Assembly: GCA_964423505.1 (NCBI GenBank) | Contig: CAYREX010000009.1 | Coordinates: 1 to 64,000 of the forward strand | Length of the DNA stretch: 64,000 nucleotides | Direction: 5' to 3' | From: an uncultured bacterium | GTDB taxonomy: Bacteria > Fermentibacterota > Fermentibacteria > Fermentibacterales > JCC-6 | Shown: piece by piece, positions 1-64,000 of the stretch | Numbering within the stretch: position 1 is the stretch's first letter | Layout of the letters: the number at the start of each line of letters is the position of its first letter | Position numbers and translations under genes: made by a program | The notes under the pieces: model-generated | Databases searched by the model: none | The model's input: the letters and a program-made list of their open reading frames with translations, nothing else | What the model was told of the DNA's origin: nothing

Positions 1-237
1 AGCTTCACCTCCAGTATTACCATTGGTCATACTTTCGGTTTCGTCAAGGGTTAACAATGATTCTGCGGCTGCCGTGTATCCCGGCTGCCTGGTTATACTG
101 CAGGAGAATATCGCCTTATCTACAGGCGGTCAATAAGTGTATTGCGTCTGTGGGGCTTTGATGGCTGCGGTGTAACCACTGGGAAGCCGGTGTTATGCTG
201 CAGCTCTGTATGCGGGAGCCCAATATGACTCTGCATA

Positions 238-1197
238 CTATTCTGGCTCCGGAGTTATAGAGCTTCCCTTCCTTTTCTTCGCCGCCCACTCCATCGTTGC
301 CCTGAACGCCTCCACCGGGGGGGTGCTGGGGCTCCAGCCGGTTAGCTCGTGGGTGCGGCTGTCGTCGGCGTGCCAGTCGCAGGCGAGGAGCTCCCTGCAC
401 TTGTCCCTGGTGAAGAAGGGCGTCTTGCCGAGGATGTTGGCGAGGAGCTCGGCGTTGAGGCCCGCGAACCTTATGAGGAAGCCCGGGATGCATATGCGCA
501 GGACCTTCCTGCCCGCTGCCTCGGAGAGCATCTGGCGGAAGACCTTCCAGGTGTAGGTGCAGCCGTAGGAGGGGTCGAGTATCTCTCCCTCCGCCTCGGG
601 GCAGTTCGGGAGCATGGCGACGAGATCTGCCAGGTCCGGGCCGTAGACCATTGCGAAGCCGCCCTCGTTGCAGGGGGTGAGCAGCATTCCTCTGCTGGCC
701 GCTCTGAAGACGGGTCTCGATGCGTCGTCTCCCGGGCCGAAGACGGCGGGAGGCCTGAGGATTACCCAGTTGGCGGATTCCCTCACCGCTATCTCCCCCA
801 GGAGCTTGCTGCGTCCGTAGGCGGTGACCGGGCCTCTCCTGCCGGGGCCGGCCGCGGCCTGGCTGCTGACGTAGACGAGGAGGGCCTTTCTGCAGGCGGC
901 GTCCCTGGCCCTGACCATCATGGCGGTGAGGAGGCCGTTGGCCCTGTCGAACTCCTCCTGGCTGCCGGCGGCCACGGCGCCTGCGCAGTGGACCAGGAGG
1001 TCCGAGCCGCCGATGGCTTCGCTCAGTCGTTTCCTGTCCATCATGTCCAGGCGGACGGTCTCGCAGCCCTCTGGTATGCGGCGGGTGCTGGAGGTCTGCC
1101 GGAGGAGGGTGTGGACCCGCCAGCCGCTGTCCAGGAGCTTTCTCGCGATGTGGCTGCCGAGGAAGCCGGAGGCTCCCGTGAGCGCTGCTGTTGCCAC
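238..1197 (-). CDS. cerR: NAD(P)-dependent epimerase/dehydratase-family reductase, candidate 3-ketodihydrosphingosine/ceramide reductase (CerR-like)
   Basis: 319 aa; N-terminal Rossmann motif GASGFLGSHIARKLL; YGRSK (YxxxK) catalytic motif; GTG start; divergent from a serine palmitoyltransferase gene, as in Caulobacter-type ceramide clusters. Confidence 0.7.
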   Translation of the reverse strand: MATAALTGASGFLGSHIARKLLDSGWRVHTLLRQTSSTRRIPEGCETVRLDMMDRKRLSEAIGGSDLLVHCAGAVAAGSQEEFDRANGLLTAMMVRARDAACRKALLVYVSSQAAAGPGRRGPVTAYGRSKLLGEIAVRESANWVILRPPAVFGPGDDASRPVFRAASRGMLLTPCNEGGFAMVYGPDLADLVAMLPNCPEAEGEILDPSYGCTYTWKVFRQMLSEAAGRKVLRICIPGFLIRFAGLNAELLANILGKTPFFTRDKCRELLACDWHADDSRTHELTGWSPSTPPVEAFRATMEWAAKKRKGSSITPEPE

Positions 1198-1217
1198 TCT
1201 GCCCCCGAGCAGTCAAG

Positions 1218-1229
1218 TTGACTTGTCAA
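1218..1229. promoter_or_regulatory. Inverted repeat TTGACttGTCAA in the divergent cerR/spt promoter region, candidate operator or -35 element
   Basis: TTGAC-tt-GTCAA read directly in the 100-bp divergent intergenic region; TTGACT also matches a sigma70 -35 consensus. Confidence 0.3.
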
Positions 1230-1295
1230 ATGCCCCTGATTAGCTTCCTGCGCAATGCTACACGCACCCGTACAAGCTGGCAAGGTGGTCTTCCT

Positions 1296-2480
1296 TTGAG
1301 CAAGCGTGCGTTCCGTAAGTGTCACGAGTATGACCGGGTGGAGAGGGTCCGGGAGAACGGCCTCTACCCGTACTTCGTGCCCCTGGGTGGCCATGTGGGC
1401 GCGGAGATGAAGATAGAGGGCCACAGCATCATCATGCTGGGCTCCAACAACTACCTGGGCCTCACGGACCACCCGGTGGTGATGGACAAGGCCAAGGAGG
1501 CAATAGACCGATACGGCACAGGGTGTACGGGGAGCAGGTTCCTGAACGGCACGCTGGACCTGCACATCGAGCTGGAGGACAGGCTGGCGGAGTTCCTGGG
1601 CAAGGAGATGGTGATTACCTTCTCCACGGGGTTCCAGGCCAACCTGGGCGTCATAGGCACGGTTGCCGGCAGGAACGACCTGCTCTACCTGGACAGGCTG
1701 AACCACGCATCCATCATAGACGGCTCCAGGATGAGCTTCGCCAGGGTGCTGAAGTACAGGCACAACGACCACGACCACCTGCGCTATATGCTGGAGAACA
1801 ACCCGGACCACCCGGCGGTCATCATCACCGACGGTGTGTTCAGCATGGAGGGGGACCTGGCGCAGCTGCCGGGCCTCGTGGAGATATCCAGGGAGTACGA
1901 CGCGGTTCTCATCGTGGACGACGCCCACGGCCTGGGGGCCATGGGGGCCACCGGCCGGGGGACGGCCGAGCACTTCGGGTGCCTGGAGGAAGTGGACATA
2001 CTGGTGGGGACCTTCAGCAAGTCCTTCGCCTGCATAGGTGGCTTCGCCGCGGGGCCGGCCCACGTGATGGAGTACGTGAAGCACACCGCGAGGCCGATGA
2101 TATTCTCCGCAAGCCTGCCGCCGGCGGCGGTGGCCACGGTGCTGGCTGCCCTGGACGTGCTGGAGGCGGAGCCGGAGCTTGTGGCGCGGGCCCACAGGGC
2201 CGCCGAGAGGGCCCGCAAGGGCCTGGCAGAGCTGGGGTTCAACGTGGGCAACTCCGAGACCCCCATAGTGCCCATCATCGTGGGGGAGGAGCTTCAGACG
2301 CTCATCCTCTGGAAGAGGCTCTACAAGGCCGGCGTCTTCACCAACCCGGTGGTGAGCCCCGCCGTGGCCAGCGGCGAGGAGATGCTGAGGACCAGCTACA
2401 TGGCCACCCACACCGACGAGATGATAGACCGTGCGTTGGACATCTTCGAGAGCACCGGGAGGGAGCTCGGCCTTATCTGA
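1296..2480 (+). CDS. spt: Serine palmitoyltransferase / alpha-oxoamine synthase (PLP-dependent)
   Basis: Matches the Sphingomonas SPT pattern GLYxYFxP...GSNxYLGL, then FSTGFQANLG, DxLNHASIIDG, DGVFSMEGD, DDAHGLG, GTFSKS (PLP lysine), FSASLPPA, NPVVSPAV. Start is uncertain: TTG at 1296 follows an AAGGTGG RBS and gives MSKR...; the first ATG is at 1230; the ORF opens at 1191. Confidence 0.85.
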   Translation: MSKRAFRKCHEYDRVERVRENGLYPYFVPLGGHVGAEMKIEGHSIIMLGSNNYLGLTDHPVVMDKAKEAIDRYGTGCTGSRFLNGTLDLHIELEDRLAEFLGKEMVITFSTGFQANLGVIGTVAGRNDLLYLDRLNHASIIDGSRMSFARVLKYRHNDHDHLRYMLENNPDHPAVIITDGVFSMEGDLAQLPGLVEISREYDAVLIVDDAHGLGAMGATGRGTAEHFGCLEEVDILVGTFSKSFACIGGFAAGPAHVMEYVKHTARPMIFSASLPPAAVATVLAALDVLEAEPELVARAHRAAERARKGLAELGFNVGNSETPIVPIIVGEELQTLILWKRLYKAGVFTNPVVSPAVASGEEMLRTSYMATHTDEMIDRALDIFESTGRELGLI

Positions 2481-2499
2481 CCCGGCAATCGGAGGTCCG

Positions 2500-3672
2500 A
2501 TGTCCGAATCAGCCCCCGTCAGCGTAGAGCAGACCCGCGGGAAGACCGGCCTGAGGGAGTTCGTGCGGCTGCCGTTCGAGCTCTACCGGGACGACCCCTG
2601 CTGGGTGCCGCCGGTGCGCCGCATCCAGATGCAGCTGTTCGACAGCGGCCACCCGTTCCACGAGCACGGCGAGGTGACCACCTACCTGGCCAGGCGGGAC
2701 GGCAGGGCGGTTGGGCGCATTGCCGCCATAGTCAACCACGCCCACAACGAGTACCACGGCGAGAGGACCGGGTTCTTCGGCTTCCTGGAGGCCGGTGACG
2801 ACCAGGAGGTCTTCGCGGCGCTGCTCGGGGCGGCGGAGCGGCGGCTGGCCGAGGCGGGCATGGAGAGCTGCAGGGGGCCGATGGAGTTCTCGACGAACGA
2901 GGAGTGCGGCCTGCTGGTGAAGGGCTTCGACGGGCCTCCCATGGTGATGATGCCCTACAACCCGCCCTGGTACCTGGAGCGCCTGGAGGAGTGCGGCTAC
3001 CGGAAGGTAATCGACCTCTACGCCTACAGGCTGGTGGACGACGGCAACCGCTTCGAGCGGCTGGGGAGGGTGGCCGCGGCGGTGCTCCGGAGGCCCGGGG
3101 TGAGCGTGCGCAACCTCTCCGTCCGGCACATCTCCCGGGACATCCCGGTGATAATGGACATATACAACGAGTGCTGGAGGCGGAACTGGGGCTTCGTCCC
3201 CATGACCGAGCGGGAGCTGGACGCTATGGCGGACGAGCTGAAGCTCATCCTCAGGCCCAGCCTGGCCCCGATAGTCGAGGTGGACGGGGAGCCGGTTGCC
3301 TTCGCGGTGGCGCTGCCCGACGCCAACCAGGCGTTCATGAGGGCCCGGGGGAGCCTGGTCCGCGCGGCGCTCCTGCTGAAGGTGCCTCCGTTCAGGATGC
3401 ACGTAGACGCGGCCAGGGTCCTGCTGCTGGGGGTCAGGGAGGCCCACAGGGGCAGGGGGCTGGAGGCGCTGATAATCCACAGGATAATAGAGAGCTGCCT
3501 CGAGATGGGCATGACCAGCGCGGAGATGTCCTGGATACTGGAGGACAACGAGCCGATGAAGCGGATACTGGGCCGGATGGGCGCCGACCAGTACCGCACC
3601 TACAGGATACTCGAGAAGGGCCTCACCGGGCAGGGAGAGCCCCCTCCGCGCGAAGAAGGGGAATCCACATGA
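2500..3672 (+). CDS. GNAT-fold N-acyltransferase, candidate bacterial ceramide synthase (bCerS-like)
   Basis: 391 aa beginning MSESAPV after a GGAGG RBS, 20 bp downstream of spt; the ~390-aa GNAT-like acyltransferase architecture typical of genes next to bacterial spt; its stop overlaps the alaS start. Confidence 0.6.
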   Translation: MSESAPVSVEQTRGKTGLREFVRLPFELYRDDPCWVPPVRRIQMQLFDSGHPFHEHGEVTTYLARRDGRAVGRIAAIVNHAHNEYHGERTGFFGFLEAGDDQEVFAALLGAAERRLAEAGMESCRGPMEFSTNEECGLLVKGFDGPPMVMMPYNPPWYLERLEECGYRKVIDLYAYRLVDDGNRFERLGRVAAAVLRRPGVSVRNLSVRHISRDIPVIMDIYNECWRRNWGFVPMTERELDAMADELKLILRPSLAPIVEVDGEPVAFAVALPDANQAFMRARGSLVRAALLLKVPPFRMHVDAARVLLLGVREAHRGRGLEALIIHRIIESCLEMGMTSAEMSWILEDNEPMKRILGRMGADQYRTYRILEKGLTGQGEPPPREEGEST

Positions 3673-5453
3673 CCACGCGAGAGCTCAAGGAGATGTACCT
3701 GGAGTTCTTCCGGGGGAGGGGGCACGCCGTTATACAGGGTGCCTCGCTCATCCCGGAGAACGACTCCACCATCCTCTATACCCCGGCCGGCATGCAGCCG
3801 CTGGTACCCTATCTGATGGGGGAGCGGCACCCTGCGGGGCGCAGGCTGGCGGACGTGCAGAAGTGCATCCGCACCGGCGACATCGAGGAGGTGGGAGACC
3901 CGACACACCTTACCTTCTTCGAGATGCTGGGCAACTGGTCCCTGGGCGACTACTTCAAGCGCGAGGCCATAGAGATGAGCGTGGAGTTCCTGACCTCGGA
4001 GAGGTGGCTGGGCTTCGACATGGAGAGGCTGCACGTCACCGTCTTCGCCGGGGACGGGGCGGTCCCGCCCGACGAGGAGGCCGCCAGGTACTGGGAGGAG
4101 GCCGGCGTCCCGAGGGAGCGCATCTACTTCCTGGGGCGGGATGACAACTGGTGGGGCCCCACCGGCGCCACCGGCCCCTGCGGCCCCGACACGGAGATGT
4201 TCATAGACACCGGCAGACCGCCCTGCTCCGACGGCTGCCTCCCCGGCTGCGGCTGCGGGAAGTACTTCGAGGTCTGGAACGACGTCTTCATGGAGTACCG
4301 GAAGACGGCGGAGGGCACCTTCGAGCCGCTGGAGCAGAAGAACGTGGACACCGGCATGGGCGTGGAGCGAACCGTCGCGATGATGCGTGGCATGGACAGC
4401 GTTTACGGGGTGCCGCTCTTCGAGCCGGTCCTGCAGGCCATAGGGGAGCTCTCCGGGAAGAGCGCCCCGGAGGGGGCGGACCTGAGGAGCACGAGGATAG
4501 TGGCCGACCACATCAGGACGGCCACCCACATCCTGGGAGACGACCAGGGAGTGCCGCCGTCGAACCTGGACAGGGGCTACATTGTCCGAAGGCTCATAAG
4601 GCTTGCGGTCCGGCACGGACGGAGGCTGGGCATAGAGGGGCCCTTCCTGGCCGGTCTCGCCGAGCGGGTCATAGAGGAGGAGTCCGGCGCATGGCCGGAG
4701 TTGTCGAAGAACAGGGACTTCGCCCTGACGGAGCTTGCCGCGGAGGAGGAGCGCTTCGAGAAGACCCTGCAGTCCGGCCTCAGGGAGTTCGAGAAGATGC
4801 TCCCCAACCTGCTGAAGAACCCCCGGAAGCTGGTCCCGGGCAGGCTGGCCTTCAAGCTGTACGACACCTACGGCTTCCCGGTGGAGTTCACGGCGGAGCT
4901 CGCCTCGGAGCAGGGGATGACCGTGGACATGGATGGCTACAGGAAGGCCTTCGAGAAGCACCGGGAGAAGTCCCGCCAGGGGCTCGAGAAGAAGTTCAAG
5001 GGCGGCCTCGCCGACCACGGCGAGATGGTCACGAAGCTCCATACCGCCACCCACCTGCTCCACCAGGCGCTCAGGGAGGTGCTGGGCGACCACGTCGAGC
5101 AGAGGGGCAGCAACATCACCGGGGAGCGGCTGCGCTTCGACTTCTCCCACCCTGAGGCGATGACCGACGGGGAGCTGGAGGAGGTCGAGCGCGTGGTAAA
5201 CGAGCTGATAGAGGCGGACCTGCCTGTCAGCTACCAGGAGATGCCCCTGCAGGAGGCGCTGGACGACGGGGCCATCGGGGTCTTCCGCAGCAGGTACGAC
5301 GAGCGGGTGAAGGTCTACTGCGTGGGCGAGTTCTCCAAGGAGATATGCGGAGGCCCCCACGTGGGAAGCACCGGCGAGCTGGGCAGGTTCAGGATAATCA
5401 AGGAGAAGAGCTCCTCCCGGGGCGTAAGGCGGATAAGGGCGGTGCTGGAATGA
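3669..5453 (+). CDS. alaS: Alanine--tRNA ligase, short form lacking the C-Ala domain
   Basis: N-terminus MTTRELKEMYLEFFRGRGH...FFEMLGNWSLGDYFK; editing-domain HTATHLLHQAL and CGGPHV motifs; stops after 594 aa (typical AlaRS is ~870 aa). Confidence 0.9.
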   Translation: MTTRELKEMYLEFFRGRGHAVIQGASLIPENDSTILYTPAGMQPLVPYLMGERHPAGRRLADVQKCIRTGDIEEVGDPTHLTFFEMLGNWSLGDYFKREAIEMSVEFLTSERWLGFDMERLHVTVFAGDGAVPPDEEAARYWEEAGVPRERIYFLGRDDNWWGPTGATGPCGPDTEMFIDTGRPPCSDGCLPGCGCGKYFEVWNDVFMEYRKTAEGTFEPLEQKNVDTGMGVERTVAMMRGMDSVYGVPLFEPVLQAIGELSGKSAPEGADLRSTRIVADHIRTATHILGDDQGVPPSNLDRGYIVRRLIRLAVRHGRRLGIEGPFLAGLAERVIEEESGAWPELSKNRDFALTELAAEEERFEKTLQSGLREFEKMLPNLLKNPRKLVPGRLAFKLYDTYGFPVEFTAELASEQGMTVDMDGYRKAFEKHREKSRQGLEKKFKGGLADHGEMVTKLHTATHLLHQALREVLGDHVEQRGSNITGERLRFDFSHPEAMTDGELEEVERVVNELIEADLPVSYQEMPLQEALDDGAIGVFRSRYDERVKVYCVGEFSKEICGGPHVGSTGELGRFRIIKEKSSSRGVRRIRAVLE

Positions 5454-6391
5454 GAAGCGTACCCGCGGCGGCACTTCTGGCCGCCATCCTCTCGACCTGC
5501 GCCGCGGCGGACTGGTCCGGCGCGTGGGAGACCACCTACGGCATGCTCTTCCTCTCCCAGGATGGCGACCGGGTGACCGGCCACTACGACATCAGCGGCT
5601 ACTCCTCGGTGGAGGGGACCGTGACGGATGACGGCAGGCTGGTCTTCACCTACCGGGAGCCCGCGGCCAGCGGCGAGGGCTGGTTCGAGATGGGTCCGGA
5701 CTCCATGAGCTTCGCGGGGGAGTGGAGCGAGGACGGCTCCGGTACCTGGTACGACTGGGAGGGCTTCCGCGCCGGGGCGGGCGTGGCCCCCTCGCGGTGG
5801 CTGGTCATCCTGGAGGCGGAGTGGCAGACGAACCTCAGCGAGAGGGAGTACTCCTTCGGGGAGATGCTCGACTCCTGGTTCGCCAGGGTGGAGGGGGTGA
5901 CGGTCAGGCACCGCTTCATCCACGACGAGGAGGACCTGGAGCGCTTCCTCATGGAGAGCGCAGGGCTCACCGGCGAGGTCTACCTGCTGCTGGCCTCCCA
6001 CGGCACCGGCGACGGCCTGGAGCTGCCCGGGGGAACCGTGGACGCCGGGGAGCTCATACATGCCCTGGAGCCGGTCCGGAACCTGGCGCTGCTCCACTTC
6101 AGCTCATGCGAGATAATGGCCGGCGAGACGCCGGGGGAGGTGCTCGCCTCCAGGGACGACTGGCCGGAGGGATTCGTGGTCTCCGGGTACACCAGGAGCG
6201 TTGACTGGGGGGCCAGCGCCGTGCTGGAGGTCTTCTACCTGAACCAGATGCTGGAGAACGGCTTCCCGCCGGAGGACGCGGCCAGGTCCGTAGAGGACTG
6301 CATCACCTTCGCGGGGACGGACGACACGCAGTGGATGGAGGGCGCCGGGTTCACGTGGATGGCCCCGGGCCGGGTAATCCGCATAAGGTAG
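5450..6391 (+). CDS. Secreted caspase-like (clan CD, C14/C13-type) cysteine peptidase domain protein
   Basis: Signal peptide MRSVPAAALLAAILSTCAAA; caspase His-Gly and Cys strands VYLLLASHGTGDG and LALLHFSSCE; ATGA overlap with the alaS stop. Confidence 0.55.
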   Translation: MRSVPAAALLAAILSTCAAADWSGAWETTYGMLFLSQDGDRVTGHYDISGYSSVEGTVTDDGRLVFTYREPAASGEGWFEMGPDSMSFAGEWSEDGSGTWYDWEGFRAGAGVAPSRWLVILEAEWQTNLSEREYSFGEMLDSWFARVEGVTVRHRFIHDEEDLERFLMESAGLTGEVYLLLASHGTGDGLELPGGTVDAGELIHALEPVRNLALLHFSSCEIMAGETPGEVLASRDDWPEGFVVSGYTRSVDWGASAVLEVFYLNQMLENGFPPEDAARSVEDCITFAGTDDTQWMEGAGFTWMAPGRVIRIR

Positions 6392-6405
6392 CGAGGAAGG
6401 AAGAG

Positions 6406-7458
6406 ATGGAACTGGAACTCCTCAGGAGGCTCTGCGAGACAGACGGCATCTCTGGCAGGGAGGACGCCGTTGCCGAGGTCTTGGGCGAGGCCATGGCCCC
6501 GCACGTCGACGAGGTGACCACCGACGCGGTGAAGAACGTCACCGGCTTCAGGAAGGGCACCGGCGGGGGCGACCTGCCCAGGGTGATGCTGGCCGGGCAC
6601 ATAGACGAGATAGGCTTCCTCGTCAACAACATCGACTCAGGCGGCTTCGCCTCGGTGACCACCGTGGGCGGCTGGAGCGCGATAAACATCGTCTCCAGCA
6701 CGGTCAGGGTGCATACCAGGGACCACGGGGCGCTGCACGCCGTGATGGCGCGCAGGGCGGAGATAGACCCGGAGAAGCTGAAGAAGGTCCCGCCCTACTT
6801 CAACCTCTACCTGGACTTCGGCATGGACCCGGACGAGGTGCACGGGAAGGTCGCCCGCGGCGACTGGGTGACCATGAGCACCCCCTACCGGGAGCTTGGC
6901 GACTGCATGGTGGCCAAGGCCTTCGACGACAGGGTGGGGGCCTTCGTCATCGCCGAGGCCGCGAAGCGCTCGAAGAGCCCCGGCATCGATCTCTACGCCG
7001 TAGGCACCGCCCAGGAGGAGGTGGGCCTGCGCGGCTCCGCCGTGGCCGCCCAGAGGATAAGGCCCCACGTGGGAGTAGCGGTGGACATAACCGGCTCCGG
7101 GGACATCCCCGGCCATCCGGAGCGCATGCGCGTGACCGAGCTGGGCAAGGGCGTCGCCATCAAGTACATGGACTCCAGCGTCATCAGCTCCACCTACCTC
7201 GTGGACATGCTCCGCGGCATCGCCGAGGAGGAGGGCATAGACTACCAGATGGAGATACTGCCCAGGGGCGGCACCGACACGGCCAGCATGCAGCGCTTCG
7301 GCCCGGGCGCACACGCGGCCTGCCTCTCCATACCCACCAGGTACGGACACAGCCCCACCGCCGTCATTCACAGGCACGACGTCGAGACTGCCGTCGAGCT
7401 GCTGGCGGCCTTCCTGGACAGGATGGGGCCCGGCTCCGGCCTCCCGGGCCTGCCGTGA
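6406..7458 (+). CDS. M42 family metallo-aminopeptidase (glutamyl aminopeptidase / CelM-like)
   Basis: 351 aa; ISGREDAVAEVL..., GHIDEIGF, metal-binding region DDRVGAFV...QEEVGLRG; RBS AGGAAGGAAGAG upstream. Confidence 0.8.
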   Translation: MELELLRRLCETDGISGREDAVAEVLGEAMAPHVDEVTTDAVKNVTGFRKGTGGGDLPRVMLAGHIDEIGFLVNNIDSGGFASVTTVGGWSAINIVSSTVRVHTRDHGALHAVMARRAEIDPEKLKKVPPYFNLYLDFGMDPDEVHGKVARGDWVTMSTPYRELGDCMVAKAFDDRVGAFVIAEAAKRSKSPGIDLYAVGTAQEEVGLRGSAVAAQRIRPHVGVAVDITGSGDIPGHPERMRVTELGKGVAIKYMDSSVISSTYLVDMLRGIAEEEGIDYQMEILPRGGTDTASMQRFGPGAHAACLSIPTRYGHSPTAVIHRHDVETAVELLAAFLDRMGPGSGLPGLP

Positions 7459-8501
7459 CCGCCGCCGTACTGCTGGCGCTGCTCGCCTCGCTGCCACAGG
7501 GCAGCCCGGAGGCGGGCTACACGGCAACCTTCTCCATCGCCGCGGTGGACACGACAACCGGGGAGATGGGTATAGCCGTGGCCTCCTGCGTGCCCTTCGT
7601 CGGCAGGGACGTACCGTGGGCCCGGGCAGGCGTCGGAGCGGTCGCCACCCAGGCATGGGTGAACCAGTCCTACGGGCCGGACGGCCTGGCCCTCCTCGAG
7701 TCGGGCCACTCGCCGGCCATGGCGCTGGACAGCCTTCTGAAATGGGACCCGGACAGCGAGCAGAGGCAGGTGGGCATAGTCAGCGCCGCCGCCGAGGCGG
7801 TCAGCTTCACCGGCGCCGAGACGATGGACTGGGCCGGAGGGCTGACGGGGCCCGGCTACGCCGTGCAGGGCAACATCCTGGTGGGCGAGGATGTCGTCAC
7901 ATCCATGGAGGAGGCCTTCCTGGCGACGGAGGGGCCTCTGGCCGTTCGCCTGCTGGCCGCCCTGCAGTCCGGCGAGGACGCAGGCGGGGACAGCCGCGGC
8001 AGGCAGTCCGCCGCCATCCTGGTGGTGCGCGAGGGCGCGGGCCACGGAGGCTGCACCGATGTCTTCGTGGACATAGCCGTCTCCGACCATCCGGAGCCCA
8101 TTCCGGAGCTGTCCAGGCTCTACGGCATCTGGGAGCGCTGGTACGTGCTGCCTGTATACCTCGACGACGGGGAGGGGCCGGAGACCGAGTGGGCACTGGG
8201 CATCATCAACAGGGTCGCGGAGGAGTCCCCGGACGACCCCCAGGTGCTGAACTCGGTCGCCTGGGCGCTGGCCGAGAGGGGGCTGCACCCGGAGAGGGCT
8301 GTGGAGCTGGCCCTGCGGGCCCACGGGCTCGCCCCGGACGACCACAACATCATGGACACGGTGGCCACGGCCCACTACGCTGCGGGGGACTACGCCGAGG
8401 CGGTCCGCTGGGAGCGGAGCGCGCTGGAGCTGGACCCGGGCAACGAGTTCTACCTGGAGCAGCTGGAGCGCTTCCGGCAGGCGGCTGAGGAGCTGCAATG
8501 A
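7455..8501 (+). CDS. DUF1028 (Ntn-hydrolase-like) protein with C-terminal TPR region
   Basis: TFSIAAVDTTTGEMGIAVASCVPFVG signature of DUF1028; C-terminal TPR-like helices; GTGA overlap with the upstream gene. Confidence 0.6.
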   Translation: MTAAVLLALLASLPQGSPEAGYTATFSIAAVDTTTGEMGIAVASCVPFVGRDVPWARAGVGAVATQAWVNQSYGPDGLALLESGHSPAMALDSLLKWDPDSEQRQVGIVSAAAEAVSFTGAETMDWAGGLTGPGYAVQGNILVGEDVVTSMEEAFLATEGPLAVRLLAALQSGEDAGGDSRGRQSAAILVVREGAGHGGCTDVFVDIAVSDHPEPIPELSRLYGIWERWYVLPVYLDDGEGPETEWALGIINRVAEESPDDPQVLNSVAWALAERGLHPERAVELALRAHGLAPDDHNIMDTVATAHYAAGDYAEAVRWERSALELDPGNEFYLEQLERFRQAAEELQ

Positions 8502-8642
8502 CCTCTGACGGCAGGGGAGTACCCTAGGCTGGGTCGAGATGGAACTCCGACATGTGCGCAACACAGCTTATTGTTCGCTCCAGCAACGAAAGGACGTCTT
8601 GACGTTATGACTGCATGATCCCTCTGGAAGGAGAGGTGTATC

Positions 8643-8876
8643 ATGTCTGAGCTTACGAAAAGGGCCACTGTATACATTGATCCCGCTCTACACCGGGCGC
8701 TGCGGCTGAAATCCGTAGAGACTTCAAAATCCATGTCAGAGCTGATCAACGACGCAATTCGAGAAGAACCAGCAGAGGACGCTGAAGACCTGGCCATCTT
8801 CCCTGCGCGCCAGCACGAGCCAACCGTCACGTTCGAGGCCTTCGTTGAAGGACTGAAGCGTGATGGCAAGCTATAG
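8643..8876 (+). CDS. Ribbon-helix-helix (CopG/Phd-like) antitoxin
   Basis: 77 aa; directly upstream of, and overlapping, a RelE/ParE toxin gene; lies in a low-GC islet. Confidence 0.6.
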   Translation: MSELTKRATVYIDPALHRALRLKSVETSKSMSELINDAIREEPAEDAEDLAIFPARQHEPTVTFEAFVEGLKRDGKL

Positions 8877-9120
8877 GGTTCTCATCCGGAAATCGGTACG
8901 GAAAGACCTCGATGGAATCCCGAAGAAGGATGTGCAAGGAATCGTCAAGGCAATCAGCAGCCTAGCCGAGGATCCGCGACCGCGGCAATCCAAAAAGCTA
9001 TCTGGAGAAGAGAAGTACAGGCTTCGGTGCGGTTCTAACCGGGTGCCTTACGAGATCCAGGACAGGGAACCGGTTGTATACATCGTTCGAGCCAGGCATC
9101 GTAGAGACGCGTATAGATAG
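8860..9120 (+). CDS. RelE/ParE-family type II toxin
   Basis: 86 aa; YRVLIRKSVRKDLDGIPKKDVQGIVKAISSL...LSGEEKYRLRCGSNRVPYEI...VYIVRARHRRDAY is the RelE/ParE pattern. Confidence 0.7.
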   Translation: MMASYRVLIRKSVRKDLDGIPKKDVQGIVKAISSLAEDPRPRQSKKLSGEEKYRLRCGSNRVPYEIQDREPVVYIVRARHRRDAYR

Positions 9121-9138
9121 AAAGCGAACAACAGCATG

Positions 9139-9155
9139 CAGCAGCCTGGCTGCTG
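9139..9155. other. Perfect 8-bp inverted repeat CAGCAGCC-T-GGCTGCTG downstream of the toxin gene
   Basis: Read directly; no T-tract follows, so not a canonical intrinsic terminator. Confidence 0.3.
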
Positions 9156-9442
9156 ATGCTGAGCGGCCTCATCGCATACCCCAATCGCGCCAGCCAGGAA
9201 GGGTACTGATCCAACCTCTGCCCTGGCATAACTCAGGCATCAGCCCGAGCAACCCTTTTCACCAGTTCGAACGCCGACATGCCCTGAGTACGACTGAGAG
9301 CACCTCCCGTTTTTCAACTGACCTCTCTGCCAGGTGGCTCCGTTGTCCGAGCGATTCGTGAAGCCGGATTTCATCCGACAGTCGCCCGCGGGGCCATGCC
9401 TGGTATGACCGTATCTGCTCTCATGTTTGGGCATCGCTACCG

Positions 9443-10939
9443 TTATCGGGGTATGGACTGGCCGGCGCGCAGCCGCTCCAGGATGTCCTCGTGGGCCTCG
9501 GCCCTCTCCTCCATGCCCAGCTCCCTGGCCAGGAGCGCCGCCTGCGCGTGGCCCTGGTAGCGGGCGAGGGAGCCCTGGGGGGAGATGACCGCCTGCCTCT
9601 CGAAGAGCTCCAGGGCGGTCTCGCTGTCGCCCATGTCCAGCGCCCTGAAGGCCAGCGAGCCCACGTAGAGGTTCTCGGGCACCTCTGGGACCGGGTAGAG
9701 CAGCGCGGGGACCATCAGCAGGAGGCCGGCGGCCGCCTGGAGGACCGCCCTGCGCCTGCTGCTGCCGAAAGCCCTCGCCAGGGCCGTCCAGCCGGAGGCC
9801 GCCGCGGCGAGCATCAGCGGGAGCACCGGAAGGAAGTACCTCTCGGAGTGGACGAAGAGGAGCGCCGCGAGGAGGGTGACCGCTATGGGCAGCATTATCA
9901 CCGTCCTGCCGCTGCCGCTCCTCAGGAAGGGCACCAGGCCGGCCAAAAAGAGCCCGACGATGAGCCACCGGGGCAGGACGAGGAGCCTCAGGACCGGGCT
10001 GAAACGACCGGCCCTGCCCATCTCGTAGTAGGTGTCGAAGGGCCTGGCGCCGAAGAAGCCCCCCAGCTTCGTCATCAGCAGCCTCAGCTCCTCCGCAGGG
10101 TGGGAGGCGGCCCACTCGAGGGCCCGTCCGGTCCAGAACCGGTCGGCCTCGGCCGTGGTTGTGTGGCCGCTGTCGGCGGCAACCCGGAGGGCGACCGAGT
10201 GTATGTCCCCCTGGCCGGTCTCCAGGAGGCCCCATGAGGGCGCCGGTGGGCCGTAGCCGGTGGCGTCCGGGTTGTGGCCCAGGGCGAGGTTCAGGCCGGT
10301 GGAGACCGGGAAGGGCCTGAAGTCGCCGCCCGCCCTGCGGCTGCGGTGCGCCAGGAAGATGAGCGGCGCCATCATGGAGCAGAGCCCGACGACCAGGAGG
10401 AGCCATCTCTTCCTGCGCACCCAGTAGGCAGCCGGGACCAGGAAGGACAGCAGAAGCGGCGGCCTGAGGCCGGCGGCGAGGCCGGGGAGGAGGCCCTGAG
10501 CCGCCGCCCTGAGAGGGTTCTCGTCGTGGGAGATGGTGACGCAGGTGAAGACGGCCATGAGCAGCGCCAGGAAGGCAACCGGGAGCAGCGTCAGCTCCAC
10601 GAGGACCAGGGGGGCGTATAGCGACGCGGCCAGGGAGGCGAGGAAGGAGGGTAGGGGGGAGGCGCCGGCCCTTCGGGCGAGCCTCATGGTGAGCACCGCC
10701 GTGAGGACGCCCGCGACGCTCTGGGCCGCGAAGACGCCGGCCCTGCCTGCTCCCGCCGCGTAGAAGGGGAGTATCAGGAACCGGTACAGCGGGCTGGCGT
10801 AGGTGAAGGGGCCGGCGTCCCCCGTCCCTCCGGCGAGGGCGATGGCCGCCTGCTCGAACTTCCTGCATGCCAGGACCGGCCAGTAGTGGAGCCTGGCCGA
10901 CGCCGAAGTCGCCCAGACCGCGAAGTGGGCCGTGCGCAC
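9443..10939 (-). CDS. Integral-membrane GT-C fold glycosyltransferase-like protein (GT39/ArnT-like) with C-terminal TPR
   Basis: 498 aa, more than 10 predicted TM helices, C-terminal TPR-like region; GTG start. Confidence 0.5.
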   Translation of the reverse strand: MRTAHFAVWATSASARLHYWPVLACRKFEQAAIALAGGTGDAGPFTYASPLYRFLILPFYAAGAGRAGVFAAQSVAGVLTAVLTMRLARRAGASPLPSFLASLAASLYAPLVLVELTLLPVAFLALLMAVFTCVTISHDENPLRAAAQGLLPGLAAGLRPPLLLSFLVPAAYWVRRKRWLLLVVGLCSMMAPLIFLAHRSRRAGGDFRPFPVSTGLNLALGHNPDATGYGPPAPSWGLLETGQGDIHSVALRVAADSGHTTTAEADRFWTGRALEWAASHPAEELRLLMTKLGGFFGARPFDTYYEMGRAGRFSPVLRLLVLPRWLIVGLFLAGLVPFLRSGSGRTVIMLPIAVTLLAALLFVHSERYFLPVLPLMLAAAASGWTALARAFGSSRRRAVLQAAAGLLLMVPALLYPVPEVPENLYVGSLAFRALDMGDSETALELFERQAVISPQGSLARYQGHAQAALLARELGMEERAEAHEDILERLRAGQSIPR

Positions 10940-11020
10940 CGCCAGGGCAACGACACCCGCTGCCAGCTCCAGTCTCGCCAGGCGCCGGTCGCCACCCGTC
11001 CGGTTCGTCGAGGCAGCCCC

Positions 11021-11671
11021 CTAGTTGACCACCAGCTCGGTGAGCTTCATGTCCAGCATCATCCCCCCGGGCATCTCCGTGACGTCCCTCACCATGCCCG
11101 TGCCCCTGTGCAGGTAGTGGTCCCAGTACCAGCCCGGCTCCGCCGTGTCCCTCTCGCGGACGAGGGCGCAGTTGTCGAAGGCGCCGTACGGCACGTTGAG
11201 ATAGGCGCTCAGGGTGATGACCTCGTAGTAGACCGTGCTGCCCGGCTGCTCCTGCCACTCCTCGGCAACGACAAGCGGGTAGCTCAGGAATAGCTCGTAG
11301 TCCGTGGAGACGGTGTCCGGGTAGTTGAGGAGCCCCTCCTCGGTCTCGCGCAGGTAGATGACGCTCGTGTCGCGCTCGACCCAGGTGGAGCCGGCATAGC
11401 TGAGGTTGAACTCCATCAGCGACTCCAGGAGGTGGACCTGGAAGCCTCCCTGGTGGTCGAGGAGGTCGGTGACCCGGCGGTCGATGGTGCCGGTTACGTC
11501 GATGGTGTCCTGCTCGGTAGCACCGATGGCCCAGCCCTCGATCTGCGCGTTCCAGACGTTGCCGACGGACAGGGGCATCCAGCTGTCAGCCTCCGAGGGG
11601 CCGGTGCCGTCGCCGTCGCCGCAGGCGACCAGGAGCGCCGCTGCCGACGTCAATGCGATCATGGCTCTCAT
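11021..11671 (-). CDS. Lipoprotein of unknown function
   Basis: Start MRAMIALTSAAALLVACGDG (lipobox LVAC) preceded by RBS GGAGGGAGAGGAAGC; the ORF-track upstream extension to 11998 was rejected. Confidence 0.6.
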   Translation of the reverse strand: MRAMIALTSAAALLVACGDGDGTGPSEADSWMPLSVGNVWNAQIEGWAIGATEQDTIDVTGTIDRRVTDLLDHQGGFQVHLLESLMEFNLSYAGSTWVERDTSVIYLRETEEGLLNYPDTVSTDYELFLSYPLVVAEEWQEQPGSTVYYEVITLSAYLNVPYGAFDNCALVRERDTAEPGWYWDHYLHRGTGMVRDVTEMPGGMMLDMKLTELVVN

Positions 11672-11807
11672 GCTTCCTCTCCCTCCCGCCGCCGCTGCCT
11701 CGGCGGCCGTCTCACTATAACCAGAGAGGGGAGGGGGTACTAGCGCCCCGGTGGCGGTCGGCTTAGTATTCTCTCCGGGAGATGTCCAGAAAAGCTTGGA
11801 GGGTGCC

Positions 11808-14039
11808 ATGAGAGTCATTGCCGCTGCATGTCTGGTCCTGCCGGCCGCCCTTGCGGCCTGGCCGTCCTCGCTGCCGGGAGCCACCAACCCGCCGGAGGAG
11901 CCGATGCCGGTGACCGAGTACCTGGTGGACCAGGTGACCCGCTGCCCCGGGGGTGTGCCGGAGAGGGAGATGGTCTCCAGCCTCTCCAGGGATACCATCC
12001 CTCCGGAGTACGATCTGGTGGACGTGCTGGAGGAGGCCGTCTACGTGACCCCGGGCGACGAGTACGTGGTGGTGTTCGACCACTCCGAGGAGTCGCTGTC
12101 GGACACCCTGGTGCCCTACGAGCTGACCGCTCTGGCCTGGGACGCGGTGGAAGCCGCTCCCGGCTGGATGGAGGAGGACCTTGTCTGGGCCTTCCACCTG
12201 CTCTCCGAGGACAACCAGGACCGCTACGCCGAGGTGATACTGGACGTCGAGGACTCCCGGGTGATGGACGAGGTGGCCTTCCAGGTGGCGCACCTCTCGT
12301 GGACCAACATTGCCAATCCCTCCTGGGACGAGACCCTGCTGGAGAACAACGCGAACTGGATATACGAGATAGAGGACGACCTGCAGTACGTGCGGGTGAA
12401 CGACTACGGTGGCGATGACTACTACAGCACGACGGAGTACAGGTTCCTGGAGGGCACCGACGACACGGTGTGGGTGGAGATACCGCAGGAGATCTACTAC
12501 TGGTGGATAGTCATGCCGAAGGTCTCCGACGAGCTGCCGCTGCAGGACTCCTCGGTCTACGGCTACTTCTGGAGGGAGTACCTGTACACGCAGCACGACT
12601 CCGGCTACCCGCTCCTCTCCGAGGTCATGGCGCCGGTGGAGGTGCTGTGGGACGGCCTGGAGTACAACTGGGCCGGGGGCAGGCCGTTCACCGACGACAT
12701 GATGGCGGTTGACGCCATAGGCAACTGGTGCTCGGAGACCGTGCCCTACGCCGCCTCGGGGAACAGGCCCATACAGCCCAACGTCATAGCCCACGAGCAC
12801 GACGGCAACTGCGGCGAGCTGCAGGACCTGCTCTCCGCCGCCTGCAGGACCTGTCTGGTGCCGGCCCTCTGCACCATGGACATCCTGGAGGACCACGTCT
12901 GGTGCGAGATGTGGTGGGACGGCGAGTGGGTGCCGTACCAGGTGGAGCTGGGCGGCAACCGGACACAGATAAACAACCCGGGCATCGCCTACGACGCGGA
13001 TATGGGCGGCTCCAAGGAGTGCTCCTGCATCTGGGACTGGAGGAACGACGGCTGGAGCTGGCAGTCCATCGCCACCTACTCGCAGACCTGCACGCTCACG
13101 GTGGTCATCCGGGACTCCACCGGGGCCCCGGTGGACCACGCCAGGGTATCGATCGGCAGCGAGTCCTACTACCCGCCGTACAACGTCTCCAGGGGCACCT
13201 GGGCTGTCACCGACAGGCAGGGTGCGGCGACCTTCATCCTCGGCAACAACCAGAACTACTACGTCAGCATAGCCTCCCCGCTCGGCAACTACCCGGCCAG
13301 CGGCTGGGGGACGCTCATCGAGGACAGCGAGGCGGGGGAGCACTACCTCTGGGAGTGGACCACGCCGGACTCCGTGCCGGTGCCCGACGTCTCGGCCGAG
13401 ACAGAGGGGGAGATGACCGCCTACTTGCTGGAGGTGGAGTACGAGCTGCCCTTCGACGTGCAGCACGACCGCGACTTCTACGCCAACCCGAGGAACGAGT
13501 ACGCGCGGAGGCTCGAGGACGGCGTGCTCCGGCACTTCGTGGTGGACGGCACCAATCTCCAGGCCTACCTGGACGACCAGCCCTTCCAGGCGCTGGACCT
13601 GGTCGAGGGCGCCGGCGAGGCCAGGGTGCTCTGCTACCCCCGCTGGCAGAGGGACCGCTACGTGGTCCTCTCCGGCCGGTCCAACATCGGCCTCTCCACG
13701 ATGGCCGAGGTGAGCGTCAGCCTCTGGAGGCACGACGGCACCGGGGTGGAGGGCGCTGCGCCCCACGACCCGGCCGTATCCGCCGGTCCGAACCCCACGA
13801 CCGGCAGCTACTCGGTGAGCTTCGCCACCGCCTCCGCCGGGAAGGCGGTCCTCTCGGTCTACGACCTCGCAGGGAGGATGGTGGCCTCCGTGGAGAGCGG
13901 CGAGCTGGAGCCCGGCTCCCACCGGATCTCGTGGGACGGGACCGACTGGTCCGGCTCCCCCGCCTCCCGCGGCACCTACCTGGTGCGGCTCAGCGCTCCC
14001 GGGGTGCGGCACACCGGGAGGCTCCTGCTGCTGAGGTAG
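11808..14039 (+). CDS. Secreted transglutaminase-like cysteine peptidase domain protein with T9SS-type C-terminal sorting domain
   Basis: Signal peptide MRVIAAACLVLPAALAAWP; transglutaminase core GNCGELQDLLSAACRTCLVPA...DHVWCEMWWDGEWVPYQ (Cys-His-Asp); C-terminal AVLSVYDLAGRMVAS...SWDG...GTYLVRL tail shared with three other proteins in the window. Confidence 0.7.
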   Translation: MRVIAAACLVLPAALAAWPSSLPGATNPPEEPMPVTEYLVDQVTRCPGGVPEREMVSSLSRDTIPPEYDLVDVLEEAVYVTPGDEYVVVFDHSEESLSDTLVPYELTALAWDAVEAAPGWMEEDLVWAFHLLSEDNQDRYAEVILDVEDSRVMDEVAFQVAHLSWTNIANPSWDETLLENNANWIYEIEDDLQYVRVNDYGGDDYYSTTEYRFLEGTDDTVWVEIPQEIYYWWIVMPKVSDELPLQDSSVYGYFWREYLYTQHDSGYPLLSEVMAPVEVLWDGLEYNWAGGRPFTDDMMAVDAIGNWCSETVPYAASGNRPIQPNVIAHEHDGNCGELQDLLSAACRTCLVPALCTMDILEDHVWCEMWWDGEWVPYQVELGGNRTQINNPGIAYDADMGGSKECSCIWDWRNDGWSWQSIATYSQTCTLTVVIRDSTGAPVDHARVSIGSESYYPPYNVSRGTWAVTDRQGAATFILGNNQNYYVSIASPLGNYPASGWGTLIEDSEAGEHYLWEWTTPDSVPVPDVSAETEGEMTAYLLEVEYELPFDVQHDRDFYANPRNEYARRLEDGVLRHFVVDGTNLQAYLDDQPFQALDLVEGAGEARVLCYPRWQRDRYVVLSGRSNIGLSTMAEVSVSLWRHDGTGVEGAAPHDPAVSAGPNPTTGSYSVSFATASAGKAVLSVYDLAGRMVASVESGELEPGSHRISWDGTDWSGSPASRGTYLVRLSAPGVRHTGRLLLLR

Positions 14040-14166
14040 GGAGCGGTTGGCTCGCCGCGGGCCGGTCCCCGGAGGCTCCAGCTACCTCTACGTCGTGCTG
14101 CTCTCCGGCGGGGAGGGCGGCGCCGCGGGGGAGCCCACCGGCAGGGGCCGTGTCAGGGTAGGACGC

Positions 14167-14691
14167 ATGTCCGACGTGCGCGATACGCGGACGATTCTCC
14201 GCAGGTGCAGGTACAGGGGCGCGAGGAAGCTGCTCCGCGAGCACACCAGGCGGTACGAGGGCGACGGCGTGCGCTCACGGCACGAGGTGGGTCTGGCCCT
14301 GGAGAGGGAGCTGGCCGGGAGGCTGCGCAGGGAGGGGTGGACGGTGGCGAACCCACCTCCGGCGGCGGACTGCCACGTCTACGTAATAGAGGTGGACCCC
14401 GCGGTGCGGACCCACCGGGCCGTCAGGAGGGCCAACCCGGGGGCCGACCCCTCGAAGGCCTGCCTCTACGTCGGGAGGACGTCGCGGACCCCGGAGGAGC
14501 GCTTCCGGGAGCACCATGAGGGCGGCGGCCGGAAGAGGGGCGGCAGGCACCTCCGCGGCAGGTGCCTCAGGCTGCGGGAGGACATCTACGCGGTCTTCAA
14601 CCCGATGCCGGCGCTGGAGTCCTACGTGATGGAGCGGGAGCTGGCGGAGGACCTGCGCGCGGCGGGGCACACGGTGCTGGGGGGGCACTGA
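14167..14691 (+). CDS. GIY-YIG nuclease domain protein
   Basis: HVYVIEVD...LYVGRTSRTPEERFREH matches the GIY...YIG...R...H motif; Arg-rich; start chosen at MSDVRD. Confidence 0.5.
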   Translation: MSDVRDTRTILRRCRYRGARKLLREHTRRYEGDGVRSRHEVGLALERELAGRLRREGWTVANPPPAADCHVYVIEVDPAVRTHRAVRRANPGADPSKACLYVGRTSRTPEERFREHHEGGGRKRGGRHLRGRCLRLREDIYAVFNPMPALESYVMERELAEDLRAAGHTVLGGH

Positions 14692-14692
14692 G

Positions 14693-15046
14693 CTACTTCG
14701 GCGTCCCCTCGATGGCGCTGCTCACCATGCCCAGCACGACAAGGCCGGTCATCACCAGGGCGATGATGAGGGCGGCCTTCGCCCTGCGCGGGTACTCGCC
14801 CCTGTAGAGGAAGTAGAGAATCCAGGCAAGCGGGAAGAAGAAGAAGCAGAGGCATCCCAGTGCGGGGTTCAGGCGGTCCGGCGAGCGCTCGTGGTAGTGG
14901 TGGTGGACCTCCCTGACCACCCCCTGCTCCTCCGGCTTCCAGGTGGGGTCCAGCTCGCTCCTGTGGAACCGGGAGCCGCAGTACTCGCAGGCAAAGGTGT
15001 CGCCTTCCGGCGACGCTATCTGCGCGCTGCAGTTGGGGCACTTCAT
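14693..15046 (-). CDS. Zinc-ribbon (CPNC...CEYC) membrane protein
   Basis: 117 aa; N-terminal CxxC...CxxC, His-rich HHHYHER segment, two predicted TM helices. Confidence 0.45.
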   Translation of the reverse strand: MKCPNCSAQIASPEGDTFACEYCGSRFHRSELDPTWKPEEQGVVREVHHHYHERSPDRLNPALGCLCFFFFPLAWILYFLYRGEYPRRAKAALIIALVMTGLVVLGMVSSAIEGTPK

Positions 15047-15163
15047 CTGGTCCTCCGCTGGTGGTGTCTAACCCTCCCTCCGGCGCCCGATAATGTCCCC
15101 GCGGGGAGGCCCCTGGCAAGCGCCCGGCGTTGTCCGCCGGCCACCGGCCGGCTATCGTTCGGC

Positions 15164-16831
15164 ATGCGCGGAGACCTCGGCACGCTGCTGGCCATGAAGG
15201 CCGCCTCCCTGCGGGGAGGGCTGGCCTCCGAGTGGTCCGACAACCGGCTGAAGCTGCTGGCCGGCGGGGTGACCGTTCTGCTGGTGGTGCCCGGGGTGTA
15301 CCTGCTCTTCGACTTCCTCTTCGGCTACATCTACGGGCTGGAGTCGACCTTCCCCGGCTTCGGAGAGGCGCTCTCCAGGCGGCTGCTGCACATGACCCTG
15401 CTCTCCTTCGGGGTGTTCATAGCCATATCCAGCTTCATAAGCGGCTTCGCCGTCCTCTTCCGCTCCGGGGAGACCGGCTTCCTGCTGACCCTGCCGGTGG
15501 CGGACAGGGACGTGGCCGTCTTCCGTACGGCGGAGAGCTGGCTCTACGCCGGCTGGGCCTCGGTGCTTCTAGGGCTCCCGGTCGTGGTGGCCTTCGTGCT
15601 CTCGCTCGGACTCGGGACGGCGGCGACCGTGACGTCGGTGGTGCTCTTCCTCCCGATGGTCGTGACCTGGGTTGCCGCAGGGTCGGTGCTCCTGGCCCTG
15701 GCGGTGCGGATAGGGGGGGAGGGAGGCCTCTGGAGGTCGACCATCCTGCTCGCCCTGCTGGTGGGGGCGGCCATAGCGCTGGTGCTCAGCGGCTCCGGCC
15801 CCTCCTCCATCCTGGCCACCGACAGCTCCTCCCTGGAGGCGATACACAGGTTCGTGGCGGGGCTCCCGACGGCCGGAGGATTCCTCTGGCCCCACTCCCT
15901 CTACGGCGAGGCCATGCTCCTGGCCTCCGAGGGGAGCGTGGGGGCGCTGGCCCCCGCCGGCCTGCTGCTCCTGCAGGTGCTCCTGCTAGGAGGCATCGCC
16001 CTGGCCCTACTCGCCGGGGGCTTCCGCAGGAGGTTCGCCGCCGTCTCCGCTGTCCGCTCCAGGAGCCGGACCAGCAGGCTGATGCTGCGCCGGGGGAGCC
16101 GGATGAGGGCCATGTACGAGAAGGACCTGCTCCTCTTCGTGCGGGACCCGGTGCAGTGGAGCCAGCTCGCGCTCCTGGCCGGGCTCTTCCTGCTCTACGC
16201 CGCCAACCTCGGGCGATTCCCCATGGACATAGGCCACCCGCTCTGGTCCACCGTCCTCGCCTACCTGAACTTCGCCTTCTCCTGCTTCGTGACCGCGACC
16301 CTGCTGGTCCGGTTCACCTTCCCGGCGGTGAGCCTCGAGGCGGACGGGCTGCCATACCTGCTCCAGCTGCCCCGGGGCCGGAGCCTGATGATGCGGGCGA
16401 AGTGGAACGAGGCGGCGGGGCTGATACTGCCGCTGATGCTTGGTACCGGGCTCTACACCACGGTCACCATAGGGGCCGGGCCGGTGACGGCGGTATCCAC
16501 CACGATGGCTCTCCTGCTCATGTGCCTGGCGCTCGTAAGCATAAACGTAGGGCTGGGGGCTGTCTTCCCCAGGTTCAGGAAGGGGAGCGGCGCCAGCATC
16601 GCCAGCGGACAGGGCGGCATAATCGCCGCCTTCGCCTCCATGGGATACGTCCTCCTGGCGGTGACCGTGCTGGGTGGGGTCGTCAGGACCGGCTTTCCCG
16701 CCGCGGGGACGGAGACCTACATGGTCAGGCCCATGGCCTGGGCGCTGCTCTTCCTCGTGGTGGTGACGGCCGGCGTCTCCACCCTCTCGATGGGGCTCTC
16801 CCTCCGGAGCTTCGAGAGGAGAGACTTCTGA
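15164..16831 (+). CDS. Polytopic membrane protein, possibly an ABC-2-type permease or exporter
   Basis: 555 aa, at least 10 hydrophobic segments; start refined to MRGDLGTLLAMKAASL. Confidence 0.4.
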   Translation: MRGDLGTLLAMKAASLRGGLASEWSDNRLKLLAGGVTVLLVVPGVYLLFDFLFGYIYGLESTFPGFGEALSRRLLHMTLLSFGVFIAISSFISGFAVLFRSGETGFLLTLPVADRDVAVFRTAESWLYAGWASVLLGLPVVVAFVLSLGLGTAATVTSVVLFLPMVVTWVAAGSVLLALAVRIGGEGGLWRSTILLALLVGAAIALVLSGSGPSSILATDSSSLEAIHRFVAGLPTAGGFLWPHSLYGEAMLLASEGSVGALAPAGLLLLQVLLLGGIALALLAGGFRRRFAAVSAVRSRSRTSRLMLRRGSRMRAMYEKDLLLFVRDPVQWSQLALLAGLFLLYAANLGRFPMDIGHPLWSTVLAYLNFAFSCFVTATLLVRFTFPAVSLEADGLPYLLQLPRGRSLMMRAKWNEAAGLILPLMLGTGLYTTVTIGAGPVTAVSTTMALLLMCLALVSINVGLGAVFPRFRKGSGASIASGQGGIIAAFASMGYVLLAVTVLGGVVRTGFPAAGTETYMVRPMAWALLFLVVVTAGVSTLSMGLSLRSFERRDF

Positions 16832-16833
16832 GC

Positions 16834-17223
16834 GTGGGCGTCAGGGTCGCGGTGGGGCTGGACTACGGCCGGGAGCGGACCGGCGTGGCCGTGATGCTGG
16901 CCGGGGTGGTGGTGCCGCAGGAGCCCATACTCCGGAGCACCTGGACCGGAATCCTGGAGCGGCTGGAGCGGCTCCGGGAGGAGCACGGCGAGCTCCTCGC
17001 GGTCGTCGGGCTGCCGCTCACCGCATCGGGCAGGCGCACGGAGCTCACCGGCGAGGTGGAGGCGCTGGCCGCCTGGCTGGGCGAGAGGGGTGTCGAGGTC
17101 CACCTGCAGGATGAGGTGGGGACAACCGCGGAGGCCGCGCTCATGGGCGGCGACGGACGAGACGGGAGGCTGGACTCGATGGCCGCGGCTGTGATACTCA
17201 AGCGCTACCTGGGGATGCCGTGA
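16834..17223 (+). CDS. ruvX: Holliday-junction resolvase-like pre-16S rRNA nuclease YqgF/RuvX
   Basis: VAVGLDYGRERTGVAV N-terminal motif, ~130 aa; GTG start immediately after the upstream stop. Confidence 0.7.
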   Translation: MGVRVAVGLDYGRERTGVAVMLAGVVVPQEPILRSTWTGILERLERLREEHGELLAVVGLPLTASGRRTELTGEVEALAAWLGERGVEVHLQDEVGTTAEAALMGGDGRDGRLDSMAAAVILKRYLGMP

Positions 17224-18233
17224 GGAGGCGGAGGTGGGCCTGGCTCGCCGCCGGGCTCCTTCTACTGGCGGTCCTGGCCCTGCTGGCCGGGTACCTCTGG
17301 TGCAGCCGTCCGCCGGGGAGGGGCCGGGAGTGCCGGCTCACCGTCGAGAGCGGCTGGGGGGTCCGGAGGATAGCCGAGGCGCTTGCCGACTCCGGGCTGG
17401 TCCGCTGCCCCGTCTACGTGCTCTACCGGTACTCCGCCCTGCAGGCGTCCCCGCCGCTGCAGGCCGGCACGTACGCGCTGGACGACGGCATGACCGCCGA
17501 CTCCATCCTGCTGACGATGGTCCGGGGAGACGTGGTCCCGACGCCGACCTCCTGGCTGACGCTCACCCCCGGCCTGACCCTGCCCCGGTCGCTGGACCTG
17601 GTCTCGGCCCAGCTCGGCCTCTCCCGGGCGGAGCTCGACTCCCTCGCATCGGACAGCGCCTTCCTCCGGGAGCTGGGCGTCCCCGGCCTGGAGGGATACC
17701 TGTTCCCCGAGACCTACGAGATGGCCGACTCGCTCAAGGCTCCGGAGGTGCTGGCAAGGGTGGTGGAGACCGGCATGAGGCGCTGGCCCGACGCCCTACG
17801 GGGGGACTCGTGCCCGAACGGCCTCTCGGCGGAGGAGACCGTCGTACTGGCCTCCATCGTGGAGAGGGAGGCGGCCGTGGACGGGGAGAGGCCTGTCATC
17901 GCGGGGGTCTTCCTCTCCAGGCTTCGCAGGGGGATGAGGCTGGAGAGCTGCGCCACGGTGCAGTACGCCCTTGGGGAGGTGAGGGAGCGGCTGCTCTACA
18001 GCGACCTCTCCGTGGAGAGCCCATACAACACCTACCGGGTGTCCGGTCTGCCGCCGGGACCCATATGCTCCCCGGGGCTCCCCTCCATCGAGGCGGCCTG
18101 TTCACCGGACACCGCCGGCGGTTACCTCTACTTCGTGAGCCGGGGAGACGGCAGCGGGACGCACCTGTTCGCGGCCACCCACGCCGGCCACATGGCCAAC
18201 AGGAGGGCTGTCTCGCGCGGGTCTGCGGATTGA
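17220..18233 (+). CDS. mltG: Endolytic murein transglycosylase MltG (YceG family)
   Basis: N-terminal TM helix, then ...LEGYLFPETY..., ...SIVEREA..., YNTYRVSGLPPGPICSPG YceG motifs. Confidence 0.8.
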   Translation: MRRRRWAWLAAGLLLLAVLALLAGYLWCSRPPGRGRECRLTVESGWGVRRIAEALADSGLVRCPVYVLYRYSALQASPPLQAGTYALDDGMTADSILLTMVRGDVVPTPTSWLTLTPGLTLPRSLDLVSAQLGLSRAELDSLASDSAFLRELGVPGLEGYLFPETYEMADSLKAPEVLARVVETGMRRWPDALRGDSCPNGLSAEETVVLASIVEREAAVDGERPVIAGVFLSRLRRGMRLESCATVQYALGEVRERLLYSDLSVESPYNTYRVSGLPPGPICSPGLPSIEAACSPDTAGGYLYFVSRGDGSGTHLFAATHAGHMANRRAVSRGSAD

Positions 18234-18304
18234 CGCGGGGGTACTGCGTCATATGCTTTCGATCATGGGGAGCGCCCACATACAGCCATATGGGAGGAGC
18301 GGGA

Positions 18305-18829
18305 ATGGGTGAGGGCAGGAAGCTCGGATTCCTCGAGAAGGCCATACGGCTCATACCGGGTTACAAAGGCTACAAGAGCAAGGAGGAGCGCCGCGACAAC
18401 GACCAGCTCTTCAGGATGCAGCTGGTAGAGAGGCTCGAGGCCCTGCGGAAGCGCGTTTACGGCTTCGCGGCCGACATGAAGGGTCCCGCGGCCCTCTCCG
18501 CCGTCGGCGGGCTGGACAGGGTGCACAAGAAGCTGGAGAAGGCAGCGGACGAGATACGCTTCGCGGACAGGGGATACCGCGGCTGGTTCGACATGCACAA
18601 GGTCCGGGAGGAGGAGCTGGACGATCTCTACGCCTTCGACGTCGCCCTCGCGGAGGACGTCGAGCGCATAGAGGAGGCGGTCGCCTCGCTGGAGGCCGCC
18701 GCGGCCGCCGGCACCGACCTCTCCGGCTCCATCCGGGAGATGGTCGGGCTGCTGGACGACCTCAGCTCGAAGATGAACTCCCGCAGCCAGCTGATGATAG
18801 ACCTGGAGAAGAACACGCCGGTCGACTAG
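18305..18829 (+). CDS. Hypothetical alpha-helical protein
   Basis: 174 aa; RBS GGGAGGAG 5 nt upstream of the ATG; coiled-coil-like composition. Confidence 0.4.
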   Translation: MGEGRKLGFLEKAIRLIPGYKGYKSKEERRDNDQLFRMQLVERLEALRKRVYGFAADMKGPAALSAVGGLDRVHKKLEKAADEIRFADRGYRGWFDMHKVREEELDDLYAFDVALAEDVERIEEAVASLEAAAAAGTDLSGSIREMVGLLDDLSSKMNSRSQLMIDLEKNTPVD

Positions 18830-18879
18830 CGGGTCGCCGGGGACCGAGGCCGATGCACTCGGCGGAAGGATGATCAGGG

Positions 18880-20028
18880 ATGTTCAAGAGACTTGAGATA
18901 ATCGAGTACCTGGACGATACCGGCCGGGAGATAGTCCACAGGGTCCCGGAGGACGGGTCGGGGGAGTTCCGCCTCGGCTCGCAGTTGGTCGTCCGGGAGA
19001 ACCAGGAGGCCGTCTTCTTCAGGGACGGCAAGGCCATGGACGTCTTCGGCCCGGGCCGGCACACGCTGACCACCGAGAACATACCCATACTCACCGAGGC
19101 GGTCGGGCTGCTCTTCGAGGGGAAGGACTCCCCCTTCAAGGCGGAGGCCTACTTCGTCAACAGGAAGACCTTCACCAACATGAAGTGGGGCACGAAGGAG
19201 CCCATCATCTTCAGGGACAAGGAGCTCTCCATGGTCCGCCTCCGGGCCTTCGGCAGCTTCTCCATGAAGGTGGATCAGAGCCAGCTCTTCGTGAACAAGC
19301 TGGTCGGGACCGAGGGCAGGTACTCGACCGACGAGATAGAGGGCTTCCTCAAGGGGATGATAATCTCCAGGCTGGCGGACCTGCTCGGCGAGACCCTGGA
19401 GAGCATCTTCGACCTGGCCAAGTACTACGACGAGATCGGCACGCTGGCCAAGTCCAGGCTCGGTGACGACTTCGAGAAGTACGGCATCAACATGGTCGAC
19501 TTCTACGTTCAGGCCATCACGCCGCCGGAGGAGGTCCAGAAGCGCATAGACGAGCGTAGCGCCATGGGCGCCCTGGGCGACATGAACCAGTACATGCGCT
19601 TCAAGACCGCCACCGCGATGGGCGACGCGGCTACGAACGAGGGCGGCGGAGGGGCCGCCGGTGCAGGCGTCGGCATGGGTGCCGGCCTGGGCATGGGCAT
19701 GACGATGGCCAACATGATGGGCCAGACCATGCAGCAGGGCGGAGGCTCCGGAGGCTCCGGCGGAGGAGGCGGGGGCGGAGGCGCGGCTCCCACCGTCACC
19801 TGTCCGTCCTGCGGGGCTGACGTCCCCGAGGGCAAGTTCTGCCCGCAGTGCGGCAAGCCGCTCTCCGAGGCCTGCCCGTCCTGCGGCGACTCGGTCCCGG
19901 CCGGGGCGAAGTTCTGCCCCAACTGCGGCCAGAAGCTCGGTGGCGCCGCCGCCTGCGCCAAGTGCGGCGCGGAGCTGGCCCCCGGCGCCAGGTTCTGCCC
20001 GGAGTGCGGAGAGAAGCAGGGGGAATAG
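18880..20028 (+). CDS. SPFH/band-7 domain protein with Gly-rich linker and three tandem C-terminal zinc-ribbons (COG4260-like)
   Basis: N-terminal SPFH-like region; GGGGAAGAGVGMGAGLGMG linker; CPSCG...CPQCG, CPSCG...CPNCG, CAKCG...CPECG. Confidence 0.6.
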   Translation: MFKRLEIIEYLDDTGREIVHRVPEDGSGEFRLGSQLVVRENQEAVFFRDGKAMDVFGPGRHTLTTENIPILTEAVGLLFEGKDSPFKAEAYFVNRKTFTNMKWGTKEPIIFRDKELSMVRLRAFGSFSMKVDQSQLFVNKLVGTEGRYSTDEIEGFLKGMIISRLADLLGETLESIFDLAKYYDEIGTLAKSRLGDDFEKYGINMVDFYVQAITPPEEVQKRIDERSAMGALGDMNQYMRFKTATAMGDAATNEGGGGAAGAGVGMGAGLGMGMTMANMMGQTMQQGGGSGGSGGGGGGGGAAPTVTCPSCGADVPEGKFCPQCGKPLSEACPSCGDSVPAGAKFCPNCGQKLGGAAACAKCGAELAPGARFCPECGEKQGE

Positions 20029-20034
20029 CGGGGC

Positions 20035-21708
20035 GTGCGGAACGCGCTGACGGTCCACGGTCTCCTCGAGGAGGCCGCGAGGCGCTCGCCGGGGAAGGTC
20101 GCCCTCTCGGACGACCACCGTGACCTGACCTACGCCGACTGGTGGCGGGTGGCCGGGGCCATCGCCGGTCGCCTCTCCGGCGCCGGAGCCGGCAGGGAGA
20201 CCGTCGTCGGCGTGGTCACGGACAGGTCGGCGTTCCTTCCCTGCGCGTTCACAGCCGTCTCCATGATAGGCGCCAGGTTCCTGGCCACCAACCCCGGATG
20301 GCCTCCGTCGGACTGGGAGCGGGTCTTCGGGAGATGGCCCTCCAGGCTGATACTGAAGCTCGAGGGAACCGGGCTCGATGTGCCGGTGCCGGAGGGAACG
20401 GAGTTGCTCGAGCTCCCCCCGGACATCTACCACGGGGCGGACAGCGTCCTCGAGCCGTTCGACGCGACGCCGGAGAGGGAGGTCTACCTGAACGCCACCT
20501 CCGCCTCCACCGGCCAGGCCAAGATCGTCCCCACCACCCACGCCCAGCTGCTGGCGAACACCGCAGGCGTCTGCAGGACCATGGGGCTCACACCGGACGA
20601 CGTTCACCTCTCCCTCTTCGGCGTCTACGGCCATCCCCACGAGCTCTTCATGAGGGGGCTATACCTCGGCGGCCGGACGGTGCTTACCGAGAGGCGCTAC
20701 CCCAGGGACCTGCTGGAGGTCCTGGGGGAGCAGCGGGTCACCGTGATCATGGGCCTCCCCCCGCAGCTGGGGAACCTCTCCCGGCTTTGGGAGCGGAGCG
20801 AGGAGGAGCCGGCGGACCTGAGGCTGGCCGAGGCGGGCGGCATGCACGTCACCACCGAGCTGGCCGTCGGTTTCAGAAAGCGGACCGGCGTCGACCTGAT
20901 ACCGGTATGGGGCAGCACCGAGACCTCGGGCGTCGGGCTGGTGGGCAGCCCGGACGCGGAGGGCTTCGACCACGTGGTGGACGGTTACCAGATGGAGCTC
21001 CGCGACGCCGACGAGGAGTCGGTGGTGGTATCCGGACCAGGAGAGCTCTGGATTCGGGGCCCCGGGGTAACCGCGGGCTACGCCGGAGACAGGGCCAAGA
21101 CGGAGGAGGCCTTCCGGGACGGCTGGTACAGGACGGGCGACATGTTCAGCCGGAAGGGAAGCAGGCTCCGGTTCCTCGGCAGGCGGGGAGGGCTCATAAA
21201 GGCCTCCGGCCTCAAGGTCTATCCCCTCGAGGTGGAGCTTGCCCTGCTCAGGCATCCCGGAGTGGTGGAGGCCTGCGTGGTGGGCAGGGACCACCCGCTC
21301 AGGGGTGAGATGCCCACCGCCTACATCGTGCCCAGGCCGGGCGTGGAGCTGACCGCGGCCGGCATCCGCGGCTTTCTCAGGCCCATGCTGGACGAGCACA
21401 AGCTGCCCAGGCTCATCCACTTCGTAAGGGGCCTACCCAGGACCGCCGGCGGCAAGATAGACAGGAAGGCCATAGGCGTCCGGGAGATTGCCCCGGACTA
21501 CCGCAGCGAGCTGCTGAGGTCGGACGTCGAGCTGGTGAGGCTGCTGAACCACCGGACGGAGCTGATGGAGAACATAGGCGGCGGCTTCGACCCCACATGG
21601 GTCGACGAGCAGGAGGACAACGCCGTGGGTCACAACCCGGGGCCGATGCCGGACGGCGCCCTCAGGAGGATAATGAGGTTCATCATCCAGGAGCTCGGCA
21701 GGGGCTGA
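20035..21708 (+). CDS. AMP-dependent synthetase/ligase (acyl-CoA synthetase family)
   Basis: TSASTGQAKIV (AMP-binding P-loop-like), WGSTETSG, YRTGD, PRTAGGKIDRKAI C-terminal lysine motif. Confidence 0.75.
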   Translation: MRNALTVHGLLEEAARRSPGKVALSDDHRDLTYADWWRVAGAIAGRLSGAGAGRETVVGVVTDRSAFLPCAFTAVSMIGARFLATNPGWPPSDWERVFGRWPSRLILKLEGTGLDVPVPEGTELLELPPDIYHGADSVLEPFDATPEREVYLNATSASTGQAKIVPTTHAQLLANTAGVCRTMGLTPDDVHLSLFGVYGHPHELFMRGLYLGGRTVLTERRYPRDLLEVLGEQRVTVIMGLPPQLGNLSRLWERSEEEPADLRLAEAGGMHVTTELAVGFRKRTGVDLIPVWGSTETSGVGLVGSPDAEGFDHVVDGYQMELRDADEESVVVSGPGELWIRGPGVTAGYAGDRAKTEEAFRDGWYRTGDMFSRKGSRLRFLGRRGGLIKASGLKVYPLEVELALLRHPGVVEACVVGRDHPLRGEMPTAYIVPRPGVELTAAGIRGFLRPMLDEHKLPRLIHFVRGLPRTAGGKIDRKAIGVREIAPDYRSELLRSDVELVRLLNHRTELMENIGGGFDPTWVDEQEDNAVGHNPGPMPDGALRRIMRFIIQELGRG

Positions 21709-21709
21709 C

Positions 21710-22465
21710 ATGGAGATAAGGGCCGTAAGGGTAGGCAGCGTCCTGATAGGCGGCGGCAGCCCGGTCCTCATCGCCGGTCCCTGCTCCGTGGAGGGCGTCG
21801 AGATGCTCCGGGAGGTGGCGGAGGCCGCGCAGGCCGCGGGTGCAGGCATACTCCGGGGCGGCGCCTTCAAGCCGAGGACCTCCCCCTACTCCTTCCAGGG
21901 TCTGGGCCTGGAGGGGCTCAGGATGCTGCGCGACGTCGGACGGGAGCTGGGCATGCCGGTGGTCAGCGAGGTAATGACCATCGCCCAGATAGAGCCAGCC
22001 CTGGAGTACATCGACATGATACAGGTGGGGGCGCGCAACATGCACAACTTCCCCCTGCTCTCCGCCCTGGGGATGGTGGACGCCCCGGTCCTCCTGAAGC
22101 GGGGCTTCATGGCCACGGTCGAGGAGTGGCTCATGGCGGCGGAGTACGTCGTGAAGGAGGGGAACTCCCGCGTCGTCCTCTGCGAGAGGGGGATAAGGAC
22201 CTTCGAGACCTGGACCAGGAACACGCTGGACATATCTGCGGTGCCGCTGGCCAGGATGATGGGCGGATACCCCGTGGTGGTCGACCCCTGCCATGCCGCG
22301 GGCAGGAGGGACCTGCTCGAGCCGCTCAGCCTCGCGGGACTTGCCGCCGGGGCCGACGGGATAATGCTGGAGGTCCATCCGGACCCGGACAAGGCGCTCT
22401 CCGACGGAGGCCAGTCGCTCTCCCCGGAGGGGCTGCGGCGGCTGGCCGCGAAGCTGCTGGGATAG
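21710..22465 (+). CDS. 3-deoxy-7-phosphoheptulonate (DAHP) synthase, short class I-beta type
   Basis: LIAGPCSVE, GAFKPRTSPYSFQGLG, VDPCHAAGRRD motifs; 251 aa. Confidence 0.75.
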   Translation: MEIRAVRVGSVLIGGGSPVLIAGPCSVEGVEMLREVAEAAQAAGAGILRGGAFKPRTSPYSFQGLGLEGLRMLRDVGRELGMPVVSEVMTIAQIEPALEYIDMIQVGARNMHNFPLLSALGMVDAPVLLKRGFMATVEEWLMAAEYVVKEGNSRVVLCERGIRTFETWTRNTLDISAVPLARMMGGYPVVVDPCHAAGRRDLLEPLSLAGLAAGADGIMLEVHPDPDKALSDGGQSLSPEGLRRLAAKLLG

Positions 22466-22616
22466 GTGCTTCCGGGGCCGCTCACAGCGGGATTCAGCGA
22501 AGAAGACGAGTACGTGAGCCGCGGCCCGCACAGCCGGGTCGCCGTGCGGAAGAGGACGGAGTCGACGCGGGACCGTGCACGGTAGCCTGCGGGGAGGATG
22601 ACCAGGGAGGTACGGG

Positions 22617-23654
22617 ATGCATATAGGGATGCTGACCGGAGGGGGGGACGCCCCCGGGCTGAACGCGGTGATAAGAGGTGTCGCGGTCAGGGGCGTGACC
22701 GGAGGCCACACGGTGACCGGGTTCCTCAGGGGCTGGAAGGGAGCCATCGAGGACGAGTCGGTCGACCTGACCCCCGACTCTGTCCGGGACATCCACATGC
22801 AGGGCGGTACGATGCTGCTCTCCTCGAGGACCAACCCCTACAAGGTCGAGGACGGCCTCGAGAGGATAGGGAGGACCATCGAGTCCCGCGGGGTCGACTG
22901 CCTGATAGCCGTCGGGGGCGAGGACACCCTCGGGGTGGCCAGGCAGCTCTCCGACGAGGGCCTAAGGGTAATCGGCATCCCGAAGACCATAGACAACGAC
23001 GTCGGCGCCACCGACTTCACCTTCGGCTTCGACACCGCCATCAACTACGTGATGAGGGCGCTTGACATGCTGCACACGACCGCCAGGAGCCACGAGCGTG
23101 TCATGGTGGTCGAGATAATGGGCAGGCACGCCGGCTGGATGGCCATGCACGGCGGAATGGCCGGAGGGGCTCACGTCATCCTGGTGCCCGAGGTGGAGTT
23201 CGATACCGACGAGGTCTGCGAGCTACTCAGGAAGCGGTACGAGGGGGGCAACCGCTACGCGATAGTGGCCGTGGCTGAGGGAGCCATGGACCCGGGACTC
23301 GCCAGGCACGTGATGCACTCGGCAGAGACGGACGCCTTCGGGCACGTCCAGCTCGGTACCGGCATCGGCATAGGCGAGGTCCTCAAGAACGAGATAGCCG
23401 ACAGGACCGGCCTGGAGACGAGGCACGTGGTCCTGGGGCACGTTCAGAGGGGCGGCTGCCCATCGGCGTTCGACAGGGTGCTCGGCACAAGGCTCGGCGT
23501 GAAGGCCGTGGAGATGGCCGAGGAGGGCATGACCGGGATGATGGCTGCACTCAGGGGGATAGAGGTCGTACCGGTACCGCTCGCGGAGGCGGTTGGTACT
23601 CTCAAGACCGTGCCGGAAGACCAGTACGGGGTCGCCAGGCTCTTCTTCGGCTGA
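22617..23654 (+). CDS. pfkA: 6-phosphofructokinase
   Basis: GGDAPGLNAVIRGV, GGEDTLG, PKTIDNDV, MGRHAGW motifs. Confidence 0.9.
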   Translation: MHIGMLTGGGDAPGLNAVIRGVAVRGVTGGHTVTGFLRGWKGAIEDESVDLTPDSVRDIHMQGGTMLLSSRTNPYKVEDGLERIGRTIESRGVDCLIAVGGEDTLGVARQLSDEGLRVIGIPKTIDNDVGATDFTFGFDTAINYVMRALDMLHTTARSHERVMVVEIMGRHAGWMAMHGGMAGGAHVILVPEVEFDTDEVCELLRKRYEGGNRYAIVAVAEGAMDPGLARHVMHSAETDAFGHVQLGTGIGIGEVLKNEIADRTGLETRHVVLGHVQRGGCPSAFDRVLGTRLGVKAVEMAEEGMTGMMAALRGIEVVPVPLAEAVGTLKTVPEDQYGVARLFFG

Positions 23655-23668
23655 CCGGGAGGTATGAC

Positions 23669-24681
<1,013 letters not shown>

Positions 24682-24685
<4 letters not shown>

Positions 24686-25878
24686 TGGCGAGGAGCCTGC
24701 GGAGCGCGGAGCTCGAGGGCCGCAGGGTCCTCCTCAGGGCCGACCTGAACGTCCCGCTGGAGGAGGGGGAGGTGGCCGACGAAACGAGGCTGGAGGCGGT
24801 CCTGCCCACCGTCCGGTACATCCTGGAGGAGGGCGGGTCGGTAATAGCGATGAGCCACCTGGGACGCCCCGGCGGCTCCCGGGACGAGTCGCTCAGCCTT
24901 CGGCCGGTGGCCGAGAGGCTGGGGGAGCTCCTCGGGAGGGACGTCTCCTTCGCCCCGGACTGCGTGGGGGCGAGGGTGGCAACCCTTGCCGCCGGGATGC
25001 GCCCCGGCGACGTCCTGCTGCTGGAGAACCTCCGGTTCCACCCGGAGGAGAAGGCCGGGGACAGTGGATTCGCGTCGGAGCTGGCAGCCCTGGCGGACCT
25101 CTACGTGAACGACGCCTTCGGGACCTGCCACAGGGCCCACGCCTCGATGACCGGCGTCCCGGAGGTCATGGGCGGCGGCTACATGGGCTTCCTGGTGCAG
25201 AGGGAGCTGGAGGTCTTCGAGGAGGAGCTCTCCGACCCGGATAGGCCCTTCGTGCTGCTCCTCGGCGGGGCCAAAGTCTCCGACAAGCTGCCGGTGATAG
25301 AGAACCTTCTGGACAAGCTGGACACGGTCCTCATCGGCGGTGGCATGGCCTTCACCTTCATGAGGGCGGAGGGCATGGAGATCGGCGGCAGCCTCCTGGA
25401 CGAGGAGAGCGTGGACAGGGCGGCGGAGACCCTCCGCGCGGCTGGGGAGAGGGGCGTCCGGGTCCTGCTGCCCGCGGACGTCGTCGTGGCGCCCTCGCCG
25501 GAGGAGCCGGAGAGCGCCGCGACCGTCCCGGCGGAGGACATCCCGCGCGGCATGAAGGGTCTGGACATAGGGCCGGAGACCGTCGACCTCTTCGCAGGCG
25601 AGCTCTCCGGGGCCGGCACCGTCGTCTGGAACGGCCCGATGGGGGTCTTCGAGGTCGAGCCTTTCGACGAGGGCACCAGGCGGCTGGCGGAGGCGCTGGC
25701 CCGGGCGACCGACGGCGGCAGCTTCACCGTGGTAGGCGGCGGCGACTCCGCCAGGGCGCTGGCCGAGGCCGGGCTGGAGGAGGGGGTATCCTTCGTCTCC
25801 ACCGGCGGCGGTGCCTCGCTTACCCTGCTGCAGGGGCGGGAGCTCCCCGCGGTCTCCGCGCTGGGAGGTGGCTCATGA
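24682..25878 (+). CDS. pgk: Phosphoglycerate kinase
   Basis: RADLNVPL, SHLGRPGG, GGGASL motifs; start overlaps the gap stop. Confidence 0.9.
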
Positions 25879-26621
25879 GCAGGCTGGTGGGCGGCAACTG
25901 GAAGATGAACGGCAGCATCGGCGGCACACGCGAGTACATGGAGGAGCTCTCCCGGCTCGACTACGCCGGCACCGGGGCGGAGATGGTGATATTCCCCACC
26001 TTCACCCTCCTGCCCGCGGCCGCCGAGAGCGCCCCCCGGGGCGTCGCCGTCGGCGGACAGGACATCTTCTGGGAGGAGTCGGGGGCCTTCACCGGCGAGG
26101 TCTCGGCCGGGATGCTCCGCGACGCCGGGGCCACCTGGTTCCTGGCGGGACACAGCGAGCGGCGGCACGTCATCGGCGAGGACGACGACACCGTGCGCAG
26201 AAAGCTCGCCGCCGGGCTCTCAGCCGGCCTCTCCGGCATCCTCTGCATAGGCGAGCTCCTCTCCGAGCGGGAGGAGGGAAGGACCGGGGAGGTCCTCGAG
26301 CGGCAGCTCCGCTCCGCTCTCTCCGGCATGGACGACGGCATGGCGGAGCTGCTGGTCGTAGCCTACGAGCCCGTCTGGGCCATAGGCACCGGCAGGACCG
26401 CCACCCCGGAGCAGGCGGAGGAGGCCCACTCCTTCGTAAGGGGCGTCCTCGGAGAGCTGCTGGGCGACGGGAGGGCCGCCGAAGCCAGGATACTGTACGG
26501 GGGCAGCGTGAAGCCGGCCAACGCGTCGGAGCTTCTCTCCAGGCCGTCAGTGGACGGCGCCCTGGTCGGCGGCGCCAGCCTCAGGGCGTCCGACCTGGTC
26601 GCCATAGCAGGGGCCGGCTGA
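25875..26621 (+). CDS. tpiA: Triose-phosphate isomerase
   Basis: GGNWKMNG, AYEPVWAIGTG, GGSV motifs. Confidence 0.95.
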   Translation: MSRLVGGNWKMNGSIGGTREYMEELSRLDYAGTGAEMVIFPTFTLLPAAAESAPRGVAVGGQDIFWEESGAFTGEVSAGMLRDAGATWFLAGHSERRHVIGEDDDTVRRKLAAGLSAGLSGILCIGELLSEREEGRTGEVLERQLRSALSGMDDGMAELLVVAYEPVWAIGTGRTATPEQAEEAHSFVRGVLGELLGDGRAAEARILYGGSVKPANASELLSRPSVDGALVGGASLRASDLVAIAGAG

Positions 26622-26631
26622 CCCTCCCGGC

Positions 26632-27516
26632 GTGAAGGGGAACCGGGCCGGTCGGGCAGCAGCCGGGGTACGCAGGTACCTGACCCACGGGCCGCCGCTG
26701 GGGAGGAGCTCCCTGAGGGTCGGCATAGCCGCCCTGGGCCTGCTGGTCTGGGTCCTGGTGAGGCAGGTGCTGGCGGAGGCGGCCATGGCCATCTCCCCGG
26801 CCCTCTCCCTGCTGGACGGGCTGGGCATCGGCGGCGCGCTGGCCCTGGTGCTTCTGCTCCCGCTGTGGGACCTGACCTGCGTGGGCCTGCGCAGGGGCGT
26901 GCGCCACAGGTACCTGATGTTCGGCATGACCGCCGTCCTGCTCAGCCCCTTCGTGGTCATAGTCATCGTCTCCGGTCTGGAGCCCACCTCGTGGGACGGC
27001 TCGTGGGCCATCTCCTGCCTCACTCTGCTCCTGCTGGCCGCCGCCGAGGAGGTCCTCTGCCGCGGGTTCCTCATGGACAGCCTCTCCGTCGCCAACAGGA
27101 GGTCCGTCGGGCTCCTGCTCTCCGGCATCCTCTTCGGCGTCCTCCACGTGGGCAACGAGTCGGCTACCGTGCTGGGCATCATGAACATCATCCTCGCCGG
27201 CATCTTCTTCGGCATACTCCGCCTGATAAGCGGCGGCCTGGTCTACCCGGTCCTGGTGCACTGGGTATGGAACCTGCTCACCGGGATGGTGGTCGGATGG
27301 AGGGTGAGCGGCTACGCGGACCTGCCAAGCCTCTACCGGCCGGCGAAGTCCCCTCCATGGGGAGGGTTCGGGCCGGAGGGGTCGCTCCTGTTCACCTTCG
27401 CCGTCGTCTTCGCCATCGGCCTCGCGGTTGTGGAGGGCGCGGTGCATATTCCCCGGGGCCGCAGGGACCGGACGCGGGGCGGGGACAGACGGAAGGGAGC
27501 CCGGGAGCCGGGATGA
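26632..27516 (+). CDS. CPBP family intramembrane glutamic endopeptidase (CAAX protease-like)
   Basis: EEVLCRGFL, FGVLHVGN, HWVWN motifs; multiple TM helices; GTG start. Confidence 0.7.
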   Translation: MKGNRAGRAAAGVRRYLTHGPPLGRSSLRVGIAALGLLVWVLVRQVLAEAAMAISPALSLLDGLGIGGALALVLLLPLWDLTCVGLRRGVRHRYLMFGMTAVLLSPFVVIVIVSGLEPTSWDGSWAISCLTLLLLAAAEEVLCRGFLMDSLSVANRRSVGLLLSGILFGVLHVGNESATVLGIMNIILAGIFFGILRLISGGLVYPVLVHWVWNLLTGMVVGWRVSGYADLPSLYRPAKSPPWGGFGPEGSLLFTFAVVFAIGLAVVEGAVHIPRGRRDRTRGGDRRKGAREPG

Positions 27517-29759
27517 CCTACCTCCTCATTGCAGCGGCGGCAGTGTCGGCGACTCCCCGGTGGAGCCTCTCCACCTCGCTCACCCATGTGCTGGAGCTCT
27601 CGGAGGGCAGCGAAGGGGTGTGGGCCGCCACCACCGGCGGGGTCTTCCTCTACGACCCCTCCAGCGGCACCTTCCCGGAGACCCTGCAGTACCCCGACGG
27701 ACCGCCCGGAGTGATATGCACCGACGTGATGGAGACCGCCGGCGGCGCTCTCTGGGTCTCCACGCGGGAGGGGGGGCTGGCCCTCCGGCAGGGCGGCTCC
27801 TGGAGCTACTACACCAGCTTCGAGGGCATACCGGGCAGCGGCGGGACCAACTGCCTGGAGGAGGCGGGAGGATACGTCTGGGTCGGCACCGACATGGGCA
27901 TGGCCAGGGGAGGCGTCGAGGGCTTCGTGCCGGTGGACGAGTCCTCCTCCGGCGGCGCCTTCCCCACCGCCGACGTCACCGACATAGTCGCCTGCGGCGA
28001 CTCGCTCTGGGTGGCCACCGCCGAGGGGGTCTACCGTCTCGACCTCACCGGGAGCCCCTTCGTCCCGGGGGACTGGGCCCGGTTCGAGGAGACGGCCACG
28101 CTGGGCATCTACGACCTCGCCGTCGACCCGGACAGCGGCCAGCTCGGCGCCGGTCCCGCCGGGGTCTACATCAGGCGGGCGGAGCGCTGGGAGCCTTCGC
28201 TGGAGAGCGGGAACGTCACCGAGGTGGCCTGGACCTCCTGGGGCGCCGTGGCCGGCAGGAACGGGGTCTTCCTCCTGCGTGGGGGCAGCTGGGAGCGCAT
28301 AGGCGGGGAGTACCCGGAGTCGGTGATAGGCCTCTACTACGCGGACGGCTTCCTCGAGACGGGGATGGCGCCGGGCCTCCTCTGCGGGCTGGGCTCCTTC
28401 TCCTCCGAGGACATCGGATGGGGTCTCGGTCTCGGGTTGCTGCCTGACACGGCGGGCTCCTGGTCGGTGACGACCATCCCGGGACAGCCGGCGAAGAGCA
28501 TCTACCAGATCACCGTATCCGGCGACAGGCTCTACCTGGGGAGCCACAAGTCCGGCCTGCTCGGGAGCTTCCCGGAGGGCTGGAGGGTCTGGACCGTCGA
28601 CCAGGGGCTCCCGGCGCCGCTGCGGATATACGCCTGCGAGACCGACGGGGAGGACGGCGTCTGGTGCGCCGCATACCACTACGGTCTCACCTGGGTCGGC
28701 GGCGCCGCCACCTGGGACCCTTCGGACGACACGGTCCTGACCTTCGTGGCGGACAGCATACACGCTCCCTACGCCCCGTGGGTCTACTCTCCCCTGCTGA
28801 ACAACCAGGTCCTCATGCTGGAGCGGCAGGGCGACCATCTGTGGGTCCCGCAGGAGGCTTTCTGGCAGTCGCCGGACGAGCCGAGCGGGCTGGTCGCAGT
28901 GGGAGGCACCCCACGCGACACCGCCTCGATGACCTGGACCCTCTTCGAGCCGTCGCCGGACGGGCTTGCCCGGAAGAACCTGGGAGCCGTCCGGGCCTTC
29001 GACGGCGACATGCTCTGGGTCGACTTCCAGGGCGACAACGGATGCCAGCTTCTGGACCACGGTGGCACCCCGGAGGACCGCTCGGACGACACCTGGTATC
29101 CTGAGGGCGCACCCTTCGGGACCGACGACGGCCTCCCCTCCGGGCTGGTCTACTGCTTCGCCAGGGACTCGTCCGGCAACGTGCTGGTCGGCACCGGCGA
29201 CGGGCTGGCGATATACGACGGCGCCGGCTCCTTCAGCACCGTCAGCGGGGTAGGCGGCTCCGTGGAGGCGCTGGAGGTGGACTCCGGCGGCAGGATATGG
29301 TGCCTGGGCAGCGAGGGTATAACGGTGCTGTCCACGGAGGGTGTCACCGTCTACGACGCCTCCAACTCGCCCTACCTGCCCTACGAGCGGGTGGAGGCGG
29401 AGTTCTCGGCCCTGGCCGGCGGCGGTGACGGGGTGCTCTTCTCCTCCGGCACCGGCCTCTGGAGCGTCAGCCTGCCGGTCCCCGGCCCCCCCGACCGTGG
29501 CGGCGCCTGCTTCTACCCGCAGCCCTTCCTCCCCTCGGAGGGGGCGGTGTACCTCTGCGGCCTCCCCGAGGGGGAGGCGGTCACGGTGCGCCTCTTCGCC
29601 CTGGACGGAACGCCGGTGACCGAGGTGGGCGCGGCCTGCCCCGCCTCCTGGAGCTGGGACGGCACCGCCGGGGGCGAGGAGGCGGCGACCGGCATCTACA
29701 TCGCCGTGGTGGAGCAGTCCGGCTCGCTCGAGACGGTGAAGCTGGCGCTGGTCAGGTAG
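27513..29759 (+). CDS. Secreted beta-propeller (two-component-regulator-propeller/Y_Y_Y-like) protein with T9SS-type C-terminal domain
   Basis: 748 aa; repeated G-x-W/LWV-GT blades; C-terminal ...TVRLFALDGTPV...WSWDG...GIYIAVV tail; ATGA overlap with the CPBP gene. Confidence 0.6.
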   Translation: MTYLLIAAAAVSATPRWSLSTSLTHVLELSEGSEGVWAATTGGVFLYDPSSGTFPETLQYPDGPPGVICTDVMETAGGALWVSTREGGLALRQGGSWSYYTSFEGIPGSGGTNCLEEAGGYVWVGTDMGMARGGVEGFVPVDESSSGGAFPTADVTDIVACGDSLWVATAEGVYRLDLTGSPFVPGDWARFEETATLGIYDLAVDPDSGQLGAGPAGVYIRRAERWEPSLESGNVTEVAWTSWGAVAGRNGVFLLRGGSWERIGGEYPESVIGLYYADGFLETGMAPGLLCGLGSFSSEDIGWGLGLGLLPDTAGSWSVTTIPGQPAKSIYQITVSGDRLYLGSHKSGLLGSFPEGWRVWTVDQGLPAPLRIYACETDGEDGVWCAAYHYGLTWVGGAATWDPSDDTVLTFVADSIHAPYAPWVYSPLLNNQVLMLERQGDHLWVPQEAFWQSPDEPSGLVAVGGTPRDTASMTWTLFEPSPDGLARKNLGAVRAFDGDMLWVDFQGDNGCQLLDHGGTPEDRSDDTWYPEGAPFGTDDGLPSGLVYCFARDSSGNVLVGTGDGLAIYDGAGSFSTVSGVGGSVEALEVDSGGRIWCLGSEGITVLSTEGVTVYDASNSPYLPYERVEAEFSALAGGGDGVLFSSGTGLWSVSLPVPGPPDRGGACFYPQPFLPSEGAVYLCGLPEGEAVTVRLFALDGTPVTEVGAACPASWSWDGTAGGEEAATGIYIAVVEQSGSLETVKLALVR

Positions 29760-30204
29760 CCCGCCCCTCGACCTCCCGGAGACGGTCCAGCGTCTCCATG
29801 AGGGCCCTCAGCCGCTCTCCCTCCGGGACGAACGGAGAGACCTCCAGAACGTCGCCGTCCTTCAGCTCGAAGACAAGGCGCTCCGACCTGATGCCCCTCC
29901 ATGCGGAGACGGTCTCCCGCCTCATGTCGGCTATGTCTCCGGCACGGAACTCCCTCCGCCTTCTTCCGCGGGGCAGCGACACGTGCTCCCAGACGAGCCG
30001 CTCCCCGGAGAGGCCGACTCTGACCGACGCGGTCCGGCGGAGGGTGGAGACCACCAGGAAGACCCCGACCACCGCGAGCATCCAGCCGATGCGCTCGCCG
30101 GAGGCGATCAGCCTCGCGGCCAGCAGACCAGGCGGGACAGCGAACAGGGCGCCGACCACGAGCGACCTGGTCGGCCGGTGCCTGTAGAGGACCTGGTCCC
30201 TCAT
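29752..30204 (-). CDS. Membrane-anchored bacterial PH-like (bPH_2/YdbS-like) domain protein
   Basis: Start refined to MRDQVLYRHRP; two TM helices then a ~90-aa soluble domain; ATGA-coupled to the upstream small gene. Confidence 0.4.
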   Translation of the reverse strand: MRDQVLYRHRPTRSLVVGALFAVPPGLLAARLIASGERIGWMLAVVGVFLVVSTLRRTASVRVGLSGERLVWEHVSLPRGRRRREFRAGDIADMRRETVSAWRGIRSERLVFELKDGDVLEVSPFVPEGERLRALMETLDRLREVEGRAT

Positions 30205-30602
30205 CCTCCCCGCCAGCCCTCCGAAGGCCCCGCGACGCCCATGCCCGCAAGGACGCCCATCAGCTCGTCGGCCCTCCTGAGGTAGAGCAGGAGCTTCCTC
30301 TCGCCACCCTCCGGCAGCCGGAAGACGACGGAGACCTCCCGGTAGCCGAGCAGGCGCTTCCCAGGCCCGACCGACAGGATGCCGCCAAGCGGTATCCGGT
30401 GGTCGAGGTCGGGCGCGAAAGGTTTCACCAGCAGGCCCAGGAGGCCGTGAAGGCCGACCTCCAGCATCTCCGGGGTCAGCCTGACGAAGACGCATCTCCA
30501 GGTGTTCACGTTACGGGTCCAGAGGCTCTTCATCGACTGGCCCATGGCGTAGCGCTCCTCGAAGAGCACGACGCCGCCCGACGCCGTGGCATGATCACTC
30601 AT
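30201..30602 (-). CDS. Small PH-like domain protein, partner of the downstream YdbS-like gene
   Basis: 133 aa starting MSDHATASGG; translationally coupled pair downstream of an alpha/beta hydrolase. Confidence 0.35.
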   Translation of the reverse strand: MSDHATASGGVVLFEERYAMGQSMKSLWTRNVNTWRCVFVRLTPEMLEVGLHGLLGLLVKPFAPDLDHRIPLGGILSVGPGKRLLGYREVSVVFRLPEGGERKLLLYLRRADELMGVLAGMGVAGPSEGWRGG

Positions 30603-31470
30603 CCGCCACACCTCCACGAAGACTCACCGACCCGCCTCCCAGCCAACGGACGATGTCGTCCATGACCCTCTCCCTGCACAGGTCCGCCCAGAGCTCGTGG
30701 GCTGCGCCGTCGTACTCGATGATGTCGGCGCCCGGGGCCGCCTCCGAGAGGAGCCTCGCCGACTCCGGGTCCGTTATCCGGTCGTTCGAGCCGCAGAGCA
30801 CCAGCGCCGGCCGCCGCAGCCCCGAGGCCCCGGCCAGTATGGCCTCCGACGCCCTGGAGAGCTCCATGCCGTACCTCGGGGTGGCTCGGGTGTGATAGAG
30901 CGGGTCGCCCTCGGTGCCGGCCACCCATTCACGGTCCCGGGAGAGGGCCGAGACGTCCAGCCCGGTGGGTAAGGGCAGCGAGGGGAGCAGGCGGTCGAGG
31001 AGCCGGGCCAGCGCCCACCTCGCCCGGGAGATCCCTCTGACTCCCAGTGCCGGTGAGCAGAGGACCAGGGCGCCGGCCTCGCCGGGTCGGTCGAGGCAGT
31101 GGTCCAGGACCACGACGCAACCGGTGCTGTGGCCGAACAGCACCGTGGCCGCGCCGGGGAAGCGCCTGCGGGCCTCCAGGACGACCGCCTGCAGGTCTTC
31201 CGAGTGGACCTTCCAACTCCGGACGTGGCCCCTCACCCCCGGAGAGAGGCCGTGCCCCCTGAGATCCGGGGCCAGTACGGCCAGGCCAGCCCCGGTAAGC
31301 CGCGAGGCCGGGTAGCCGTACCGGCCGGAGTGGTCGCCGCAGCCGTGCACGACGACCACGACCGCACGGGGCTCCGACGCCGGAGTCCATTCGCGGAGGG
31401 CAAGCTCCACCCCCGGCTCCACCCGGAGCCTGCCGGTACGGCAGCCGTCCCCGCTCAGGAGCCGCTCCAT
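30595..31470 (-). CDS. Alpha/beta hydrolase (lysophospholipase / monoacylglycerol-lipase-like)
   Basis: HGCGDHSGRY (oxyanion HG) and GHSTG nucleophile elbow; ~290 aa. Confidence 0.7.
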   Translation of the reverse strand: MERLLSGDGCRTGRLRVEPGVELALREWTPASEPRAVVVVVHGCGDHSGRYGYPASRLTGAGLAVLAPDLRGHGLSPGVRGHVRSWKVHSEDLQAVVLEARRRFPGAATVLFGHSTGCVVVLDHCLDRPGEAGALVLCSPALGVRGISRARWALARLLDRLLPSLPLPTGLDVSALSRDREWVAGTEGDPLYHTRATPRYGMELSRASEAILAGASGLRRPALVLCGSNDRITDPESARLLSEAAPGADIIEYDGAAHELWADLCRERVMDDIVRWLGGGSVSLRGGVADE

Positions 31471-31652
31471 GCTTCCCGGTCCATGACCACCCTTGCCGCC
31501 CCTGGCCGGGGGTCGCCGGGGTGACCCGCCCGCCCCAGACCCTTTAGGAACATCGCTTCCCCCCTCCGCCGAGCCGGTGGACCCCCAGGGACCTGTCTTT
31601 CCTGCACCTGCGGGCGATCCTCGTCAATCCCGGCGGTTGACCCGGGCGGGCA

Positions 31653-33212
31653 ATGGCCGAATTGTCCACCTTCTGGGTTCTTCGGAGGGAAGGGGTCTTG
31701 AGGTCCGGTCTCACCCGCTGCGAGCTGGTCGTGCTGGCCGTCACGGCGGCAGGCAGGCTTGCCCTGATGCCGTTGTTCGACTTCGCCGTGGACGACGCCT
31801 ACATAACCTTCAGGGTGGCCCGCAACCTGGCCGGCGGGATGGGGATGGTATACAACCCGGGGGAGGCGGTACTCGCGACCACCACCCCGTTCTACGCCAT
31901 GCTCATGGCGCCCGGGGAGCTGCTGGGCATCGGCGCCCCCCTCTGGTCGGCAATCCTGAACTCCCTGGCCGCCGGGGTCGCTTACATGCTCCTCTACAGG
32001 CTGCTCAGGACCAGGGTCAGGCGATCGATATCGTTCCTGGCCGTCCTCTCCCTGGTCATCAGCCCCATGATGGTCCAGTCCGCGCTGACCGGGATGGAGT
32101 CGGTGCTCTTCTCCATGCTGGTGCTGCTCACGGTACTCCTCTTCGCGAAAGGGAGGGACACGTGGGCGGGGCTGACCCTCGCCCTCTGCGTCCTGACGAG
32201 GCCGGAGGCGGCGCTGCTGGCACTGGCCTTCCTCGTCACCCTGGCCGTCCGGGAGAGGCGGCGGCTCATCCGCCTCTCCGTCCCGCTGGCGGCCGTGGGA
32301 GGTGCCTGGCTCGCCTACACCCTGGTGACGTTCGGCTCCCCCGTACCGAGCTCGTTCTACGCCAAGCTGAGCCAGATATCCCTTCGGGACATCACCTTCG
32401 CGGAGCAGGCGGGGTTCTTCCTCGAGTGGGGGGGGGGCGGCGTCCCGCTGCTTCCCCTGGTCCTGCTGCTGCTCCCCCTGGGGCTCTGGCGCTCGGTCAG
32501 GGAGAGGGACGGGACAGCTCCCCTCTCGGCCTGGGTCATCGCCGTCGTACTGCTGCAGCTCACATCCAGGGTGAACCTGGCTTCGTGGTATATGGACATG
32601 ATGGCGCCGATGATGGTCCTCGTCGGAGCGCTGGGCGCGGAGCGCGTGCTGGAGATCGCCGACGCCCGGGGGAGGCGCCGCTGGACCGTGAGCAGGCGGA
32701 TGGTCTACGCCGCTGCGGCGCTGGTGGTCGCCTGGTCCCTCTGGTCGTCATGGCGCGTCTGGGGGGAGGTGCAGGACATCGAGACCGTTGACGGGACCCT
32801 GGGGGACGTCGCCGCCTGGCTCTGCAGGAACGGGTGCGGGGAGGACATGACCATAGCGCTGGAGCCGATAGGCAGGATAGGGTACGGGACCGACCTGCGG
32901 ATACTCGACACCTTCGGGCTCGCCTCCCCGGAGGTCCACGAGCTGATACCGAAGTACGGGAGCGGTCTCATGGACGCCATCGTCGTGGAGCTCTACAGGC
33001 CGGAGCTCTACCTGACCGACATGGACAGGGGGGACGAGTTCGTCTTCGGGTACGTGCGGGTCGCCTCGTTCAGGAACCGGGGCCGCATCTCCAAGCCGAT
33101 GGCGGACTCGGAGACCTGGTCCGGCTCCATGTTCCTCTACGCCAGGAGCGATGTCGTGCGCCGGCTCTCCGATGCCGGGGCGGGGCCGGCCACCGACGGC
33201 GGCCCGGATTAG
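31653..33212 (+). CDS. Integral-membrane GT-C-like glycosyltransferase-family protein
   Basis: N-terminal FAVDDAYITFRVARNLAGGMGMVYNPGE motif seen in membrane glycosyltransferase-like families; more than 10 TM helices; soluble C-terminal domain. Confidence 0.4.
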   Translation: MAELSTFWVLRREGVLRSGLTRCELVVLAVTAAGRLALMPLFDFAVDDAYITFRVARNLAGGMGMVYNPGEAVLATTTPFYAMLMAPGELLGIGAPLWSAILNSLAAGVAYMLLYRLLRTRVRRSISFLAVLSLVISPMMVQSALTGMESVLFSMLVLLTVLLFAKGRDTWAGLTLALCVLTRPEAALLALAFLVTLAVRERRRLIRLSVPLAAVGGAWLAYTLVTFGSPVPSSFYAKLSQISLRDITFAEQAGFFLEWGGGGVPLLPLVLLLLPLGLWRSVRERDGTAPLSAWVIAVVLLQLTSRVNLASWYMDMMAPMMVLVGALGAERVLEIADARGRRRWTVSRRMVYAAAALVVAWSLWSSWRVWGEVQDIETVDGTLGDVAAWLCRNGCGEDMTIALEPIGRIGYGTDLRILDTFGLASPEVHELIPKYGSGLMDAIVVELYRPELYLTDMDRGDEFVFGYVRVASFRNRGRISKPMADSETWSGSMFLYARSDVVRRLSDAGAGPATDGGPD

Positions 33213-33236
33213 CATGAGCCCCCGGAAGGGAGGACG

Positions 33237-34241
33237 ATGGCCCAGAGGCTCGTGAAGGTGATGCTCCCCGCCGAGCGGGCGGGAGACCTGGAGGAGGCGC
33301 TGGACCGGGTCAGCATCTCCGCCTCCTGGCAGGAGGAGCTGGACGGCGGACGCTCGGTGGTCAGCGTCCTCTGCGGCTCCGAGTACGTCGAGGAGCTGCT
33401 GGAGATGCTCGACTCACGCTTCGGCCGGGAGGAGGGCTTCCGGGCGGTGGTACTCTCGGTCGAGGCCTCGCTGCCGGACCCTGGCGCAGCCGCCTCCCCG
33501 GAGGTCATCGTGCCGGGCGAGATACGGCCCAAGGCGCCGCCGCTGAGGATAAGCCGGGAGGAGCTCTACGAGGACGTCAGAGACGGCACGGAGCTAACCG
33601 TGCCGTACATGGTCCTCATCTGCCTCTCCACGGTGGTCGCCGCCATCGGCCTGCTGCGGGACAGCGTGGCCGTGGTCATCGGGGCCATGGTGATAGCGCC
33701 GCTTCTCGGTCCGAACGTCGGCCTGGCCCTCTCCTCCACGCTGGGCGACGGCGACCTCGGCAGGAGGGCTCTCCGGACCTTCCTCGCCGGAGTGCTGGCC
33801 GCCCTGGTCCTCGCGGCGGCTGTCGGGCTGGTGGTCAGGCCGGCCCTCGCCACCGGCGAGATAGCCTCCAGGACCTCCATCGCCCTGCCGGACCTCGTGC
33901 TCGCCCTGGCCGCCGGGGCCGCCGGGGTGATGGCCATGACCACCGGCGCCCCATCCGCCGTCATAGGCGTGATGGTCGCCGTGGCGCTGCTCCCGCCGCT
34001 GGTGGCGGCGGGGCTGCTGCTGAGCAGGGGGAGCTGGGCCGAGGGCCTCGGAGCCCTCGTCCTCTTCATGAGCAACGTCGTCTGTATAAACCTGGCCGGC
34101 GTGGTCACCTTCCTGCTCCGGGGGATCAAGCCGATGACATGGTGGGAGGAGGGGGTGGCCAGGAGGTCCACAGTACGGGCGCTGGCGGTCTGGACCCTCC
34201 TGCTCGCCCTGCTCGTCGGGATGGTGGCGCTGGCCGGATAG
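33237..34241 (+). CDS. DUF389 (TIGR00341) family membrane protein
   Basis: N-terminal soluble domain, then LICLSTVVAAIGLL...VIGAMVIAPLLGP pattern. Confidence 0.5.
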   Translation: MAQRLVKVMLPAERAGDLEEALDRVSISASWQEELDGGRSVVSVLCGSEYVEELLEMLDSRFGREEGFRAVVLSVEASLPDPGAAASPEVIVPGEIRPKAPPLRISREELYEDVRDGTELTVPYMVLICLSTVVAAIGLLRDSVAVVIGAMVIAPLLGPNVGLALSSTLGDGDLGRRALRTFLAGVLAALVLAAAVGLVVRPALATGEIASRTSIALPDLVLALAAGAAGVMAMTTGAPSAVIGVMVAVALLPPLVAAGLLLSRGSWAEGLGALVLFMSNVVCINLAGVVTFLLRGIKPMTWWEEGVARRSTVRALAVWTLLLALLVGMVALAG

Positions 34242-34272
34242 CCCCGGGACAATCCGTGCAGGGAGGACCGAC

Positions 34273-35328
34273 ATGGTGAAGACGACAACGGCGGCTCTGG
34301 CCGCCTTCGTCCTGATGACCGCCGCCTGCGGAGACGCCACCGGCCCCTCCGGCTCCACCGGGCTCTTCGGATGGGCCGTGGGCAGCCGGTCGGACGGCTA
34401 CGCGTTCATAGCCGCAACGGGCGACGGCGGAATCACCTGGAGCAGGCAGGGCGACGGCTCGCTGCCGGACGTGCAGCTGGAAGGCGTCAGGGCGCTGGAC
34501 TCGCTGACCGCATGGGCCGTCGGAGACGTGGCGGACGGATACGGCACCGTCCTGCGCACGACCGACGGCGGCGAGACGTGGGTCCGCCTCGGCACCTCCC
34601 AGGAGCTGCCTGCCTGCGGACTGAACGGCGTCAGCCCACTGGACGCCGACAGGGCCTACGTCGCCGGGTGCGACAACACGGTGCTCTACACCGGCGACGG
34701 CGGCGGCACCTGGGTGTCGCTTTCGGACCCGGCCTATGCCGGTTACGACTACGACTGCGTCCTGGCCCTCTCCGGGTCCGTCCTCTGGCTGGTCGGCGGC
34801 AACGAGCAGGAGGGCGTCATCCTCCGCTCGACCGACGGCGGCGCTTCCTGGGAGAGCCGGGGCGACTCGCTCCTGCTCTCCGGGTATCCGCTCATCACCC
34901 TCAGCGCCGTCAGCGAGTCCGAGGCCTGGGTCGTCGGGCACGGGTACACCGTGGCCCGTACCACGGACGCCGGAGAGAGCTGGACGCTGCACGTGCCCGA
35001 CGGCCTGGAGCGGAGTCCCTTCAGCGACGACGCCAACGGCGTTGCGGCCCTCGCAGACGGCCGAGTGGTGGTCAGCATGGACTACGGAAAGCTCTACGCC
35101 TCCGTCGACAGCGGCCGGAGCTGGACCGGGCAGCAGGTGGAGATGCAGGACTTCCTGCTGGGCGTATGCGCAATGCCGGACGGGCACGCATGGGTGGCCG
35201 GCACCTCCTCCTCCTTCGACGGGGGGAGCCTGCAGCACACCTCGACATGGGGTCCGCAGTGGTACGTGCAGGACATACCGGACTGCCCGGCCCTCCGCGA
35301 CGTCCACTTCGTCGGGGCGGTGCATTGA
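34273..35328 (+). CDS. Lipoprotein with Ycf48/BNR-like beta-propeller repeats
   Basis: Lipobox LMTAACGD; repeated TxDGGxTW motifs. Confidence 0.55.
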   Translation: MVKTTTAALAAFVLMTAACGDATGPSGSTGLFGWAVGSRSDGYAFIAATGDGGITWSRQGDGSLPDVQLEGVRALDSLTAWAVGDVADGYGTVLRTTDGGETWVRLGTSQELPACGLNGVSPLDADRAYVAGCDNTVLYTGDGGGTWVSLSDPAYAGYDYDCVLALSGSVLWLVGGNEQEGVILRSTDGGASWESRGDSLLLSGYPLITLSAVSESEAWVVGHGYTVARTTDAGESWTLHVPDGLERSPFSDDANGVAALADGRVVVSMDYGKLYASVDSGRSWTGQQVEMQDFLLGVCAMPDGHAWVAGTSSSFDGGSLQHTSTWGPQWYVQDIPDCPALRDVHFVGAVH

Positions 35329-35404
35329 CCGGAGCCAGCCCGCGTTGACGAAAGACCTACCGTTCCGGTATTGAAACGGCGAACCCGAACCTCTGGGAGG
35401 CAAC

Positions 35405-35668
35405 ATGATAAGGCGAGCCGCGCTACCGGCTCTCGTCCTCCTCTCCGCGATGGTGCTGCCGCTGAGCGCAGCGGACGTCTACGTCTGGAACTTCGACGAC
35501 GAGGACGTCTTCTACTGCAGCGAGGCGGGGTCGACGGTAGACTGCGCCTACTGGATCGAGGAGACACTGGATGCGGCGGGACACTCGGTTACCACCGGGA
35601 CCACCCTCCCCTCCGACCTCGGTCCGTACGACGTGGTCTTCGTAACCCTCGGCTGGTACCGGTGTTGA
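35405..35668 (+). CDS. N-terminal segment (signal peptide plus ~60 aa) of a T9SS cargo protein, terminated by an in-frame TGA
   Basis: Signal peptide MIRRAALPALVLLSAMVLPLSAA; reading frame continues unbroken after TGA at 35666-35668 into the 35849..36421 ORF. Confidence 0.5.
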   Translation: MIRRAALPALVLLSAMVLPLSAADVYVWNFDDEDVFYCSEAGSTVDCAYWIEETLDAAGHSVTTGTTLPSDLGPYDVVFVTLGWYRC

Positions 35669-36421
35669 GGGGACAACTCGACGATTGCTCAGGCTGAGCA
35701 GACAAGGCTGATCTCTTTCCTGAACGCCGGGGGCGGGCTCTACATCGAGGGCGCAGACTTCGGCTACAACAACTCCGGCAGCGCCATCTACGAAGTCTTC
35801 GGCTGCAGCTACGACGGCGACGGCAGCTCCTCGGGCAACGTCCAGGACGTGGCCGGCGTCACCGGCACGATGCTGGACGGCATAGCCTGCGACTACATCC
35901 ACGACACCGGCCCCGACAGCTACGTCGACGAGATATCCGCCGACGAGGGCACGCTCCTGATGCGCTCCCAGGACGGCAAGGGCAGGGCCGTCTGTTGGGA
36001 GGGGGCCGGCGGCACCTACAGGGCCCTGCACTCCAGCGTCATCTTCGGCGCCCTCCGCGACGGAACCTCCACGAAGCGGGAGCTCATGGAGACGTACATG
36101 GGCTACCTCACCGGCAGCACCGGGGTCGGGGAGAGCTCCGGGGGCCTGACGCCCGCCGGGCTCGCCCTCGAGTACGCGAACCCCGCCAGGGGGACGGTCG
36201 AGCTGACCGCCACCGTACCAGGGGGGGAGGCGGACATCAGCGTCTACGACCTCACCGGAAGGCTGGTGGGGACCATCCACGGCGGACAGCTCCGGCCCGG
36301 TACCCACCGCTTCTCCTGGGACGGCCGTGCGGACACCGGGACCAGGCTGCCCGGAGGGACCTACGTGGTGCGTCTGGGAACGGAGCAGGGGAGCGTCACC
36401 GGTACGCTCCTGCTCATCTAG
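35669..36421 (+). pseudogene. Continuation of the same frame: C-terminal part of the T9SS cargo protein (interrupted gene, or UGA-recoded)
   Basis: Same frame as 35405 (both equal 2 mod 3); no in-frame ATG/GTG/TTG until 35849; carries the T9SS C-terminal domain ...DISVYDLTGRLVGT...FSWDG...GTYVVRL. Confidence 0.5.
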
Positions 36422-36438
36422 AGCTGTCGACCCTGGAG

Positions 36439-36463
36439 GCCGCGCCGCTGCACGCGGCGCGGC
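36439..36463. terminator. GC-rich hairpin between convergent genes (candidate bidirectional terminator)
   Basis: GCCGCGCCGC-tgcac-GCGGCGCGGC, a 10-bp stem, between the stops at 36421 (+) and 36494 (-). Confidence 0.45.
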
Positions 36464-36493
36464 CCGGTACCCCGTTGGCTGCTCCCGGGCGAG

Positions 36494-38296
36494 TCAGTCG
36501 GCGACGACGAAGCTCCGGGTAGCGTCCTGCCGATCGCATCTCATCCTGAGGAAGTATACCCCCGGCTCGAGAGGCGAGAGCCGGAAGACCTTCCGCCCTC
36601 TCGACAGACTCCGCTCTTCCATCCGGTCTATGATCCTGCCCGAGACATCGAAGAGCTGGAACGAGACCAGTGCATCGGCGGGCAGCGTGAGAGTCACCAC
36701 GACCGGGCCTGCGGCCGGATTGGGGGCTATCGAGAAGAGGGGGGTCCGGTCGGCGAGGGGGCAGCGGTCATCCTCGATGCTCACCGGGTCCCAGAGCAGC
36801 GAGACCGACTTCAGCATGGGAGACACCGCCCTGGCGCTACCGTCCGAATGGAGGATGGCCCGGTACTGGAAGTGGCTGGAGAACGGGGGGAGGACCGTAT
36901 CCAGCCTGCAGGGAGCATGGAGGGTGTCGCTCCATGGGCCCATGTCCGAGGGATCATCCGATGCCCTTACCTGGAATGTCACGACGGCGCCCGGGAACTC
37001 GTCGGACTCCCAGGTGAGCTCACCCCATCCCGGGTCGCCATGAAGGTATAGAATGCTCGATTCCAGGTGTCCGGAGGAGGCCAGCTCCATCTCCCACCTG
37101 CGTGCGGTGTTGATCCGCCCGGCGACGATGTCCGTTATGCCGTCATTGTCCAGATCCCCGGAGTCCACCGACCAGCCGTGACCCCCGACGTAGTGCCCCA
37201 TCCAGAGGGTACCGGTACCGTCGGCATTCTCCCACCACAGAAGACCTCCCTGGTAGTAGAAGAGGGAGATGATGTCCGGATCTCCGTCGCCATCAACGTC
37301 ATCCGTATGGATGTCGGTACAGCCGGAGCCCACGGTGCTCACATCGTTCCTGACCCAGGAAGGTCCCGGTCCGCTCCAGTCCCCGGGATTCCGAAACCAG
37401 ACGACTCCGTTCGAGAGGTTATCTCCCACGACGATGTCATTGTATCCGTCGGAGTCGATGTCGCATATGCTGCAGCCACCCCGAACGGAGTACCCGGTGT
37501 CGATGACATGCCTTGTCCAGTCCGCTCCCGCCTCCTCGCCGTTCTCCCACCATACGACCGGGCCGTTGTCTTCCGTAACGGTAACCGCATCGGCATCACC
37601 GTCACCATCAATGTCCCCCGCGCATACGTCCATCGTTCCGTAGGCGGTACAGATCCGATGCTTCACCCATGACCCGCCTGCGCCATCGGCGTTCTCATAC
37701 CATACGACCTCGCGACTGCCGCAGGCGGCCACATCGATGTCCCCGTCGCCGTCCATGTCGAGCGCTTCGATATCGCGGGCATCGAGCAGGCCGTACGCGA
37801 TCAGGTTGATGGTCCAGTCTCCCGGGAGATGAGCAGGGTCCCTCCGCCACCAGACGACCATGTCATGGTAGATCGAGGCAGCTACGATATCGGTGATGCC
37901 GTCCCCGTCGAAGTCCGCGGTCTCGACTCCAAGCACCTGCTCGAAGTCGTAGACGTCGTGCTGAACCCATGTCTCCCCGGAACCATCCACATTGTGCCAC
38001 CACACGACTTCGTCTTCGCATCCGGCTATTACGTCGCTGTTGCCGTCTCCGTCGATATCGTCGATGGTGATTGACCTGCACCAGGAGACCCCTCCGATGA
38101 GGTAGTCGGGGGGGGTCAGTCTGAGGTTCTCGTCGCCGGCCCACCAGCAGACGGATGATGAGGAATAGAAGTAGCTCTCCCATTCGGAGAGCGGCCCCGG
38201 CACCCCGGGACCATCGATCCAGGAGCTCTGCCTTTCGATGTTCGCCAGGGAAGCGGACAGGATCAGGATACACGGGAGAGTCAAACCGATCATCAT
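36494..38296 (-). CDS. Secreted FG-GAP/VCBS-repeat protein with T9SS-type C-terminal domain
   Basis: Start MMIGLTLPCILILSASLA after RBS GAGGTG; repeated DxDGDGxxD FG-GAP motifs; C-terminal ...LVSFQLFDVSGRII...GVYFLRM tail. The ORF-track extension to 39646 is antisense to a real gene and was rejected. Confidence 0.7.
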   Translation of the reverse strand: MMIGLTLPCILILSASLANIERQSSWIDGPGVPGPLSEWESYFYSSSSVCWWAGDENLRLTPPDYLIGGVSWCRSITIDDIDGDGNSDVIAGCEDEVVWWHNVDGSGETWVQHDVYDFEQVLGVETADFDGDGITDIVAASIYHDMVVWWRRDPAHLPGDWTINLIAYGLLDARDIEALDMDGDGDIDVAACGSREVVWYENADGAGGSWVKHRICTAYGTMDVCAGDIDGDGDADAVTVTEDNGPVVWWENGEEAGADWTRHVIDTGYSVRGGCSICDIDSDGYNDIVVGDNLSNGVVWFRNPGDWSGPGPSWVRNDVSTVGSGCTDIHTDDVDGDGDPDIISLFYYQGGLLWWENADGTGTLWMGHYVGGHGWSVDSGDLDNDGITDIVAGRINTARRWEMELASSGHLESSILYLHGDPGWGELTWESDEFPGAVVTFQVRASDDPSDMGPWSDTLHAPCRLDTVLPPFSSHFQYRAILHSDGSARAVSPMLKSVSLLWDPVSIEDDRCPLADRTPLFSIAPNPAAGPVVVTLTLPADALVSFQLFDVSGRIIDRMEERSLSRGRKVFRLSPLEPGVYFLRMRCDRQDATRSFVVAD

Positions 38297-38509
38297 ACAC
38301 CTCGATAGATAACTGCAGAAGAACGCACCGGGCGTCAACGTGCCGGCCAACTGGAGGACGAAGCTCTGCGCGGATGACATCGTCGAGCGTGGATGACCGC
38401 TCCCCGCCGACCGACCGGCGGGAGCTGCGTCGCCGGGGAGAGAGAGATCCGGCATCCCCGCCGGTTGGCTATATTGGGGTGGTCCGGTCAACAGGATGGA
38501 GGGAAGACA

Positions 38510-39628
38510 ATGAGATCTGCCGTCACCACGATAGCCGTCATCGCCCTGCTGGTCGCCTGCGGCGGCGGGGAACCGGAACCCGCAGCCGATGATGCGATAA
38601 CGCTTCCCGTCGACACTCTTCGGGTCGGACTGGAGATCGGAGAGGAGATAGGGGATTCCACCACTACGTTCGGCGCCATAGCCGCCGCCACGATAGACGA
38701 CCGGGGCAGGCTGATAGTCGTGGACCAGGCCGCCGCCTGCCTGAAGGTCTACGACCTGGACGGCAGCTACATCCGGCAGGTCTCGCGTCGGGGGTCCGGG
38801 CCGGGGGAGCTCGTGATGCCGTGGGACCTCTTCACCATGCCGGACGGCAGGCTGGTGGTGGTCGCTCCGGGGAAGCAGGGCTTCGTGGTCTTCGACGATT
38901 CGCTCGAGTTCGTCGAGGAGGTCGCGCTCTGGGCCCAGAATCCCCCCTTCCAGCCCGTGGCGGTCTCCGACAGCAGCTTCGTGGGGTACAAGATAGGCCA
39001 GGACATGCGCGACGAGACAATAGTCATGCGCCGCGCCGTGGCCATCTTCCAATGGGGCGAGGAGGACTGGGACACGGTCCTCTGGAAGGACTCCATAGAG
39101 GCGAGCATGAGCGAGATAATGGAGGACCCTTCCGTCTTCATCATCGACCTGATCGACCCGCTGAGCATCGGCGGTGGACCCCGGCAGGGGATATTCTTCG
39201 CCCTCAAGGACGCCTACGACTACAGCGTCACCGGCTGGGACACCTCCGGCACCGAGATACTCTCCATCCGGATGGACCTCTCCCCGGTGGAGAAGACCGA
39301 GCAGGAGATGGCCGACGAGAGCCTCTACGTAAACAGCTACATCGAGAGGATAAGCGGGGGAGGCGGCTCTCCCTTCGAGTTCAACCCGGACCCTCACAGG
39401 GACATGGTCATAGGCCTGGACATCGGCCCGGACGGCAACCTCTGGGTACGGAGGGGTACCACGAACGCCCCCTTCTTCGACATCTACGACCTCGAGGGCG
39501 ACCTCCTGGGCCACGCCGTCTACCCGGACAGCGCCTGGAGCTGGCGGACCGAGATAACGCCCCACGGCATCGTCGCCTGGGAGGACGACCCGCTGGAGGG
39601 TTACCAGAAGCTCTACCTGCTGGAATAG
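38510..39628 (+). CDS. Lipoprotein, 6-bladed beta-propeller (TolB/NHL-like)
   Basis: Start MRSAVTTIAVIALLVACGG (lipobox) after RBS GGAGGG; repeats GRLIVVD / DGRLVVV / DGNLWV. Confidence 0.55.
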   Translation: MRSAVTTIAVIALLVACGGGEPEPAADDAITLPVDTLRVGLEIGEEIGDSTTTFGAIAAATIDDRGRLIVVDQAAACLKVYDLDGSYIRQVSRRGSGPGELVMPWDLFTMPDGRLVVVAPGKQGFVVFDDSLEFVEEVALWAQNPPFQPVAVSDSSFVGYKIGQDMRDETIVMRRAVAIFQWGEEDWDTVLWKDSIEASMSEIMEDPSVFIIDLIDPLSIGGGPRQGIFFALKDAYDYSVTGWDTSGTEILSIRMDLSPVEKTEQEMADESLYVNSYIERISGGGGSPFEFNPDPHRDMVIGLDIGPDGNLWVRRGTTNAPFFDIYDLEGDLLGHAVYPDSAWSWRTEITPHGIVAWEDDPLEGYQKLYLLE

Positions 39629-39813
39629 GCACGCCCGCGACAGCATGCCGCGGCGCTTCGGGACCGGCTCCGGCGGACTCTCCGTCGGGGGGGCTTCCGG
39701 ACTCCGGCCGCGTCCGGCGGGGGGAAGCCATCGTCCGGGCGGCTGACGGGAGCTTCTCCTCGGGATTATCTTCCCGGGGCCGCGAATCGGCCCGACGAAC
39801 CGGACGGAGGGGC

Positions 39814-41217
39814 ATGAGCAAGATCCTGCTGGTAAACCCCCAGTCGGCCATAGGGGTCTACGACAAGAGCAAGATACGGGTGGCCATCACGGCAGCGCCG
39901 TTCGTAACCCTGGCCAGCCTGGCCGGGGCCGCCCTGGAGGGCGGGCACTCCGCCCGGATAGCGGACCTGATGATAGAGGGCGACCCGGAGTGGGCCTACC
40001 GCAAGGCGCTCTCGGAGTACCGTCCGGACTTCGTGGGGGTGACGTTCACGACTCCGCTCTACCGGGAGGCGCGCGAGCTGGCCGCCACGGCGAAGGAGGT
40101 CCTCGGGCCCGGCGTCACCACTCTGTGCGGGGGCATCCACGCCACCGCCCTGCCCCGGGAGGTCCTGGAGGAGAGCGAGTTCGACATCGTCGTCATCGGC
40201 GAGGGTGAGAGGACCCTGGTCGAGCTGCTCGACGGCATGTCCCCCGATCTGGTGGACGGAATAGCCTACGGCACCGGAGAGGGCTTCGCCACGACCCCTC
40301 CCAGGGCGCCCATACGGAACCTTGACGAGCTGCCCTTTCCCGCCTGGCACCTGCACGACCTCCGCTACTACAGGGCGCCCCACATCGCCTCGCGGAGGAA
40401 TCCGGTGGGCTACATGGAGACCAACAGGGGCTGCAACCACTACTGCACCTACTGCAGCCAGAAGGTCTTCGGGCACCACGTCCGCTCCAAGTCTCCGGAG
40501 CGGGTGCTGGACGAGATGTACAGGATGCTGGACACCGGCTTCCGGGACATCCACATCAAGGACGACAACTTCACCGCCGACATGGACCGGGCCAAGCGCA
40601 TATGCAGGATGATGATAGAGAGAGGCTTCCCGGCCCCCTGGGCCCTGCCCACCGGCATCAACGTCCACGACGTCGACGAGGAGTTCTTCCGGCTGGCGAG
40701 GGAGGCCGGGTGCTACCAGGTCTCCTTCGGAATAGAGAGCGGAGTGGAGGAGATACTCCGGGGCGTCGCCAAGCGCCAGACGCCGGATGAGATGAGGCGG
40801 GCTGTCACGATGGCCCACGATGCCGGCCTGGAGACCGTCGGGTTCTTCATGATGGGCCTCCCCGGCGACACCGAGGAGACAATGAGGCGGACCATACGCT
40901 TCGCGTGCAGCCTCCCCCTGACCTACGCCAAGGCCTCGATGACCCTCCCCTTCCCCTCCTCCGCCCTCTTCCGGCAGGTGGACATGCGCGGCGGCATACT
41001 CTCAAAGGACTGGGACCTCTACAACTTCCACTGCACCACCGAGGTATGGGAGCACGAGAACCTGGACTGGGATACCATCAGGCACTACTACTCCAGGTTC
41101 CACAGGAGGTTCTACTTCAGGCCATCCTACATCTGGAGGCGGTTCTGGAGGGACATCCGCATGGGGCAGCTCCGGGACGACGTCAGGGCGGTGCTCTCGA
41201 ACGACTGGTCCGGTTAG
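39814..41217 (+). CDS. B12-binding (class B) radical SAM enzyme
   Basis: N-terminal cobalamin-binding-like Rossmann region; radical SAM cluster motif CNHYCTYC at about residue 205; 467 aa. Confidence 0.7.
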   Translation: MSKILLVNPQSAIGVYDKSKIRVAITAAPFVTLASLAGAALEGGHSARIADLMIEGDPEWAYRKALSEYRPDFVGVTFTTPLYREARELAATAKEVLGPGVTTLCGGIHATALPREVLEESEFDIVVIGEGERTLVELLDGMSPDLVDGIAYGTGEGFATTPPRAPIRNLDELPFPAWHLHDLRYYRAPHIASRRNPVGYMETNRGCNHYCTYCSQKVFGHHVRSKSPERVLDEMYRMLDTGFRDIHIKDDNFTADMDRAKRICRMMIERGFPAPWALPTGINVHDVDEEFFRLAREAGCYQVSFGIESGVEEILRGVAKRQTPDEMRRAVTMAHDAGLETVGFFMMGLPGDTEETMRRTIRFACSLPLTYAKASMTLPFPSSALFRQVDMRGGILSKDWDLYNFHCTTEVWEHENLDWDTIRHYYSRFHRRFYFRPSYIWRRFWRDIRMGQLRDDVRAVLSNDWSG

Positions 41218-41220
41218 ACG

Positions 41221-42480
41221 GTGTCGCTTCTGGAGCGGTACTGGGCGGTCCTCCTGCTCGCCGCCCTGCTCGTCTGCCTGCTGACCATCCTGCTCGAGAC
41301 ATCCTGGCCTGTGGCCAGGGTGGAGGTCGTCACCATCCCCTCCGGAGCGCTGCTCACCGCCGGTAACGGCTGGAGGTGGACCTCTCCCGCGCTTGTGCCG
41401 GTGCCCGACGAGGGCATCAGGCTCACCGCGACCCATCCTGACAGGATGCCGGTCGACACGCTGCTCACCACCGAGGAGGGCGGCGGTCGGCTCACCATCA
41501 TCCTGCCCTACACCTTCCCGGTCACGGTCACCAGCCGGCCACCCGGCGCTACCGTACTGCTGGACGGGGAGTACCGCGGGGTTACCCCGGTCTCTCTCGA
41601 GCTGGGCGCCCCCGGGACCTACCCGCTGAAGCTGACCAGCCAGGGGGTGGTGACCCTCCGGGACAGCGTTACCCTGGCCAGCAACGCGCCGGAGTCGCTC
41701 CACTACGTGCTGCCCGAGCTGCGGGAGGAGGGGATGCTCCTCGTCCGGAGGGAGTCGGTGGAGGGCTCGGAGCTGCCGCCCGGGCAGGAGGCCCTGCTCC
41801 CGGACAGCTTCCTCATCGGCAGGTACGAGGTCACCGCGCTGGAGTACCTCGGGTACCTGGCGGCGATGGAGCCCGACCCGGGCCAGGAGGAGGACCCCTA
41901 CAGGTGGAACAGGACCGAGACCTTCGAGTCCATCTTCCCCGGTGACTACCCGCTCCCGTACTACCAGGGGAACGGTGGGGGGTGGCAGGTGATGGAGGGG
42001 CTGCAGCACCACCCGGTGCCGGGGGTCTGCTACGATGCCGCCATGGACTACTGCCGGTGGCTCACCGAGACGAGGGAGGACGGGCTGACCTACAGGCTGC
42101 CCACCGAGGCGGAGTGGCGGGCGGCGGCGCAGGCCGGTGGCGACGGCCCCTGGCCCTGGGGGGCCACGGCGCCCTTCAGCGGGCTTCTGAACCTCTCCGA
42201 CTCGAACGAGATGATACTCCGGAGGCATCCTTCCATCGACGACGGTTTCTCCGAGACCGCCCCGGTGGGAAGCTATCCGCCGAACGGATGGGGTCTCTAC
42301 GACATGGCCGGGAACCTGTGGGAGTGGTGCGCCCCGGCCCCGGGCGACAGCCAGCCGGTCGCCATGGGCGGGAGCTGGCTCTCGTCGGCGGAGGACTGCA
42401 GGTGCGACTCGAGGATGGTGCCGGAGCCCGGCCTGGGCTTCCCGTTCGTCGGGTTCAGGCTGGCGGCGGACCCGGACTGA
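41221..42480 (+). CDS. Membrane-anchored tandem-PEGA / formylglycine-generating-enzyme (FGE-sulfatase, SUMF1-like) domain protein
   Basis: N-terminal TM helix; two PEGA-like beta domains; C-terminal FGE signature GWGLYDMAGNLWEWC...GGSW. Confidence 0.7.
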   Translation: MSLLERYWAVLLLAALLVCLLTILLETSWPVARVEVVTIPSGALLTAGNGWRWTSPALVPVPDEGIRLTATHPDRMPVDTLLTTEEGGGRLTIILPYTFPVTVTSRPPGATVLLDGEYRGVTPVSLELGAPGTYPLKLTSQGVVTLRDSVTLASNAPESLHYVLPELREEGMLLVRRESVEGSELPPGQEALLPDSFLIGRYEVTALEYLGYLAAMEPDPGQEEDPYRWNRTETFESIFPGDYPLPYYQGNGGGWQVMEGLQHHPVPGVCYDAAMDYCRWLTETREDGLTYRLPTEAEWRAAAQAGGDGPWPWGATAPFSGLLNLSDSNEMILRRHPSIDDGFSETAPVGSYPPNGWGLYDMAGNLWEWCAPAPGDSQPVAMGGSWLSSAEDCRCDSRMVPEPGLGFPFVGFRLAADPD

Positions 42481-42529
42481 GGCTACTTCCCGTCGACGTG
42501 CTCATTGGTTATTCTGGCCGGTAAGCGAT

Positions 42530-44305
42530 ATGCGCAAGGGGGACAGGAGGTGGACCGTGCCGAAGGGTGAGTATCCGGGAGGGCCGCTCTTCCCGGTCAG
42601 GAGCATACCCAGCATACCGATGGGGCTGCTGGCCGTGGCCGGAGAGAAGCCGGACAAGGTGGCCTTCCACGAGCCTGCGGCCGACGGGACATACCGCAGG
42701 GTCACCTACCGGGAGCTGGCGGCCGGTGTGGACCACCTGGCAAAGGCCCTGCTGGAGCTCTCGCCGGGGCCGGTGGTCGGCGTGACCGGCGACAACAGCG
42801 TCGACTGGTGCACGGTCTACCTGGCCACGCTGAGGGCCGGAGGCACCGTGGTGCCCATAGACAGGGAGCTGCCGGTCCAGGAGATGCTCGCGATACTCCA
42901 CTACTCGGGGGCGAACATCGTCTTCTTCGACGAGCGCTACGCCGAGGAGCTCCAGTCCCGGCTGGCCGGCCGTGAGAACGTCACCCTGGTCGCCATGAGG
43001 ACCGGGAGCTGCGAGGGCTGCGAGACCCTGGCCGCACTCGGGGAGAGGGGCGCGCGCAGCGGACGGGCCCTGCCGGAGAGCTACGACACTTCGGCCACGG
43101 CCTCCGTCTGCTACACGTCGGGCACGACGGGGCAGGCCAAGGGCGTCATGCTGAGCCAGGACAACATCCTGGCCAACATGAGGCAGATGCTGCAGTTCGT
43201 GGACATAAGGGAGGACGATGTCTTCCTCTCCATCCTCCCCGTGCACCACACCTTCGAGTGCACCTGCGGATTCCTCTGCCCGGTGGTCAACGGCTCCACC
43301 ATCTACATCAGCCGGGGGGTGAGGCACGTCGGGGAGGACATCAGGACCTCCGGGGCCACCATCATCCTGGCGGTGCCCCTGCTGTGGGAGGCCGTCTACA
43401 GGCGCATCATGAACGGCATACGCGCCGCCGGCGGAGGACCCGCCAAGTACAGGATAGGCCTGGCGGTATCGGCCATAGCGGAGAGGCTGGGCGCCAGGGG
43501 CGTCCGCAGGAAGCTCTTCTCCCAGGTGCACGAGAAGCTCGGGGGCAGGGTCCGCATATGCGTCTCCGGAGGGGCCGGGATAGCCGCCGAGGTGGTGGAC
43601 GGGTTCAGGAAGCTGGGGTTCGACTTCCTGCAGGGCTACGGCCTCACGGAGACCGCGCCGATCATCTCCGTGAACAGGACCACGGCCAACAGGGTCGGCT
43701 CTGTCGGCCCTCCCCTCCCGGACGTGGAGGTGAGGATAGAGGAGCCGGACGCCCTCGGGAACGGCGAGATAGTCGTCAGGGGGCCCAACGTCATGTCCGG
43801 CTACTTCCAGAACCGGGAGGAGACGGCAAAGGTGCTCTCGGGCGACGGCTGGTTCAGGACCGGTGACTACGGACACCTCGACGGCGACGGCTTCCTCTTC
43901 ATCACCGGCAGGAAGAAGAACGTCATAGTCGCCAAGAACGGAAAGAACGTCTATCCGGAGGAGATCGAGCTGAAGATAGGCCGGAGCCCGCTGGTGCTGG
44001 AGTGCATGGCGCTGGGGAAGCGGGCGGAGGCCAAGGGCGAGGAGATATGGCTCATCGTGGTGCCGGACATGGAGCGGCTGATAGAGATGGCGGAGGGCTC
44101 GGGCAGGAGCCTTACCACCGAGTTCCTGGCCGACCGCATACGGAGGATAGTCCGGGAGTACAACGCCTCGGAGCCGATCTACCGGAGGATAGCGAGGTTC
44201 ATCATAAGGGAGGACGAGTTCCCGAAGACCACCACGAGGAAGGTCCGCAGGCGGGAGGTCCTGAGGGAGGCCGGCCTGGAGGAGGAGGTCTCCTACAACG
44301 TCTAG
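42530..44305 (+). CDS. Long-chain fatty-acid--CoA ligase (AMP-binding family)
   Basis: YTSGTTGQAKGV, QGYGLTETAP, FRTGDYG, PKTTTRKVRRREV motifs. Alternative GTG start at 42557 with an AGGAGG RBS. Confidence 0.8.
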   Translation: MRKGDRRWTVPKGEYPGGPLFPVRSIPSIPMGLLAVAGEKPDKVAFHEPAADGTYRRVTYRELAAGVDHLAKALLELSPGPVVGVTGDNSVDWCTVYLATLRAGGTVVPIDRELPVQEMLAILHYSGANIVFFDERYAEELQSRLAGRENVTLVAMRTGSCEGCETLAALGERGARSGRALPESYDTSATASVCYTSGTTGQAKGVMLSQDNILANMRQMLQFVDIREDDVFLSILPVHHTFECTCGFLCPVVNGSTIYISRGVRHVGEDIRTSGATIILAVPLLWEAVYRRIMNGIRAAGGGPAKYRIGLAVSAIAERLGARGVRRKLFSQVHEKLGGRVRICVSGGAGIAAEVVDGFRKLGFDFLQGYGLTETAPIISVNRTTANRVGSVGPPLPDVEVRIEEPDALGNGEIVVRGPNVMSGYFQNREETAKVLSGDGWFRTGDYGHLDGDGFLFITGRKKNVIVAKNGKNVYPEEIELKIGRSPLVLECMALGKRAEAKGEEIWLIVVPDMERLIEMAEGSGRSLTTEFLADRIRRIVREYNASEPIYRRIARFIIREDEFPKTTTRKVRRREVLREAGLEEEVSYNV

Positions 44306-44389
44306 GCGCTCCCGCTTCCCCCGCGGGGCTTCCCCTGTAATATAATACCAGGATACTAGGAAATGAGGCACCATCCTGGAGGAGCCGGC

Positions 44390-45451
44390 ATGACAAGAGA
44401 AGTGAAGAGGTGCACCAGGTGCATCCTGCCCGAGACCTACCCGAACGTGGACTTCGACGAGAACGGAGTCTGCAGGGTCTGCAGGGAGTTCGACGAGCGC
44501 TACACCGACATCGACTGGGACGCCAGGCGCGCGAAGCTGGAGTCCGTGCTGGACCGGTACAGGGGGAAGGGGGTCAAGTACGACTGCCTCGTCCCCTTCA
44601 GCGGAGGCAAGGACAGCACCTACACGCTGTGGCTGCTCAAGAACCGCTACGACATGCGCTGCCTGGCCTTCAACTTCGACAACGGCTTCCTCGACCCGGG
44701 CGCCCTGGCCTTCGCGAAGGAGTCGGCGGCCAGGCTGGGGGTGGACCTCGTCACCTACTCCCCCGACTTCGACCTCCTGAAGAGGGTGTACAGGCGTGCT
44801 CTGGAGACCACGGGCGAGTTCTGCGCCGCCTGCGTCGTGCTCATGCCCACCGCCATCTTCAGGGCGGCGGACAACCACGGCATACGGCTGATAGTCGCCG
44901 GCTTCTCCGACATGCTGGAGGCGCCGCCGCCCGAGACATCGTACATGGACCGGGTCTGCTTCAGGAACATGATGAAGGACGAGATACCGCTCTCGGAGCT
45001 CAAGTGGGACTTCTTCTTCCCCTCCTGGAAGAGGATGTTCGGCGTCAAGCAGATCAACCTCCCCAACCACATGCCGTGGGACCTGCCCCGGATATACGAG
45101 ACCCTCAACCGGGAGCTCGACTTCGGCAAGACCATGAAGGACGTCAGGTACGACTGCCTCGGGACCCCCCACTCGAGCTACCTCTTCCGCCGGCGGACCG
45201 GGTTCGGCAAGTACGAGTACCTCTACGCCAACATGGTCAGGGCCGGCGTCATCTCCCGCGACGAGGCGCTGGAGATAGTCCGCGAGAGGGAGCCGGACGA
45301 GCCACCCGAGGGATTCGACGAGTTCCTCGCGATGCTGGGGGCCGACAGGTCGGTCCTGGAAGGCATCGAGGAGCGGTCCGTGTTCAACTTCCGGGGCAGG
45401 AACAGCCTCCTCCGCAGGATAGCGATATGGATCCGGGAGCGGATGCCCTGA
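44390..45451 (+). CDS. N-acetyl sugar amidotransferase (PP-loop ATP-pyrophosphatase; WbuX/PseA-like)
   Basis: N-terminal zinc ribbon CTRCILPETYPNV...CRVC; PP-loop SGGKDS; ~350 aa. Confidence 0.7.
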   Translation: MTREVKRCTRCILPETYPNVDFDENGVCRVCREFDERYTDIDWDARRAKLESVLDRYRGKGVKYDCLVPFSGGKDSTYTLWLLKNRYDMRCLAFNFDNGFLDPGALAFAKESAARLGVDLVTYSPDFDLLKRVYRRALETTGEFCAACVVLMPTAIFRAADNHGIRLIVAGFSDMLEAPPPETSYMDRVCFRNMMKDEIPLSELKWDFFFPSWKRMFGVKQINLPNHMPWDLPRIYETLNRELDFGKTMKDVRYDCLGTPHSSYLFRRRTGFGKYEYLYANMVRAGVISRDEALEIVREREPDEPPEGFDEFLAMLGADRSVLEGIEERSVFNFRGRNSLLRRIAIWIRERMP

Positions 45452-47034
45452 CCCCGTCCGGCGGACCCCCGGCAGGCCCCTCCGCCCGGCCGCTGCTGCT
45501 GCTGCCCCTTCTGCTCCTCCCGGCGGTCCTGCTGGTCGCCATGGGCGGCCCGTGGAGCCTCTCCGGTGACGAGGCGCTGACCGCCAGGCTGGCCGTATCG
45601 CCATGGACAACGGTCGTCTCCAGCATATCCGCCGACAACCACGTGCCCGGCTACTACGGCTACCTCTGGCTCTGGGTCAGGGCCCTGGGAGACTCTCCCG
45701 CCTCCCTGAGGGCCAGCTCGCTGCTGGTCGTGGCCGTCATGGTGGCCGCCGCCTGGAGGCTGCTTCCCCGGTGGACCGCCGTCATCGTCGCGCTCAGCCC
45801 CTTCACGGCGCACCTCGCGGTGGAGGTCCGGATGTACGGCATGCTGGCTCTCTGGGGGCTGCTGCTGCTGGCCGCGCTGCGGGCCTGGTCGACCCGCCCG
45901 GGGCTGCCCCGGGCGCTGCTCGCAGGCATCCTTGTATCGGCCGCCACCTGGACGCACCACTTCGGGTGGCTCGGCCTTCCTGCCGCACTGACGGTGATGG
46001 CCGGCAGGAGGGCATGGCGGGATATGGCTCTTGTACTCCTGCTGCCCCTGCTCCTCTACCTCCCCTGGGCCGCCACCGCGCTCTCGCAGCTCGGGCGGTT
46101 CGGCGGGGCGGCCCTGGAGGGGAGCAGCGTCTACATCCCGTCGCCGTCGCTCCCGGCGAGGCTGCTCGGTGTACCCTTCTCGCTGGCCGGGACCCTGCTC
46201 CGGTTCTCGTCGGGCACCTCGGTCTTCGACTTCGGGCTCTTCTCGGTCCGGTCTCTCAGCGCCTGGCTGCTCCCGGCGGCGGCCTCCGCGCTGCTCCTGA
46301 CCATATCCGCGGCGGCCGGGGCCTTCCGCCGTCGGGGGGCCGCCCTCTCCATGCTGGCCTGGGTGCTGCTGCCGCTGTCGCTGCTCAGGCCGAGCGCCAG
46401 GCACTTCGCGCTGGCCTTCCCGGCCTTCGCCCTGGTCGCGTCCGCCGGGCTGGCCGGTCCGGGGCGGGCAGCTTCGGCCGCCAGGAGGCTCCTCCCCCTC
46501 CTGCTGCTCTGCCTCTGGGTGCCGCTGGCCACCAGGTCCACGGTTCCACAGAGGACCACGTTCCACCGGGACTTCCGCGAGGCGGCCGGTAGGGCGGCGG
46601 AGACGGCAGCCGAGGAGGATGCCCCGGTGGTCGTGGACCTCGACCTATACTCCACGCTCGCCCTCCTCTACCACCTGGAGAGGCTGGAGGCGTCTCCGGC
46701 AGTCGCATGGCACCCTCACGGGGAGCTGCTCGGGAGCGACACCGTCTTCTACCGCAGGGTCCCGGATGCCACCGCCTACCTGACCGTCGACACCGACTCC
46801 ATGGTGGAGGACTGGAGCTCCCGGTACGGGCGAATCGTCCTGCTGGCCAACGACCCGACCCTCGCACGGGGGCCGGTGACCGGTGAGGAGAACCCGTTCA
46901 TCGGCATGGGCAGCGGCGTGATGTCCGACATGGACCTGCTGGAGGCGCTCGAGGCCCGGGCGGGGGTGGAGAGGGTCACGCTGAGCGGCAGCGAAGGTCC
47001 CTTCTCCCTCCTGGTGGTGGACTTCCGGCGGTGA
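45427..47034 (+). CDS. Polytopic membrane protein, GT-C/PMT-like glycosyltransferase or polymerase candidate
   Basis: 535 aa, Leu/Ala-rich with more than 10 TM segments; overlaps neighbours at both ends. Confidence 0.4.
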   Translation: MDPGADALTPSGGPPAGPSARPLLLLPLLLLPAVLLVAMGGPWSLSGDEALTARLAVSPWTTVVSSISADNHVPGYYGYLWLWVRALGDSPASLRASSLLVVAVMVAAAWRLLPRWTAVIVALSPFTAHLAVEVRMYGMLALWGLLLLAALRAWSTRPGLPRALLAGILVSAATWTHHFGWLGLPAALTVMAGRRAWRDMALVLLLPLLLYLPWAATALSQLGRFGGAALEGSSVYIPSPSLPARLLGVPFSLAGTLLRFSSGTSVFDFGLFSVRSLSAWLLPAAASALLLTISAAAGAFRRRGAALSMLAWVLLPLSLLRPSARHFALAFPAFALVASAGLAGPGRAASAARRLLPLLLLCLWVPLATRSTVPQRTTFHRDFREAAGRAAETAAEEDAPVVVDLDLYSTLALLYHLERLEASPAVAWHPHGELLGSDTVFYRRVPDATAYLTVDTDSMVEDWSSRYGRIVLLANDPTLARGPVTGEENPFIGMGSGVMSDMDLLEALEARAGVERVTLSGSEGPFSLLVVDFRR

Positions 47035-48482
47035 GGGGCGGCGAGGCGTTGGGCGGCAGGCACAGCAGGGGCAGCAACAGCCTGGTGATGGCTGGCGGTC
47101 AGCTCGCGGGCAAGGGCGCCCTGATGCTCTCCCTGATGGTGCTCTCCCGTTACCTTCGGGACGACCACTTCGGGATGCTCCTCTTCGCGGTGGCGCTGGG
47201 GCAGATACTCCTCTTCCTGGCGGACCTCGGCGTCTCGCTCGTCTCCAACAGGGAGTTCAGCCTGCACCCGGAGCGGCTGCAGAGCCTCTACTCCACCGCT
47301 CTCGGCCTCAGGCTCCTGACGACGGCGGCGGCCTGGACGCTGGTCATGGCGGCCGGCATCGCCGCCGGTTACGGCAGGACCCAGATGGTCATCCTCGCTC
47401 TCGTCGGCGCCGGCTCCGGGCTGGAGGCGGCGGCGGAGCTGCAGTACGCAGTCTTCAGGGCGGGGGAGAGGATGGTGTACGAGTCGCTGGCCCGGATAGC
47501 CGGCGGGGTCGGCATGCTGGTGCTGGTGCTCGCGGTCAGGGCGGCCGACCTCGGCCCGGAGGCTGCCGCAGGGGTGTACGCCGCCAGGGCCATGTTGGCG
47601 CTGGTCATCGGCTTCCTCTTCCTGGGCAGGTTCGGCGTGAGGCCGCGCCCCGGCTTCGGCGGCTCCCACCTGCTTCGGCTCCTGCGGGAGAGCTGGCCCC
47701 TGGGACTCATGGGGCTGCTCTTCATAGCGCTGCAGAGGCTCGACAACGTCTTCGTCAGGGAGCTAATCGGAGTGGAGGCGGTGGGCGCCTACAACGAGCC
47801 TTACAGGATACTGGAGAGCCTAACCCTGCTCATCACTCCCACGCTGCTGCCCGGCGCGCTCTTCCCCGGTCTGTGCAGGGCCTTCGAGAGGGGAAGCGGG
47901 GCCGCTTCGCGGAGGCTGGTCCGGATAGCCGGTCTGGTCACGGGGATAGCTGCGGCGGTGATGATACCCGTCTTCGCCGGCGGCATGGAGCTGCTCCGGG
48001 CGATATGGGGCGAGGGACTCCTCCGGGGCATCCCCCCGGCCGACTTCAGGGCCACTTTCCTGCTCCTGATGGCGGCGATACCGGCGGTCTTCTGGATGAA
48101 CTACCTCGTGGCGAGCGTGATAGCCGCGGGCAGGCAGCGCACGACCGTTCCCGTCACCTCCGCCGGGCTGGTGCTGAGCATCCTCGGCAACCTCATCCTG
48201 CTGCCCAGGATGGGCCTCCCCGGGGCGGCGGTCACGGTCATCGCCGTCAACCTCTTCATGTCGCTGGCCTACTACGTCGTGCTCAGGGGGAGGAACCCCC
48301 TGCCGCTGCTCAGTGGGAGCCTGCTGCCCGCGGCCTGCGCGCTCCCGCCGCTGGGTCTCATGGTCCTGACCACCGGATGGCCGCTGGTCCCCAGGATGCT
48401 GGCGCCCTTCCTGCTCTACCTGGTGCTGTGGGGCGCCACCGGCGGCCTCTCGATGCTGACCGGCGGGGAGGCCGGAGACTGA
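47031..48482 (+). CDS. wzx: Wzx-like oligosaccharide flippase (MOP superfamily polysaccharide biosynthesis protein)
   Basis: 483 aa, 12-14 TM helices, typical flippase layout; GTGA overlap. Confidence 0.6.
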   Translation: MRGGEALGGRHSRGSNSLVMAGGQLAGKGALMLSLMVLSRYLRDDHFGMLLFAVALGQILLFLADLGVSLVSNREFSLHPERLQSLYSTALGLRLLTTAAAWTLVMAAGIAAGYGRTQMVILALVGAGSGLEAAAELQYAVFRAGERMVYESLARIAGGVGMLVLVLAVRAADLGPEAAAGVYAARAMLALVIGFLFLGRFGVRPRPGFGGSHLLRLLRESWPLGLMGLLFIALQRLDNVFVRELIGVEAVGAYNEPYRILESLTLLITPTLLPGALFPGLCRAFERGSGAASRRLVRIAGLVTGIAAAVMIPVFAGGMELLRAIWGEGLLRGIPPADFRATFLLLMAAIPAVFWMNYLVASVIAAGRQRTTVPVTSAGLVLSILGNLILLPRMGLPGAAVTVIAVNLFMSLAYYVVLRGRNPLPLLSGSLLPAACALPPLGLMVLTTGWPLVPRMLAPFLLYLVLWGATGGLSMLTGGEAGD

Positions 48483-48550
48483 GCGGCCCGGGAACGCCGC
48501 CCGCCAGGCTGGCCGGACGTCTCCGCGAATCGGCCGTCGCCACCGTATCC

Positions 48551-50152
48551 GTGGGCGGCAATCCTGCCGCCTACCTCGCGGGAGCCCTCCTGCCGGTAAT
48601 TGCCGTCGTCCTGCTCGCGATGCTCGTCTTCGAGCCGGGTGTGGTCTACCGCGACGCCTACCAGCACCTGATGATGGGGCGGCATATGGCGGAGGGCGAT
48701 TTCGAGCCGCGCCTCGAGCCGTCACGGACCCCCCGGTACACGGCCATGGACATCGGGCTCCGCGACGGGAGGGAGGTCAGGTTCTGGAAGTACCCGCCCG
48801 GGGTCGCCTTGCTCCTGGTGGCGCCGGCGGTGCTTCTCGGGGGGCCGGAGGCGGCGCTCTACATCAACCCGGTCCTCTGCGTTGTCATACTTCTGCTGTT
48901 CAACCACCTCTGCCAGAGGCTGGTGGGCGGCTGGACAGCCGCCGCCGGGGTCATGCTGGTGATGATGAACCCGCTCTGGCCTCTCCTGGGCCCCTCCTAC
49001 CTCTCCCACAGGGCCGTCTCGCTGCTGCTCGTGGCCTCGCTGATACTGCTGGTCCGGACGAGGGAGACCGGCTCCTGGAGGAGCGGCCTGCTCTACGGGC
49101 TGCTGGTCGGGCTGGTTCCTTCGGTCCGTTATCCGGAGGCGGTCATCGTTCCCGCGCTCGCTCTCCCCATGATCGTCATGTCGCTCCGGGGCCGGCTTCC
49201 CAGGCGAGCCCTCTTCGGATTCCTCGCGGGGATGGCCCTGCCGCTGGCCCTGCTAGGCGTCTACAACATGGTGGCCTTCGGCTCCCCGCTCACCACCGGA
49301 TACTCCCTCTCGGAGGAGCAGTCCGCCTTCGGCCTCTCCTACCTCGGCACGAACAGCGGGATCTTCTTTACCGGCCTCCTTTCGGACATGGGCGCGCACG
49401 TAATCCTGCTGGCCGTCTGCGGCGTGACCCTGCTCCTGAGGAGGGGCGGCGAGAGGCTGCTGGCCGCCTCACTGGCACTGCCCTTCCTGATGAGCGTCAC
49501 CCTCTACGCCAGCTTCAAGTGGGAGTACGACGGCAGGTACTTCCTCCCGTTCGTCTACCCGGTGGTACTCTCGGTGCTCCTGGCCCTCGAATGGCTGCAG
49601 AGGAACGCGCGGAAGCTGCTTGCGCCAATGCTGGCCGGAGCCCTGGCGCTCAGCGCCGCGGCCGCCGGAGAGGAGGCGAGGGTCCTCCTGGTGGCCGAGG
49701 AGGCCGCCGGCAGCGCCAGGGCTGCGTGCGACATGGTCCGCGGCGCGGTCCCGGACGGGAGCGTCGTGGTCACGCACCCCAGCCTGGCCTGGACCCTGGA
49801 CTTCCTGGGCGACTACGAGATACTCGACGCCGGGCTCATGGTCGACTCCCCGGGCGCGCTGGACAGCCTCATGCCAATGCTGCGCGGCAGCCCCCTCTAC
49901 GTGCTGGTGACCGGCCACTACGTGGATGCGCTCACCTTCCTGCAGGGCGACATGCTGGACGTTCAGCCGCTGGACAGCCTGGTCAGGCTGAACAGGGGCT
50001 GGCTCAGGATGGAGGACCAGGACCTCTCCGGGCTGCTCTGGAGCAGCACCCAGAAGCGGATGGAGTACGTCCTCCTCAGGGTGACCCCCCTTTCACCGGA
50101 GCGGGTCGGCGGGGTCGCGGATGACGCGGGGGAGGGGGATGGCGTATACTAG
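48551..50152 (+). CDS. Polytopic membrane protein, GT-C-like glycosyltransferase candidate
   Basis: 533 aa counted from GTG 48551 (an ATG alternative lies at 48620); many TM helices and a soluble C-terminal domain. Confidence 0.4.
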   Translation: MGGNPAAYLAGALLPVIAVVLLAMLVFEPGVVYRDAYQHLMMGRHMAEGDFEPRLEPSRTPRYTAMDIGLRDGREVRFWKYPPGVALLLVAPAVLLGGPEAALYINPVLCVVILLLFNHLCQRLVGGWTAAAGVMLVMMNPLWPLLGPSYLSHRAVSLLLVASLILLVRTRETGSWRSGLLYGLLVGLVPSVRYPEAVIVPALALPMIVMSLRGRLPRRALFGFLAGMALPLALLGVYNMVAFGSPLTTGYSLSEEQSAFGLSYLGTNSGIFFTGLLSDMGAHVILLAVCGVTLLLRRGGERLLAASLALPFLMSVTLYASFKWEYDGRYFLPFVYPVVLSVLLALEWLQRNARKLLAPMLAGALALSAAAAGEEARVLLVAEEAAGSARAACDMVRGAVPDGSVVVTHPSLAWTLDFLGDYEILDAGLMVDSPGALDSLMPMLRGSPLYVLVTGHYVDALTFLQGDMLDVQPLDSLVRLNRGWLRMEDQDLSGLLWSSTQKRMEYVLLRVTPLSPERVGGVADDAGEGDGVY

Positions 50153-50169
50153 ATGCTGTGTAGCAGCAT
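50153..50169. promoter_or_regulatory. Palindrome ATGCTG-tgtag-CAGCAT between the glycan cluster and parE
   Basis: Read directly after the stop at 50152; possible operator or weak terminator. Confidence 0.3.
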
Positions 50170-50202
50170 TCCCGGCAACGGAACATATGGTATGGCGGAG
50201 AG

Positions 50203-52008
50203 ATGAAGGTTACTGAAGGTACGGGCGTATACGACGAGAGCAAGGTCAAGACCCTCTCCTCGATAGAGCACATAAGGCTCAGGACGGGGATGTACATCGG
50301 AAGGATAGGGGACGGCTCCAATCCGGACGACGGCATCTACGTGCTCTTCAAGGAGATAATCGACAACTCCGTGGACGAGTACATCATGGGCCACGGCAGG
50401 AGGATAACCGTCAGGATAGACGACGGCACCGTCTCCGTCCGCGACAGGGGGCGGGGGATCCCCCTGGGGAAGCTCGTCGAGTGCGTATCGGAGATAAACA
50501 CCGGCGCCAAGTACAACACCGACGTGTTCATATTCAGCGTCGGCCTTAACGGTATCGGGACCAAGGCGGTCAACGCTCTCTCCGAGCGCTTCCGGGTGGT
50601 CACCTACCGCGACGGCAGGTACCGGGAGGCGGAGTTCGAGAGGGGGGAGCTGGTCGGGGACGAGGAGGGTGAGACCTCCGAGCGGAACGGGACCCTCGTC
50701 GAGTTCACCCCCGACCCGGAGGTCTTCGGCGACTACGCCTACCGGGACGACTTCGTCGAGAGCAGGGTCAGGTACTACTCCTACCTGAACGCCGGCCTGA
50801 AGATAACCCTCAACGGCACCACCTACTGCTCGGAGGGCGGTCTGCTGGACCTCCTCTACGACGAGGCCGGGGAATCGTCGGTCTACCCGGTGCTCCACTA
50901 CCGGGACAAGACCCTCGAGTTCGCCCTCACCCACACAACCGACTACGGCGAGCGCTACCTCTCCTTCGCCAACGGCCAGCACACCTCGGGCGGCGGGACC
51001 CATCTCTCCGCCTTCAAGGAGGGGATACTTCGGGCCGTGAACTCCTTCACCGGGGAGAGCTTCTCCGGGGCGGACGCGAGGGAGGGCATAATAGCCGCCG
51101 TCTCCGTCCGGCTCACCGAGCCCATATTCGAGTCCCAGACCAAGACGAGGCTCGGCAACAGCGACATCAAGGGCTGGGTAGTGGGCACCGTCGCCCAGGA
51201 GCTGGAGCAGCAGCTCCACAGGAACCCGGAGACAGCCGAGAGCCTGGTGGCGAAGGTCAAGGCGAACCACAGGCTCCGGACCGAGATGCGCAACGTGAAG
51301 AAGAAGGCTCGCGAGCGCGCCAGGAAGGTGGCCCTGCGCGTCCCGAACCTGCGTGACTGCAAGATACATCTCGGCGACAGCGACCCCAGGGCGGACGAGA
51401 GCACCATCTTCCTCACCGAGGGGGCCAGCGCCGCCGGCAGCCTGATAGCCAGCAGGGACGTGCACACCCAGGCGGTCTTCGCGCTGCGGGGCAAGCCGCT
51501 GAACTGCTTCGGGCACCGGCGCGACACCGTCTACAAGAACGAGGAGATCTACAACATAATGCGGGCCCTCGACATAGAGGGAGAGATAGAGAACCTCCGC
51601 TACAACCGCATCGTGCTCGCCACGGACGCGGACGTCGACGGCATGCACATACGCAACCTCCTCCTGACTCTGTTCCTCCACTTCTTCGAGGCGCTGGTCC
51701 TCGACGGCCACCTCTACATCCTGGAGACCCCCCTCTTCAGGGTCAGGGACAGGAAGAGGACGGTCTACTGCTACACCGAGGCGGAGAGGCTTGAGGCGCT
51801 CGAAGAGATAGGCAGGAGCGCCGAGATAACCAGGTTCAAGGGGCTGGGCGAGATATCGCCGGGCGAGTTCGGGCAGTTCATAGGCGAGGACATCAGGCTC
51901 ATCCCCGTCCGCATCGACAGGCTGCGTGAGATACCGGGGCTGCTGGAGTTCTACATGGGCCGGAACACCCCCGAGCGCAGGAGCTTCATCATGGAGAACC
52001 TGGTGTGA
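50203..52008 (+). CDS. parE: Type IIA topoisomerase B subunit, short ParE-like form (topoisomerase IV subunit B)
   Basis: GHKL ATPase motifs (EIIDNSVDE, GLNGIGTKAVNALS), TOPRIM (LTEGASAAGS, DADVDGMHI); 601 aa. Confidence 0.8.
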   Translation: MKVTEGTGVYDESKVKTLSSIEHIRLRTGMYIGRIGDGSNPDDGIYVLFKEIIDNSVDEYIMGHGRRITVRIDDGTVSVRDRGRGIPLGKLVECVSEINTGAKYNTDVFIFSVGLNGIGTKAVNALSERFRVVTYRDGRYREAEFERGELVGDEEGETSERNGTLVEFTPDPEVFGDYAYRDDFVESRVRYYSYLNAGLKITLNGTTYCSEGGLLDLLYDEAGESSVYPVLHYRDKTLEFALTHTTDYGERYLSFANGQHTSGGGTHLSAFKEGILRAVNSFTGESFSGADAREGIIAAVSVRLTEPIFESQTKTRLGNSDIKGWVVGTVAQELEQQLHRNPETAESLVAKVKANHRLRTEMRNVKKKARERARKVALRVPNLRDCKIHLGDSDPRADESTIFLTEGASAAGSLIASRDVHTQAVFALRGKPLNCFGHRRDTVYKNEEIYNIMRALDIEGEIENLRYNRIVLATDADVDGMHIRNLLLTLFLHFFEALVLDGHLYILETPLFRVRDRKRTVYCYTEAERLEALEEIGRSAEITRFKGLGEISPGEFGQFIGEDIRLIPVRIDRLREIPGLLEFYMGRNTPERRSFIMENLV

Positions 52009-54218
52009 GCGCCGGAAGGACCAGCGGCCTGAAGGACCTGTACAGGAAGAACTTCCTGGAGTACGCCTCCTACGTCATCAAGGAGAGGGCCATACCGGAC
52101 GAGGCGGACGGACTGAAGCCGGTGCAGCGCCGCATCCTCTGGACGATGCGGGAGATGGACGACGGACGCTTCAGCAAGGTGGCCAACGTCATAGGCCACT
52201 GCATGCGCTACCACCCTCACGGCGACCAGTCCATAGGGGCGGCCCTGGTGGCGCTGGCCAACAGGGGATACTTCATCGAGCGGCAGGGCAACTTCGGGAA
52301 CGTCCTCACCGGGGACGAGGCATCCGCTCCGAGGTACATCGAGTGCAGGCTGACGGAGCTGGCCCGGGAGACCCTCTTCAACAAGCGGATAACCGACTTC
52401 GTGCCCAGCTACGACGGCAGGAACGAGGAGCCGGTGGTCCTACCGGCGAAGCTGCCGACCCTGCTGCTCCTCGGCGCCGAGGGAATAGCGGTGGGCATGT
52501 CCACCAGGATCTTCCCCCACAACTTCCGCGAGGTGCTCATGGCTCAGGTGGCCTGCCTCAGGGGAGAGGGCTTCCGGCTTCTGCCGGACTTCCCGCAGGG
52601 GGGGCTGATGGACGCCTCCGACTACGAGGACGGCAGGGGCAGGATAAGGTGCAGGGCCAGGATAGAGGCGAAGGGCAAGAACCTGGTGATCCGGGAGCTG
52701 CCCTGGGGCACCACCACCGAGTCCCTCATAGCGTCCATCGAGGCGGCCGCCCGAAAGGGCAGGATAAAGATCGCATCCATAGACGACTTCACCACGGATA
52801 CCGTGGAGATAAACGTGCGGCTCGGGAGGGGCGTAGACACCGATGAGGGCCTTCAGCGGCTCTACGCGCACACCGACTGCGAGACCACCCACACCTCGAA
52901 CCTGGTGATCATCGAGGAGGGCTCCCCGGTGGAGGCCACCGTGAGCGACGTGATGAGCTACTGCTGCGGCAGGCTCATAGAGATACTCAAGCTGGAGCTG
53001 AAGCTGGAGATGGGCGACCTCGAGGACAGGCTGCACAGGCTCACCCTCGAGCGGATATTCATAGAGAACCGGCTCTACAGGCACATAGAGGAGGAGGAGA
53101 CCCTCGATGGCGTGAGGAGCGCCGTCCTGGACGGCCTCCGACCCTACACCGAGGAGGAGGGCCTCCAGGTCACGGAGGAGGACGTGGAGAGACTCCTCAA
53201 GCTGCACATCCGGCGCATCTCCCGCTACGACATCGAGGCCAACCTGAGCGAGGTCGGCCAGATACGCGCCAGGATGAAGGAGGTCAGGTCGCACCTCAGG
53301 AGGATAGTGGAATACGCCGTCGCCTGGGTGGAGGACATCCTGGAGCGCTACGGGGCCGAGCACCACCGGCGAACCACGGTGGAGAGCTTCACCGAGATAG
53401 ACGTCAAGGAGATATCCATACGCAACATGAAGGCCGGCTTCGACCCGGAGACAGGCCTGCTGGGAACCTCCGTGAAGGGTCCCAGGACCTTCACCGTCTC
53501 CGAGTACGACCGCTTCGTGGTCTTCCTGGCCGACGGGACCTTCAGGGTGGTCCCCATGCAGGAGAAGTACTTCGTGGACGGCAGATGCCTGCACTGCGGC
53601 CTGCTGGACCAGGAGCAGGTCTTCACCGCCGTCTACAGACGGGGTGAGGACGGCATCTCCTACATAAAGCGCTTCCGGATAGAGAGCTTCATACTGGACA
53701 AGTCCTACGAGTACGTCCCGCGGGGCTCGGAGGTGCTGCTGCTCACCGGCGAGCCGGAGATGAAGCTGGACTACTGGTTCGTGAGGACGAAGGGCATGCG
53801 CAGGCGCAAGGGCGACTGCCTCGTCTCCTCGGTCAGGGTGACCAACTACAGCGCCAAGGGCGTCCAGCTGTGCGGCCGAAAGGTGGTCTCCAGCCTGAAG
53901 GCCACGCCGGTCGACGATGAGGAGCCAGAGGGCGAGGGTGAGGAAGAGGAAGACGAAGAGGCTGTCGGTCCGGATGCCGGAGGCGAGCCGCAGGGGGAGG
54001 CCCCGGGAGGAGACGGCGGGGCGGAGGCCCCCGACGCGGACGCGCGGGACGAAGGAGGCGACGACGACGGAGGAGAGGGTGGGGAAGGGGAGGCCCTGAC
54101 CCCCGACGAGGTGATAGAGAGGGCAGAGAGCCTCCGCCGCAGGAGCTCCGAGGTCGTCCGGCAGGCCGAGTCCCCCGAGGGGGACGACGATGATCTCTTC
54201 TCGGGCGTGACCGATTGA
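52005..54218 (+). CDS. parC: Type IIA topoisomerase A subunit (ParC-like) with acidic disordered C-terminal tail
   Basis: DGLKPVQRRIL, active-site Tyr region SAPRYIECRL; the last ~90 aa are Asp/Glu/Gly-rich low complexity. Confidence 0.8.
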   Translation: MSAGRTSGLKDLYRKNFLEYASYVIKERAIPDEADGLKPVQRRILWTMREMDDGRFSKVANVIGHCMRYHPHGDQSIGAALVALANRGYFIERQGNFGNVLTGDEASAPRYIECRLTELARETLFNKRITDFVPSYDGRNEEPVVLPAKLPTLLLLGAEGIAVGMSTRIFPHNFREVLMAQVACLRGEGFRLLPDFPQGGLMDASDYEDGRGRIRCRARIEAKGKNLVIRELPWGTTTESLIASIEAAARKGRIKIASIDDFTTDTVEINVRLGRGVDTDEGLQRLYAHTDCETTHTSNLVIIEEGSPVEATVSDVMSYCCGRLIEILKLELKLEMGDLEDRLHRLTLERIFIENRLYRHIEEEETLDGVRSAVLDGLRPYTEEEGLQVTEEDVERLLKLHIRRISRYDIEANLSEVGQIRARMKEVRSHLRRIVEYAVAWVEDILERYGAEHHRRTTVESFTEIDVKEISIRNMKAGFDPETGLLGTSVKGPRTFTVSEYDRFVVFLADGTFRVVPMQEKYFVDGRCLHCGLLDQEQVFTAVYRRGEDGISYIKRFRIESFILDKSYEYVPRGSEVLLLTGEPEMKLDYWFVRTKGMRRRKGDCLVSSVRVTNYSAKGVQLCGRKVVSSLKATPVDDEEPEGEGEEEEDEEAVGPDAGGEPQGEAPGGDGGAEAPDADARDEGGDDDGGEGGEGEALTPDEVIERAESLRRRSSEVVRQAESPEGDDDDLFSGVTD

Positions 54219-54285
54219 ATGCAGACATGTCGAGGCTCACCCGGAAGGGTGACGTCCTCCGACCCGCCGCATCCTCGGAAGGGGA

Positions 54286-57093
54286 GTGATCCCGATAGAG
54301 CACCTCTCGGACATCGATGCATCGCGCTTCCACGCCCTGACCGCCAGGGAGGCGCTGGAGAGGCTGGAGACCGGCCTCGAGGGCCTGGGCCGCAGGGAGG
54401 CCGACCGAAGACGCGCCGAGTACGGCGAGAACCAGATAGCGGTGGCCGGCGGCGTACCCAGGTGGCTGATCTTCCTCTCCCAGTTCCGGGACCTGCTGGT
54501 ACTGGTCCTCATCGCGGCGGCCATAGTCTCCTTCCTGGTGGGCAGCTGGAGGGACGGCTCGGTGATGCTGGCCATCGTCATCATCAACGCCGTCATCGGC
54601 TTCGTACAGGAGTACAAGGCCGGCAAGGTCATAGAGAGGCTCCGCGACCTGATACGCTCCCCTGCGAAGGTCTTCGTCGAGGGGGAGCTCGTGGAGCTGC
54701 CCCAGTCAATGCTCGTACCCGGGGACGTGGTCGAGGTGGAGGCCGGGGACAGGATCCCCGCCGACATCCGCCTGCTGGAGAGCTTCGACCTCCGGACGGT
54801 CGAGTTCTCCCTGACCGGGGAGTCGCTGCCCCAGGAGAAGAACACCAACAGGCTCCCGGAGGACGTCCTGCTCGGCGACATGGAGAACATGGCCTTCATG
54901 GGCACCACCGTGGCCACCGGCTCGGCGAGGGGCCTGGTGGTCCGTACCGGCATGGCCACCGAGATGGGGCGCATAGCCGGGATGACCCGGGAGACCGAGA
55001 CCGTCCGCTCCCCGCTGCAGAAGGAGCTGGCCACCCTCGCCAAGTGGCTCACGTCCATAGTGGTCGTGATAAGCGCGCTGCTCTTCGTCGTGGCCATGGT
55101 CCAGGACTTCGGCTTCTTCACCAGCATGGTCCTCGCGCTGGGCGTGGCGGTCGCGGCGGTGCCCCAGGCGCTGCCCGCGCAGGTTACCGTGGCGCTCGCC
55201 TCCGCCAGCAGGAGGCTCGCCTCCAGGAGGGCGGTGGTGAAGAGCCTTCCCTCCGTGGAGACGCTGGGCTCCACCACCGTGATATGCACCGACAAGACCG
55301 GCACCCTGACGAAGAACGAGATGACCGCCACGACCCTCTGGTTCGACGGGGAGGAGTACTCCGTCACCGGGACCGGGTACGTCCCGGAGGGCGGTATAGA
55401 GAGGGTGGGGAGCGGGCCCTGCTCCCAGGAGGACATCGACAGGCTGGAGATAATGCTGGACGCCGGCACCATGGCCTCCAATGCGGAGATACACGAGCCT
55501 GACGGGGACCACCCGGGCTGGTACCCGGTCGGCGACCCGACGGAGGCCGCCCTGGTCACCCTCTCCACCAAGCTCGGCACCAGGAGCCCCCGGGAGGACG
55601 AGGAGAACCCGGAGCTCCACGAGTTCCCGTTCGACTCCGAGAGGAAGAGGATGAGCTCGGTCAGGCGGTTCGGCGACCGCCTGCAGCTGGCCATGAAGGG
55701 CGCTACGGACAGCGTCCTCTCCGTCAGCAGGTACATCTACCGGGACGGCGAGGCGGTGCCCATCACCGATGAGGAGCGGGAGGAGATAAGGAAGCTGGCC
55801 GAGGCATACTCCGACCGCGCCCTCAGGGTCCTGGCCATCGCCTTCAGGCCGCTGGAGGAGACCGGCGAGGACTACGTGCTGGACGAGGTGGAGAAGGACG
55901 TCACCTTCCTCGGTCTGGTCGGGATGACCGACCCGCCGAAGGAGGGTGTCAGGGAGGCTGTGGCCGCCTGCCGGGAGGCCTCGGTGAGGATAGTCATCAT
56001 GACCGGCGACCATGCGGTCACCGCCAGGGCCGTGGGCAGGGAGATAGGGCTCTCCGAGGGGGGCGACCCGCCGGTCTACACGGGCAGGGACCTCGAGGCG
56101 ATGGACGACGGCGCCCTGCGTGATGTCCTCCTGGACACCGAGGGCTCGGTGATATTCTCCAGGGTAGCCCCCGAGCACAAGCTGAGGATAGTCGGGGTAC
56201 TGGAGGGGGAGGGGGAGGTCGTGGCCGTCACGGGTGACGGCGTGAACGACGCTCCCGCCCTGAAGCACGCCGACATAGGCGTGGCCATGGGCAGGACCGG
56301 CACGGACGTGGCCAAGGAGGCGGCGGAGCTCGTCCTCCTCGACGACAGCTTCCCCACGCTCGTGGCCGCGGTCAGGGAGGGCAGGACCATCTACGACAAC
56401 CTCAGGAAGACTGTCCTGGCCTCGATGACCACCAACGGCGCCGAGCTGGCGGTGGTCCTGCTGGGCATGGTGGCCGTGGCCATGGGAGACTGGGCCATAC
56501 CCATACTGGCCATACAGATACTGGCCATCGACCTCCTGGCGGAGGTGATGCCCCTCACCTGCCTGACCTACGACCCGCCGCCTCCCGGGGTGATGAGCAG
56601 GAGGCCGAGGAAGCTCACCGACCACATCATGAACCCCTCCAGCGCCCTGGAGGTGGCGCTCCTCGGCCTGCTGATAGGCGTTCTCTCCTTCGGGAACTTC
56701 TGGCTCTACTCGGTGAGGGAGGGTGTCGCCCTCAGCCAGTTCTTCGTGGAGAGCAACCCGGAGAGCATCCACTACGCCAGGGCGACGACGCTGGCCTACA
56801 TGACCATAGCCTTCTGCCAGTTCGCCAACGTCCTGTCGAGGAGGTTCAGGCTGCGGTCGATATTCGGCGGGGGATTCCTGACGAACAGGATCCTACTGCT
56901 CTCGATAGTCGGCTCCATAGCGCTCATATGCATCGCCGTGTACGTCCCCTTCGTACGGAGCTTCCTCCGCTTCGGTCCGCCGAGGCCGGTGGACTGGCTC
57001 TGCGTCCTCGGGGCGGCGTCGGTCTACCTGGGCGCCTTCGAGGTCATGAAGGCTCTGAGGAGGAGGGCCGCAGGGGGAGTGGTACCCGCATGA
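54286..57093 (+). CDS. P-type cation-transporting ATPase (type IIA/III, Ca2+/Mg2+-like)
   Basis: ICTDKTGTLT phosphorylation motif, TGES, MTGDH, VTGDGVNDAPAL hinge; 935 aa. Confidence 0.9.
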   Translation: MIPIEHLSDIDASRFHALTAREALERLETGLEGLGRREADRRRAEYGENQIAVAGGVPRWLIFLSQFRDLLVLVLIAAAIVSFLVGSWRDGSVMLAIVIINAVIGFVQEYKAGKVIERLRDLIRSPAKVFVEGELVELPQSMLVPGDVVEVEAGDRIPADIRLLESFDLRTVEFSLTGESLPQEKNTNRLPEDVLLGDMENMAFMGTTVATGSARGLVVRTGMATEMGRIAGMTRETETVRSPLQKELATLAKWLTSIVVVISALLFVVAMVQDFGFFTSMVLALGVAVAAVPQALPAQVTVALASASRRLASRRAVVKSLPSVETLGSTTVICTDKTGTLTKNEMTATTLWFDGEEYSVTGTGYVPEGGIERVGSGPCSQEDIDRLEIMLDAGTMASNAEIHEPDGDHPGWYPVGDPTEAALVTLSTKLGTRSPREDEENPELHEFPFDSERKRMSSVRRFGDRLQLAMKGATDSVLSVSRYIYRDGEAVPITDEEREEIRKLAEAYSDRALRVLAIAFRPLEETGEDYVLDEVEKDVTFLGLVGMTDPPKEGVREAVAACREASVRIVIMTGDHAVTARAVGREIGLSEGGDPPVYTGRDLEAMDDGALRDVLLDTEGSVIFSRVAPEHKLRIVGVLEGEGEVVAVTGDGVNDAPALKHADIGVAMGRTGTDVAKEAAELVLLDDSFPTLVAAVREGRTIYDNLRKTVLASMTTNGAELAVVLLGMVAVAMGDWAIPILAIQILAIDLLAEVMPLTCLTYDPPPPGVMSRRPRKLTDHIMNPSSALEVALLGLLIGVLSFGNFWLYSVREGVALSQFFVESNPESIHYARATTLAYMTIAFCQFANVLSRRFRLRSIFGGGFLTNRILLLSIVGSIALICIAVYVPFVRSFLRFGPPRPVDWLCVLGAASVYLGAFEVMKALRRRAAGGVVPA

Positions 57094-57103
57094 GGGAGGG
57101 AGG

Positions 57104-57316
57104 GTGCTCTTGAAGCTGCAGCACGTGCTCGCGCTTGTGATAACAATCCTGGTGGTCATAGTGATACTCCAGAACACCGAGGAGGTGACCACGAAGCTCC
57201 TCTTCGTCGAGGTCACCATGCCCCGCGCCTTCCTTCTCGCCGGCGCACTCGTCATAGGGTGCATAACCGGCTCGCTGATGCGCACGGCGAAGTGCTGGAG
57301 GAGGAAGCGGCCGTGA
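57104..57316 (+). CDS. Small membrane protein (DUF1049/LapA-like)
   Basis: 70 aa with two TM helices; coupled to the downstream gene. Confidence 0.4.
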   Translation: MLLKLQHVLALVITILVVIVILQNTEEVTTKLLFVEVTMPRAFLLAGALVIGCITGSLMRTAKCWRRKRP

Positions 57317-57921
57317 CCGTCCCGAAGGGTCTCGACCCGGACCATCCGGTGTCCGATGTCGTCTCCCGCAGGTGGAGCCCGTACTCCTTCTCCGGCAGGG
57401 ACGTCTCCCGGGAGGACCTCCTATCCCTCTTCGAGGCGGCCAGGCTGGCTCCCTCCGCCTTCAACGAGCAGCCCTGGAGATACATGGCCGCATGCAGGTC
57501 GGACGACCCGGAGGGCTTCGACCTCTTCCTGTCGCTGCTCATGGAGGGGAACAGGGAGTGGGCGCGGTTCGCTCCGGTGCTGGCCTTCGGCTTCGCCAGC
57601 GGCCTCTTCGACTACAACGGCAGGCCGAACCGCACCGCCCTGCACGACCTGGGGCTCGCCTCGGGAAACCTCCTGGCCGAGGCCACCGCCAGGGGCATCC
57701 GGGTGCACCAGATGTCCGGTATCAGGAGGAAGGCGATAGCGAGGGAGCTGCGGCTGCCGGAGCGGTTCGAGCCGGTCACCGGCATGGCCATCGGCTACGC
57801 GGGGGAGAACCCCGACCTGCCCGGCGAGCAGGCGGAGAAGGACCTCGAGCGCAGGCCCAGGAGACCTCTCTCCGGCACGCTCTTCGGGACCACCTGGGGG
57901 GAGCCCTTCCCCGGCGCCTGA
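57313..57921 (+). CDS. Nitroreductase family protein
   Basis: RRWSPYSF, EAARLAPSAFNEQPWRY motifs; GTG start overlaps the upstream stop. Confidence 0.7.
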   Translation: MTVPKGLDPDHPVSDVVSRRWSPYSFSGRDVSREDLLSLFEAARLAPSAFNEQPWRYMAACRSDDPEGFDLFLSLLMEGNREWARFAPVLAFGFASGLFDYNGRPNRTALHDLGLASGNLLAEATARGIRVHQMSGIRRKAIARELRLPERFEPVTGMAIGYAGENPDLPGEQAEKDLERRPRRPLSGTLFGTTWGEPFPGA

Positions 57922-57984
57922 CCGGCTAGCGGTACTCGGAGAGCAAGTCCTCGGCCGGCTCGGAGTACTCCCCGCCGATGGCTG

Positions 57985-58161
57985 CTATCTCCTCCTCGGC
58001 ATCCGCCGGCACCAGGCCTTCTCCTCCTCCATCTCCTCCATCAGGGCGGCGACCCGCTCCATGTCCTCGGGGGAGACCTCCAGGGCGTCGCAGACCATCC
58101 ACATCGACGCCACCACCGGCGCGTAGCAGCCGAAGGCCCGGCATGGGCTGTGCTCCATCAT
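57985..58161 (-). CDS. Possible small Cys-rich protein (58 aa) in the 375-bp gap downstream of purC
   Basis: Manual translation MMEHSPCRAFGCYAPVVASMWMVCDALEVSPEDMERVAALMEEMEEEKAWCRRMPRRR; protein-like composition; below the track's length cutoff. Confidence 0.2.
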   Translation of the reverse strand: MMEHSPCRAFGCYAPVVASMWMVCDALEVSPEDMERVAALMEEMEEEKAWCRRMPRRR

Positions 58162-58296
58162 CCCGAAGACCTCGTCCGACCCCTGACCGGAGAGGGCCCT
58201 TCAGTAGTCCGGATGGACTGCCCCGGAGCCCGACTTCAGAGCGAGGGTCAGTGCCGCCGCGGGGCACCGGCCTCTCGTGCCATGGCTCCCTTCGTA

Positions 58297-59301
58297 TCAG
58301 GGAAGCAGCGGCGCCAGGTTGCGCCGGAGCCTCTCCAGCTGGTCTCCGGTCTCCGGGTCCAGGGCGACGCCGGTGATCAGCTCGTACAACCTCAGGTAGC
58401 GGCTGGAGAGCTCGACGACCAGGTCGGCCGGCGCCTCCGGCAGCTCCCCGTCGGAGTAGGGGTCGCAGTTCTCCCTGAACCAGAGCCTGAGGAACTCCTT
58501 GTCTATGTTCTCCGGCTCCTCGCCGGCATCCATGCGCTCCTCGTAGGACTCGGCCAGCCAGTAGCGGGAGGAGTCCGGGGTGTGTATCTCGTCTATCAGC
58601 ATGAGACCGCCGTCGGCGGTCCTGCCCAGCTCGTACTTCGTATCCACGAGTATCAGCCCGTTCGCCTCCGCCGTCTCCCGGCCCCGGCGGAAGAGCGCGA
58701 GGACTATTTCGGCGGCCCGCTCCCATTCGTCAGCGGTTATGAGGCCCAGCTCCACCGCCTCGCCGGGGGTCACCGGCCTGTCGTGCACGTCGCTCTTCGT
58801 CGTGGGGGTGATTATCGGCTCGGGGAAGGGCTGGTTCTTCACCATGCCGTCGGGCAGGACGTTGCCGCAGATGTTCCTCTCTCCCTCGGCGTAGAGCGTC
58901 CAGGCGGAGGTGCTGGTGCTGCCGGTCAGGTAGCCCCGGACCACCATCTCCACCGGGACCACCTCGCACTTCCTGGCCAGGGTCGCGCAGGGGTCCGGTA
59001 CGGAGAGCACGTGGTTCGGCACGATGTCTTCGGTCCGCTCGAACCACCAGGCGCTGACCATGTTCAGCACCTGTCCCTTGAACGGTACGGAGGCGAGCAC
59101 GCGGTCGAAGGCGCTCTGCCTGTCAGTGGTCACCAGCAGAAGCCTCTCCCCGAGGTCGTAGGTGTCCCGCACCTTGCCGCGCCTCCCGCCTGGCAGGCCC
59201 AGCCCGGAGGTGTCCGTGAGGCAGCTGTCCAGGTTGGCCCTTATCGTCTTCCTGTCGACCAAGTCGCTCTCCCCTCGCTGGTTGCGGCATTCTGAGCCCA
59301 C
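58297..59301 (-). CDS. purC: Phosphoribosylaminoimidazole-succinocarboxamide synthase (SAICAR synthetase)
   Basis: GKVRDTYDL, LILVDTKYE, EFLRLWF motifs. Start is ambiguous: GTG at 59301 or TTG at 59265. Confidence 0.8.
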   Translation of the reverse strand: MGSECRNQRGESDLVDRKTIRANLDSCLTDTSGLGLPGGRRGKVRDTYDLGERLLLVTTDRQSAFDRVLASVPFKGQVLNMVSAWWFERTEDIVPNHVLSVPDPCATLARKCEVVPVEMVVRGYLTGSTSTSAWTLYAEGERNICGNVLPDGMVKNQPFPEPIITPTTKSDVHDRPVTPGEAVELGLITADEWERAAEIVLALFRRGRETAEANGLILVDTKYELGRTADGGLMLIDEIHTPDSSRYWLAESYEERMDAGEEPENIDKEFLRLWFRENCDPYSDGELPEAPADLVVELSSRYLRLYELITGVALDPETGDQLERLRRNLAPLLP

Positions 59302-59375
59302 CGTTTGCTTCCGGTAGTATGATAGCGCAGTCGACCAGCGCAGAGTACCCGGAAAAGGAAGCAGATTGGAGAGCG

Positions 59376-59999
59376 ATGTCCGAAGAGGTCACCAGAAGCG
59401 ACAACGTAACCTGGCACGAGCACCGGATAGACAGGCGGGCTCGGGAGGAGATGCTCGGCCACCGGGGCGCAACCGTCTGGATGACCGGGCTGTCCGGCTC
59501 CGGCAAGTCGACCGTGGCCGACGCCCTGGCCGCCATGCTACACGACAGGGGGGTGCTCACCGCCATCCTCGACGGCGACAACATCCGGCACGGGCTGAAC
59601 GGCGACCTGGGCTTCTCTCCGGAGGACCGCGCCGAGAACATCCGCAGGATAGGTGAGGTGGCGAAGCTCTTCACCTCCTTCGGCGTCGTGAACATCCTAG
59701 CCTTCATAAGTCCCTACCGGGAGGGCAGGGACCGGGCCAGGGCCATCCAGGAGGATGGCGACTTTATCGAGGTGTTCGTGGAGGCGCCGCTGGACGTGGC
59801 CGAGGAGAGGGACCCGAAGGGCCTCTACAGGAAGGCCCGCAGCGGCGAGATACCCTCATTCACCGGCATCTCGGCACCCTACGAGGAGCCGGAGAGCCCG
59901 GAGCTGGTCCTGCATACCGCGGACACCACCCCGGAGCAGTGCGCGGCGCAGGTGCTCGACCTCCTGGTCGAGAGGGGAGCAGTCCCCGGGGACGACTGA
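59376..59999 (+). CDS. cysC: Adenylyl-sulfate kinase
   Basis: VTWHEH...GHRGATVWMTGLSGSGKST P-loop, ILDGDNIRHGLN, FISPYREGR motifs; RBS GGAGAG before ATG 59376. Confidence 0.85.
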   Translation: MSEEVTRSDNVTWHEHRIDRRAREEMLGHRGATVWMTGLSGSGKSTVADALAAMLHDRGVLTAILDGDNIRHGLNGDLGFSPEDRAENIRRIGEVAKLFTSFGVVNILAFISPYREGRDRARAIQEDGDFIEVFVEAPLDVAEERDPKGLYRKARSGEIPSFTGISAPYEEPESPELVLHTADTTPEQCAAQVLDLLVERGAVPGDD

Positions 60000-60005
60000 C
60001 GCACC

Positions 60006-61313
60006 TTGCAGCTCATACACTGGCTTCCGTTCCGCTCCCCCAGGTCGCCGGTAAGGCTCCCCAGGCCGGTCCGCGGCCCGGAGAGGGAGACGTTCAAGCT
60101 GCACCTCCTCTCCGGGGTCATGGGCGGCGTCGCCATAGGCGTCACCCTGAACCACGAGTACATGGCCGCAGCCGGCCTGGACGCGGCCCAGTGGCAGATA
60201 ACCCTGCTCACCATGATATGGCCGGTGAGCAACATCCTCTCGGTCTTCCTGAACCACTGGATAGACAGCAACGGCGGCTACTCGAGGGCCCTGCTCCTCG
60301 CGGCGGTGGCAAGGCTGCCCCTTGCCCTCATGATGCTCACCTCCAGCGTGAACCTCATGCTGCTGCTGATGATCCCATTCTTCATGTCGAACAGCGTGGT
60401 CATCCCCACCCAGAACGCAATCATGCGTCAGCGTTACAGCCGCTCCCACAGGGCCCACCTCTTCGGCTGGTGGACCACCGTGCTGACCATGTTCAGCCTG
60501 CCGACGGCCATGCTGGTCGGCGCCCTCCTGGACGCCGACTTCCAGTTCTACAGGATCCTCTTCCTGGCCGAGGCGCTCTTCGGTGCAGGGCAGGCGGTGG
60601 TGCTCTCCATCATCGCCCGGGGGATGCAGACCGGTGTGGCGGAGCGGTCGACCGGCAGGGGTACGCTCCACTTCGTCCGCTCCCTCTGGGACGTCTTCCG
60701 CAGGGACAGGGAGTTCGCCCGGTTCGAGCTGTTCTTCTTCACCTACGGAGTTGGCTTCCTGATGCTGCTGCCCGTCGTGCCGGTGTTCGCCACCGAGAGG
60801 CTGAGCCTCTCCTACGAGGAGTACGCCATGGCGAAGGGCGTCATCGGGCAGATGGGGGTGCTGCTCCTGTCACCACTGATGGGCACCAGGCTGGACAGGC
60901 TCAGTCCCTTCCGGTTCTCGGGGCTTGTCTGCCTGCTGCTGGCCCTCTACCCGGTCTCCCTGCTGATGTCGGAGATGATGCCCTCCCTGGGCACCTTCTT
61001 CTTCTACGCCGCCTACCTGGTTTTCGCGGTGAGCATCGCCGGCATAAGGATGAGCTGGAACATATCCAGCATGCACTTCGCCCCCCCGGGGCAGGAGGCC
61101 ACCTACCAGGGGCTGCACGTCTCCCTGACCGCCGTCCGCGGCTGCTTCGCGCCGATCCTGGGCAGCGTGATACTGGAGCTGTGGGGATTCCGAGAGACCT
61201 TCATCACGGCCGCCGCCGTCTTCACCCTGGCGGGGCTCCTGTTCCTCGGTCACTACCGGAGAACGCACGAGAAGGGGCCGGGACGGACTCGTGCGTCCGT
61301 CCCGGCCCCCTGA
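60006..61313 (+). CDS. MFS transporter
   Basis: 435 aa, 12 predicted TM helices, two-fold repeat layout; TTG start. Confidence 0.6.
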   Translation: MQLIHWLPFRSPRSPVRLPRPVRGPERETFKLHLLSGVMGGVAIGVTLNHEYMAAAGLDAAQWQITLLTMIWPVSNILSVFLNHWIDSNGGYSRALLLAAVARLPLALMMLTSSVNLMLLLMIPFFMSNSVVIPTQNAIMRQRYSRSHRAHLFGWWTTVLTMFSLPTAMLVGALLDADFQFYRILFLAEALFGAGQAVVLSIIARGMQTGVAERSTGRGTLHFVRSLWDVFRRDREFARFELFFFTYGVGFLMLLPVVPVFATERLSLSYEEYAMAKGVIGQMGVLLLSPLMGTRLDRLSPFRFSGLVCLLLALYPVSLLMSEMMPSLGTFFFYAAYLVFAVSIAGIRMSWNISSMHFAPPGQEATYQGLHVSLTAVRGCFAPILGSVILELWGFRETFITAAAVFTLAGLLFLGHYRRTHEKGPGRTRASVPAP

Positions 61314-61332
61314 TACCGTACGGCGGTCTGGC

Positions 61333-61833
61333 CTAGAAGTTGACTCCCGCGCTCAGCCCGAACCAGGCCGCGTCGAAGTCGAAGTCGACCAGGTGGTACT
61401 TGGCGCTAAGCTCGACGTCCACGCCCCCGGTGGGGAGTATCGTGCCCACGTGTCCGTAGGCACCGAACTCGCTGTCGCTGTCGTCGTACTCCTCGCCGTT
61501 GAACTCCCAGCTGACCGATGCTATGTGGAGAGCCAGTCCGCCGCCGTAGAAGACGAACCCGGAGTAGGTCCGGGCTCCCGCCAGTATGGGTACCATGCTG
61601 GCGGAGAAGTCCTCCAGGTCGGCTGCGTCGGAGAGGAAGGCGTAGCTGATGCTCCCCTCGATGGCGAAGAGGGGCATGTGCGAGAGGATGTTGACCCCTA
61701 TCATCGGACTGGCGTTGTAATGGTCGGCCACGTCTCCGGTGGGGATGAGTATCCCGGCGTGACCGCCGAACTCGACGTTCGCGGCGAAAGCTAGAATGGA
61801 AAGGACCGCAGTGAACAGCAGAGCCAGCTTCAT
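61333..61833 (-). CDS. Outer-membrane beta-barrel protein (OmpW/OmpA-like small porin)
   Basis: Signal peptide MKLALLFTAVLSILAFA; alternating amphipathic strands; C-terminal Phe. Confidence 0.6.
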   Translation of the reverse strand: MKLALLFTAVLSILAFAANVEFGGHAGILIPTGDVADHYNASPMIGVNILSHMPLFAIEGSISYAFLSDAADLEDFSASMVPILAGARTYSGFVFYGGGLALHIASVSWEFNGEEYDDSDSEFGAYGHVGTILPTGGVDVELSAKYHLVDFDFDAAWFGLSAGVNF

Positions 61834-61872
61834 ATCGACCCCTTTCGGTGGTGTTCTCCCCCTCTGCCGATT

Positions 61873-62574
61873 CTAGGCTCCGCCGGGGCCACGGTCAACT
61901 TGGGACAGCAGCCCGGGCAGCTCCCGGAGCGAGCGGAGCTCGAACCTCCTGGGGCCGTCTCCCGCGAACTCCCCGTCCAGGCGGAGCCAGGCGAAGTCCA
62001 CTCCGGCGGCGGCCGCGGCGCCCATGTCGCTCCTCGCCGAGTCGCCGACGAAGAGCGTCCTGGAGGGCTCTGAGCCGGCCAGCCTCATTGCCAGCTCCAG
62101 TATCCCCGGGGAGGGCTTGGCGATGCCGACCTCGCAGCTAAGCACCAGCAGGTCCAGGTGCTCCATGAGTCCCGCCGCCTGCAGACGCCGCCTCTGGGCG
62201 TCCCCGCGGCCGTTGGACACGATGCCCACGGAGTGCTCGCGGTGGAGGTCTGCCATGACCTCCGCGGCGCCCGGCAGCGGCTCTCCGTGCTCTCCGAGGG
62301 CATCCAGGTAGGCGGAGAAGAGCTCCCCGGGGGTGACCGCTATCCCCGCCTCGGAGAGCTCCCGCCCAAACCTGCGCATGGCGTCGTCCTCTCCCCGTCT
62401 GCAGGCCTCCAGGTCCTGAAGGGCGTCCCCCCGGGCTATCCCCAGGAGGACCTCGAAGGCGTCACCGGGGACCCCCGGCAGCTCCAGCAGCCTCGATACC
62501 GCGTGCCTCTGGGCGGCATCGTAGTCCAGCAGCGTCCCGTCCAGGTCGAGCAGCACCGCGTCGTAGAGTCCCAT
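61873..62574 (-). CDS. HAD-superfamily hydrolase
   Basis: Motif I LLDLDGTLLD, motif II SNG, motif IV GDSxxD; start placed at ATG 62574 (ORF opens at TTG 62598). Confidence 0.75.
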   Translation of the reverse strand: MGLYDAVLLDLDGTLLDYDAAQRHAVSRLLELPGVPGDAFEVLLGIARGDALQDLEACRRGEDDAMRRFGRELSEAGIAVTPGELFSAYLDALGEHGEPLPGAAEVMADLHREHSVGIVSNGRGDAQRRRLQAAGLMEHLDLLVLSCEVGIAKPSPGILELAMRLAGSEPSRTLFVGDSARSDMGAAAAAGVDFAWLRLDGEFAGDGPRRFELRSLRELPGLLSQVDRGPGGA

Positions 62575-62801
62575 GAAGCTCCGTCCCGTGATGGACAACC
62601 CCTCTCCGCGCCTTCCACCGGGAATCTACATGCCGCCGGCTCCCTCCGGACAGCCTGCCTCTCCCTTGCGGCTGCCCGGCCGAGCCGACATTGATGGGTC
62701 GTGGCCACGGAGCGGTGGCCCGGAGGAGGCGTCCTGCCGGCAGGCCCGGGCAGCGAGCCCGAAGCGGGTGGCGGGACCAGTTGGCAGGGACGGGAGGAAC
62801 C

Positions 62802-64000
62802 ATGGGCATGGGCGCGGCACTTCTGGCCGCCGCGGTCTCCGCGATGTCGGTCACCATAACGGAGCCTGCCGACGGCGGCTCCTACGACGGGGACTGGCTC
62901 ACCGTCAGGGCCCTGGTCGAGAACGGGAACAGCCTTCCGGACTCGGTATGCCTCAACCTGAACGGCGAGCCGCAGATGCCGGTCCCCAGGCTGAGCACCG
63001 ACTGGCCGACCTACATGCAGAACTACCTGAACCACGGCTTCTCGGAGTCTCCCGCCCCGGATGACGCCACCATCCTCTGGACCGCTCCGGTCACCGGTCA
63101 GTACCACGAGTTCCCGACGCCGACCGTCGTGGACGGGATCGTCTACTACCCGTCGAACGTCGGTACCGACTCCGTCTACGCCCTCGACGCGGCGACCGGC
63201 GAGGTGGTCTGGAAGTACCTGGTGGGCCAGACGGACGACGCCGTCACCGTCTCGGGAGGCCGCGCGTACGTGGCCAGCGACTCGCTCTGGTGCCTGGATG
63301 CGCTGACGGGGCGCAGGATATGGGCCTCCGGCGATGCCGGCTACGGAGGCAGCACGCCGGTGGTCCACGACGGGCACGTGTTCGCCGGGGAGAGGTCGGA
63401 GTCGCTGGACTCGAGCTGGGTCTGCAGCTTCGATGCGCGGACCGGCGAGAGGGAGTGGATGGTCTTTCTGGAAGGTGCCACCGTCAGCTGCCTCGCGCTC
63501 TGGGAGGGCATGCTCTTCGTCCCGACCTTCGAGGGGCCGCTCTACGCGCTGGACACCGCCGACGGCGGAGTCGTCTGGACCAACCGGGACGTCGAGGACG
63601 GGTACTGGGACTCCTCTCCGGTGATCGTGGACGGCAACATCTACATAGGCGGCATGGACGACCGGCTGTGGGCTTTCGACGCCATGTCGGGCGACTCCGT
63701 CTGGTCCGGCCGGCCACTCTCCGGAGGCGTCACGGCGACGCCGGCCTACCACGACGGGAGACTCTACGCCGCCGGGCAGCACGGGCCGTACGTGGCCGCG
63801 GACGCGCTGACCGGAGATGTCCTCTGGACGCGGGACTACAGGCTGCACGGCTCCTCGGCCGTGGCCGACGGGAAGGTGTTCTTCGGCGAGTACTCCTGGA
63901 ACGACAGCGCACGGGTGGTCTGCCTCGACTGCCTCACCGGGGATGCCGTATGGACCTACATGACGACGACGCACCGCTTCCAGGGGAGCCCCTCGGTCAC
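62802..64000 (+). CDS. PQQ-repeat beta-propeller protein (BamB-like), 3'-truncated by the window edge
   Basis: Signal-like N-terminus MGMGAALLAAAVSAMS after RBS GGGAGG; repeated D-A-x-TG-x-x-W-W motifs; no stop before position 64000. Absent from the ORF track for that reason. Confidence 0.65.
   Translation, partial: MGMGAALLAAAVSAMSVTITEPADGGSYDGDWLTVRALVENGNSLPDSVCLNLNGEPQMPVPRLSTDWPTYMQNYLNHGFSESPAPDDATILWTAPVTGQYHEFPTPTVVDGIVYYPSNVGTDSVYALDAATGEVVWKYLVGQTDDAVTVSGGRAYVASDSLWCLDALTGRRIWASGDAGYGGSTPVVHDGHVFAGERSESLDSSWVCSFDARTGEREWMVFLEGATVSCLALWEGMLFVPTFEGPLYALDTADGGVVWTNRDVEDGYWDSSPVIVDGNIYIGGMDDRLWAFDAMSGDSVWSGRPLSGGVTATPAYHDGRLYAAGQHGPYVAADALTGDVLWTRDYRLHGSSAVADGKVFFGEYSWNDSARVVCLDCLTGDAVWTYMTTTHRFQGSPSV

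Follow-up and report, generated by a model that had tools for sequence, protein, structure and literature searches.

In Caulobacter crescentus, the dihydroceramide backbone is assigned to three enzymes, Spt (CC_1162), bCerS/CerS (CC_1154 = CCNA_01212), and CerR (CC_1164 = CCNA_01222), and dihydroceramide formation needs both CC_1154 and CC_1164. The CerR protein of Caulobacter was reported to be periplasmic (PMC11087976). According to a published orthologue list, yghO/ECD_02850 of E. coli corresponds to CC_1154 and ECD_02852 to CC_1164 (PMC9386255). In the yghO locus of E. coli B/BL21-type strains (ECD_02850-02854), as in the clusters of Sphingomonas and Roseomonas, the acyltransferase and reductase genes stand beside spt, and genes for an ACP, for a fatty acyl-AMP ligase, and for paralogues of LptF/G are also present; these loci are of the rhodobacterial Spt type. 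Pairs of ACP and acyl-ACP synthetase go with Spt of the alpha/beta/gamma-proteobacterial type (PMC9386255). The relatives of Spt can also take alanine or glycine, and sphingolipid potential has already been predicted in about 40 phyla (PMC11334938).

The window analysed here, a DNA stretch of 64,000 nucleotides, comes from a Fermentibacterota (Aegiribacteria-like/-related) bacterium. This phylum is not known to have a cultured member. The GC content across the window is 63-71%, in line with the high GC noted in the preliminary description. Three genes at one end of the window are predicted with good confidence to encode the bacterial ceramide-backbone pathway (Spt/bCerS/CerR) in this bacterium. 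They are contiguous, whereas spt, bcerS, and cerR of Bacteroidota are reportedly non-adjacent (PMC11334938). The features of the locus are the following:

238-1197, minus strand: CerR-like extended-SDR (NAD(P)-dependent epimerase/dehydratase family) reductase, 319 aa (Pfam Epimerase, E 1.9e-21)
1198-1295, no strand: divergent intergenic spacer between the reductase and Spt genes, 98 bp (direct sequence reading)
1296-2480, plus strand: predicted serine palmitoyltransferase (Bacteroidetes/deltaproteobacterial type), 394 aa (gene call; Pfam Aminotran_1_2, E 1.9e-58)
2500-3672, plus strand: bCerS-like tandem-GNAT N-acyltransferase (YghO / CC_1154 family), 390 aa (Pfam Acetyltransf_1, E 1.7e-8)
3669-5453, plus strand: short-form alanine--tRNA ligase (alaS), 594 aa (NCBIfam NF002436, 916.5 bits, cut-off 529)
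5450-6391, plus strand: conserved hypothetical protein with a signal-like N-terminus, probable-operon member
6406-7458, plus strand: M42 aminopeptidase, probable-operon member (Pfam/NCBIfam)
7455-8501, plus strand: DUF1028 + TPR protein, probable-operon member (Pfam/NCBIfam)

The three ORFs were found at or near the coordinates given in the preliminary description, with the SDR gene divergent from the synthase gene and the GNAT gene 3' of the latter. All of them show the GC3 bias typical of the real genes of this genome (GC3 of 0.87-0.88 versus GC2 of 0.43-0.54 in the SDR and synthase ORFs). The synthase ORF spans positions 1191-2480 on the plus strand and has in-frame alternative starts at 1230 (ATG) and 1191 (TTG); the start was placed at the TTG at 1296 by an independent gene call, made on two contigs of identical sequence that came from different sequencing runs. 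The GNAT gene lies close behind the Spt gene, as described earlier, but the spacer between the Spt stop (2480) and the GNAT ATG (2500) counts 19 nt instead of 20 bp, and it contains the ribosome-binding site GGAGG at 2491-2495. The divergent spacer includes one sigma-70-like site (1283->1255), a consensus match only, which lies on the minus strand ahead of the start of the SDR gene.

The assignment of the synthase to Spt, and not to BioF/Kbl, agrees with the preliminary description and is supported by profile, structure-database, and tree comparisons. The top NCBIfam model was NF047600 (SerpalmtaseCFB, Bacteroidetes-type serine palmitoyltransferase) with 507.7 bits, followed by the BioF/Kbl-related subfamily TIGR01825 (406.6 bits), Kbl (384.6 bits), and BioF (377 bits), which gives a lead of ~100 bits over any non-Spt model. 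The score remained below the equivalog cut-off of 640; because of this, the amino-acid substrate of the enzyme is not certain, and the earlier word "unambiguous" is too strong. Presumably, NF047600 was built from Bacteroidota sequences, as CFB in its name indicates, and the window synthase belongs to another phylum. The closest characterised enzyme and nearest solved relative is the S. multivorum SPT (3A2B/8GUH), which scored 416 bits and is 49% identical across 376 residues; the motifs HASIIDGS, DDAHGLG, and GTFSKS, the last including the PLP lysine, align between the two enzymes. Other solved structures scored lower, namely Kbl (257-266 bits), BioF (203-228 bits), the cysteate-C-fatty acyltransferase CFAT (238 bits), and SulA, also a cysteate acyltransferase (223 bits); in the same search, a Thermus BioF/Kbl enzyme (310 bits) was ranked above the proteobacterial SPTs (267-287 bits). 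In the neighbour-joining tree, a distance method applied to a small reference set with no bootstrap, the synthase was placed inside the Spt clade together with the S. multivorum SPT and GNAT-linked synthases of many phyla, and E. coli Kbl and BioF fell outside it.

The GNAT and SDR proteins were tied to the Caulobacter enzymes indirectly, via the published orthologues of E. coli, Sphingomonas, and Roseomonas. The GNAT protein is 37% identical to E. coli YghO over 95% of its length, 34% to the Sphingomonas parapaucimobilis protein, and 39-40% to the Roseomonas proteins (34-40% overall), the alignments being end-to-end and collinear, and all of these homologues are located within ACP-spt-acylAMP ligase-epimerase-lptF/G clusters. 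A nine-sequence alignment of the YghO / CC_1154 family contained 41 invariant columns, and this collinearity bears out the earlier bCerS-like assignment. The Pfam Acetyltransf_1 domain was confined to the C-terminal half; the AlphaFold model (pLDDT 90.3) showed a tandem GNAT, and its top structural matches were tandem GNATs as well. No sequence-level match to the GNAT protein was detected among solved structures. The two-GNAT-domain fold is shared with 2WPW of the clavulanate pathway, MAB_4324 (7Q3A), glucosamine N-acetyltransferase (5KF2), MshD, and Eis, which matched the query with a TM-score of 0.5-0.6 (on query) and a probability of 1.0; their identity is 9-15% and their substrates are different, so this is likeness of fold and not family membership. 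Clustering with aminoglycoside or peptidoglycan acetyltransferases was not observed, Eis and MshD being alike in fold only.

Full-length comparison of the SDR protein with the epimerase genes of the spt clusters gave identities of 29-31%, with E-values of 2e-35 (117 bits) for E. coli, 2e-26 for Sphingomonas, and 4e-21 for Roseomonas. A tblastn search of 72,556 plasmid records returned, as best-scoring matches, SDR genes that neighbour a GNAT of the YghO family in E. coli, Pseudomonas, Rahnella, Roseomonas, Rubrobacter, and Streptomyces. These best matches, which occupy the CerR position in sphingolipid clusters, favour the CerR-like assignment made before. The best NCBIfam model was HpnA (74.7 bits), far under its cut-off of 367.65. 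Invariant between the SDR protein and its proteobacterial orthologues are the motifs TGASGFLG (TGxxGFxG), S111-S112, and Y127-x-x-S-K131 (YxxSK), as well as a W...W-P pattern at the C-terminus. Set against the periplasmic location reported for Caulobacter CerR (PMC11087976), the SDR protein begins at the Rossmann motif with no visible signal peptide, and the E. coli, Sphingomonas, and Roseomonas orthologues begin alike.

The same three enzyme families are shared by Caulobacter and the window, including a PLP alpha-oxoamine synthase, a ~375-aa YghO-family tandem GNAT, and an extended SDR encoded by clustered genes, and the predicted product, a dihydroceramide backbone, is identical. The differences concern gene content and arrangement. 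The window locus is a compact unit with the SDR gene divergent from Spt-GNAT, the latter two coupled to alaS, whereas the Caulobacter genes are spread across a 17-gene region; the dedicated ACP (AcpR), acyl-ACP synthetase (AasR), and LptF2/G2 genes of Caulobacter have no counterpart in the window. The window Spt is only 35-39% identical to the alpha/gamma-proteobacterial type, compared with 49% to the S. multivorum SPT. Among the ~50 window ORFs scanned, no ACP was detected. The window also has two AMP-binding genes, at distances of 16 and 40 kb, both of a generic acyl-CoA-ligase-like kind; the one compared with the E. coli AasR counterpart (20035-21708) reached only 24% identity over part of the length. 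The locus does not fit a rhodobacterial Spt system dependent on AcpR and AasR, as no dedicated ACP or acyl-ACP synthetase is encoded with spt in the window; such a pair is not expected here, since it belongs to the alpha/beta/gamma-proteobacterial Spt type (PMC9386255).

To estimate the linkage of the trio, the best 80 species-representative genomes carrying the GNAT gene were taken, and Spt was sought within 6 kb. A Spt homologue was found in 55 of the 80 genomes, and both Spt and SDR homologues were near the GNAT gene in 42, which means that co-location far exceeds chance. In the remaining 25 genomes, the flanking DNA covered (at most 6 kb per side, with some short contigs) contained no Spt homologue; for this reason, the GNAT family may also serve other functions, or the pathway genes may be scattered. 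The window layout, with SDR on the opposite strand ahead of Spt-GNAT, was observed in 11 genomes, and the other gene orders were Spt-GNAT-SDR (14 genomes), SDR-Spt-GNAT on one strand (9), and SDR-GNAT-Spt (7). Linked trios occurred in uncultured bacteria of about 20 phyla. The same gene content was present in uncultured Zixibacteria, Ignavibacteria, Gemmatimonadota, Eisenbacteria, Acidobacteriota, Planctomycetota, and others, and on Actinomycetota plasmids, with Spt 43-56% and GNAT 36-48% identical to those of the window, variable gene order, and in no case alaS downstream. The combination, formerly called unusual, is therefore widespread, considering also the potential published for about 40 phyla (PMC11334938), and the window adds a new host lineage to an already known pathway and does not constitute a novel system.

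In the proposed pathway, Spt (1296-2480), a soluble PLP enzyme, would convert L-serine and a long-chain acyl-CoA to 3-ketodihydrosphingosine, a step suggested by close homology to a characterised enzyme; the acyl donor would probably be acyl-CoA directly, as in Bacteroidetes-type enzymes. The tandem-GNAT protein (2500-3672) would then add the second acyl chain to the amino group, as its membership in the YghO / CC_1154 family and the gene linkage indicate. Finally, the extended SDR (238-1197), which belongs to the CC_1164 (CerR) family and keeps its Ser/Tyr/Lys catalytic set intact, would reduce the 3-keto group with NAD(P)H, yielding dihydroceramide. The order of acylation before reduction was adopted from the Caulobacter model and may apply here by analogy. 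All three enzyme assignments behind the previously suggested route of Spt, then bCerS, then CerR appear sound at the sequence level.

Three other readings of the locus were considered. In a eukaryote-like order, the SDR would reduce 3-ketodihydrosphingosine to sphinganine, which the GNAT protein would then N-acylate. One group has put forward such an order for Caulobacter (PMC11324152, PMC9386255), and the SDR, having no visible signal peptide, is not forced by its sequence to act after export; however, oxidised ceramide accumulates upon cerR deletion in Caulobacter, where CerR behaves as a periplasmic protein (PMC11087976), and no window feature bears on step order. This sequence of steps seems unlikely, but it is the most plausible of the three. 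Acylation before reduction was retained as the working order. An extremely unlikely reading takes the synthase for a housekeeping enzyme of the Kbl or BioF type that has unrelated GNAT and SDR neighbours, with no lipid pathway at all. In its favour are the strong matches to the Kbl and BioF models (385 and 377 bits), which are expected within one superfamily, and the rank of the Thermus enzyme above the proteobacterial SPTs; against this stand the ~100-bit advantage of the Spt models and of the solved S. multivorum SPT over Kbl/BioF, the position of Kbl and BioF outside the Spt clade, the trio linkage kept across about 20 phyla, and the lack of tdh or bio genes nearby.

The same enzyme types might also form a related N-acylated long-chain amino alcohol from another amino acid, such as a 1-deoxyceramide if alanine is used, a base derived from glycine, or, with cysteate, a sulfonolipid of the capnine type like those of gliding Bacteroidota. 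This is improbable, although several points speak for it: the Spt score under the NCBIfam equivalog cut-off, the known or proposed acceptance of alanine and others by Spt relatives (PMC11334938), the affiliation of the organism with the FCB group, where sulfonolipids occur, and the co-transcription of Spt with alaS. The solved cysteate acyltransferases, however, matched far below the S. multivorum SPT (238 and 223 versus 416 bits), many conserved motifs are almost the same as in this serine-using enzyme, and the window yielded no gene for a cysteate synthase. In addition, the alaS linkage is limited to one phylum, whereas the trio is linked in many.

The linkage to alaS, mentioned in the preliminary description as a shared operon, is real: the GNAT stop and the alaS start overlap as ATGA (3669-3672), and alaS is a co-transcribed, translationally coupled neighbour of the GNAT gene and no pathway enzyme. 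The layout, including translational coupling to the short-form alaS, recurs in five further contigs of Fermentibacterota; the alaS linkage was absent from all 78 loci of other phyla. The downstream genes are joined by 4-nt overlaps or 14-nt gaps, no plus-strand terminator-like site was found within 1296-8501, and the hypothetical and M42 genes keep the same position in contigs L006-L008. The claim of secreted peptidases was overstated, since a signal-like N-terminus is present only in the DUF1028 and hypothetical proteins, and the M42 aminopeptidase (6406-7458) has no signal sequence. The same applies to the term "T9SS-bearing": no secretion-machinery genes were seen in the window, which contains one borderline Por_Secre_tail cargo domain (27.5 bits, cut-off 27) and two FlgD_ig C-termini.

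The co-transcription of spt and bcerS with the essential alaS suggests constitutive expression, and the ceramide lipid may therefore be a standing envelope component of Fermentibacterota. A stronger version, in which the spt/bcerS-alaS coupling hard-wires ceramide synthesis into core housekeeping across the phylum, is highly doubtful; if true, sphingolipids could be indispensable to the outer membrane and be expressed and exported along with LPS. A further and more speculative idea is that alanine might be drawn on for 1-deoxysphingolipids; the link to alaS would then make metabolic sense. In two relatives, the cluster is located directly after lpxL-lptC-lptA-lptB-rpoN.

The window has a GC content of 63-71% and carries three long ORFs between 238 and 3672:

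238-1197, minus strand: SDR-type reductase, 319 aa, with matches to Pfam Epimerase (E 1.9e-21) and related NAD-binding models
1296-2480, plus strand, inside the ORF 1191-2480: synthase, 394 aa from a TTG start at 1296
2500-3672, plus strand: GNAT protein, 390 aa, preceded by GGAGG at 2491-2495

The Pfam Acetyltransf_1 match of the GNAT protein was confined to its C-terminal half. The SDR and synthase ORFs showed GC3 values of 0.87-0.88 and GC2 values of 0.43-0.54, which is the codon-position pattern of genuine genes in this genome. The synthase start corresponds to the TTG chosen in the gene call on two identical contigs from independent sequencing runs and agrees with the beginning of the Spt (serine palmitoyltransferase) profile alignment. 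With this start, the divergent SDR/Spt spacer is 98 bp, and the Spt and GNAT genes are 19 nt apart. The preliminary description of a reductase gene diverging from an Spt gene closely followed by a GNAT gene was therefore correct in all essentials.

The best NCBIfam model for the synthase was the CFB-type serine palmitoyltransferase (507.7 bits, under the curated cut-off of 640), followed by a BioF/Kbl-related subfamily (406.6), beta-proteobacterial Spt (396.4), Kbl (384.6), and BioF (377). Among the solved structures, the characterised SPT of Sphingobacterium multivorum was the closest (416 bits, 49% identity over 376 residues), ahead of a Thermus BioF/Kbl enzyme (310 bits), Sphingomonas SPTs (267-287), Kbl (257-266), cysteate-C-fatty acyltransferase (238), SulA (223), and BioF (203-228). 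Alignment with the S. multivorum enzyme showed near-identical conserved motifs, the PLP-lysine motif GTFSKS among them. In a neighbour-joining tree of 35 sequences, the synthase grouped with other Fermentibacterota proteins, in a clade with the S. multivorum SPT and GNAT-linked synthases of many phyla; proteobacterial Spts formed the neighbouring group, and E. coli Kbl and BioF fell outside. This tree serves as supporting evidence, since it was built by a simple distance method with few outgroups and no bootstrap. The best model, the best solved relative, and the tree position agree in assigning the synthase to Spt rather than to BioF/Kbl. A sulfonolipid reading was set aside because solved cysteate acyltransferases scored about half as high as SPT.

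Sequence searches with the GNAT protein gave nothing meaningful among the solved structures (SecB, E 0.19) and no matching NCBIfam model. Searched in translation, 72,556 plasmid and chromid records gave 45 matches to the GNAT protein, and in 44 the alignment spanned 80% or more of the query. Among the matches are YghO of E. coli (37% identity), an 'N-acetyltransferase' of Sphingomonas parapaucimobilis (34%), and proteins of Roseomonas (39-40%). All three of these loci encode an acyl carrier protein, a PLP aminotransferase-class enzyme (Spt), LptF/LptG paralogues, and an NAD-dependent epimerase-family or NAD(P)H-binding protein; a fatty acyl-AMP ligase was also present in the E. coli and Roseomonas loci. 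E. coli K-12 has yghO as a pseudogene and is not known to carry the cluster. The comparison with Caulobacter was made via published orthologues in the plasmid records. The counterparts of CC_1154 are yghO (ECD_02850) and its Sphingomonas homologues, and that of CC_1164 is ECD_02852 (PMC9386255). Dihydroceramide formation in Caulobacter needs CC_1162-1165 and CC_1154, of which CC_1164 is cerR and CC_1154 is cerS, and LptF2/LptG2 (CC_1156 and CC_1155) directly adjoin CC_1154 (PMC11324152). The gene order at GNAT-LptF/LptG in the Roseomonas locus is that of Caulobacter CC_1154.

Nine GNAT sequences from Fermentibacterota and proteobacteria were collinear from end to end, with 41 invariant columns. 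The AlphaFold model of the GNAT protein (pLDDT 90.3, pTM 0.87) is a tandem GNAT, and its top structural matches were other tandem GNATs at only 9-15% identity, so that it is no close relative of aminoglycoside or sugar acetyltransferases. Full-length homology, the alignment, and cluster context place the protein in the bCerS (YghO/CC_1154) family, as had been proposed, and not with aminoglycoside acetyltransferases. In several alphaproteobacterial RefSeq records (the Roseomonas record L001 at 12001-13152 and other Roseomonas), the bCerS-family protein is labelled 'dATP pyrophosphohydrolase'; the GNAT fold and the setting in a sphingolipid cluster suggest that an annotation error has been propagated.

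The SDR protein aligned over its full length with the epimerases encoded in the E. coli, Sphingomonas, and Roseomonas clusters at 29-31% identity (E 2e-35, 2e-26, and 4e-21). As a reciprocal-style check, the same 72,556 records, assumed to be rich in other SDR genes, were searched with the SDR protein. The top-scoring matches were genes adjoining YghO-family GNATs in Rubrobacter, E. coli, Pseudomonas, Rahnella, Klebsiella, Roseomonas, and Streptomyces. The NAD motif, a serine pair, and YxxSK were invariant among the orthologues. The full-length similarity and the position of the best plasmid matches assign the reductase to the CerR family, in line with the earlier proposal. No N-terminal signal peptide was visible in the SDR protein or its proteobacterial orthologues; Caulobacter CerR behaves as a periplasmic protein (PMC11087976).

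A scan with the GNAT alignment, using one genome per species (the window is from a Fermentibacterota genome outside the set of species representatives), gave at least 600 stretches, 599 of 600 encoding a relative. Linkage was counted in the best 80 of at least 599 GNAT relatives, searched with the proteins of the window, with phyla as labelled in the records. These 80 span approximately 20 phyla, including Zixibacteria, Latescibacterota, Eisenbacteria, Gemmatimonadota, Acidobacteriota, Planctomycetota, Chloroflexota, Ignavibacteria, Elusimicrobiota, Verrucomicrobiota, Nitrospirota, Myxococcota, and Bdellovibrionota. An Spt homologue was found within 6 kb of the GNAT gene in 55 of the 80 loci, Spt and SDR homologues together in 42, and the layout of the window, with SDR divergent from Spt-GNAT, in 11. 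In the 57 loci where both GNAT flanks reach at least 3 kb, the values were 44 for Spt and 35 for Spt plus SDR. No other single argument for a joint function of the three genes is as strong as this linkage over distant phyla. The arrangement had been called unusual, which was not borne out, the trio being commonly linked across the phyla of these best 80 relatives.

Spt-GNAT-SDR operons were also found in Actinomycetota plasmid records, tightly packed at 4704-10296 in Rubrobacter radiotolerans (L091) and at 4763-9289 in Streptomyces sp. (L092). The trio is followed by an LTA-synthase-family gene in the former and by a condensation-domain gene in the latter; these neighbours hint that downstream modification differs in Gram-positive hosts. 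In 25 of the 80 loci, a YghO-family GNAT had no Spt homologue in the available flanks (up to 6 kb each side, several contigs being short). Such loci were common in Anaerolineae and include L014, L017, L021, L022, L024, L025, L038, L061, L063, L068, L079, L080, L084, L085, and others; this may reflect scattering of the pathway genes or a second role of the GNAT family.

With the family assignments and linkage observed, the trio most likely represents the known bacterial ceramide route, for which we infer substrates, step order, and product as follows. Spt would convert serine and acyl-CoA to 3-ketodihydrosphingosine, the bCerS-family GNAT would N-acylate this intermediate, and the CerR-family SDR would reduce the ketone to give dihydroceramide. 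The main alternative is a different amino-acid substrate for the synthase, and a eukaryote-like step order is possible.

The bacterial ceramide pathway has already been described in Caulobacter (PMC11087976, PMC11324152, PMC9386255), and a Black Sea metagenome study predicted potential producers in approximately 40 phyla, with the three genes often clustered (PMC11334938), so the current picture is unchanged. A literature search found no paper naming both Fermentibacter* and sphingolipids, and part of the Black Sea study supplements does not name Fermentibacterota (PMC11334938). The assignment to this phylum thus appears to be new in print, unless it is hidden in figure data. With this cluster, Fermentibacterota, an uncultured candidate phylum of the FCB group, joins the predicted sphingolipid producers. 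The three genes are scattered in Bacteroidota (PMC11334938), whereas they are contiguous in this FCB relative, which helps to trace cluster evolution. Being compact, the three-gene unit could also serve, by direct expression, to test bacterial ceramide synthesis in lineages other than Proteobacteria and Bacteroidota.

The GNAT protein is closest (50-63% identity) to proteins labelled as Candidatus Fermentibacteria, Aegiribacteria, or Sabulitectum; identity with Aegiribacteria sp. MLS_C was 80% for Spt, 75% for AlaRS, and 61% for GNAT. The order in Fermentibacterota is SDR (opposite strand), Spt, GNAT, alaS, a hypothetical gene, and an M42 peptidase gene, with the following genes after GNAT in the window and in related Fermentibacterota contigs (L numbers):

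3669-5453, plus strand: short-form alanine-tRNA ligase (AlaRS), 594 aa, without the C-terminal C-Ala domain (NCBIfam NF002436, 916.5 bits); L006 9246-10970, L007 9150-10937, L008 9129-10925, L010 1405-3189
5450-6391, plus strand: conserved hypothetical protein, approximately 300-325 aa, signal-like N-terminus, no Pfam or NCBIfam match; L006 10967-11938, L007 10934-11881, L008 10922-11812

The NF002436 match identifies a recognised short form of AlaRS, and a truncation was rejected. In Fermentibacterota, the conserved hypothetical gene is invariably flanked by alaS and the M42 aminopeptidase gene. The full order is kept in three further contigs (L006-L008) and the MLS_C genome record, and its GNAT-alaS part in one more MAG. 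The GNAT-alaS linkage was present in every Fermentibacterota locus examined and in no other phylum among the best 80 of at least 599 GNAT relatives (78 loci); the conserved alaS coupling is the only phylum-specific twist.

The GNAT stop codon overlaps the alaS ATG at 3669-3672 (ATGA), indicating translational coupling, and the junctions downstream of GNAT are 4-nt overlaps or 14 nt apart. No plus-strand terminator-like site was detected between 1296 and 8501. The scans contribute little: promoter-like sites numbered 3 (0.9 expected) and terminator-like sites 5 (3.2 expected). The ATGA overlap and the terminator-free interval make a single operon of Spt and GNAT with alaS probable. In L006 (612-5243) and L007 (1-3820), lpxL-lptC-lptA-like-lptB-rpoN genes lie just upstream of the ceramide cluster, which brings sphingolipid and LPS-transport genes together; the window starts too near the SDR gene to cover this region. 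Between rpoN and the cluster, both contigs carry an adenosine-specific-kinase-family gene, and L007 also an asparaginase/GatD-like gene.

The remainder of the window yielded no acyl carrier protein, AasR-like ligase (acyl-ACP synthetase of the rhodobacterial Spt type), or obvious ceramide head-group enzyme. An ACP/AasR pair would not be expected with an Spt of the Bacteroidetes/deltaproteobacterial type (PMC9386255). The following genes were considered:

20035-21708 and 42530-44305, plus strand: AMP-binding acyl-CoA-ligase-like genes, best NCBIfam subfamily long-chain-fatty-acid-CoA ligase, below the cut-off
21710-22465, plus strand: KdsA-like gene (DAHP_synth_1), directly after the first AMP-binding gene
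36494-39646, minus strand: large FG-GAP repeat protein with a borderline Por_Secre_tail domain (T9SS C-terminal sorting; 27.5 bits against a cut-off of 27)
11751-14039 and 35849-36421, plus strand: proteins ending in FlgD_ig

The AMP-binding genes were rejected as AasR counterparts, being generic acyl-CoA-ligase-like; 20035-21708, the one compared, was weakly and partially similar to AasR. Either gene could supply acyl-CoA. The label of a T9SS-bearing organism is thin: the Por_Secre_tail domain and the two FlgD_ig C-termini are its sole support in the window, where genes for the secretion machinery were not seen.

Directly after the operon, in a slightly lower-GC stretch, two overlapping ORFs form a probable type II toxin-antitoxin pair:

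8643-8876, plus strand: ribbon-helix-helix antitoxin-like protein, 77 aa (weak match, E 0.0013)
8860-9120, plus strand: ParE-family toxin, 86 aa (Pfam E 2.9e-9)

Follow-up and report, generated by a model that had tools for sequence, protein, structure and literature searches.

The window analysed here, a stretch of 64 kb with about 53 genes, holds four genes that a first-pass annotation had described as coding for cargo proteins sharing a C-terminal domain of about 80 residues, in a genome of 68% GC. The GC content is indeed 65-71% along the window, and three of the four frames are unbroken. P1 (11808..14039, + strand, 743 aa) consists of a signal peptide, a transglutaminase-like core, an Ig-like middle domain and a C-terminal domain (CTD) assigned below to the type-A CTDs used by type IX secretion systems (T9SS). 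P2 (27513..29759, + strand, 748 aa) has a short leader followed by two beta-propellers and a CTD, and in P4 (36494..38296, - strand, 600 aa) a signal peptide precedes six FG-GAP/VCBS repeats, with a CTD of the canonical T9SS type-A form at the end. The fourth gene, P3 (35405..36421, + strand), encodes a signal peptide and a further type-A CTD, with an uncharacterised domain between them that bears a Cys-UGA dyad, and is not an open frame: it is interrupted by a TGA at 35666-35668, where it reads 'GWYRC*GDNS', and the mechanical ORF covers just 35849..36421. The passengers are as named before, with Transglut_core in P1 (Pfam, 35.4 bits; conserved triad residues Cys335/His363/Asp396), a Reg_prop match to the propeller of P2 (Pfam) and the six FG-GAP repeats in P4 (FG-GAP_3, 136.9 bits). 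P1 has more than 120 orthologue clusters, several of which bear the title 'T9SS type A sorting domain-containing protein [Ca. Fermentibacterota]'.

All four products end in a common beta-sandwich tail of about 85 residues, which lies at 13770..14036 in P1 (+ strand, aa 655-743, with domain matches spanning aa 661-739), 29499..29756 in P2 (+ strand, aa 663-748), 36152..36418 in P3 (+ strand, aa 250-338) and 36497..36736 in P4 (- strand, aa 521-600). The tail occurs once per protein, is always terminal, running to the stop codon in all four, and is carried by four unrelated passengers. All four proteins and their orthologues start with signal-peptide-like leaders, which were judged by eye and whose type is conserved across the orthologues. 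The sequence pattern quoted for the domain in the first-pass annotation is complete in P1 (LSVYDLAGRMV...SWDG...GTYLVRL) and P3 (ISVYDLTGRLV...SWDG...GTYVVRL) and only partial in P2 (VRLFALDGTPV...SWDG...GIYIAVV) and in P4, which has FQLFDVSGRII and GVYFLRM and is without SWDG. Over 81 aa, the P1 and P3 tails have an identity of 46%, and in the six-frame translation a leave-one-out HMM of the tails recovered P1 (E=5e-17), P3 (2e-18) and P4 (7e-4) and missed P2 (E=0.78). The membership of P2 depends solely on its family profile, in which the tail is conserved over 18 orthologues as FYPQPF...WxWDG...SGVY...KLAVVR. Alignment of the four C-termini shows the P2 tail to be colinear with the other three and with the tail of a bona fide PorZ (P0029), and a six-frame scan of the window found no fifth tail.

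Curated domain models support the proposed reading of the tail as a T9SS sorting domain. The cutoff of TIGR04183 (23 bits) is passed by P1 (26.6), P3 (25.6) and P4 (29.6), and that of Pfam Por_Secre_tail (PF18962, 27 bits) by P4 (28.6), P1 and P3 falling below it at 18-19 bits; as a single sequence, P2 matches neither tail model. P1 and P3 score far above their TIGR04183 values with FlgD_ig (PF13860; 49.9 and 46.2 bits), which can be ascribed to a 'WDGxDxxG' loop that many of the copies here have, unlike Bacteroidota CTDs. The tails are nevertheless not FlgD-Ig domains only, the outcome that the first-pass annotation had named as speaking against T9SS, as FlgD_ig and Por_Secre_tail label the same homologous domain. 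Among the more than 120 clusters of P1 orthologues, PF13860, PF18962 or both are assigned to one colinear tail, and the main difference between P1-family tails with different Pfam labels is a 5-residue 'WDGxD' loop. A homology search with the profile of the tail (A2) returned no more than 19 short fragments.

The fold of the tail points in the same direction. An AF2 model of the P1 tail (pLDDT 96.9) has seven strands, and its best match in the PDB is the C-terminal domain of PorU (6za2, TM 0.78), with TM values of 0.62 to mirolase, 0.59 to PorZ, 0.54 to RgpB and 0.59-0.67 to FlgD. The top-scoring PDB sequence matches of the tail profile are FlgD chains (E=4e-9), matched over core positions 20-76 only, whereas solved T9SS C-terminal domains are matched end to end and always at the chain terminus, namely PorZ 5m11 (residues 674-758, E=1.2e-6), RgpB 5hfs/7pq4, PorU 6za2 and the Flavobacterium johnsoniae cargo chains 8glj_D and 8glk_D. 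Like the type-A CTDs of Porphyromonas gingivalis RgpB, PorU and PorZ and of F. johnsoniae cargo, the tails are Ig-like sandwiches of seven strands and about 80-90 aa, terminal on signal-peptide proteins with modular, unrelated passengers, and they share the 'PNP' N-terminal strand, the 'hYDhxGRhV' and 'GxYhh+h' motifs and a basic last strand. They differ from the CTDs of Bacteroidota in their host, a member of the Fermentibacterota, and in that the aligned tails of Fermentibacterota orthologues nearly always end in Arg; within the window this is the last residue of P1 and P2 only, P3 ending in Ile and P4 in Asp. With FlgD (PF13860; 3c12, 3osv, 7eh9), to which P1 and P3 score highest by sequence, the tails have in common the beta-sandwich core and the WDG/GxY motifs. 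Unlike FlgD, P1-P4 are not parts of a flagellum but enzymes and repeat proteins with signal peptides, and they are without the N-terminal or Tudor-like part of FlgD. A full FlgD was rejected, as the NCBIfam FlgD equivalog models, whose cutoffs are 230-383, reach 35-38 bits and cover the Ig part only.

P2 had been listed as a beta-propeller cargo protein, an assignment that has to be revised, since it is a divergent PorZ-family protein and, as such, probably a component of the T9SS. Its family profile matches PorZ 5m11 with E=4.9e-15 and aligns with the bona fide PorZ P0029 over 686 columns (hhalign with profile A1, 99.4% probability, E=3.6e-21), and its AF2 model (pLDDT 84.6) has a TM of 0.61 to 5m11 versus 0.35 to hybrid two-component sensors. 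P2 thus resembles PorZ (PG1604; 5m11), a member of the PorQ-U-V-Z attachment complex, in its length of about 750 aa, in its order of two Reg_prop-type propellers and a CTD, and in its whole-chain structural similarity and end-to-end profile alignment, and it differs from true PorZ in being only about 26% identical. The NCBIfam PorZ model (NF052228) gives P2 32.5 bits over aa 583-740, which misses the equivalog cutoff of 260, and gives 36.4 bits to its orthologue P0012, 115.4 to a second paralogue in Aegiribacteria and 384.1 to P0029. Because this second paralogue is closer to PorZ, P2 itself may be a paralogue rather than the PorZ orthologue, judging by these scores. At the Aegiribacteria loci the P2 orthologue lies within a surface-glycan synthesis cluster, together with the more PorZ-like paralogue, a setting that agrees with the role of PorZ in A-LPS delivery (PMC8545088). 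In the window, the P2 gene sits after a gene for an Rce1-like CPBP protease.

The window is part of the chromosome of a high-GC member, or a near sister, of Fermentibacterota, a candidate phylum of the FCB group, which bears out the FCB-style lineage suggested earlier and makes T9SS tails an expected feature. The nearest named homologues come from Ca. Fermentibacterota, Fermentibacteria, Aegiribacteria and Sabulitectum, followed by TA06 and WOR-3, and are only 40-53% identical; the placement follows from their names. An exact 40-mer search of GTDB genomes gave no match, and among the matches listed for PGK the best was 54% identical and the others were spread over many phyla, which gave no placement. 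Logan contigs encoding TIM, P1 and P3 are 4-9 kb long, and none was found for P2 or P4. NCBI already gives such orthologues T9SS type A sorting-domain names, and a T9SS has been accepted as possible in other FCB phyla (PMC11285876); in the literature searched, no paper ties Fermentibacter* to a T9SS or to any secretion system. A Pfam/NCBIfam sweep of the approximately 53 window genes found no SprA/Sov, PorV, PorU, GldK/L/M/N, PorP or PorT. The single GldK-like match, the gene at 41221..42480, was rejected as GldK/PorK (TIGR03525), as it scores 73.3 bits against a cutoff of 350, has a PEGA followed by a generic FGE-sulfatase domain and is not followed by gldLMN.

Given what is shown above on the identity and fold of the domain, its place at the terminus, its modular passengers, the lineage and the homology to PorZ, we regard it as likely that the tails belong to a T9SS in this Fermentibacterota genome, the PorZ-family protein P2 included, and the assignment of the tails of P1, P3 and P4 to the type-A CTDs is supported. 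By analogy with the Bacteroidota paradigm, P1, P3 and P4 would first reach the periplasm through Sec, where the folded tail would be recognised by the T9SS translocon, SprA/Sov with PorV. The cargo would then cross the outer membrane, and a PorU-type sortase would take off the tail, leaving the cargo bound to surface glycan or released. P2, as a divergent PorZ-family protein, is not ordinary cargo; PorZ is the part of the attachment complex that offers the anchoring glycan to PorU. By inference from the same analogy, the genome would also encode the remaining components of the system, and the proteins would indeed be secreted and lose their tails. Counting against the T9SS reading are the lack of further T9SS core genes among the approximately 53 genes of the window, the preference of P1 and P3 for FlgD_ig together with their Por_Secre_tail scores below the cutoff, the failure of P2 to match a tail model and its low score on the PorZ equivalog model, the occurrence of FlgD-Ig-like domains also in organisms without a T9SS, and the low identity of the named homologues on which the lineage is based.

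Could the tails instead be generic FlgD-type Ig-like structural modules that serve as spacers or in adhesion and have no role as a secretion signal? FlgD_ig is the top Pfam match in P1 and P3, FlgD chains lead the PDB sequence matches of the tail profile, and a fold search also finds such domains in Vpr and C5a peptidase, which are not T9SS proteins. Such a module would however not be expected to occupy, always and in single copy, the last ~85 residues of unrelated passengers, and the change to Por_Secre_tail labels among orthologues, the restriction of full-length matches ('PNP' and terminal strands) to T9SS CTDs, the FlgD equivalog scores of 35-38 bits against cutoffs of at least 230 and the presence of a PorZ homologue all argue against it, so that we consider this explanation unlikely. 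We regard it as quite improbable that the tail, while being a sorting signal, serves some other or much reduced pathway through the outer membrane and not a canonical T9SS. Although the PorZ-like protein is the sole core T9SS gene seen in 64 kb and falls below the PorZ equivalog cutoff, and the literature searched links no secretion system with Fermentibacter*, T9SS genes are usually scattered over the genome, and their absence from 64 kb therefore means little; in addition, the homology to PorZ runs from end to end and no alternative pathway is known to use the tail domain.

A chance or low-complexity likeness among beta-rich C-termini, for which one could cite the failure of the leave-one-out HMM to find P2 (E=0.78) and the weak match of the 'YDxxG' strand to NHL-type propeller blades as well, is hardly credible and is already effectively refuted by the HMM, alignment, orthologue and fold results: the tails of P1 and P3 agree in 46% of residues over 81 aa, the scores exceed the cutoffs of curated HMMs, orthologue families conserve the tail and the fold model is confident. 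Under the T9SS reading, the tails and the PorZ-family protein P2 carry sequence-level evidence for this system into an uncultured FCB candidate phylum. The practical value of this is modest, because annotation pipelines already apply the T9SS label. As both Pfam labels alternate on the tail of one orthologous family, there is also reason not to take the annotation 'FlgD Ig-like' for a flagellar one in genomes of the FCB group.

The candidate Cys-Sec protein P3 holds more potential than the tails. Its full-length product requires recoding of the UGA; among 51 genes of the window, 32 end in TGA as their normal stop. The proposed selenocysteine codon (TGA, 35666..35668, + strand) lies directly behind a conserved Cys, and the in-frame stop is identical in two independent Logan assemblies. 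TGA is kept in all 34 homologues, from genomes of 36-68% GC, with TAA or TAG in none of them, and its flanks are conserved as 'GW[YF][RD]C' before and '[GS]D[NC]' after; in distant homologues the residue at the site of the TGA is N, S, P or C. If recoded, the frame may read across the UGA as the candidate peptide ...GWYRC-U-GDNSTIAQAEQTR. A SECIS-like hairpin with a 6-bp stem and a 5-nt loop (35685..35701, + strand) starts 17 nt past the UGA. In alignment A5, 89.8% of cells are paired in this hairpin versus 34-51% with the partner slid, compensatory double changes occur in three of its six pairs, and none of 500 shuffles reached its covariation score. RNAalifold gave no consensus for the hairpin, the z-score of its single-sequence fold (-1.07) is not significant, and the SECIS region has no Rfam match. 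No tRNA gene was found in the window. The N-terminal domain of P3 matches nothing in Pfam, NCBIfam or the PDB, and its profile gives weak hints of Flavodoxin_5 and ThuA only.

Together, the conserved TGA, the conserved Cys before it and the covarying hairpin suggest an undescribed Cys-Sec family. We tentatively propose, with somewhat less than even confidence, that P3 belongs to a widespread selenoprotein family whose members would have a signal peptide, a vicinal Cys-Sec dyad within an uncharacterised domain, and a tail of the T9SS type-A kind. In animal thioredoxin reductase, a vicinal Cys-Sec pair lies in the terminal Gly-Cys-Sec-Gly, and SECIS-dependent decoding of UGA in bacteria has its paradigm in fdhF of Escherichia coli. 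Like known selenoproteins of these kinds, P3 keeps its UGA in divergent homologues and has an adjacent Cys, and a putative short hairpin downstream of and close to the UGA, its loop rich in G, would correspond to a bacterial SECIS element. Unlike the dyad of thioredoxin reductase, that of P3 is internal and lies in an uncharacterised domain, and unlike known Cys-Sec selenoproteins, the candidate selenoprotein P3 starts with a signal peptide and ends in a T9SS tail. The literature searched held nothing relevant linking selenoproteins with the T9SS or with sorting domains. If the proposal is true, Fermentibacterota and many sediment bacteria of low GC would use type IX secretion to bring a selenol-based redox protein to their cell surface. 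Confirmation would thus add a new selenoprotein family and place a selenoprotein among T9SS substrates, and it would mean that gene callers systematically cut the P3 family at the UGA.

Elsewhere in the window, the low-GC gap at 8500-9440, rejected as a structured RNA with a z-score of about 0 on both strands, is a toxin-antitoxin pair.

We consider it likely that this Fermentibacterota genome encodes three cargo proteins with type A sorting tails for type IX secretion (T9SS) together with one PorZ-family component, so that the earlier proposal of four cargo proteins holds for P1, P3 and P4, which carry type A tails, but not for P2. A C-terminal tail of ~85 aa closes all four proteins, namely the transglutaminase-like P1 (11808..14039, + strand; intact ORF of 743 aa), the beta-propeller protein P2 (27513..29759, + strand; intact, 748 aa), P3 (35405..36421), the frame of which is broken by a TGA so that the mechanical ORF covers 35849..36421 only, and the FG-GAP repeat protein P4 (36494..38296, - strand; intact, 600 aa). 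The passengers named in the first-pass annotation were found by Pfam as well, as Transglut_core in P1, a Reg_prop propeller in P2 and six FG-GAP repeats in P4. GC content is 65-71% over the whole window. The observation of a shared tail is real and partly confirmed, though uneven among the four proteins: P1 and P3, with tails 46% identical across 81 aa, show the whole of the motif originally quoted, and P2 and P4 only part of it. An HMM built leave-one-out from three tails and run on the six-frame translation of the window, recovered P1 (E=5e-17), P3 (E=2e-18) and P4 (E=7e-4) but missed P2 (E=0.78), and the membership of P2 therefore had to come via its protein family. No fifth tail was found in the six-frame scan of the window.

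The tail had been read as a T9SS sorting domain, with a FlgD-Ig-like domain as the alternative. On TIGR04183, the NCBIfam model of the T9SS type A sorting domain (cutoff 23 bits), P1, P3 and P4 scored 26.6, 25.6 and 29.6 bits, respectively, and P4 alone exceeded the cutoff of Pfam Por_Secre_tail (28.6 vs 27 bits). The alternative draws on Pfam FlgD_ig, which is the top-scoring match for P1 and P3 (49.9 and 46.2 bits). However, among the P1 orthologues (more than 120 clusters, 730-755 aa) the precomputed tail label is PF13860 (FlgD_ig) in the closer ones, PF18962 (Por_Secre_tail) at 43-46% identity, with both labels present in several, and since the tails under both labels are colinear when aligned, the two models describe one homologous domain, the main difference being a five-residue 'WDGxD' loop that is favoured by FlgD_ig model scoring. 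A profile of 14 tails matched FlgD chains over core positions 20-76 only, whereas its match to T9SS C-terminal domains was full-length and lay at the chain terminus every time, in PorZ (5m11, residues 674-758), RgpB (5hfs, 7pq4, 5ag8 and 5ag9), PorU (6za2) and the F. johnsoniae cargo chains 8glj_D and 8glk_D. For the P1 tail, AF2 gave a seven-stranded model (pLDDT 96.9), the top PDB match of which was the PorU C-terminal domain (TM 0.78), followed by FlgD (0.59-0.67). Identity as FlgD itself was rejected, as the equivalog models gave 35-38 bits against cutoffs of at least 230 and no FlgD-specific feature was present. The T9SS reading is thus supported, and what stands of the alternative is the shared ancestry of the domain. 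The tail is terminal throughout, sits on four unrelated passengers and belongs to proteins with signal-peptide-like leaders; judged from sequence, this is the behaviour of a putative sorting signal.

In the aligned Fermentibacterota tails from the P1 and P2 families, Arg is nearly always the last residue (…LLR, …VVR), while P3 in the window ends in Ile, P4 in Asp and the low-GC P3 relatives mostly in Lys, which may mean that GC content drove a shift from Lys to Arg or that the lineage has a terminal motif of its own. Several P1 relatives of ~987 aa (P0088, P0095, P0098, P0121, P0123, P0124 and P0126) carry FG-GAP/VCBS repeats and are given no tail by the precomputed Pfam labels; they represent a domain-swapped form within the transglutaminase-like family.

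By sequence and model comparison, P2 belongs to the PorZ family. Its family alignment (18 members, 39-52% identity) conserves the tail and matches PorZ 5m11 in a single stretch of ~280 residues (E=4.9e-15), and the AF2 model of P2 (pLDDT 84.6) superposes on PorZ with a TM of 0.61 but on hybrid two-component sensor propellers with just 0.35, despite similar E-values. The same alignment matched the bona fide PorZ P0029, to which the PorZ equivalog model gives 384 bits (cutoff 260), with hhalign at a probability of 99.4% over 686 columns; P2 itself reaches only 32.5 bits on that model and is therefore not classed as a PorZ equivalog. In Aegiribacteria and related loci (L085-L088; L087 3071-15092), the P2 orthologue lies inside a surface-glycan synthesis cluster with GT2, FemAB-like, MurB-like, epimerase and NTP-transferase genes, a setting that fits the published role of PorZ in bringing the anchoring A-LPS to PorU (PMC8545088). 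This cluster also holds a second propeller-plus-tail paralogue, with 115 bits on the PorZ model vs 36 for the P2 orthologue, and either of the two may be the true PorZ orthologue. An Rce1-like CPBP intramembrane protease gene (26632..27516) overlaps the start of the PorZ-like gene at 27513 by ATGA; this gene order recurs on Logan contig L001 and is absent in more distant orthologues.

Pfam and NCBIfam scans of practically all ~53 window genes found no SprA, PorV, PorU or GldKLMN, in an ordinary chromosomal neighbourhood of AlaRS, PFK-GAPDH-PGK-TIM, RuvX, YceG, ParE/ParC-like, P-type ATPase and glycan synthesis genes. A PEGA-FGE-sulfatase protein (41221..42480), whose best NCBIfam match is GldK/PorK, was rejected as GldK, since it reaches 73 bits where 350 are required and no gldLMN comes after it; its fold is GldK-like. 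P3 and P4 lie in a cluster of exported proteins (34273..39628), flanked by a lipoprotein of BNR/Ycf48-like type (34273..35328) and by another with an NHL/6-bladed propeller (38393..39628), the latter discarded as a tail carrier given that its weak tail-HMM match is a false positive from a 'YDLDG' blade motif.

An exact 40-mer found no match in the GTDB representative genomes, and a PGK-based scan gave, among the matches listed, many phyla and a best identity of 54%, and was uninformative. The closest named homologues of P2 (Ca. Fermentibacteria 49%, Fermentibacterales 46%, Aegiribacteria 40%) and of P1 (Ca. Fermentibacterota 53%, Fermentibacteraceae, Sabulitectum and Fermentibacteria, then TA06 and WOR-3) point to one phylum, Fermentibacterota, which is included in the FCB group; identical proteins are encoded on an NCBI contig of 107,707 bp, and the same genes occur on short Logan contigs of runs SRR15425350 and SRR15425351. 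A 2024 paper raises T9SS as possibly present in further FCB phyla (PMC11285876), and our literature search found nothing tying Fermentibacter* to T9SS, the 'secretion system' matches being unrelated. Given that the NCBI pipeline already labels P1 orthologues 'T9SS type A sorting domain-containing protein [Ca. Fermentibacterota]', the main T9SS finding is well supported yet unsurprising.

The TGA in P3 is codon 88 (35666-35668, context 'LGWYRC*GDNSTI') and is present in two independent Logan assemblies too. The closest relatives among 1.84 billion representative proteins (235-242 aa) start just past the stop position, and on the 1-kb contig of one of them (44% identity) the frame upstream translates as 'YDIVFVTLGFYRC*GDNSLIG'. 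A metagenome scan yielded 35 loci (GC 36-49%); in the window, on the NCBI contig and on those metagenome loci that span the position, TGA was found in 34/34 sequences (GC 36-68%) and TAA or TAG in none, preceded by a conserved Cys (Thr in two cases). Protein conservation extends to either side, with a stretch of 81-96 aa that includes a signal peptide upstream in every homologue and ~250 aa downstream that end in a T9SS tail in most. A reassigned genetic code is ruled out, TGA being the usual stop in 32/51 window genes.

We regard it as likely that the UGA is recoded, i.e. a candidate selenocysteine codon; on our reading, gene callers cut the family in two there. A hairpin with a 6-bp stem and a 5-nt G-rich loop lies 17 nt after the UGA (35685-35701), and in 31 distinct sequences the pairing cells make up 89.8%, vs 34-51% with the partner slid. 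Compensatory double changes affect 3/6 pairs (UA to CG in five sequences, CG to AU in two, CG to GC in one), and 0/500 shuffles reached the covariation score. The stem codons ATT and GCT end in T within a 68%-GC genome, which is consistent with selection on RNA. Against selenocysteine, RNAalifold called no consensus structure, the single-sequence fold was unremarkable (z=-1.07), Rfam gave no match, and in more distant homologues of full length the UGA position is occupied by N, S, P or C, with no conserved Cys. More tentatively, P3 might represent an undescribed family of exported Cys-Sec selenoproteins with a T9SS tail; a literature search found nothing joining seleno* terms to T9SS or sorting domains. 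The N-domain showed no Pfam, NCBIfam or PDB relative, with weak Flavodoxin_5 and ThuA hints only. A subgroup of the UGA family (L114, L115 and L117-L119) lacks the T9SS tail and ends ~152 aa past the UGA; its N-terminal part is longer and includes a lipoprotein-like leader, and the Cys-UGA domain therefore seems to be anchored in two ways.

Elsewhere in the window, an island of ~900 bp (8500..9440) has a GC content of 51-57% within the 68% GC genome and gave neither an RNA structure signal nor an Rfam match. It carries overlapping RHH-antitoxin-like and ParE-toxin genes (8643..8876 and 8860..9120, + strand; ParE_toxin 37.8 bits) and is probably an acquired type II toxin-antitoxin cassette.

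Follow-up and report, generated by a model that had tools for sequence, protein, structure and literature searches.

Seven consecutive genes of an uncultured Fermentibacterota (Hyd24-12) bacterium bring together a radical SAM enzyme, a protein with the fold of the formylglycine-generating enzyme (FGE), a ligase, an amidotransferase and three membrane proteins. Do they serve one pathway, and which product would it make? The genes, here g1 to g7, lie on the + strand at positions 39814-50152 of the 64-kb stretch of DNA that was analyzed, referred to below as the window.

Gene calls and the conserved core

The coordinates of all seven genes are supported by third-position GC frame analysis, and six of the seven have orthologs in related genomes, which indicates that they are real genes rather than chance ORFs. 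The domain calls of the initial annotation were upheld for every gene at the domain or fold level (Pfam, NCBIfam, AF2/Foldseek). From g1 to g7, the genes are separated by 3, 49 and 57 nt, overlap by 25 and 4 nt, and are again separated by 68 nt, confirming the tight co-directional spacing, with two overlaps in place of the "several" first described. Co-directionality gives no boundary for the cluster, since genes on the + strand form an unbroken run between 38393 and 57316, with parE, parC and a P-type ATPase among them. The region is a real operon-like gene cluster.

Among 27 Fermentibacterota loci, g1-g2-g3 are contiguous in 21, and in each of the 17 loci long enough to be evaluated the next gene, past g3 or g4, is a g6 ortholog. 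The conserved unit is thus a four-gene core, g1-g2-g3-g6, and not the seven-gene unit initially proposed: about 10 of the 17 evaluable loci have g4, three have g5, and none has g7. Scattering in relatives, which had been named as evidence against a common pathway, is real in part, since g1 does not adjoin g2-g3-g6 in the remaining six loci; one of these has a g2-like gene some 4 kb from g1 and on the opposite strand, and in one subclade g1 is located elsewhere, paired with a paralog. The order of the core and its tight spacing (0-64 nt, with some overlaps) are kept while both flanks vary. In L002 and L004, the upstream genes differ and opposite-strand genes stand between the block and parE, suggesting that the block behaves as its own unit. 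In F. daniensis, the stop of g3 overlaps the start of g5, and glycolysis genes lie directly upstream. Such genes, as well as parE/parC, show that synteny in this phylum also retains unrelated neighbors, so that adjacency alone is weak evidence.

Core and accessory proteins

The first gene, g1 (39814-41217), encodes a class-B radical SAM enzyme of 467 residues, with B12-binding (58.7 bits) and Radical_SAM (88.3 bits) Pfam domains; an identical 467-aa gene call is found on a public contig. The cysteines of its CxxxCxxC motif (C207, C211, C214) are invariant in 16 homologs, and identity across Fermentibacterota is 65-80%. Among NCBIfam models, BchE scores highest (180.4 bits, cut-off 481), closely followed by HpnJ (179.3 bits, cut-off 577.6). 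The ladderane-type "lipid biosynthesis B12/radical SAM" family TIGR04072 scores 106 bits, far below its cut-off, and RiPP radical SAM models are matched weakly (ApyD, 119.7 bits; TIGR03975, 72 bits). By these scores, g1 is related to HpnJ and BchE and belongs to neither; it is part of a widespread, uncharacterized radical SAM family. HpnJ and BchE are not methylases (PMC9204698), and a grouping of g1 with BchE is nominally what the initial annotation, which favored a methyltransferase or a C-C bond-forming enzyme, had expected to speak against a glycoconjugate pathway. We take the likeness to HpnJ as support, since the substrate of HpnJ is a lipid-linked amino sugar.

The second gene, g2 (41221-42480, 419 aa), starts 0-3 nt past the end of g1, both here and in those related loci that were inspected. 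Its membrane-anchored product, for which an extracytoplasmic location is predicted, combines PEGA (47.1 bits) and FGE-sulfatase (128.5 bits) domains; an N-terminal signal anchor is found in the orthologs. At the motif GGSW-L-S-S-x-E-D-C, the place of the first catalytic Cys is taken by Ser, both in the window protein and in 20 of 20 aligned Fermentibacterota orthologs. The second catalytic residue, Cys393, which corresponds to the substrate-binding Cys341 of FGE, is kept in 21 of 23 aligned sequences. Since one of the two catalytic cysteines is missing, we reject g2 as a canonical FGE; the membrane-anchored extracytoplasmic FGE-like domain described earlier keeps its fold and predicted location and loses the corresponding activity.

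The third gene, g3 (42530-44305, 591 aa), encodes an acyl-adenylate-forming ligase of the ANL superfamily (AMP-binding, 264.7 bits, plus C-terminal domains), whose orthologs, about 53% identical, always come after g2. Its best NCBIfam match is the long-chain-fatty-acid-CoA ligase PRK06187 (269.7 bits, cut-off 476), no NCBIfam cut-off is reached, and the best PDB matches are malonyl-CoA and feruloyl-CoA synthetases. The ligase assignment therefore stands, without the "fatty-acyl" specificity given to it before. Members of the Fermentibacterota are LPS-bearing diderms without β-oxidation (PMC5030696), which argues that g3 is not a catabolic ligase. A second ANL ligase adjoins kdsA elsewhere in the window (20029-21708).

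The last core gene, g6 (47031-48482, 483 aa), encodes a Wzx-like flippase of the MOP superfamily, with about 10 hydrophobic segments (Polysacc_synt, 68.6 bits; Polysacc_synt_3, 51.2 bits).

The remaining genes are accessory to this core. The optional g4 (44390-45451, 353 aa) encodes an N-acetyl-sugar amidotransferase (NASAT) of the WbuX/WbpG/PseA family; its score with the WbuX/NASAT model TIGR03573, 204.5 bits, just exceeds the cut-off (203.2). Both motifs defined for NASAT (PMC10607449), the PP-loop SGGKDS and the tetracysteine CxxC...GxCxxC, are found; the sole PDB match is the L. pneumophila NASAT 8WEX. Orthologs are about 75% identical and occur on either strand. The start is most likely ATG 44390, which follows a GGAGGAG Shine-Dalgarno sequence and gives a length and alignment start that fit the orthologs, rather than ATG 44363, which would yield 362 aa.

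In the g3-g4 spacer, the AT-rich nonamer TAATATAAT (44338-44346, + strand) contains TATAAT and had been put forward as a possible promoter. It could be an internal -10 element, and this is its single match in the window. A consensus scan found no -35 element for it, at least one match with at most one mismatch occurs in 15 of 100 shuffles, and its position is not conserved: the spacer before g4 measures 26 nt in L004, where g4 follows g3, and 233 nt in L002, where it follows g5.

The products of g5 (45427-47034, 535 aa) and g7 (48551-50152, 533 aa), for which either a GT-C or an O-antigen-polymerase fold had been envisaged, both resemble GT-C glycosyltransferases, and neither resembles Wzy or WaaL. 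No Pfam or NCBIfam model matches g5. Its AF2 model (pLDDT 84, pTM 0.85) has as top Foldseek PDB matches ArnT (TM 0.53-0.55), Pmt4, STT3/PglB, AftA and AftD, and the residues G47-D48-E49, past the first helix, are invariant. A profile search recovered only 11 representatives at E<=1e-30, followed by more than 24,000 weaker matches, of which all seven sampled were PMT_2. With orthologs restricted to three Fermentibacter-like genomes (L002, L003, L017), g5 is an accessory, single-lineage gene with a predicted ArnT-like GT-C fold, probably a divergent PMT_2-type enzyme. In g7, PMT_2 reaches 30.5 bits (cut-off 26.1) and the LA_3751/2 family 47.7 bits, under its cut-off of 200; the AF2 model is weak (pLDDT 53.6), and its top Foldseek matches are only GT-C enzymes (STT3, ArnT, PglB). 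Only four homologs, at most 35% identical and in unrelated contexts, were found among 5.8 billion proteins, and the GC3 is native-like. We conclude that g7 is a near-orphan, genome-specific insertion between the flippase and parE.

Homologs of g1 and alternative readings

Outside the phylum, the nearest g1 homologs (36-50% identical) come from Woese-/Nanoarchaeota, Omnitrophota and Elusimicrobia, and they sit in recurring cassettes of DPANN archaea and Omnitrophota with recurrent gene order. The 28 non-phylum loci include a GT2 in 20, a class-I methyltransferase and an FAD oxidase in 14 each, a PMT_2 GT-C in nine, and a MOP flippase in five; the GT2 is small and polyprenyl-P-sugar-synthase-like. 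The cassette flippases are not close kin of g6, whose sole non-phylum match is in the distant locus L069 (26% identity), suggesting that the association of a flippase with the g1 family arose independently. An FGE-like gene is linked to g1 homologs outside Fermentibacterota only in the L005/L006/L091 lineage, and a ligase in one distant locus only. Another distant cassette, L089, contains a sulfatase and a SPASM radical SAM enzyme.

Within Fermentibacterota, a GT2 adjoins the block or lies near it in 12 loci, and the two scanned gave AglJ, PpgS, dolichyl-P-hexose transferase and ArnC as best matches. Neither in the cluster nor among the ORFs scanned across the 64 kb did we find a GT2, initiating transferase, acyltransferase or sugar-nucleotide gene. 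Apart from g5, no GT-C gene lies within 10 kb of the block in L002 or L004, and L004 has none at all, indicating that GT-C transfer is not locally encoded everywhere.

We favor, with a probability of about 0.5, an envelope-glycoconjugate cluster that follows a polyprenyl-phosphate sugar-carrier logic, with cytoplasmic tailoring, flipping, and GT-C transfer to the envelope. The uncharacterized envelope glycoconjugate pathway of the initial annotation is thereby retained as the best reading, given the GT2, MOP flippase and PMT_2 genes that recur beside g1 homologs in unrelated phyla.

A less probable alternative is a mosaic of unrelated functions held together by inherited synteny, in which g1 and g2 do one job, g3 is a housekeeping acyl-CoA/acyl-ACP-type ligase feeding scavenged fatty acids to lipid synthesis, and g4-g7 are generic, interchangeable surface-glycan genes. 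The unrelated genes in the same syntenic block, the variable presence of g4, g5 and g7, the subclade with a relocated g1, the ligase beside kdsA and the near absence of ligases beside non-phylum g1 homologs are all consistent with it; against it stand the persistence of the core despite changing flanks, the g3/g5 overlap in F. daniensis, and the independent association of flippase and GT-C with g1 homologs in distant phyla.

It is rather improbable that g1 remodels the head group or chain of a membrane lipid (hopanoid, calditol or ladderane-like), with g3 supplying activated fatty acids and g6 flipping the lipid. Radical SAM enzymes that modify lipids are known (PMC13459092), and both the HpnJ and TIGR04072 matches of g1 and the top label of g3 point this way, but all these scores are far under the family cut-offs, and no squalene-hopene cyclase, HpnI/K, ether-lipid or fatty-acid synthesis gene was found nearby. 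Moreover, true HpnJ genes, which have a YdjC/HpnK neighbor and score 753-765 bits, form a separate clade. Glycan genes adjoin the nearest homologs of g1.

Even less probable is a classical Wzx/Wzy-dependent O-antigen or capsule repeat-unit locus making an acetamidino-sugar polymer. A Wzx-like flippase with a NASAT is typical of O-antigen loci, and L004 has, about 3 kb upstream of g1, a Wzy_C/O-antigen-ligase-like gene whose ORF family also occurs in L013, L028, L029 and L031. However, the ORFs scanned in the window include no cluster-linked initiating phosphoglycosyl transferase, Wzy, chain-length regulator, GT-A/GT-B or nucleotide-sugar gene, g5 and g7 are of the GT-C (ArnT/PMT-like) type, and many relatives dispense with the NASAT.

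T9SS cargo genes are also present upstream of the cluster. Least probable of all is that g1 and g2 modify a polypeptide (RiPP-like, by sulfatase/FGly-like maturation, or as secreted T9SS cargo): the RiPP-model matches, the peptide Cys motifs bound by FGE-fold proteins together with the retained Cys393, the content of L089 and the cargo genes would fit, but no conserved precursor ORF was found and the upstream flank varies between genomes, the scanned ORFs of the window include no sulfatase, g2 lacks one of the two Cys needed for copper/O2 chemistry in what is an anaerobe, and g1 is cytoplasmic while g2 is predicted to be extracytoplasmic.

Proposed pathway and related systems

For the favored glycoconjugate pathway, we infer the substrate, the sequence of reactions, the chemical roles of g1 and g3, and the acceptor as follows. 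A lipid- (or nucleotide-) linked sugar of the N-acetylhexosamine type would be made at the cytoplasmic face of the inner membrane, probably by an AglJ/PpgS/ArnC-like GT2 such as those beside the cluster in many relatives and absent from this window. On this sugar, g1 might carry out a radical step, either ring contraction or rearrangement, or C-methylation. Where present, g4 would convert the acetamido into an acetamidino group at the expense of ATP, and g3 would turn a carboxylic acid into an acyl-AMP or acyl-CoA, in order to acylate the sugar or to activate it. The lipid-linked product would then be taken to the periplasmic face by g6, and GT-C enzymes, here g5 and g7, would pass the sugar to an envelope acceptor, for example LPS, protein or glycan. 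Translationally coupled to g1, g2 could serve outside the cytoplasm in binding or processing, and it may hold g1 at the membrane.

HpnJ and Cds offer a parallel for the radical step: for both of these radical SAM enzymes, contraction of a lipid-linked hexose or hexosamine into a cyclitol ether has been proposed (PMC13459092). The cluster would then represent an uncharacterized variant of the known logic of lipid-carried sugars.

Gene layout and the conserved core

With a G+C content of about 68%, the raw ORF lists of the window are full of spurious frames. The third-position GC frame plot resolves seven plus-strand genes exactly where the initial annotation had placed them, which confirms that observation: the B12-radical SAM gene g1 (39814-41217), the PEGA/FGE-like gene g2 (41221-42480), the ANL ligase gene g3 (42530-44305), the N-acetyl-sugar amidotransferase (NASAT) gene g4 (44363 or 44390-45451), the GT-C membrane protein gene g5 (45427-47034), the MOP flippase gene g6 (47031-48482), and a further GT-C gene, g7 (48551-50152). 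Successive genes are separated by 3, 49, and 57 nt, then overlap by 25 and 4 nt, and g7 follows after 68 nt. The plus-strand run does not end at g7 but also takes in parE, parC, a P-type ATPase gene, and a LapA-domain ORF and reaches 57316, so that the co-directionality is real but does not set a cluster boundary. The gyrB/parE-like and parC-like genes (50203-54218) overlap by 4 nt, the latter matching PRK09631 (topoisomerase IV subunit A) with 811 bits. About 9 kb downstream of the cluster, an APS kinase gene (PAPS synthesis; 59220-59999) is found next to an MFS transporter gene; no sulfotransferase or sulfatase was seen among the scanned window ORFs.

The g4 start is most probably ATG 44390, judging from its context: a GGAGGAG Shine-Dalgarno sequence occurs 5 nt before it, the resulting product has 353 aa, as do the g4 orthologs, and alignments with these begin at the residue matching this ATG. 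A possible promoter had been proposed before this gene, TAATATAAT at 44338-44346. The element is present and is the sole such site in the window, but at least one match with at most one mismatch occurs in 15 of 100 shuffles, no -35 box was found for it, and the spacer which holds it varies among relatives. Scans for sigma-70 promoters and for terminators returned no more matches than expected from shuffles and leave the transcription unit undefined. Scanning the whole 64 kb with Rfam at gathering thresholds returned no family, including tRNAs and riboswitches, which indicates that no cobalamin riboswitch precedes g1. A 33-codon ORF upstream of g1 was considered as a leader or precursor peptide and rejected as not credible, because related loci differ in this flank.

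Loci containing g1 homologs were collected with a g1 profile (80 loci) and by exact-protein look-up (13 loci, L001-L008 and L089-L093); the window proteins were mapped onto L001-L088 and the ORFs of the loci were clustered. Homologs of g1 with 65-80% identity occur in metagenome-assembled genomes of Candidatus Fermentibacteria, Fermentibacter daniensis, Aegiribacteria, and Sabulitectum, which places the window in the phylum Fermentibacterota (Hyd24-12). The order g1-g2-g3 is found in 21 of the 27 Fermentibacterota loci, with a g1-g2 gap of 0-3 nt in the loci inspected, and g6 comes after in all 17 loci reaching far enough. The g4 gene is found in about 10 of 17 evaluable Fermentibacterota loci, on either strand, and g5 is confined to L002, L003, and L017, loci of the F. 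daniensis type in which it is placed after g3, whose stop it overlaps, and before g4. No related locus contains g7, which has four homologs, at no more than 35% identity, in a database of 5.8 billion proteins; the two homolog contexts inspected both consist of unrelated genes. The genes described initially as a seven-gene cluster are thus real and co-directional, but the unit is a four-gene core, g1-g2-g3-g6, with accessory genes. Identity to the window proteins is about 70% for g1, 75% for g4, and 68% for parE, about 53% for g3, and 35-40% for g2, g5, and g6.

Several relatives show a second radical SAM gene (27-29% identical) between the flippase gene and parE. A GT2 gene is found next to or near the block in 12 of the 27 Fermentibacterota loci, often divergently transcribed; for the two GT2s that we scanned, the highest scores are those with AglJ, PpgS, dolichyl-P-hexose transferase, and ArnC, all under the cut-offs, and the window has no homolog of the relatives' GT2. 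Six of the 27 loci are without the g1-g2-g3-g6 arrangement, five of them sharing an alternative one. In this subclade (L011, L012, L015, L052, and L030), the g1 ortholog, 69-70% identical (75% over the aligned part for the partial ortholog of L030), is followed by a Peptidase_S41-like gene. A radical SAM paralog (26-28% identical) precedes g1 in four of these loci, a 1078-aa GGDEF/TPR protein is encoded upstream of g1 in L012, L015, and L052, and none of the five has g2, g3, or g6 beside g1.

The strongest alternative to a functional unit is a mosaic of unrelated neighbours held together by inherited synteny, which we consider unlikely, though a serious competitor. The downstream flank of the block is parE/parC in most loci and, since this neighbour is kept across Fermentibacterota, synteny there can outlast shared function. 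In F. daniensis, a glycolysis operon is found directly upstream of the block; the window keeps this operon at 18.9-26.6 kb, parted from g1 by an insertion of about 13 kb relative to F. daniensis (26622-39628). The insertion holds propeller proteins, T9SS cargo genes with Por_Secre_tail (35669-36421 and, on the minus strand, 36494-38353), a third GT-C, DUF389, a BNR protein, and a DUF5128 lipoprotein; a minus-strand FG-GAP gene has a GC3 of about 0.78, against about 0.9 in its neighbours, suggesting a more recent acquisition. Such synteny of glycolysis and parE/parC genes without shared function makes adjacency alone weak evidence. On the other hand, the internal order and tight spacing of the block persist despite a changing upstream neighbour (Rce1-like, divergent GT2, or papain-lectin protein in relatives, a propeller lipoprotein in the window), and in L002 and L004 the flippase gene and parE are parted by opposite-strand genes. 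Both observations argue that g1-g6 form a discrete unit.

Predicted activities of the cluster proteins

By its domains, g1 is a class B (cobalamin-binding-domain) radical SAM protein, with matches to the B12-binding domain PF02310 (58.7 bits, cut-off 32.1) and to the radical SAM core PF04055 (88.3 bits); C207, C211, and C214 of its CxxxCxxC motif are invariant in 16 homologs. The highest NCBIfam scores are those of BchE (TIGR02026, 180.4 bits, cut-off 481) and HpnJ (TIGR03471, 179.3 bits, cut-off 577.6); all methylase models score below these two, and no NCBIfam cut-off is passed. Among solved structures, g1 comes nearest to AprD4, the MCR glutamine methyltransferase 9CCB, and TsrM. AprD4, which is also the best PDB sequence match, is a diol-dehydratase and not a methylase, so that the chemistry of g1 is not fixed by its B12-binding domain; AprD4 itself has such a domain and is not known to use cobalamin. 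The expectation that the radical SAM enzyme would be a methyltransferase is therefore unsupported, BchE and HpnJ, which outscore every methylase model, being explicitly non-methylases (PMC9204698).

Neither of these two families accommodates g1. Assignment to BchE was rejected given the score far below the cut-off; no photosynthesis genes were found, and the host is a fermentative anaerobe. Assignment to HpnJ was rejected because the genuine HpnJ proteins of L078 and L082 score 753 and 765 bits with the same model. In a neighbour-joining tree, the Fermentibacterota g1 clade is nearest to homologs from a recurring gene set of other phyla, hereafter the cassette, and to three paralogs of the FCB-like L005/L006, whereas genuine HpnJ, with its YdjC/HpnK neighbour and scores of 753-765 bits, forms a separate clade. 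Neither YdjC/HpnK nor SHC was found in the scanned window ORFs or the Fermentibacterota loci; YdjC is a neighbour in just five distant loci (27-34% identity to g1), at least two of which hold genuine HpnJ. Modification of membrane lipids along hopanoid, calditol, or ladderane lines, which would fit the HpnJ score and for which these hopanoid neighbours would be expected, is consequently improbable.

The GT-C assignments of g5 and g7 draw on structure models and, for g7, on a Pfam match. For g5, which has no Pfam or NCBIfam match, the AF2 model (pLDDT 84) shows a polytopic N-terminal GT-C module and a C-terminal soluble domain; the top 35 Foldseek PDB matches are all GT-C, with ArnT at TM 0.53-0.55, and further matches include Pmt4, STT3/PglB, AftA, and AftD. 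The residues G47-D48-E49, just past the first helix, are invariant in 13 orthologs and constitute an acidic motif of the first extracytoplasmic loop, which may be catalytic. A g5 profile search of 1.84 billion representatives gave 11 close relatives and then more than 24,000 weak matches, all seven of those sampled being PMT_2. For g7, PMT_2 is matched with 30.5 bits (gathering threshold 26.1), and a weak AF2 model (pLDDT 53.6, 4 sequences) has GT-C enzymes alone as best matches. Another GT-C-type membrane protein (GT87 35.1 bits, PMT_2 28.0 bits) is encoded at 31641-33212, 6.6 kb upstream of the cluster; paralogy among these three proteins is not detectable. The g6 protein is of the MOP/Wzx type (PF01943 68.6 bits, PF13440 51.2 bits), with about 10 hydrophobic segments. 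A classical Wzx/Wzy O-antigen or capsule locus, with which such a flippase would agree, is quite improbable: both membrane proteins that might have been polymerases match GT-C and not Wzy, as indicated by structure prediction for g5 and by the PMT_2 match and weak model of g7, and no initiating phosphoglycosyl transferase, Wzy, chain-length regulator (Wzz), or GT-A/B is present in the scanned window ORFs. ArnT/PMT-type GT-C enzymes use polyprenyl-phosphate-linked sugars at the outward-facing side of the membrane, and a donor of this type is likely for g5 and g7.

The g2 protein consists of a signal anchor, a PEGA domain, and an FGE-sulfatase fold (PF03781, 128.5 bits), with PvdO, pFGE/SUMF2, FGE, and PorK as nearest structures. 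Cysteine positions were read from the HMMER alignment to T. curvata and human FGE: at the catalytic pair Cx4C (human C336 and C341), g2 has Ser in place of the first cysteine and retains the second as Cys393, and this Ser is shared by the window protein and all 20 aligned Fermentibacterota orthologs. The replacement of the first catalytic cysteine means that g2, while of the FGE fold, is not an FGE, so that the FGE-like label of the initial annotation holds for the fold and fails for the function, the catalytic cysteine pair being incomplete. Modification of a peptide or protein by the paired radical SAM and FGE-fold proteins is most improbable, since no conserved precursor was found, no sulfatase is present in the scanned window ORFs, g2 is without one catalytic cysteine, and g1 and g2 are predicted to reside in different compartments.

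On its sequence, g3 is an ANL-superfamily adenylate-forming ligase and nothing narrower is established: its best NCBIfam match, PRK06187, scores 269.7 bits where 476 are required, none of the 105 listed families is matched above its cut-off, and malonyl-CoA and feruloyl-CoA synthetases are the structures most closely related to it. The proposed fatty-acyl-CoA ligase thus stands as an ANL ligase, with 'fatty-acyl' unproven. According to a genome analysis, Fermentibacterota are diderms with LPS in which beta-oxidation is absent (PMC5030696); this agrees with the pathway proposed below and means that g3 is no catabolic ligase. Within 20029-22465, a second ANL ligase gene (AMP-binding, product about 25% identical to g3) is located directly upstream of an LPS-core gene, that of a KdsA-like Kdo-8-P synthase, which is followed by PFK, GAPDH, PGK, and TIM genes in a block syntenic with that of Ca. 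Fermentibacter daniensis.

The g4 protein exceeds the TIGR03573 cut-off marginally, by 1.3 bits (204.5 versus 203.2). Its translation contains both the PP-loop SGGKDS and the zinc tetracysteine CTRC...NGVCRVC, corresponding to the NASAT family motifs SGGxDS and CxxCxn[GN]xCxxC (PMC10607449), and its sole PDB match is the NASAT 8WEX. The initial identification of a PP-loop N-acetyl-sugar amidotransferase is therefore upheld. The adjacent PDB codes 8WEU/8WEV (acyl-CoA ligases, for g3) and 8WEX (for g4) were considered as a sign of a shared published pathway and dismissed as an accession coincidence; the literature search on these entries returned just a stand-alone NASAT paper.

Cassettes with g1 homologs in other phyla

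The nearest g1 homologs outside the phylum (36-50% identity) occur in Woesearchaeota, Nanoarchaeota, Omnitrophota, Elusimicrobia, and unclassified metagenome-assembled genomes. Among 28 cassette loci, a small GT2 of about 230 aa (AglJ/ArnC/PpgS-like, under the cut-offs) is present in 20, a class-I methyltransferase in 14, an FAD amine-oxidase-like protein (PRK07208, weakly UGM-like) in 14, a PMT_2 GT-C in 9, and a MOP flippase in 5. A frequent order is GT2, methyltransferase, radical SAM, FAD oxidase, radical SAM, MOP, with the PMT_2 gene beside. Such loci include L007, L008, L036, L037, L038 (3240-12378), L041, L056, and L066, from DPANN archaea and other uncultured lineages, and a set similar to that of DPANN is seen in the Omnitrophota loci L047/L048. 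We found no description of the DPANN/Omnitrophota cassette, nor of the g1-g7 cluster, in the searchable literature.

Inheritance of the radical SAM and flippase genes as one module was considered and rejected, as g6 is not closely related to the DPANN cassette flippases. This distance indicates that the radical SAM enzyme became linked to flippase and GT-C proteins on more than one occasion; such recurrence speaks more strongly for a shared function than inheritance as one module would. The other core genes rarely accompany g1 homologs outside Fermentibacterota: the ligase gene does so in one distant locus only, and an FGE-fold gene only in the L005/L006/L091 lineage. In L005 (8541-13796) and L006, from an FCB-like organism, three g1 homologs, at 50-52% identity the closest outside the phylum, flank the gene of a 260-aa FGE-fold protein, which lacks a signal peptide and presumably stays in the cytoplasm. 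In the related contig L091, an FGE-fold lipoprotein gene is found about 4 kb away, beside another radical SAM gene and an IspD-like nucleotidyltransferase gene. L089 (1643-17404; GCA_040773245.1) carries a cassette variant with two PMT_2, three B12-radical SAM, one FAD oxidase, and two GT2 genes, together with a 494-aa Sulfatase-domain protein and two SPASM-type radical SAM genes resembling anaerobic sulfatase-maturating enzyme. This locus hints at a possible link to sulfatase or formylglycine-type chemistry, parallel to the FGE-fold gene of Fermentibacterota.

A candidate envelope glycoconjugate pathway and its known counterparts

The initial idea of an envelope glycoconjugate pathway stands, stripped of its methyltransferase, FGE-function, fatty-acyl, and seven-gene-unit parts. 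Around the observed domains, folds, conserved core, and gene associations, we propose a sequence of steps whose substrate, chemistry, order, and acceptor are suggested by what is known of GT-C donors and by the precedents of HpnJ and calditol synthase, each of which is proposed to turn a lipid-linked hexose or hexosamine into a cyclitol ether by contraction (PMC13459092). A GT2 would put an N-acetylhexosamine-type sugar onto polyprenyl phosphate, g1 would carry out a radical rearrangement or C-methylation of the loaded sugar, g4, where present, would convert acetamido into acetamidino, and g3 would provide an acyl adenylate or acyl-CoA for acylation. The product would then be flipped by g6 and attached to an envelope acceptor by GT-C enzymes, here g5 and g7. 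Outside the cytoplasm, g2 might be a binding or processing module; its anchor and translational coupling to g1 may also hold g1 at the membrane. We give this overall scheme, GT2 loading, tailoring, flipping, and GT-C transfer to an envelope acceptor, a probability of about 0.5.

More tentatively, and as less likely than not, we suggest that g1 is the Fermentibacterota member of a large uncharacterised HpnJ-related clade, extending to DPANN archaea, Omnitrophota, Elusimicrobia, and others, which remodels polyprenyl-phosphate-linked sugars of an unrecognised envelope glycoconjugate class. Before flipping and GT-C transfer, the sugar might be C-methylated, or its ring contracted to give a carbocyclic or cyclitol unit, and it might be further acylated and amidinated in Fermentibacterota, conserved phylum-wide. 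The identity of g1 across the Fermentibacterota homologs found (65-80%) is on a par with the conservation of topoisomerase IV, as would be expected of a core envelope function; the lineage is abundant in anaerobic digesters. To our knowledge, hopanoid, calditol, and moenomycin head groups are so far the only cases in which a lipid-carried sugar is known or proposed to undergo radical SAM chemistry. Should the model hold, such chemistry would be a widespread means of cell-surface diversification, including in uncultured bacteria and DPANN archaea. The four-gene core, the defined partner GT2 of relatives, and the recurring archaeal and bacterial cassette offer material for testing, with which functions could be found for a sizeable, so far unannotated share of the class B radical SAM superfamily.

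Among individual proteins, g2 resembles its best PDB and NCBIfam matches, pFGE/SUMF2, PvdO, and PorK/GldK, in being exported or membrane-associated and in the absence of a full catalytic cysteine pair. It differs from them in its N-terminal signal anchor and PEGA domain, in keeping one of the two cysteines, in its translational coupling to a radical SAM gene, and in that T9SS ring partners are not adjacent. With WbpG, WbuX, PseA, and AglX (structure 8WEX), g4 shares TIGR03573 and both motifs, but HisH/HisF-like ammonia suppliers (WbuY/Z, AglY/Z) are not seen nearby, and the g4 gene is dispensable in many relatives.

The proposed scheme follows the same logic as the ArnC/ArnD/ArnEF/ArnT, GtrA/B/C, mycobacterial PpgS-Rv3779, and archaeal AglJ/AglP/AglR/AglS relays, in which a GT2 loads polyprenyl phosphate and cytoplasmic tailoring, a flippase, and external GT-C transfer follow. 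ArnT is the closest structure to g5, the relatives' GT2s are most similar to AglJ, PpgS, and ArnC, and AglP and AglR are paralleled by the methyltransferase and MOP flippase of the cassette. Unlike these relays, the cluster would tailor with a B12-radical SAM enzyme, an ANL ligase, and a NASAT; its flippase is a MOP protein, as is AglR, and not of the ArnEF or GtrA type, and the relay GT2 is absent from the window. All curated cut-offs are missed except those of NASAT, PMT_2 (for g7), and generic domains, and no member passes that of any Arn, Gtr, PpgS, or Agl protein; as judged by these profiles, the cluster belongs to none of the four relays, nor to the HpnI/K/J pathway.

The HpnI-HpnK-HpnJ, Cds, and MoeK5 systems likewise employ a radical SAM enzyme (class B in HpnJ and MoeK5) on a lipid-attached sugar, which in the hopanoid pathway is installed by a GT2. 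Of the curated HMMs, HpnJ is among the two that g1 matches best, and it gives the highest score with the g1 homolog of the DPANN cassette L041 (229.6 bits). Unlike true HpnJ, to which it is just 30-33% identical, g1 belongs to another clade and has no YdjC/HpnK or SHC neighbours, and its lipid is presumably polyprenyl phosphate, with export via flippase and GT-C.
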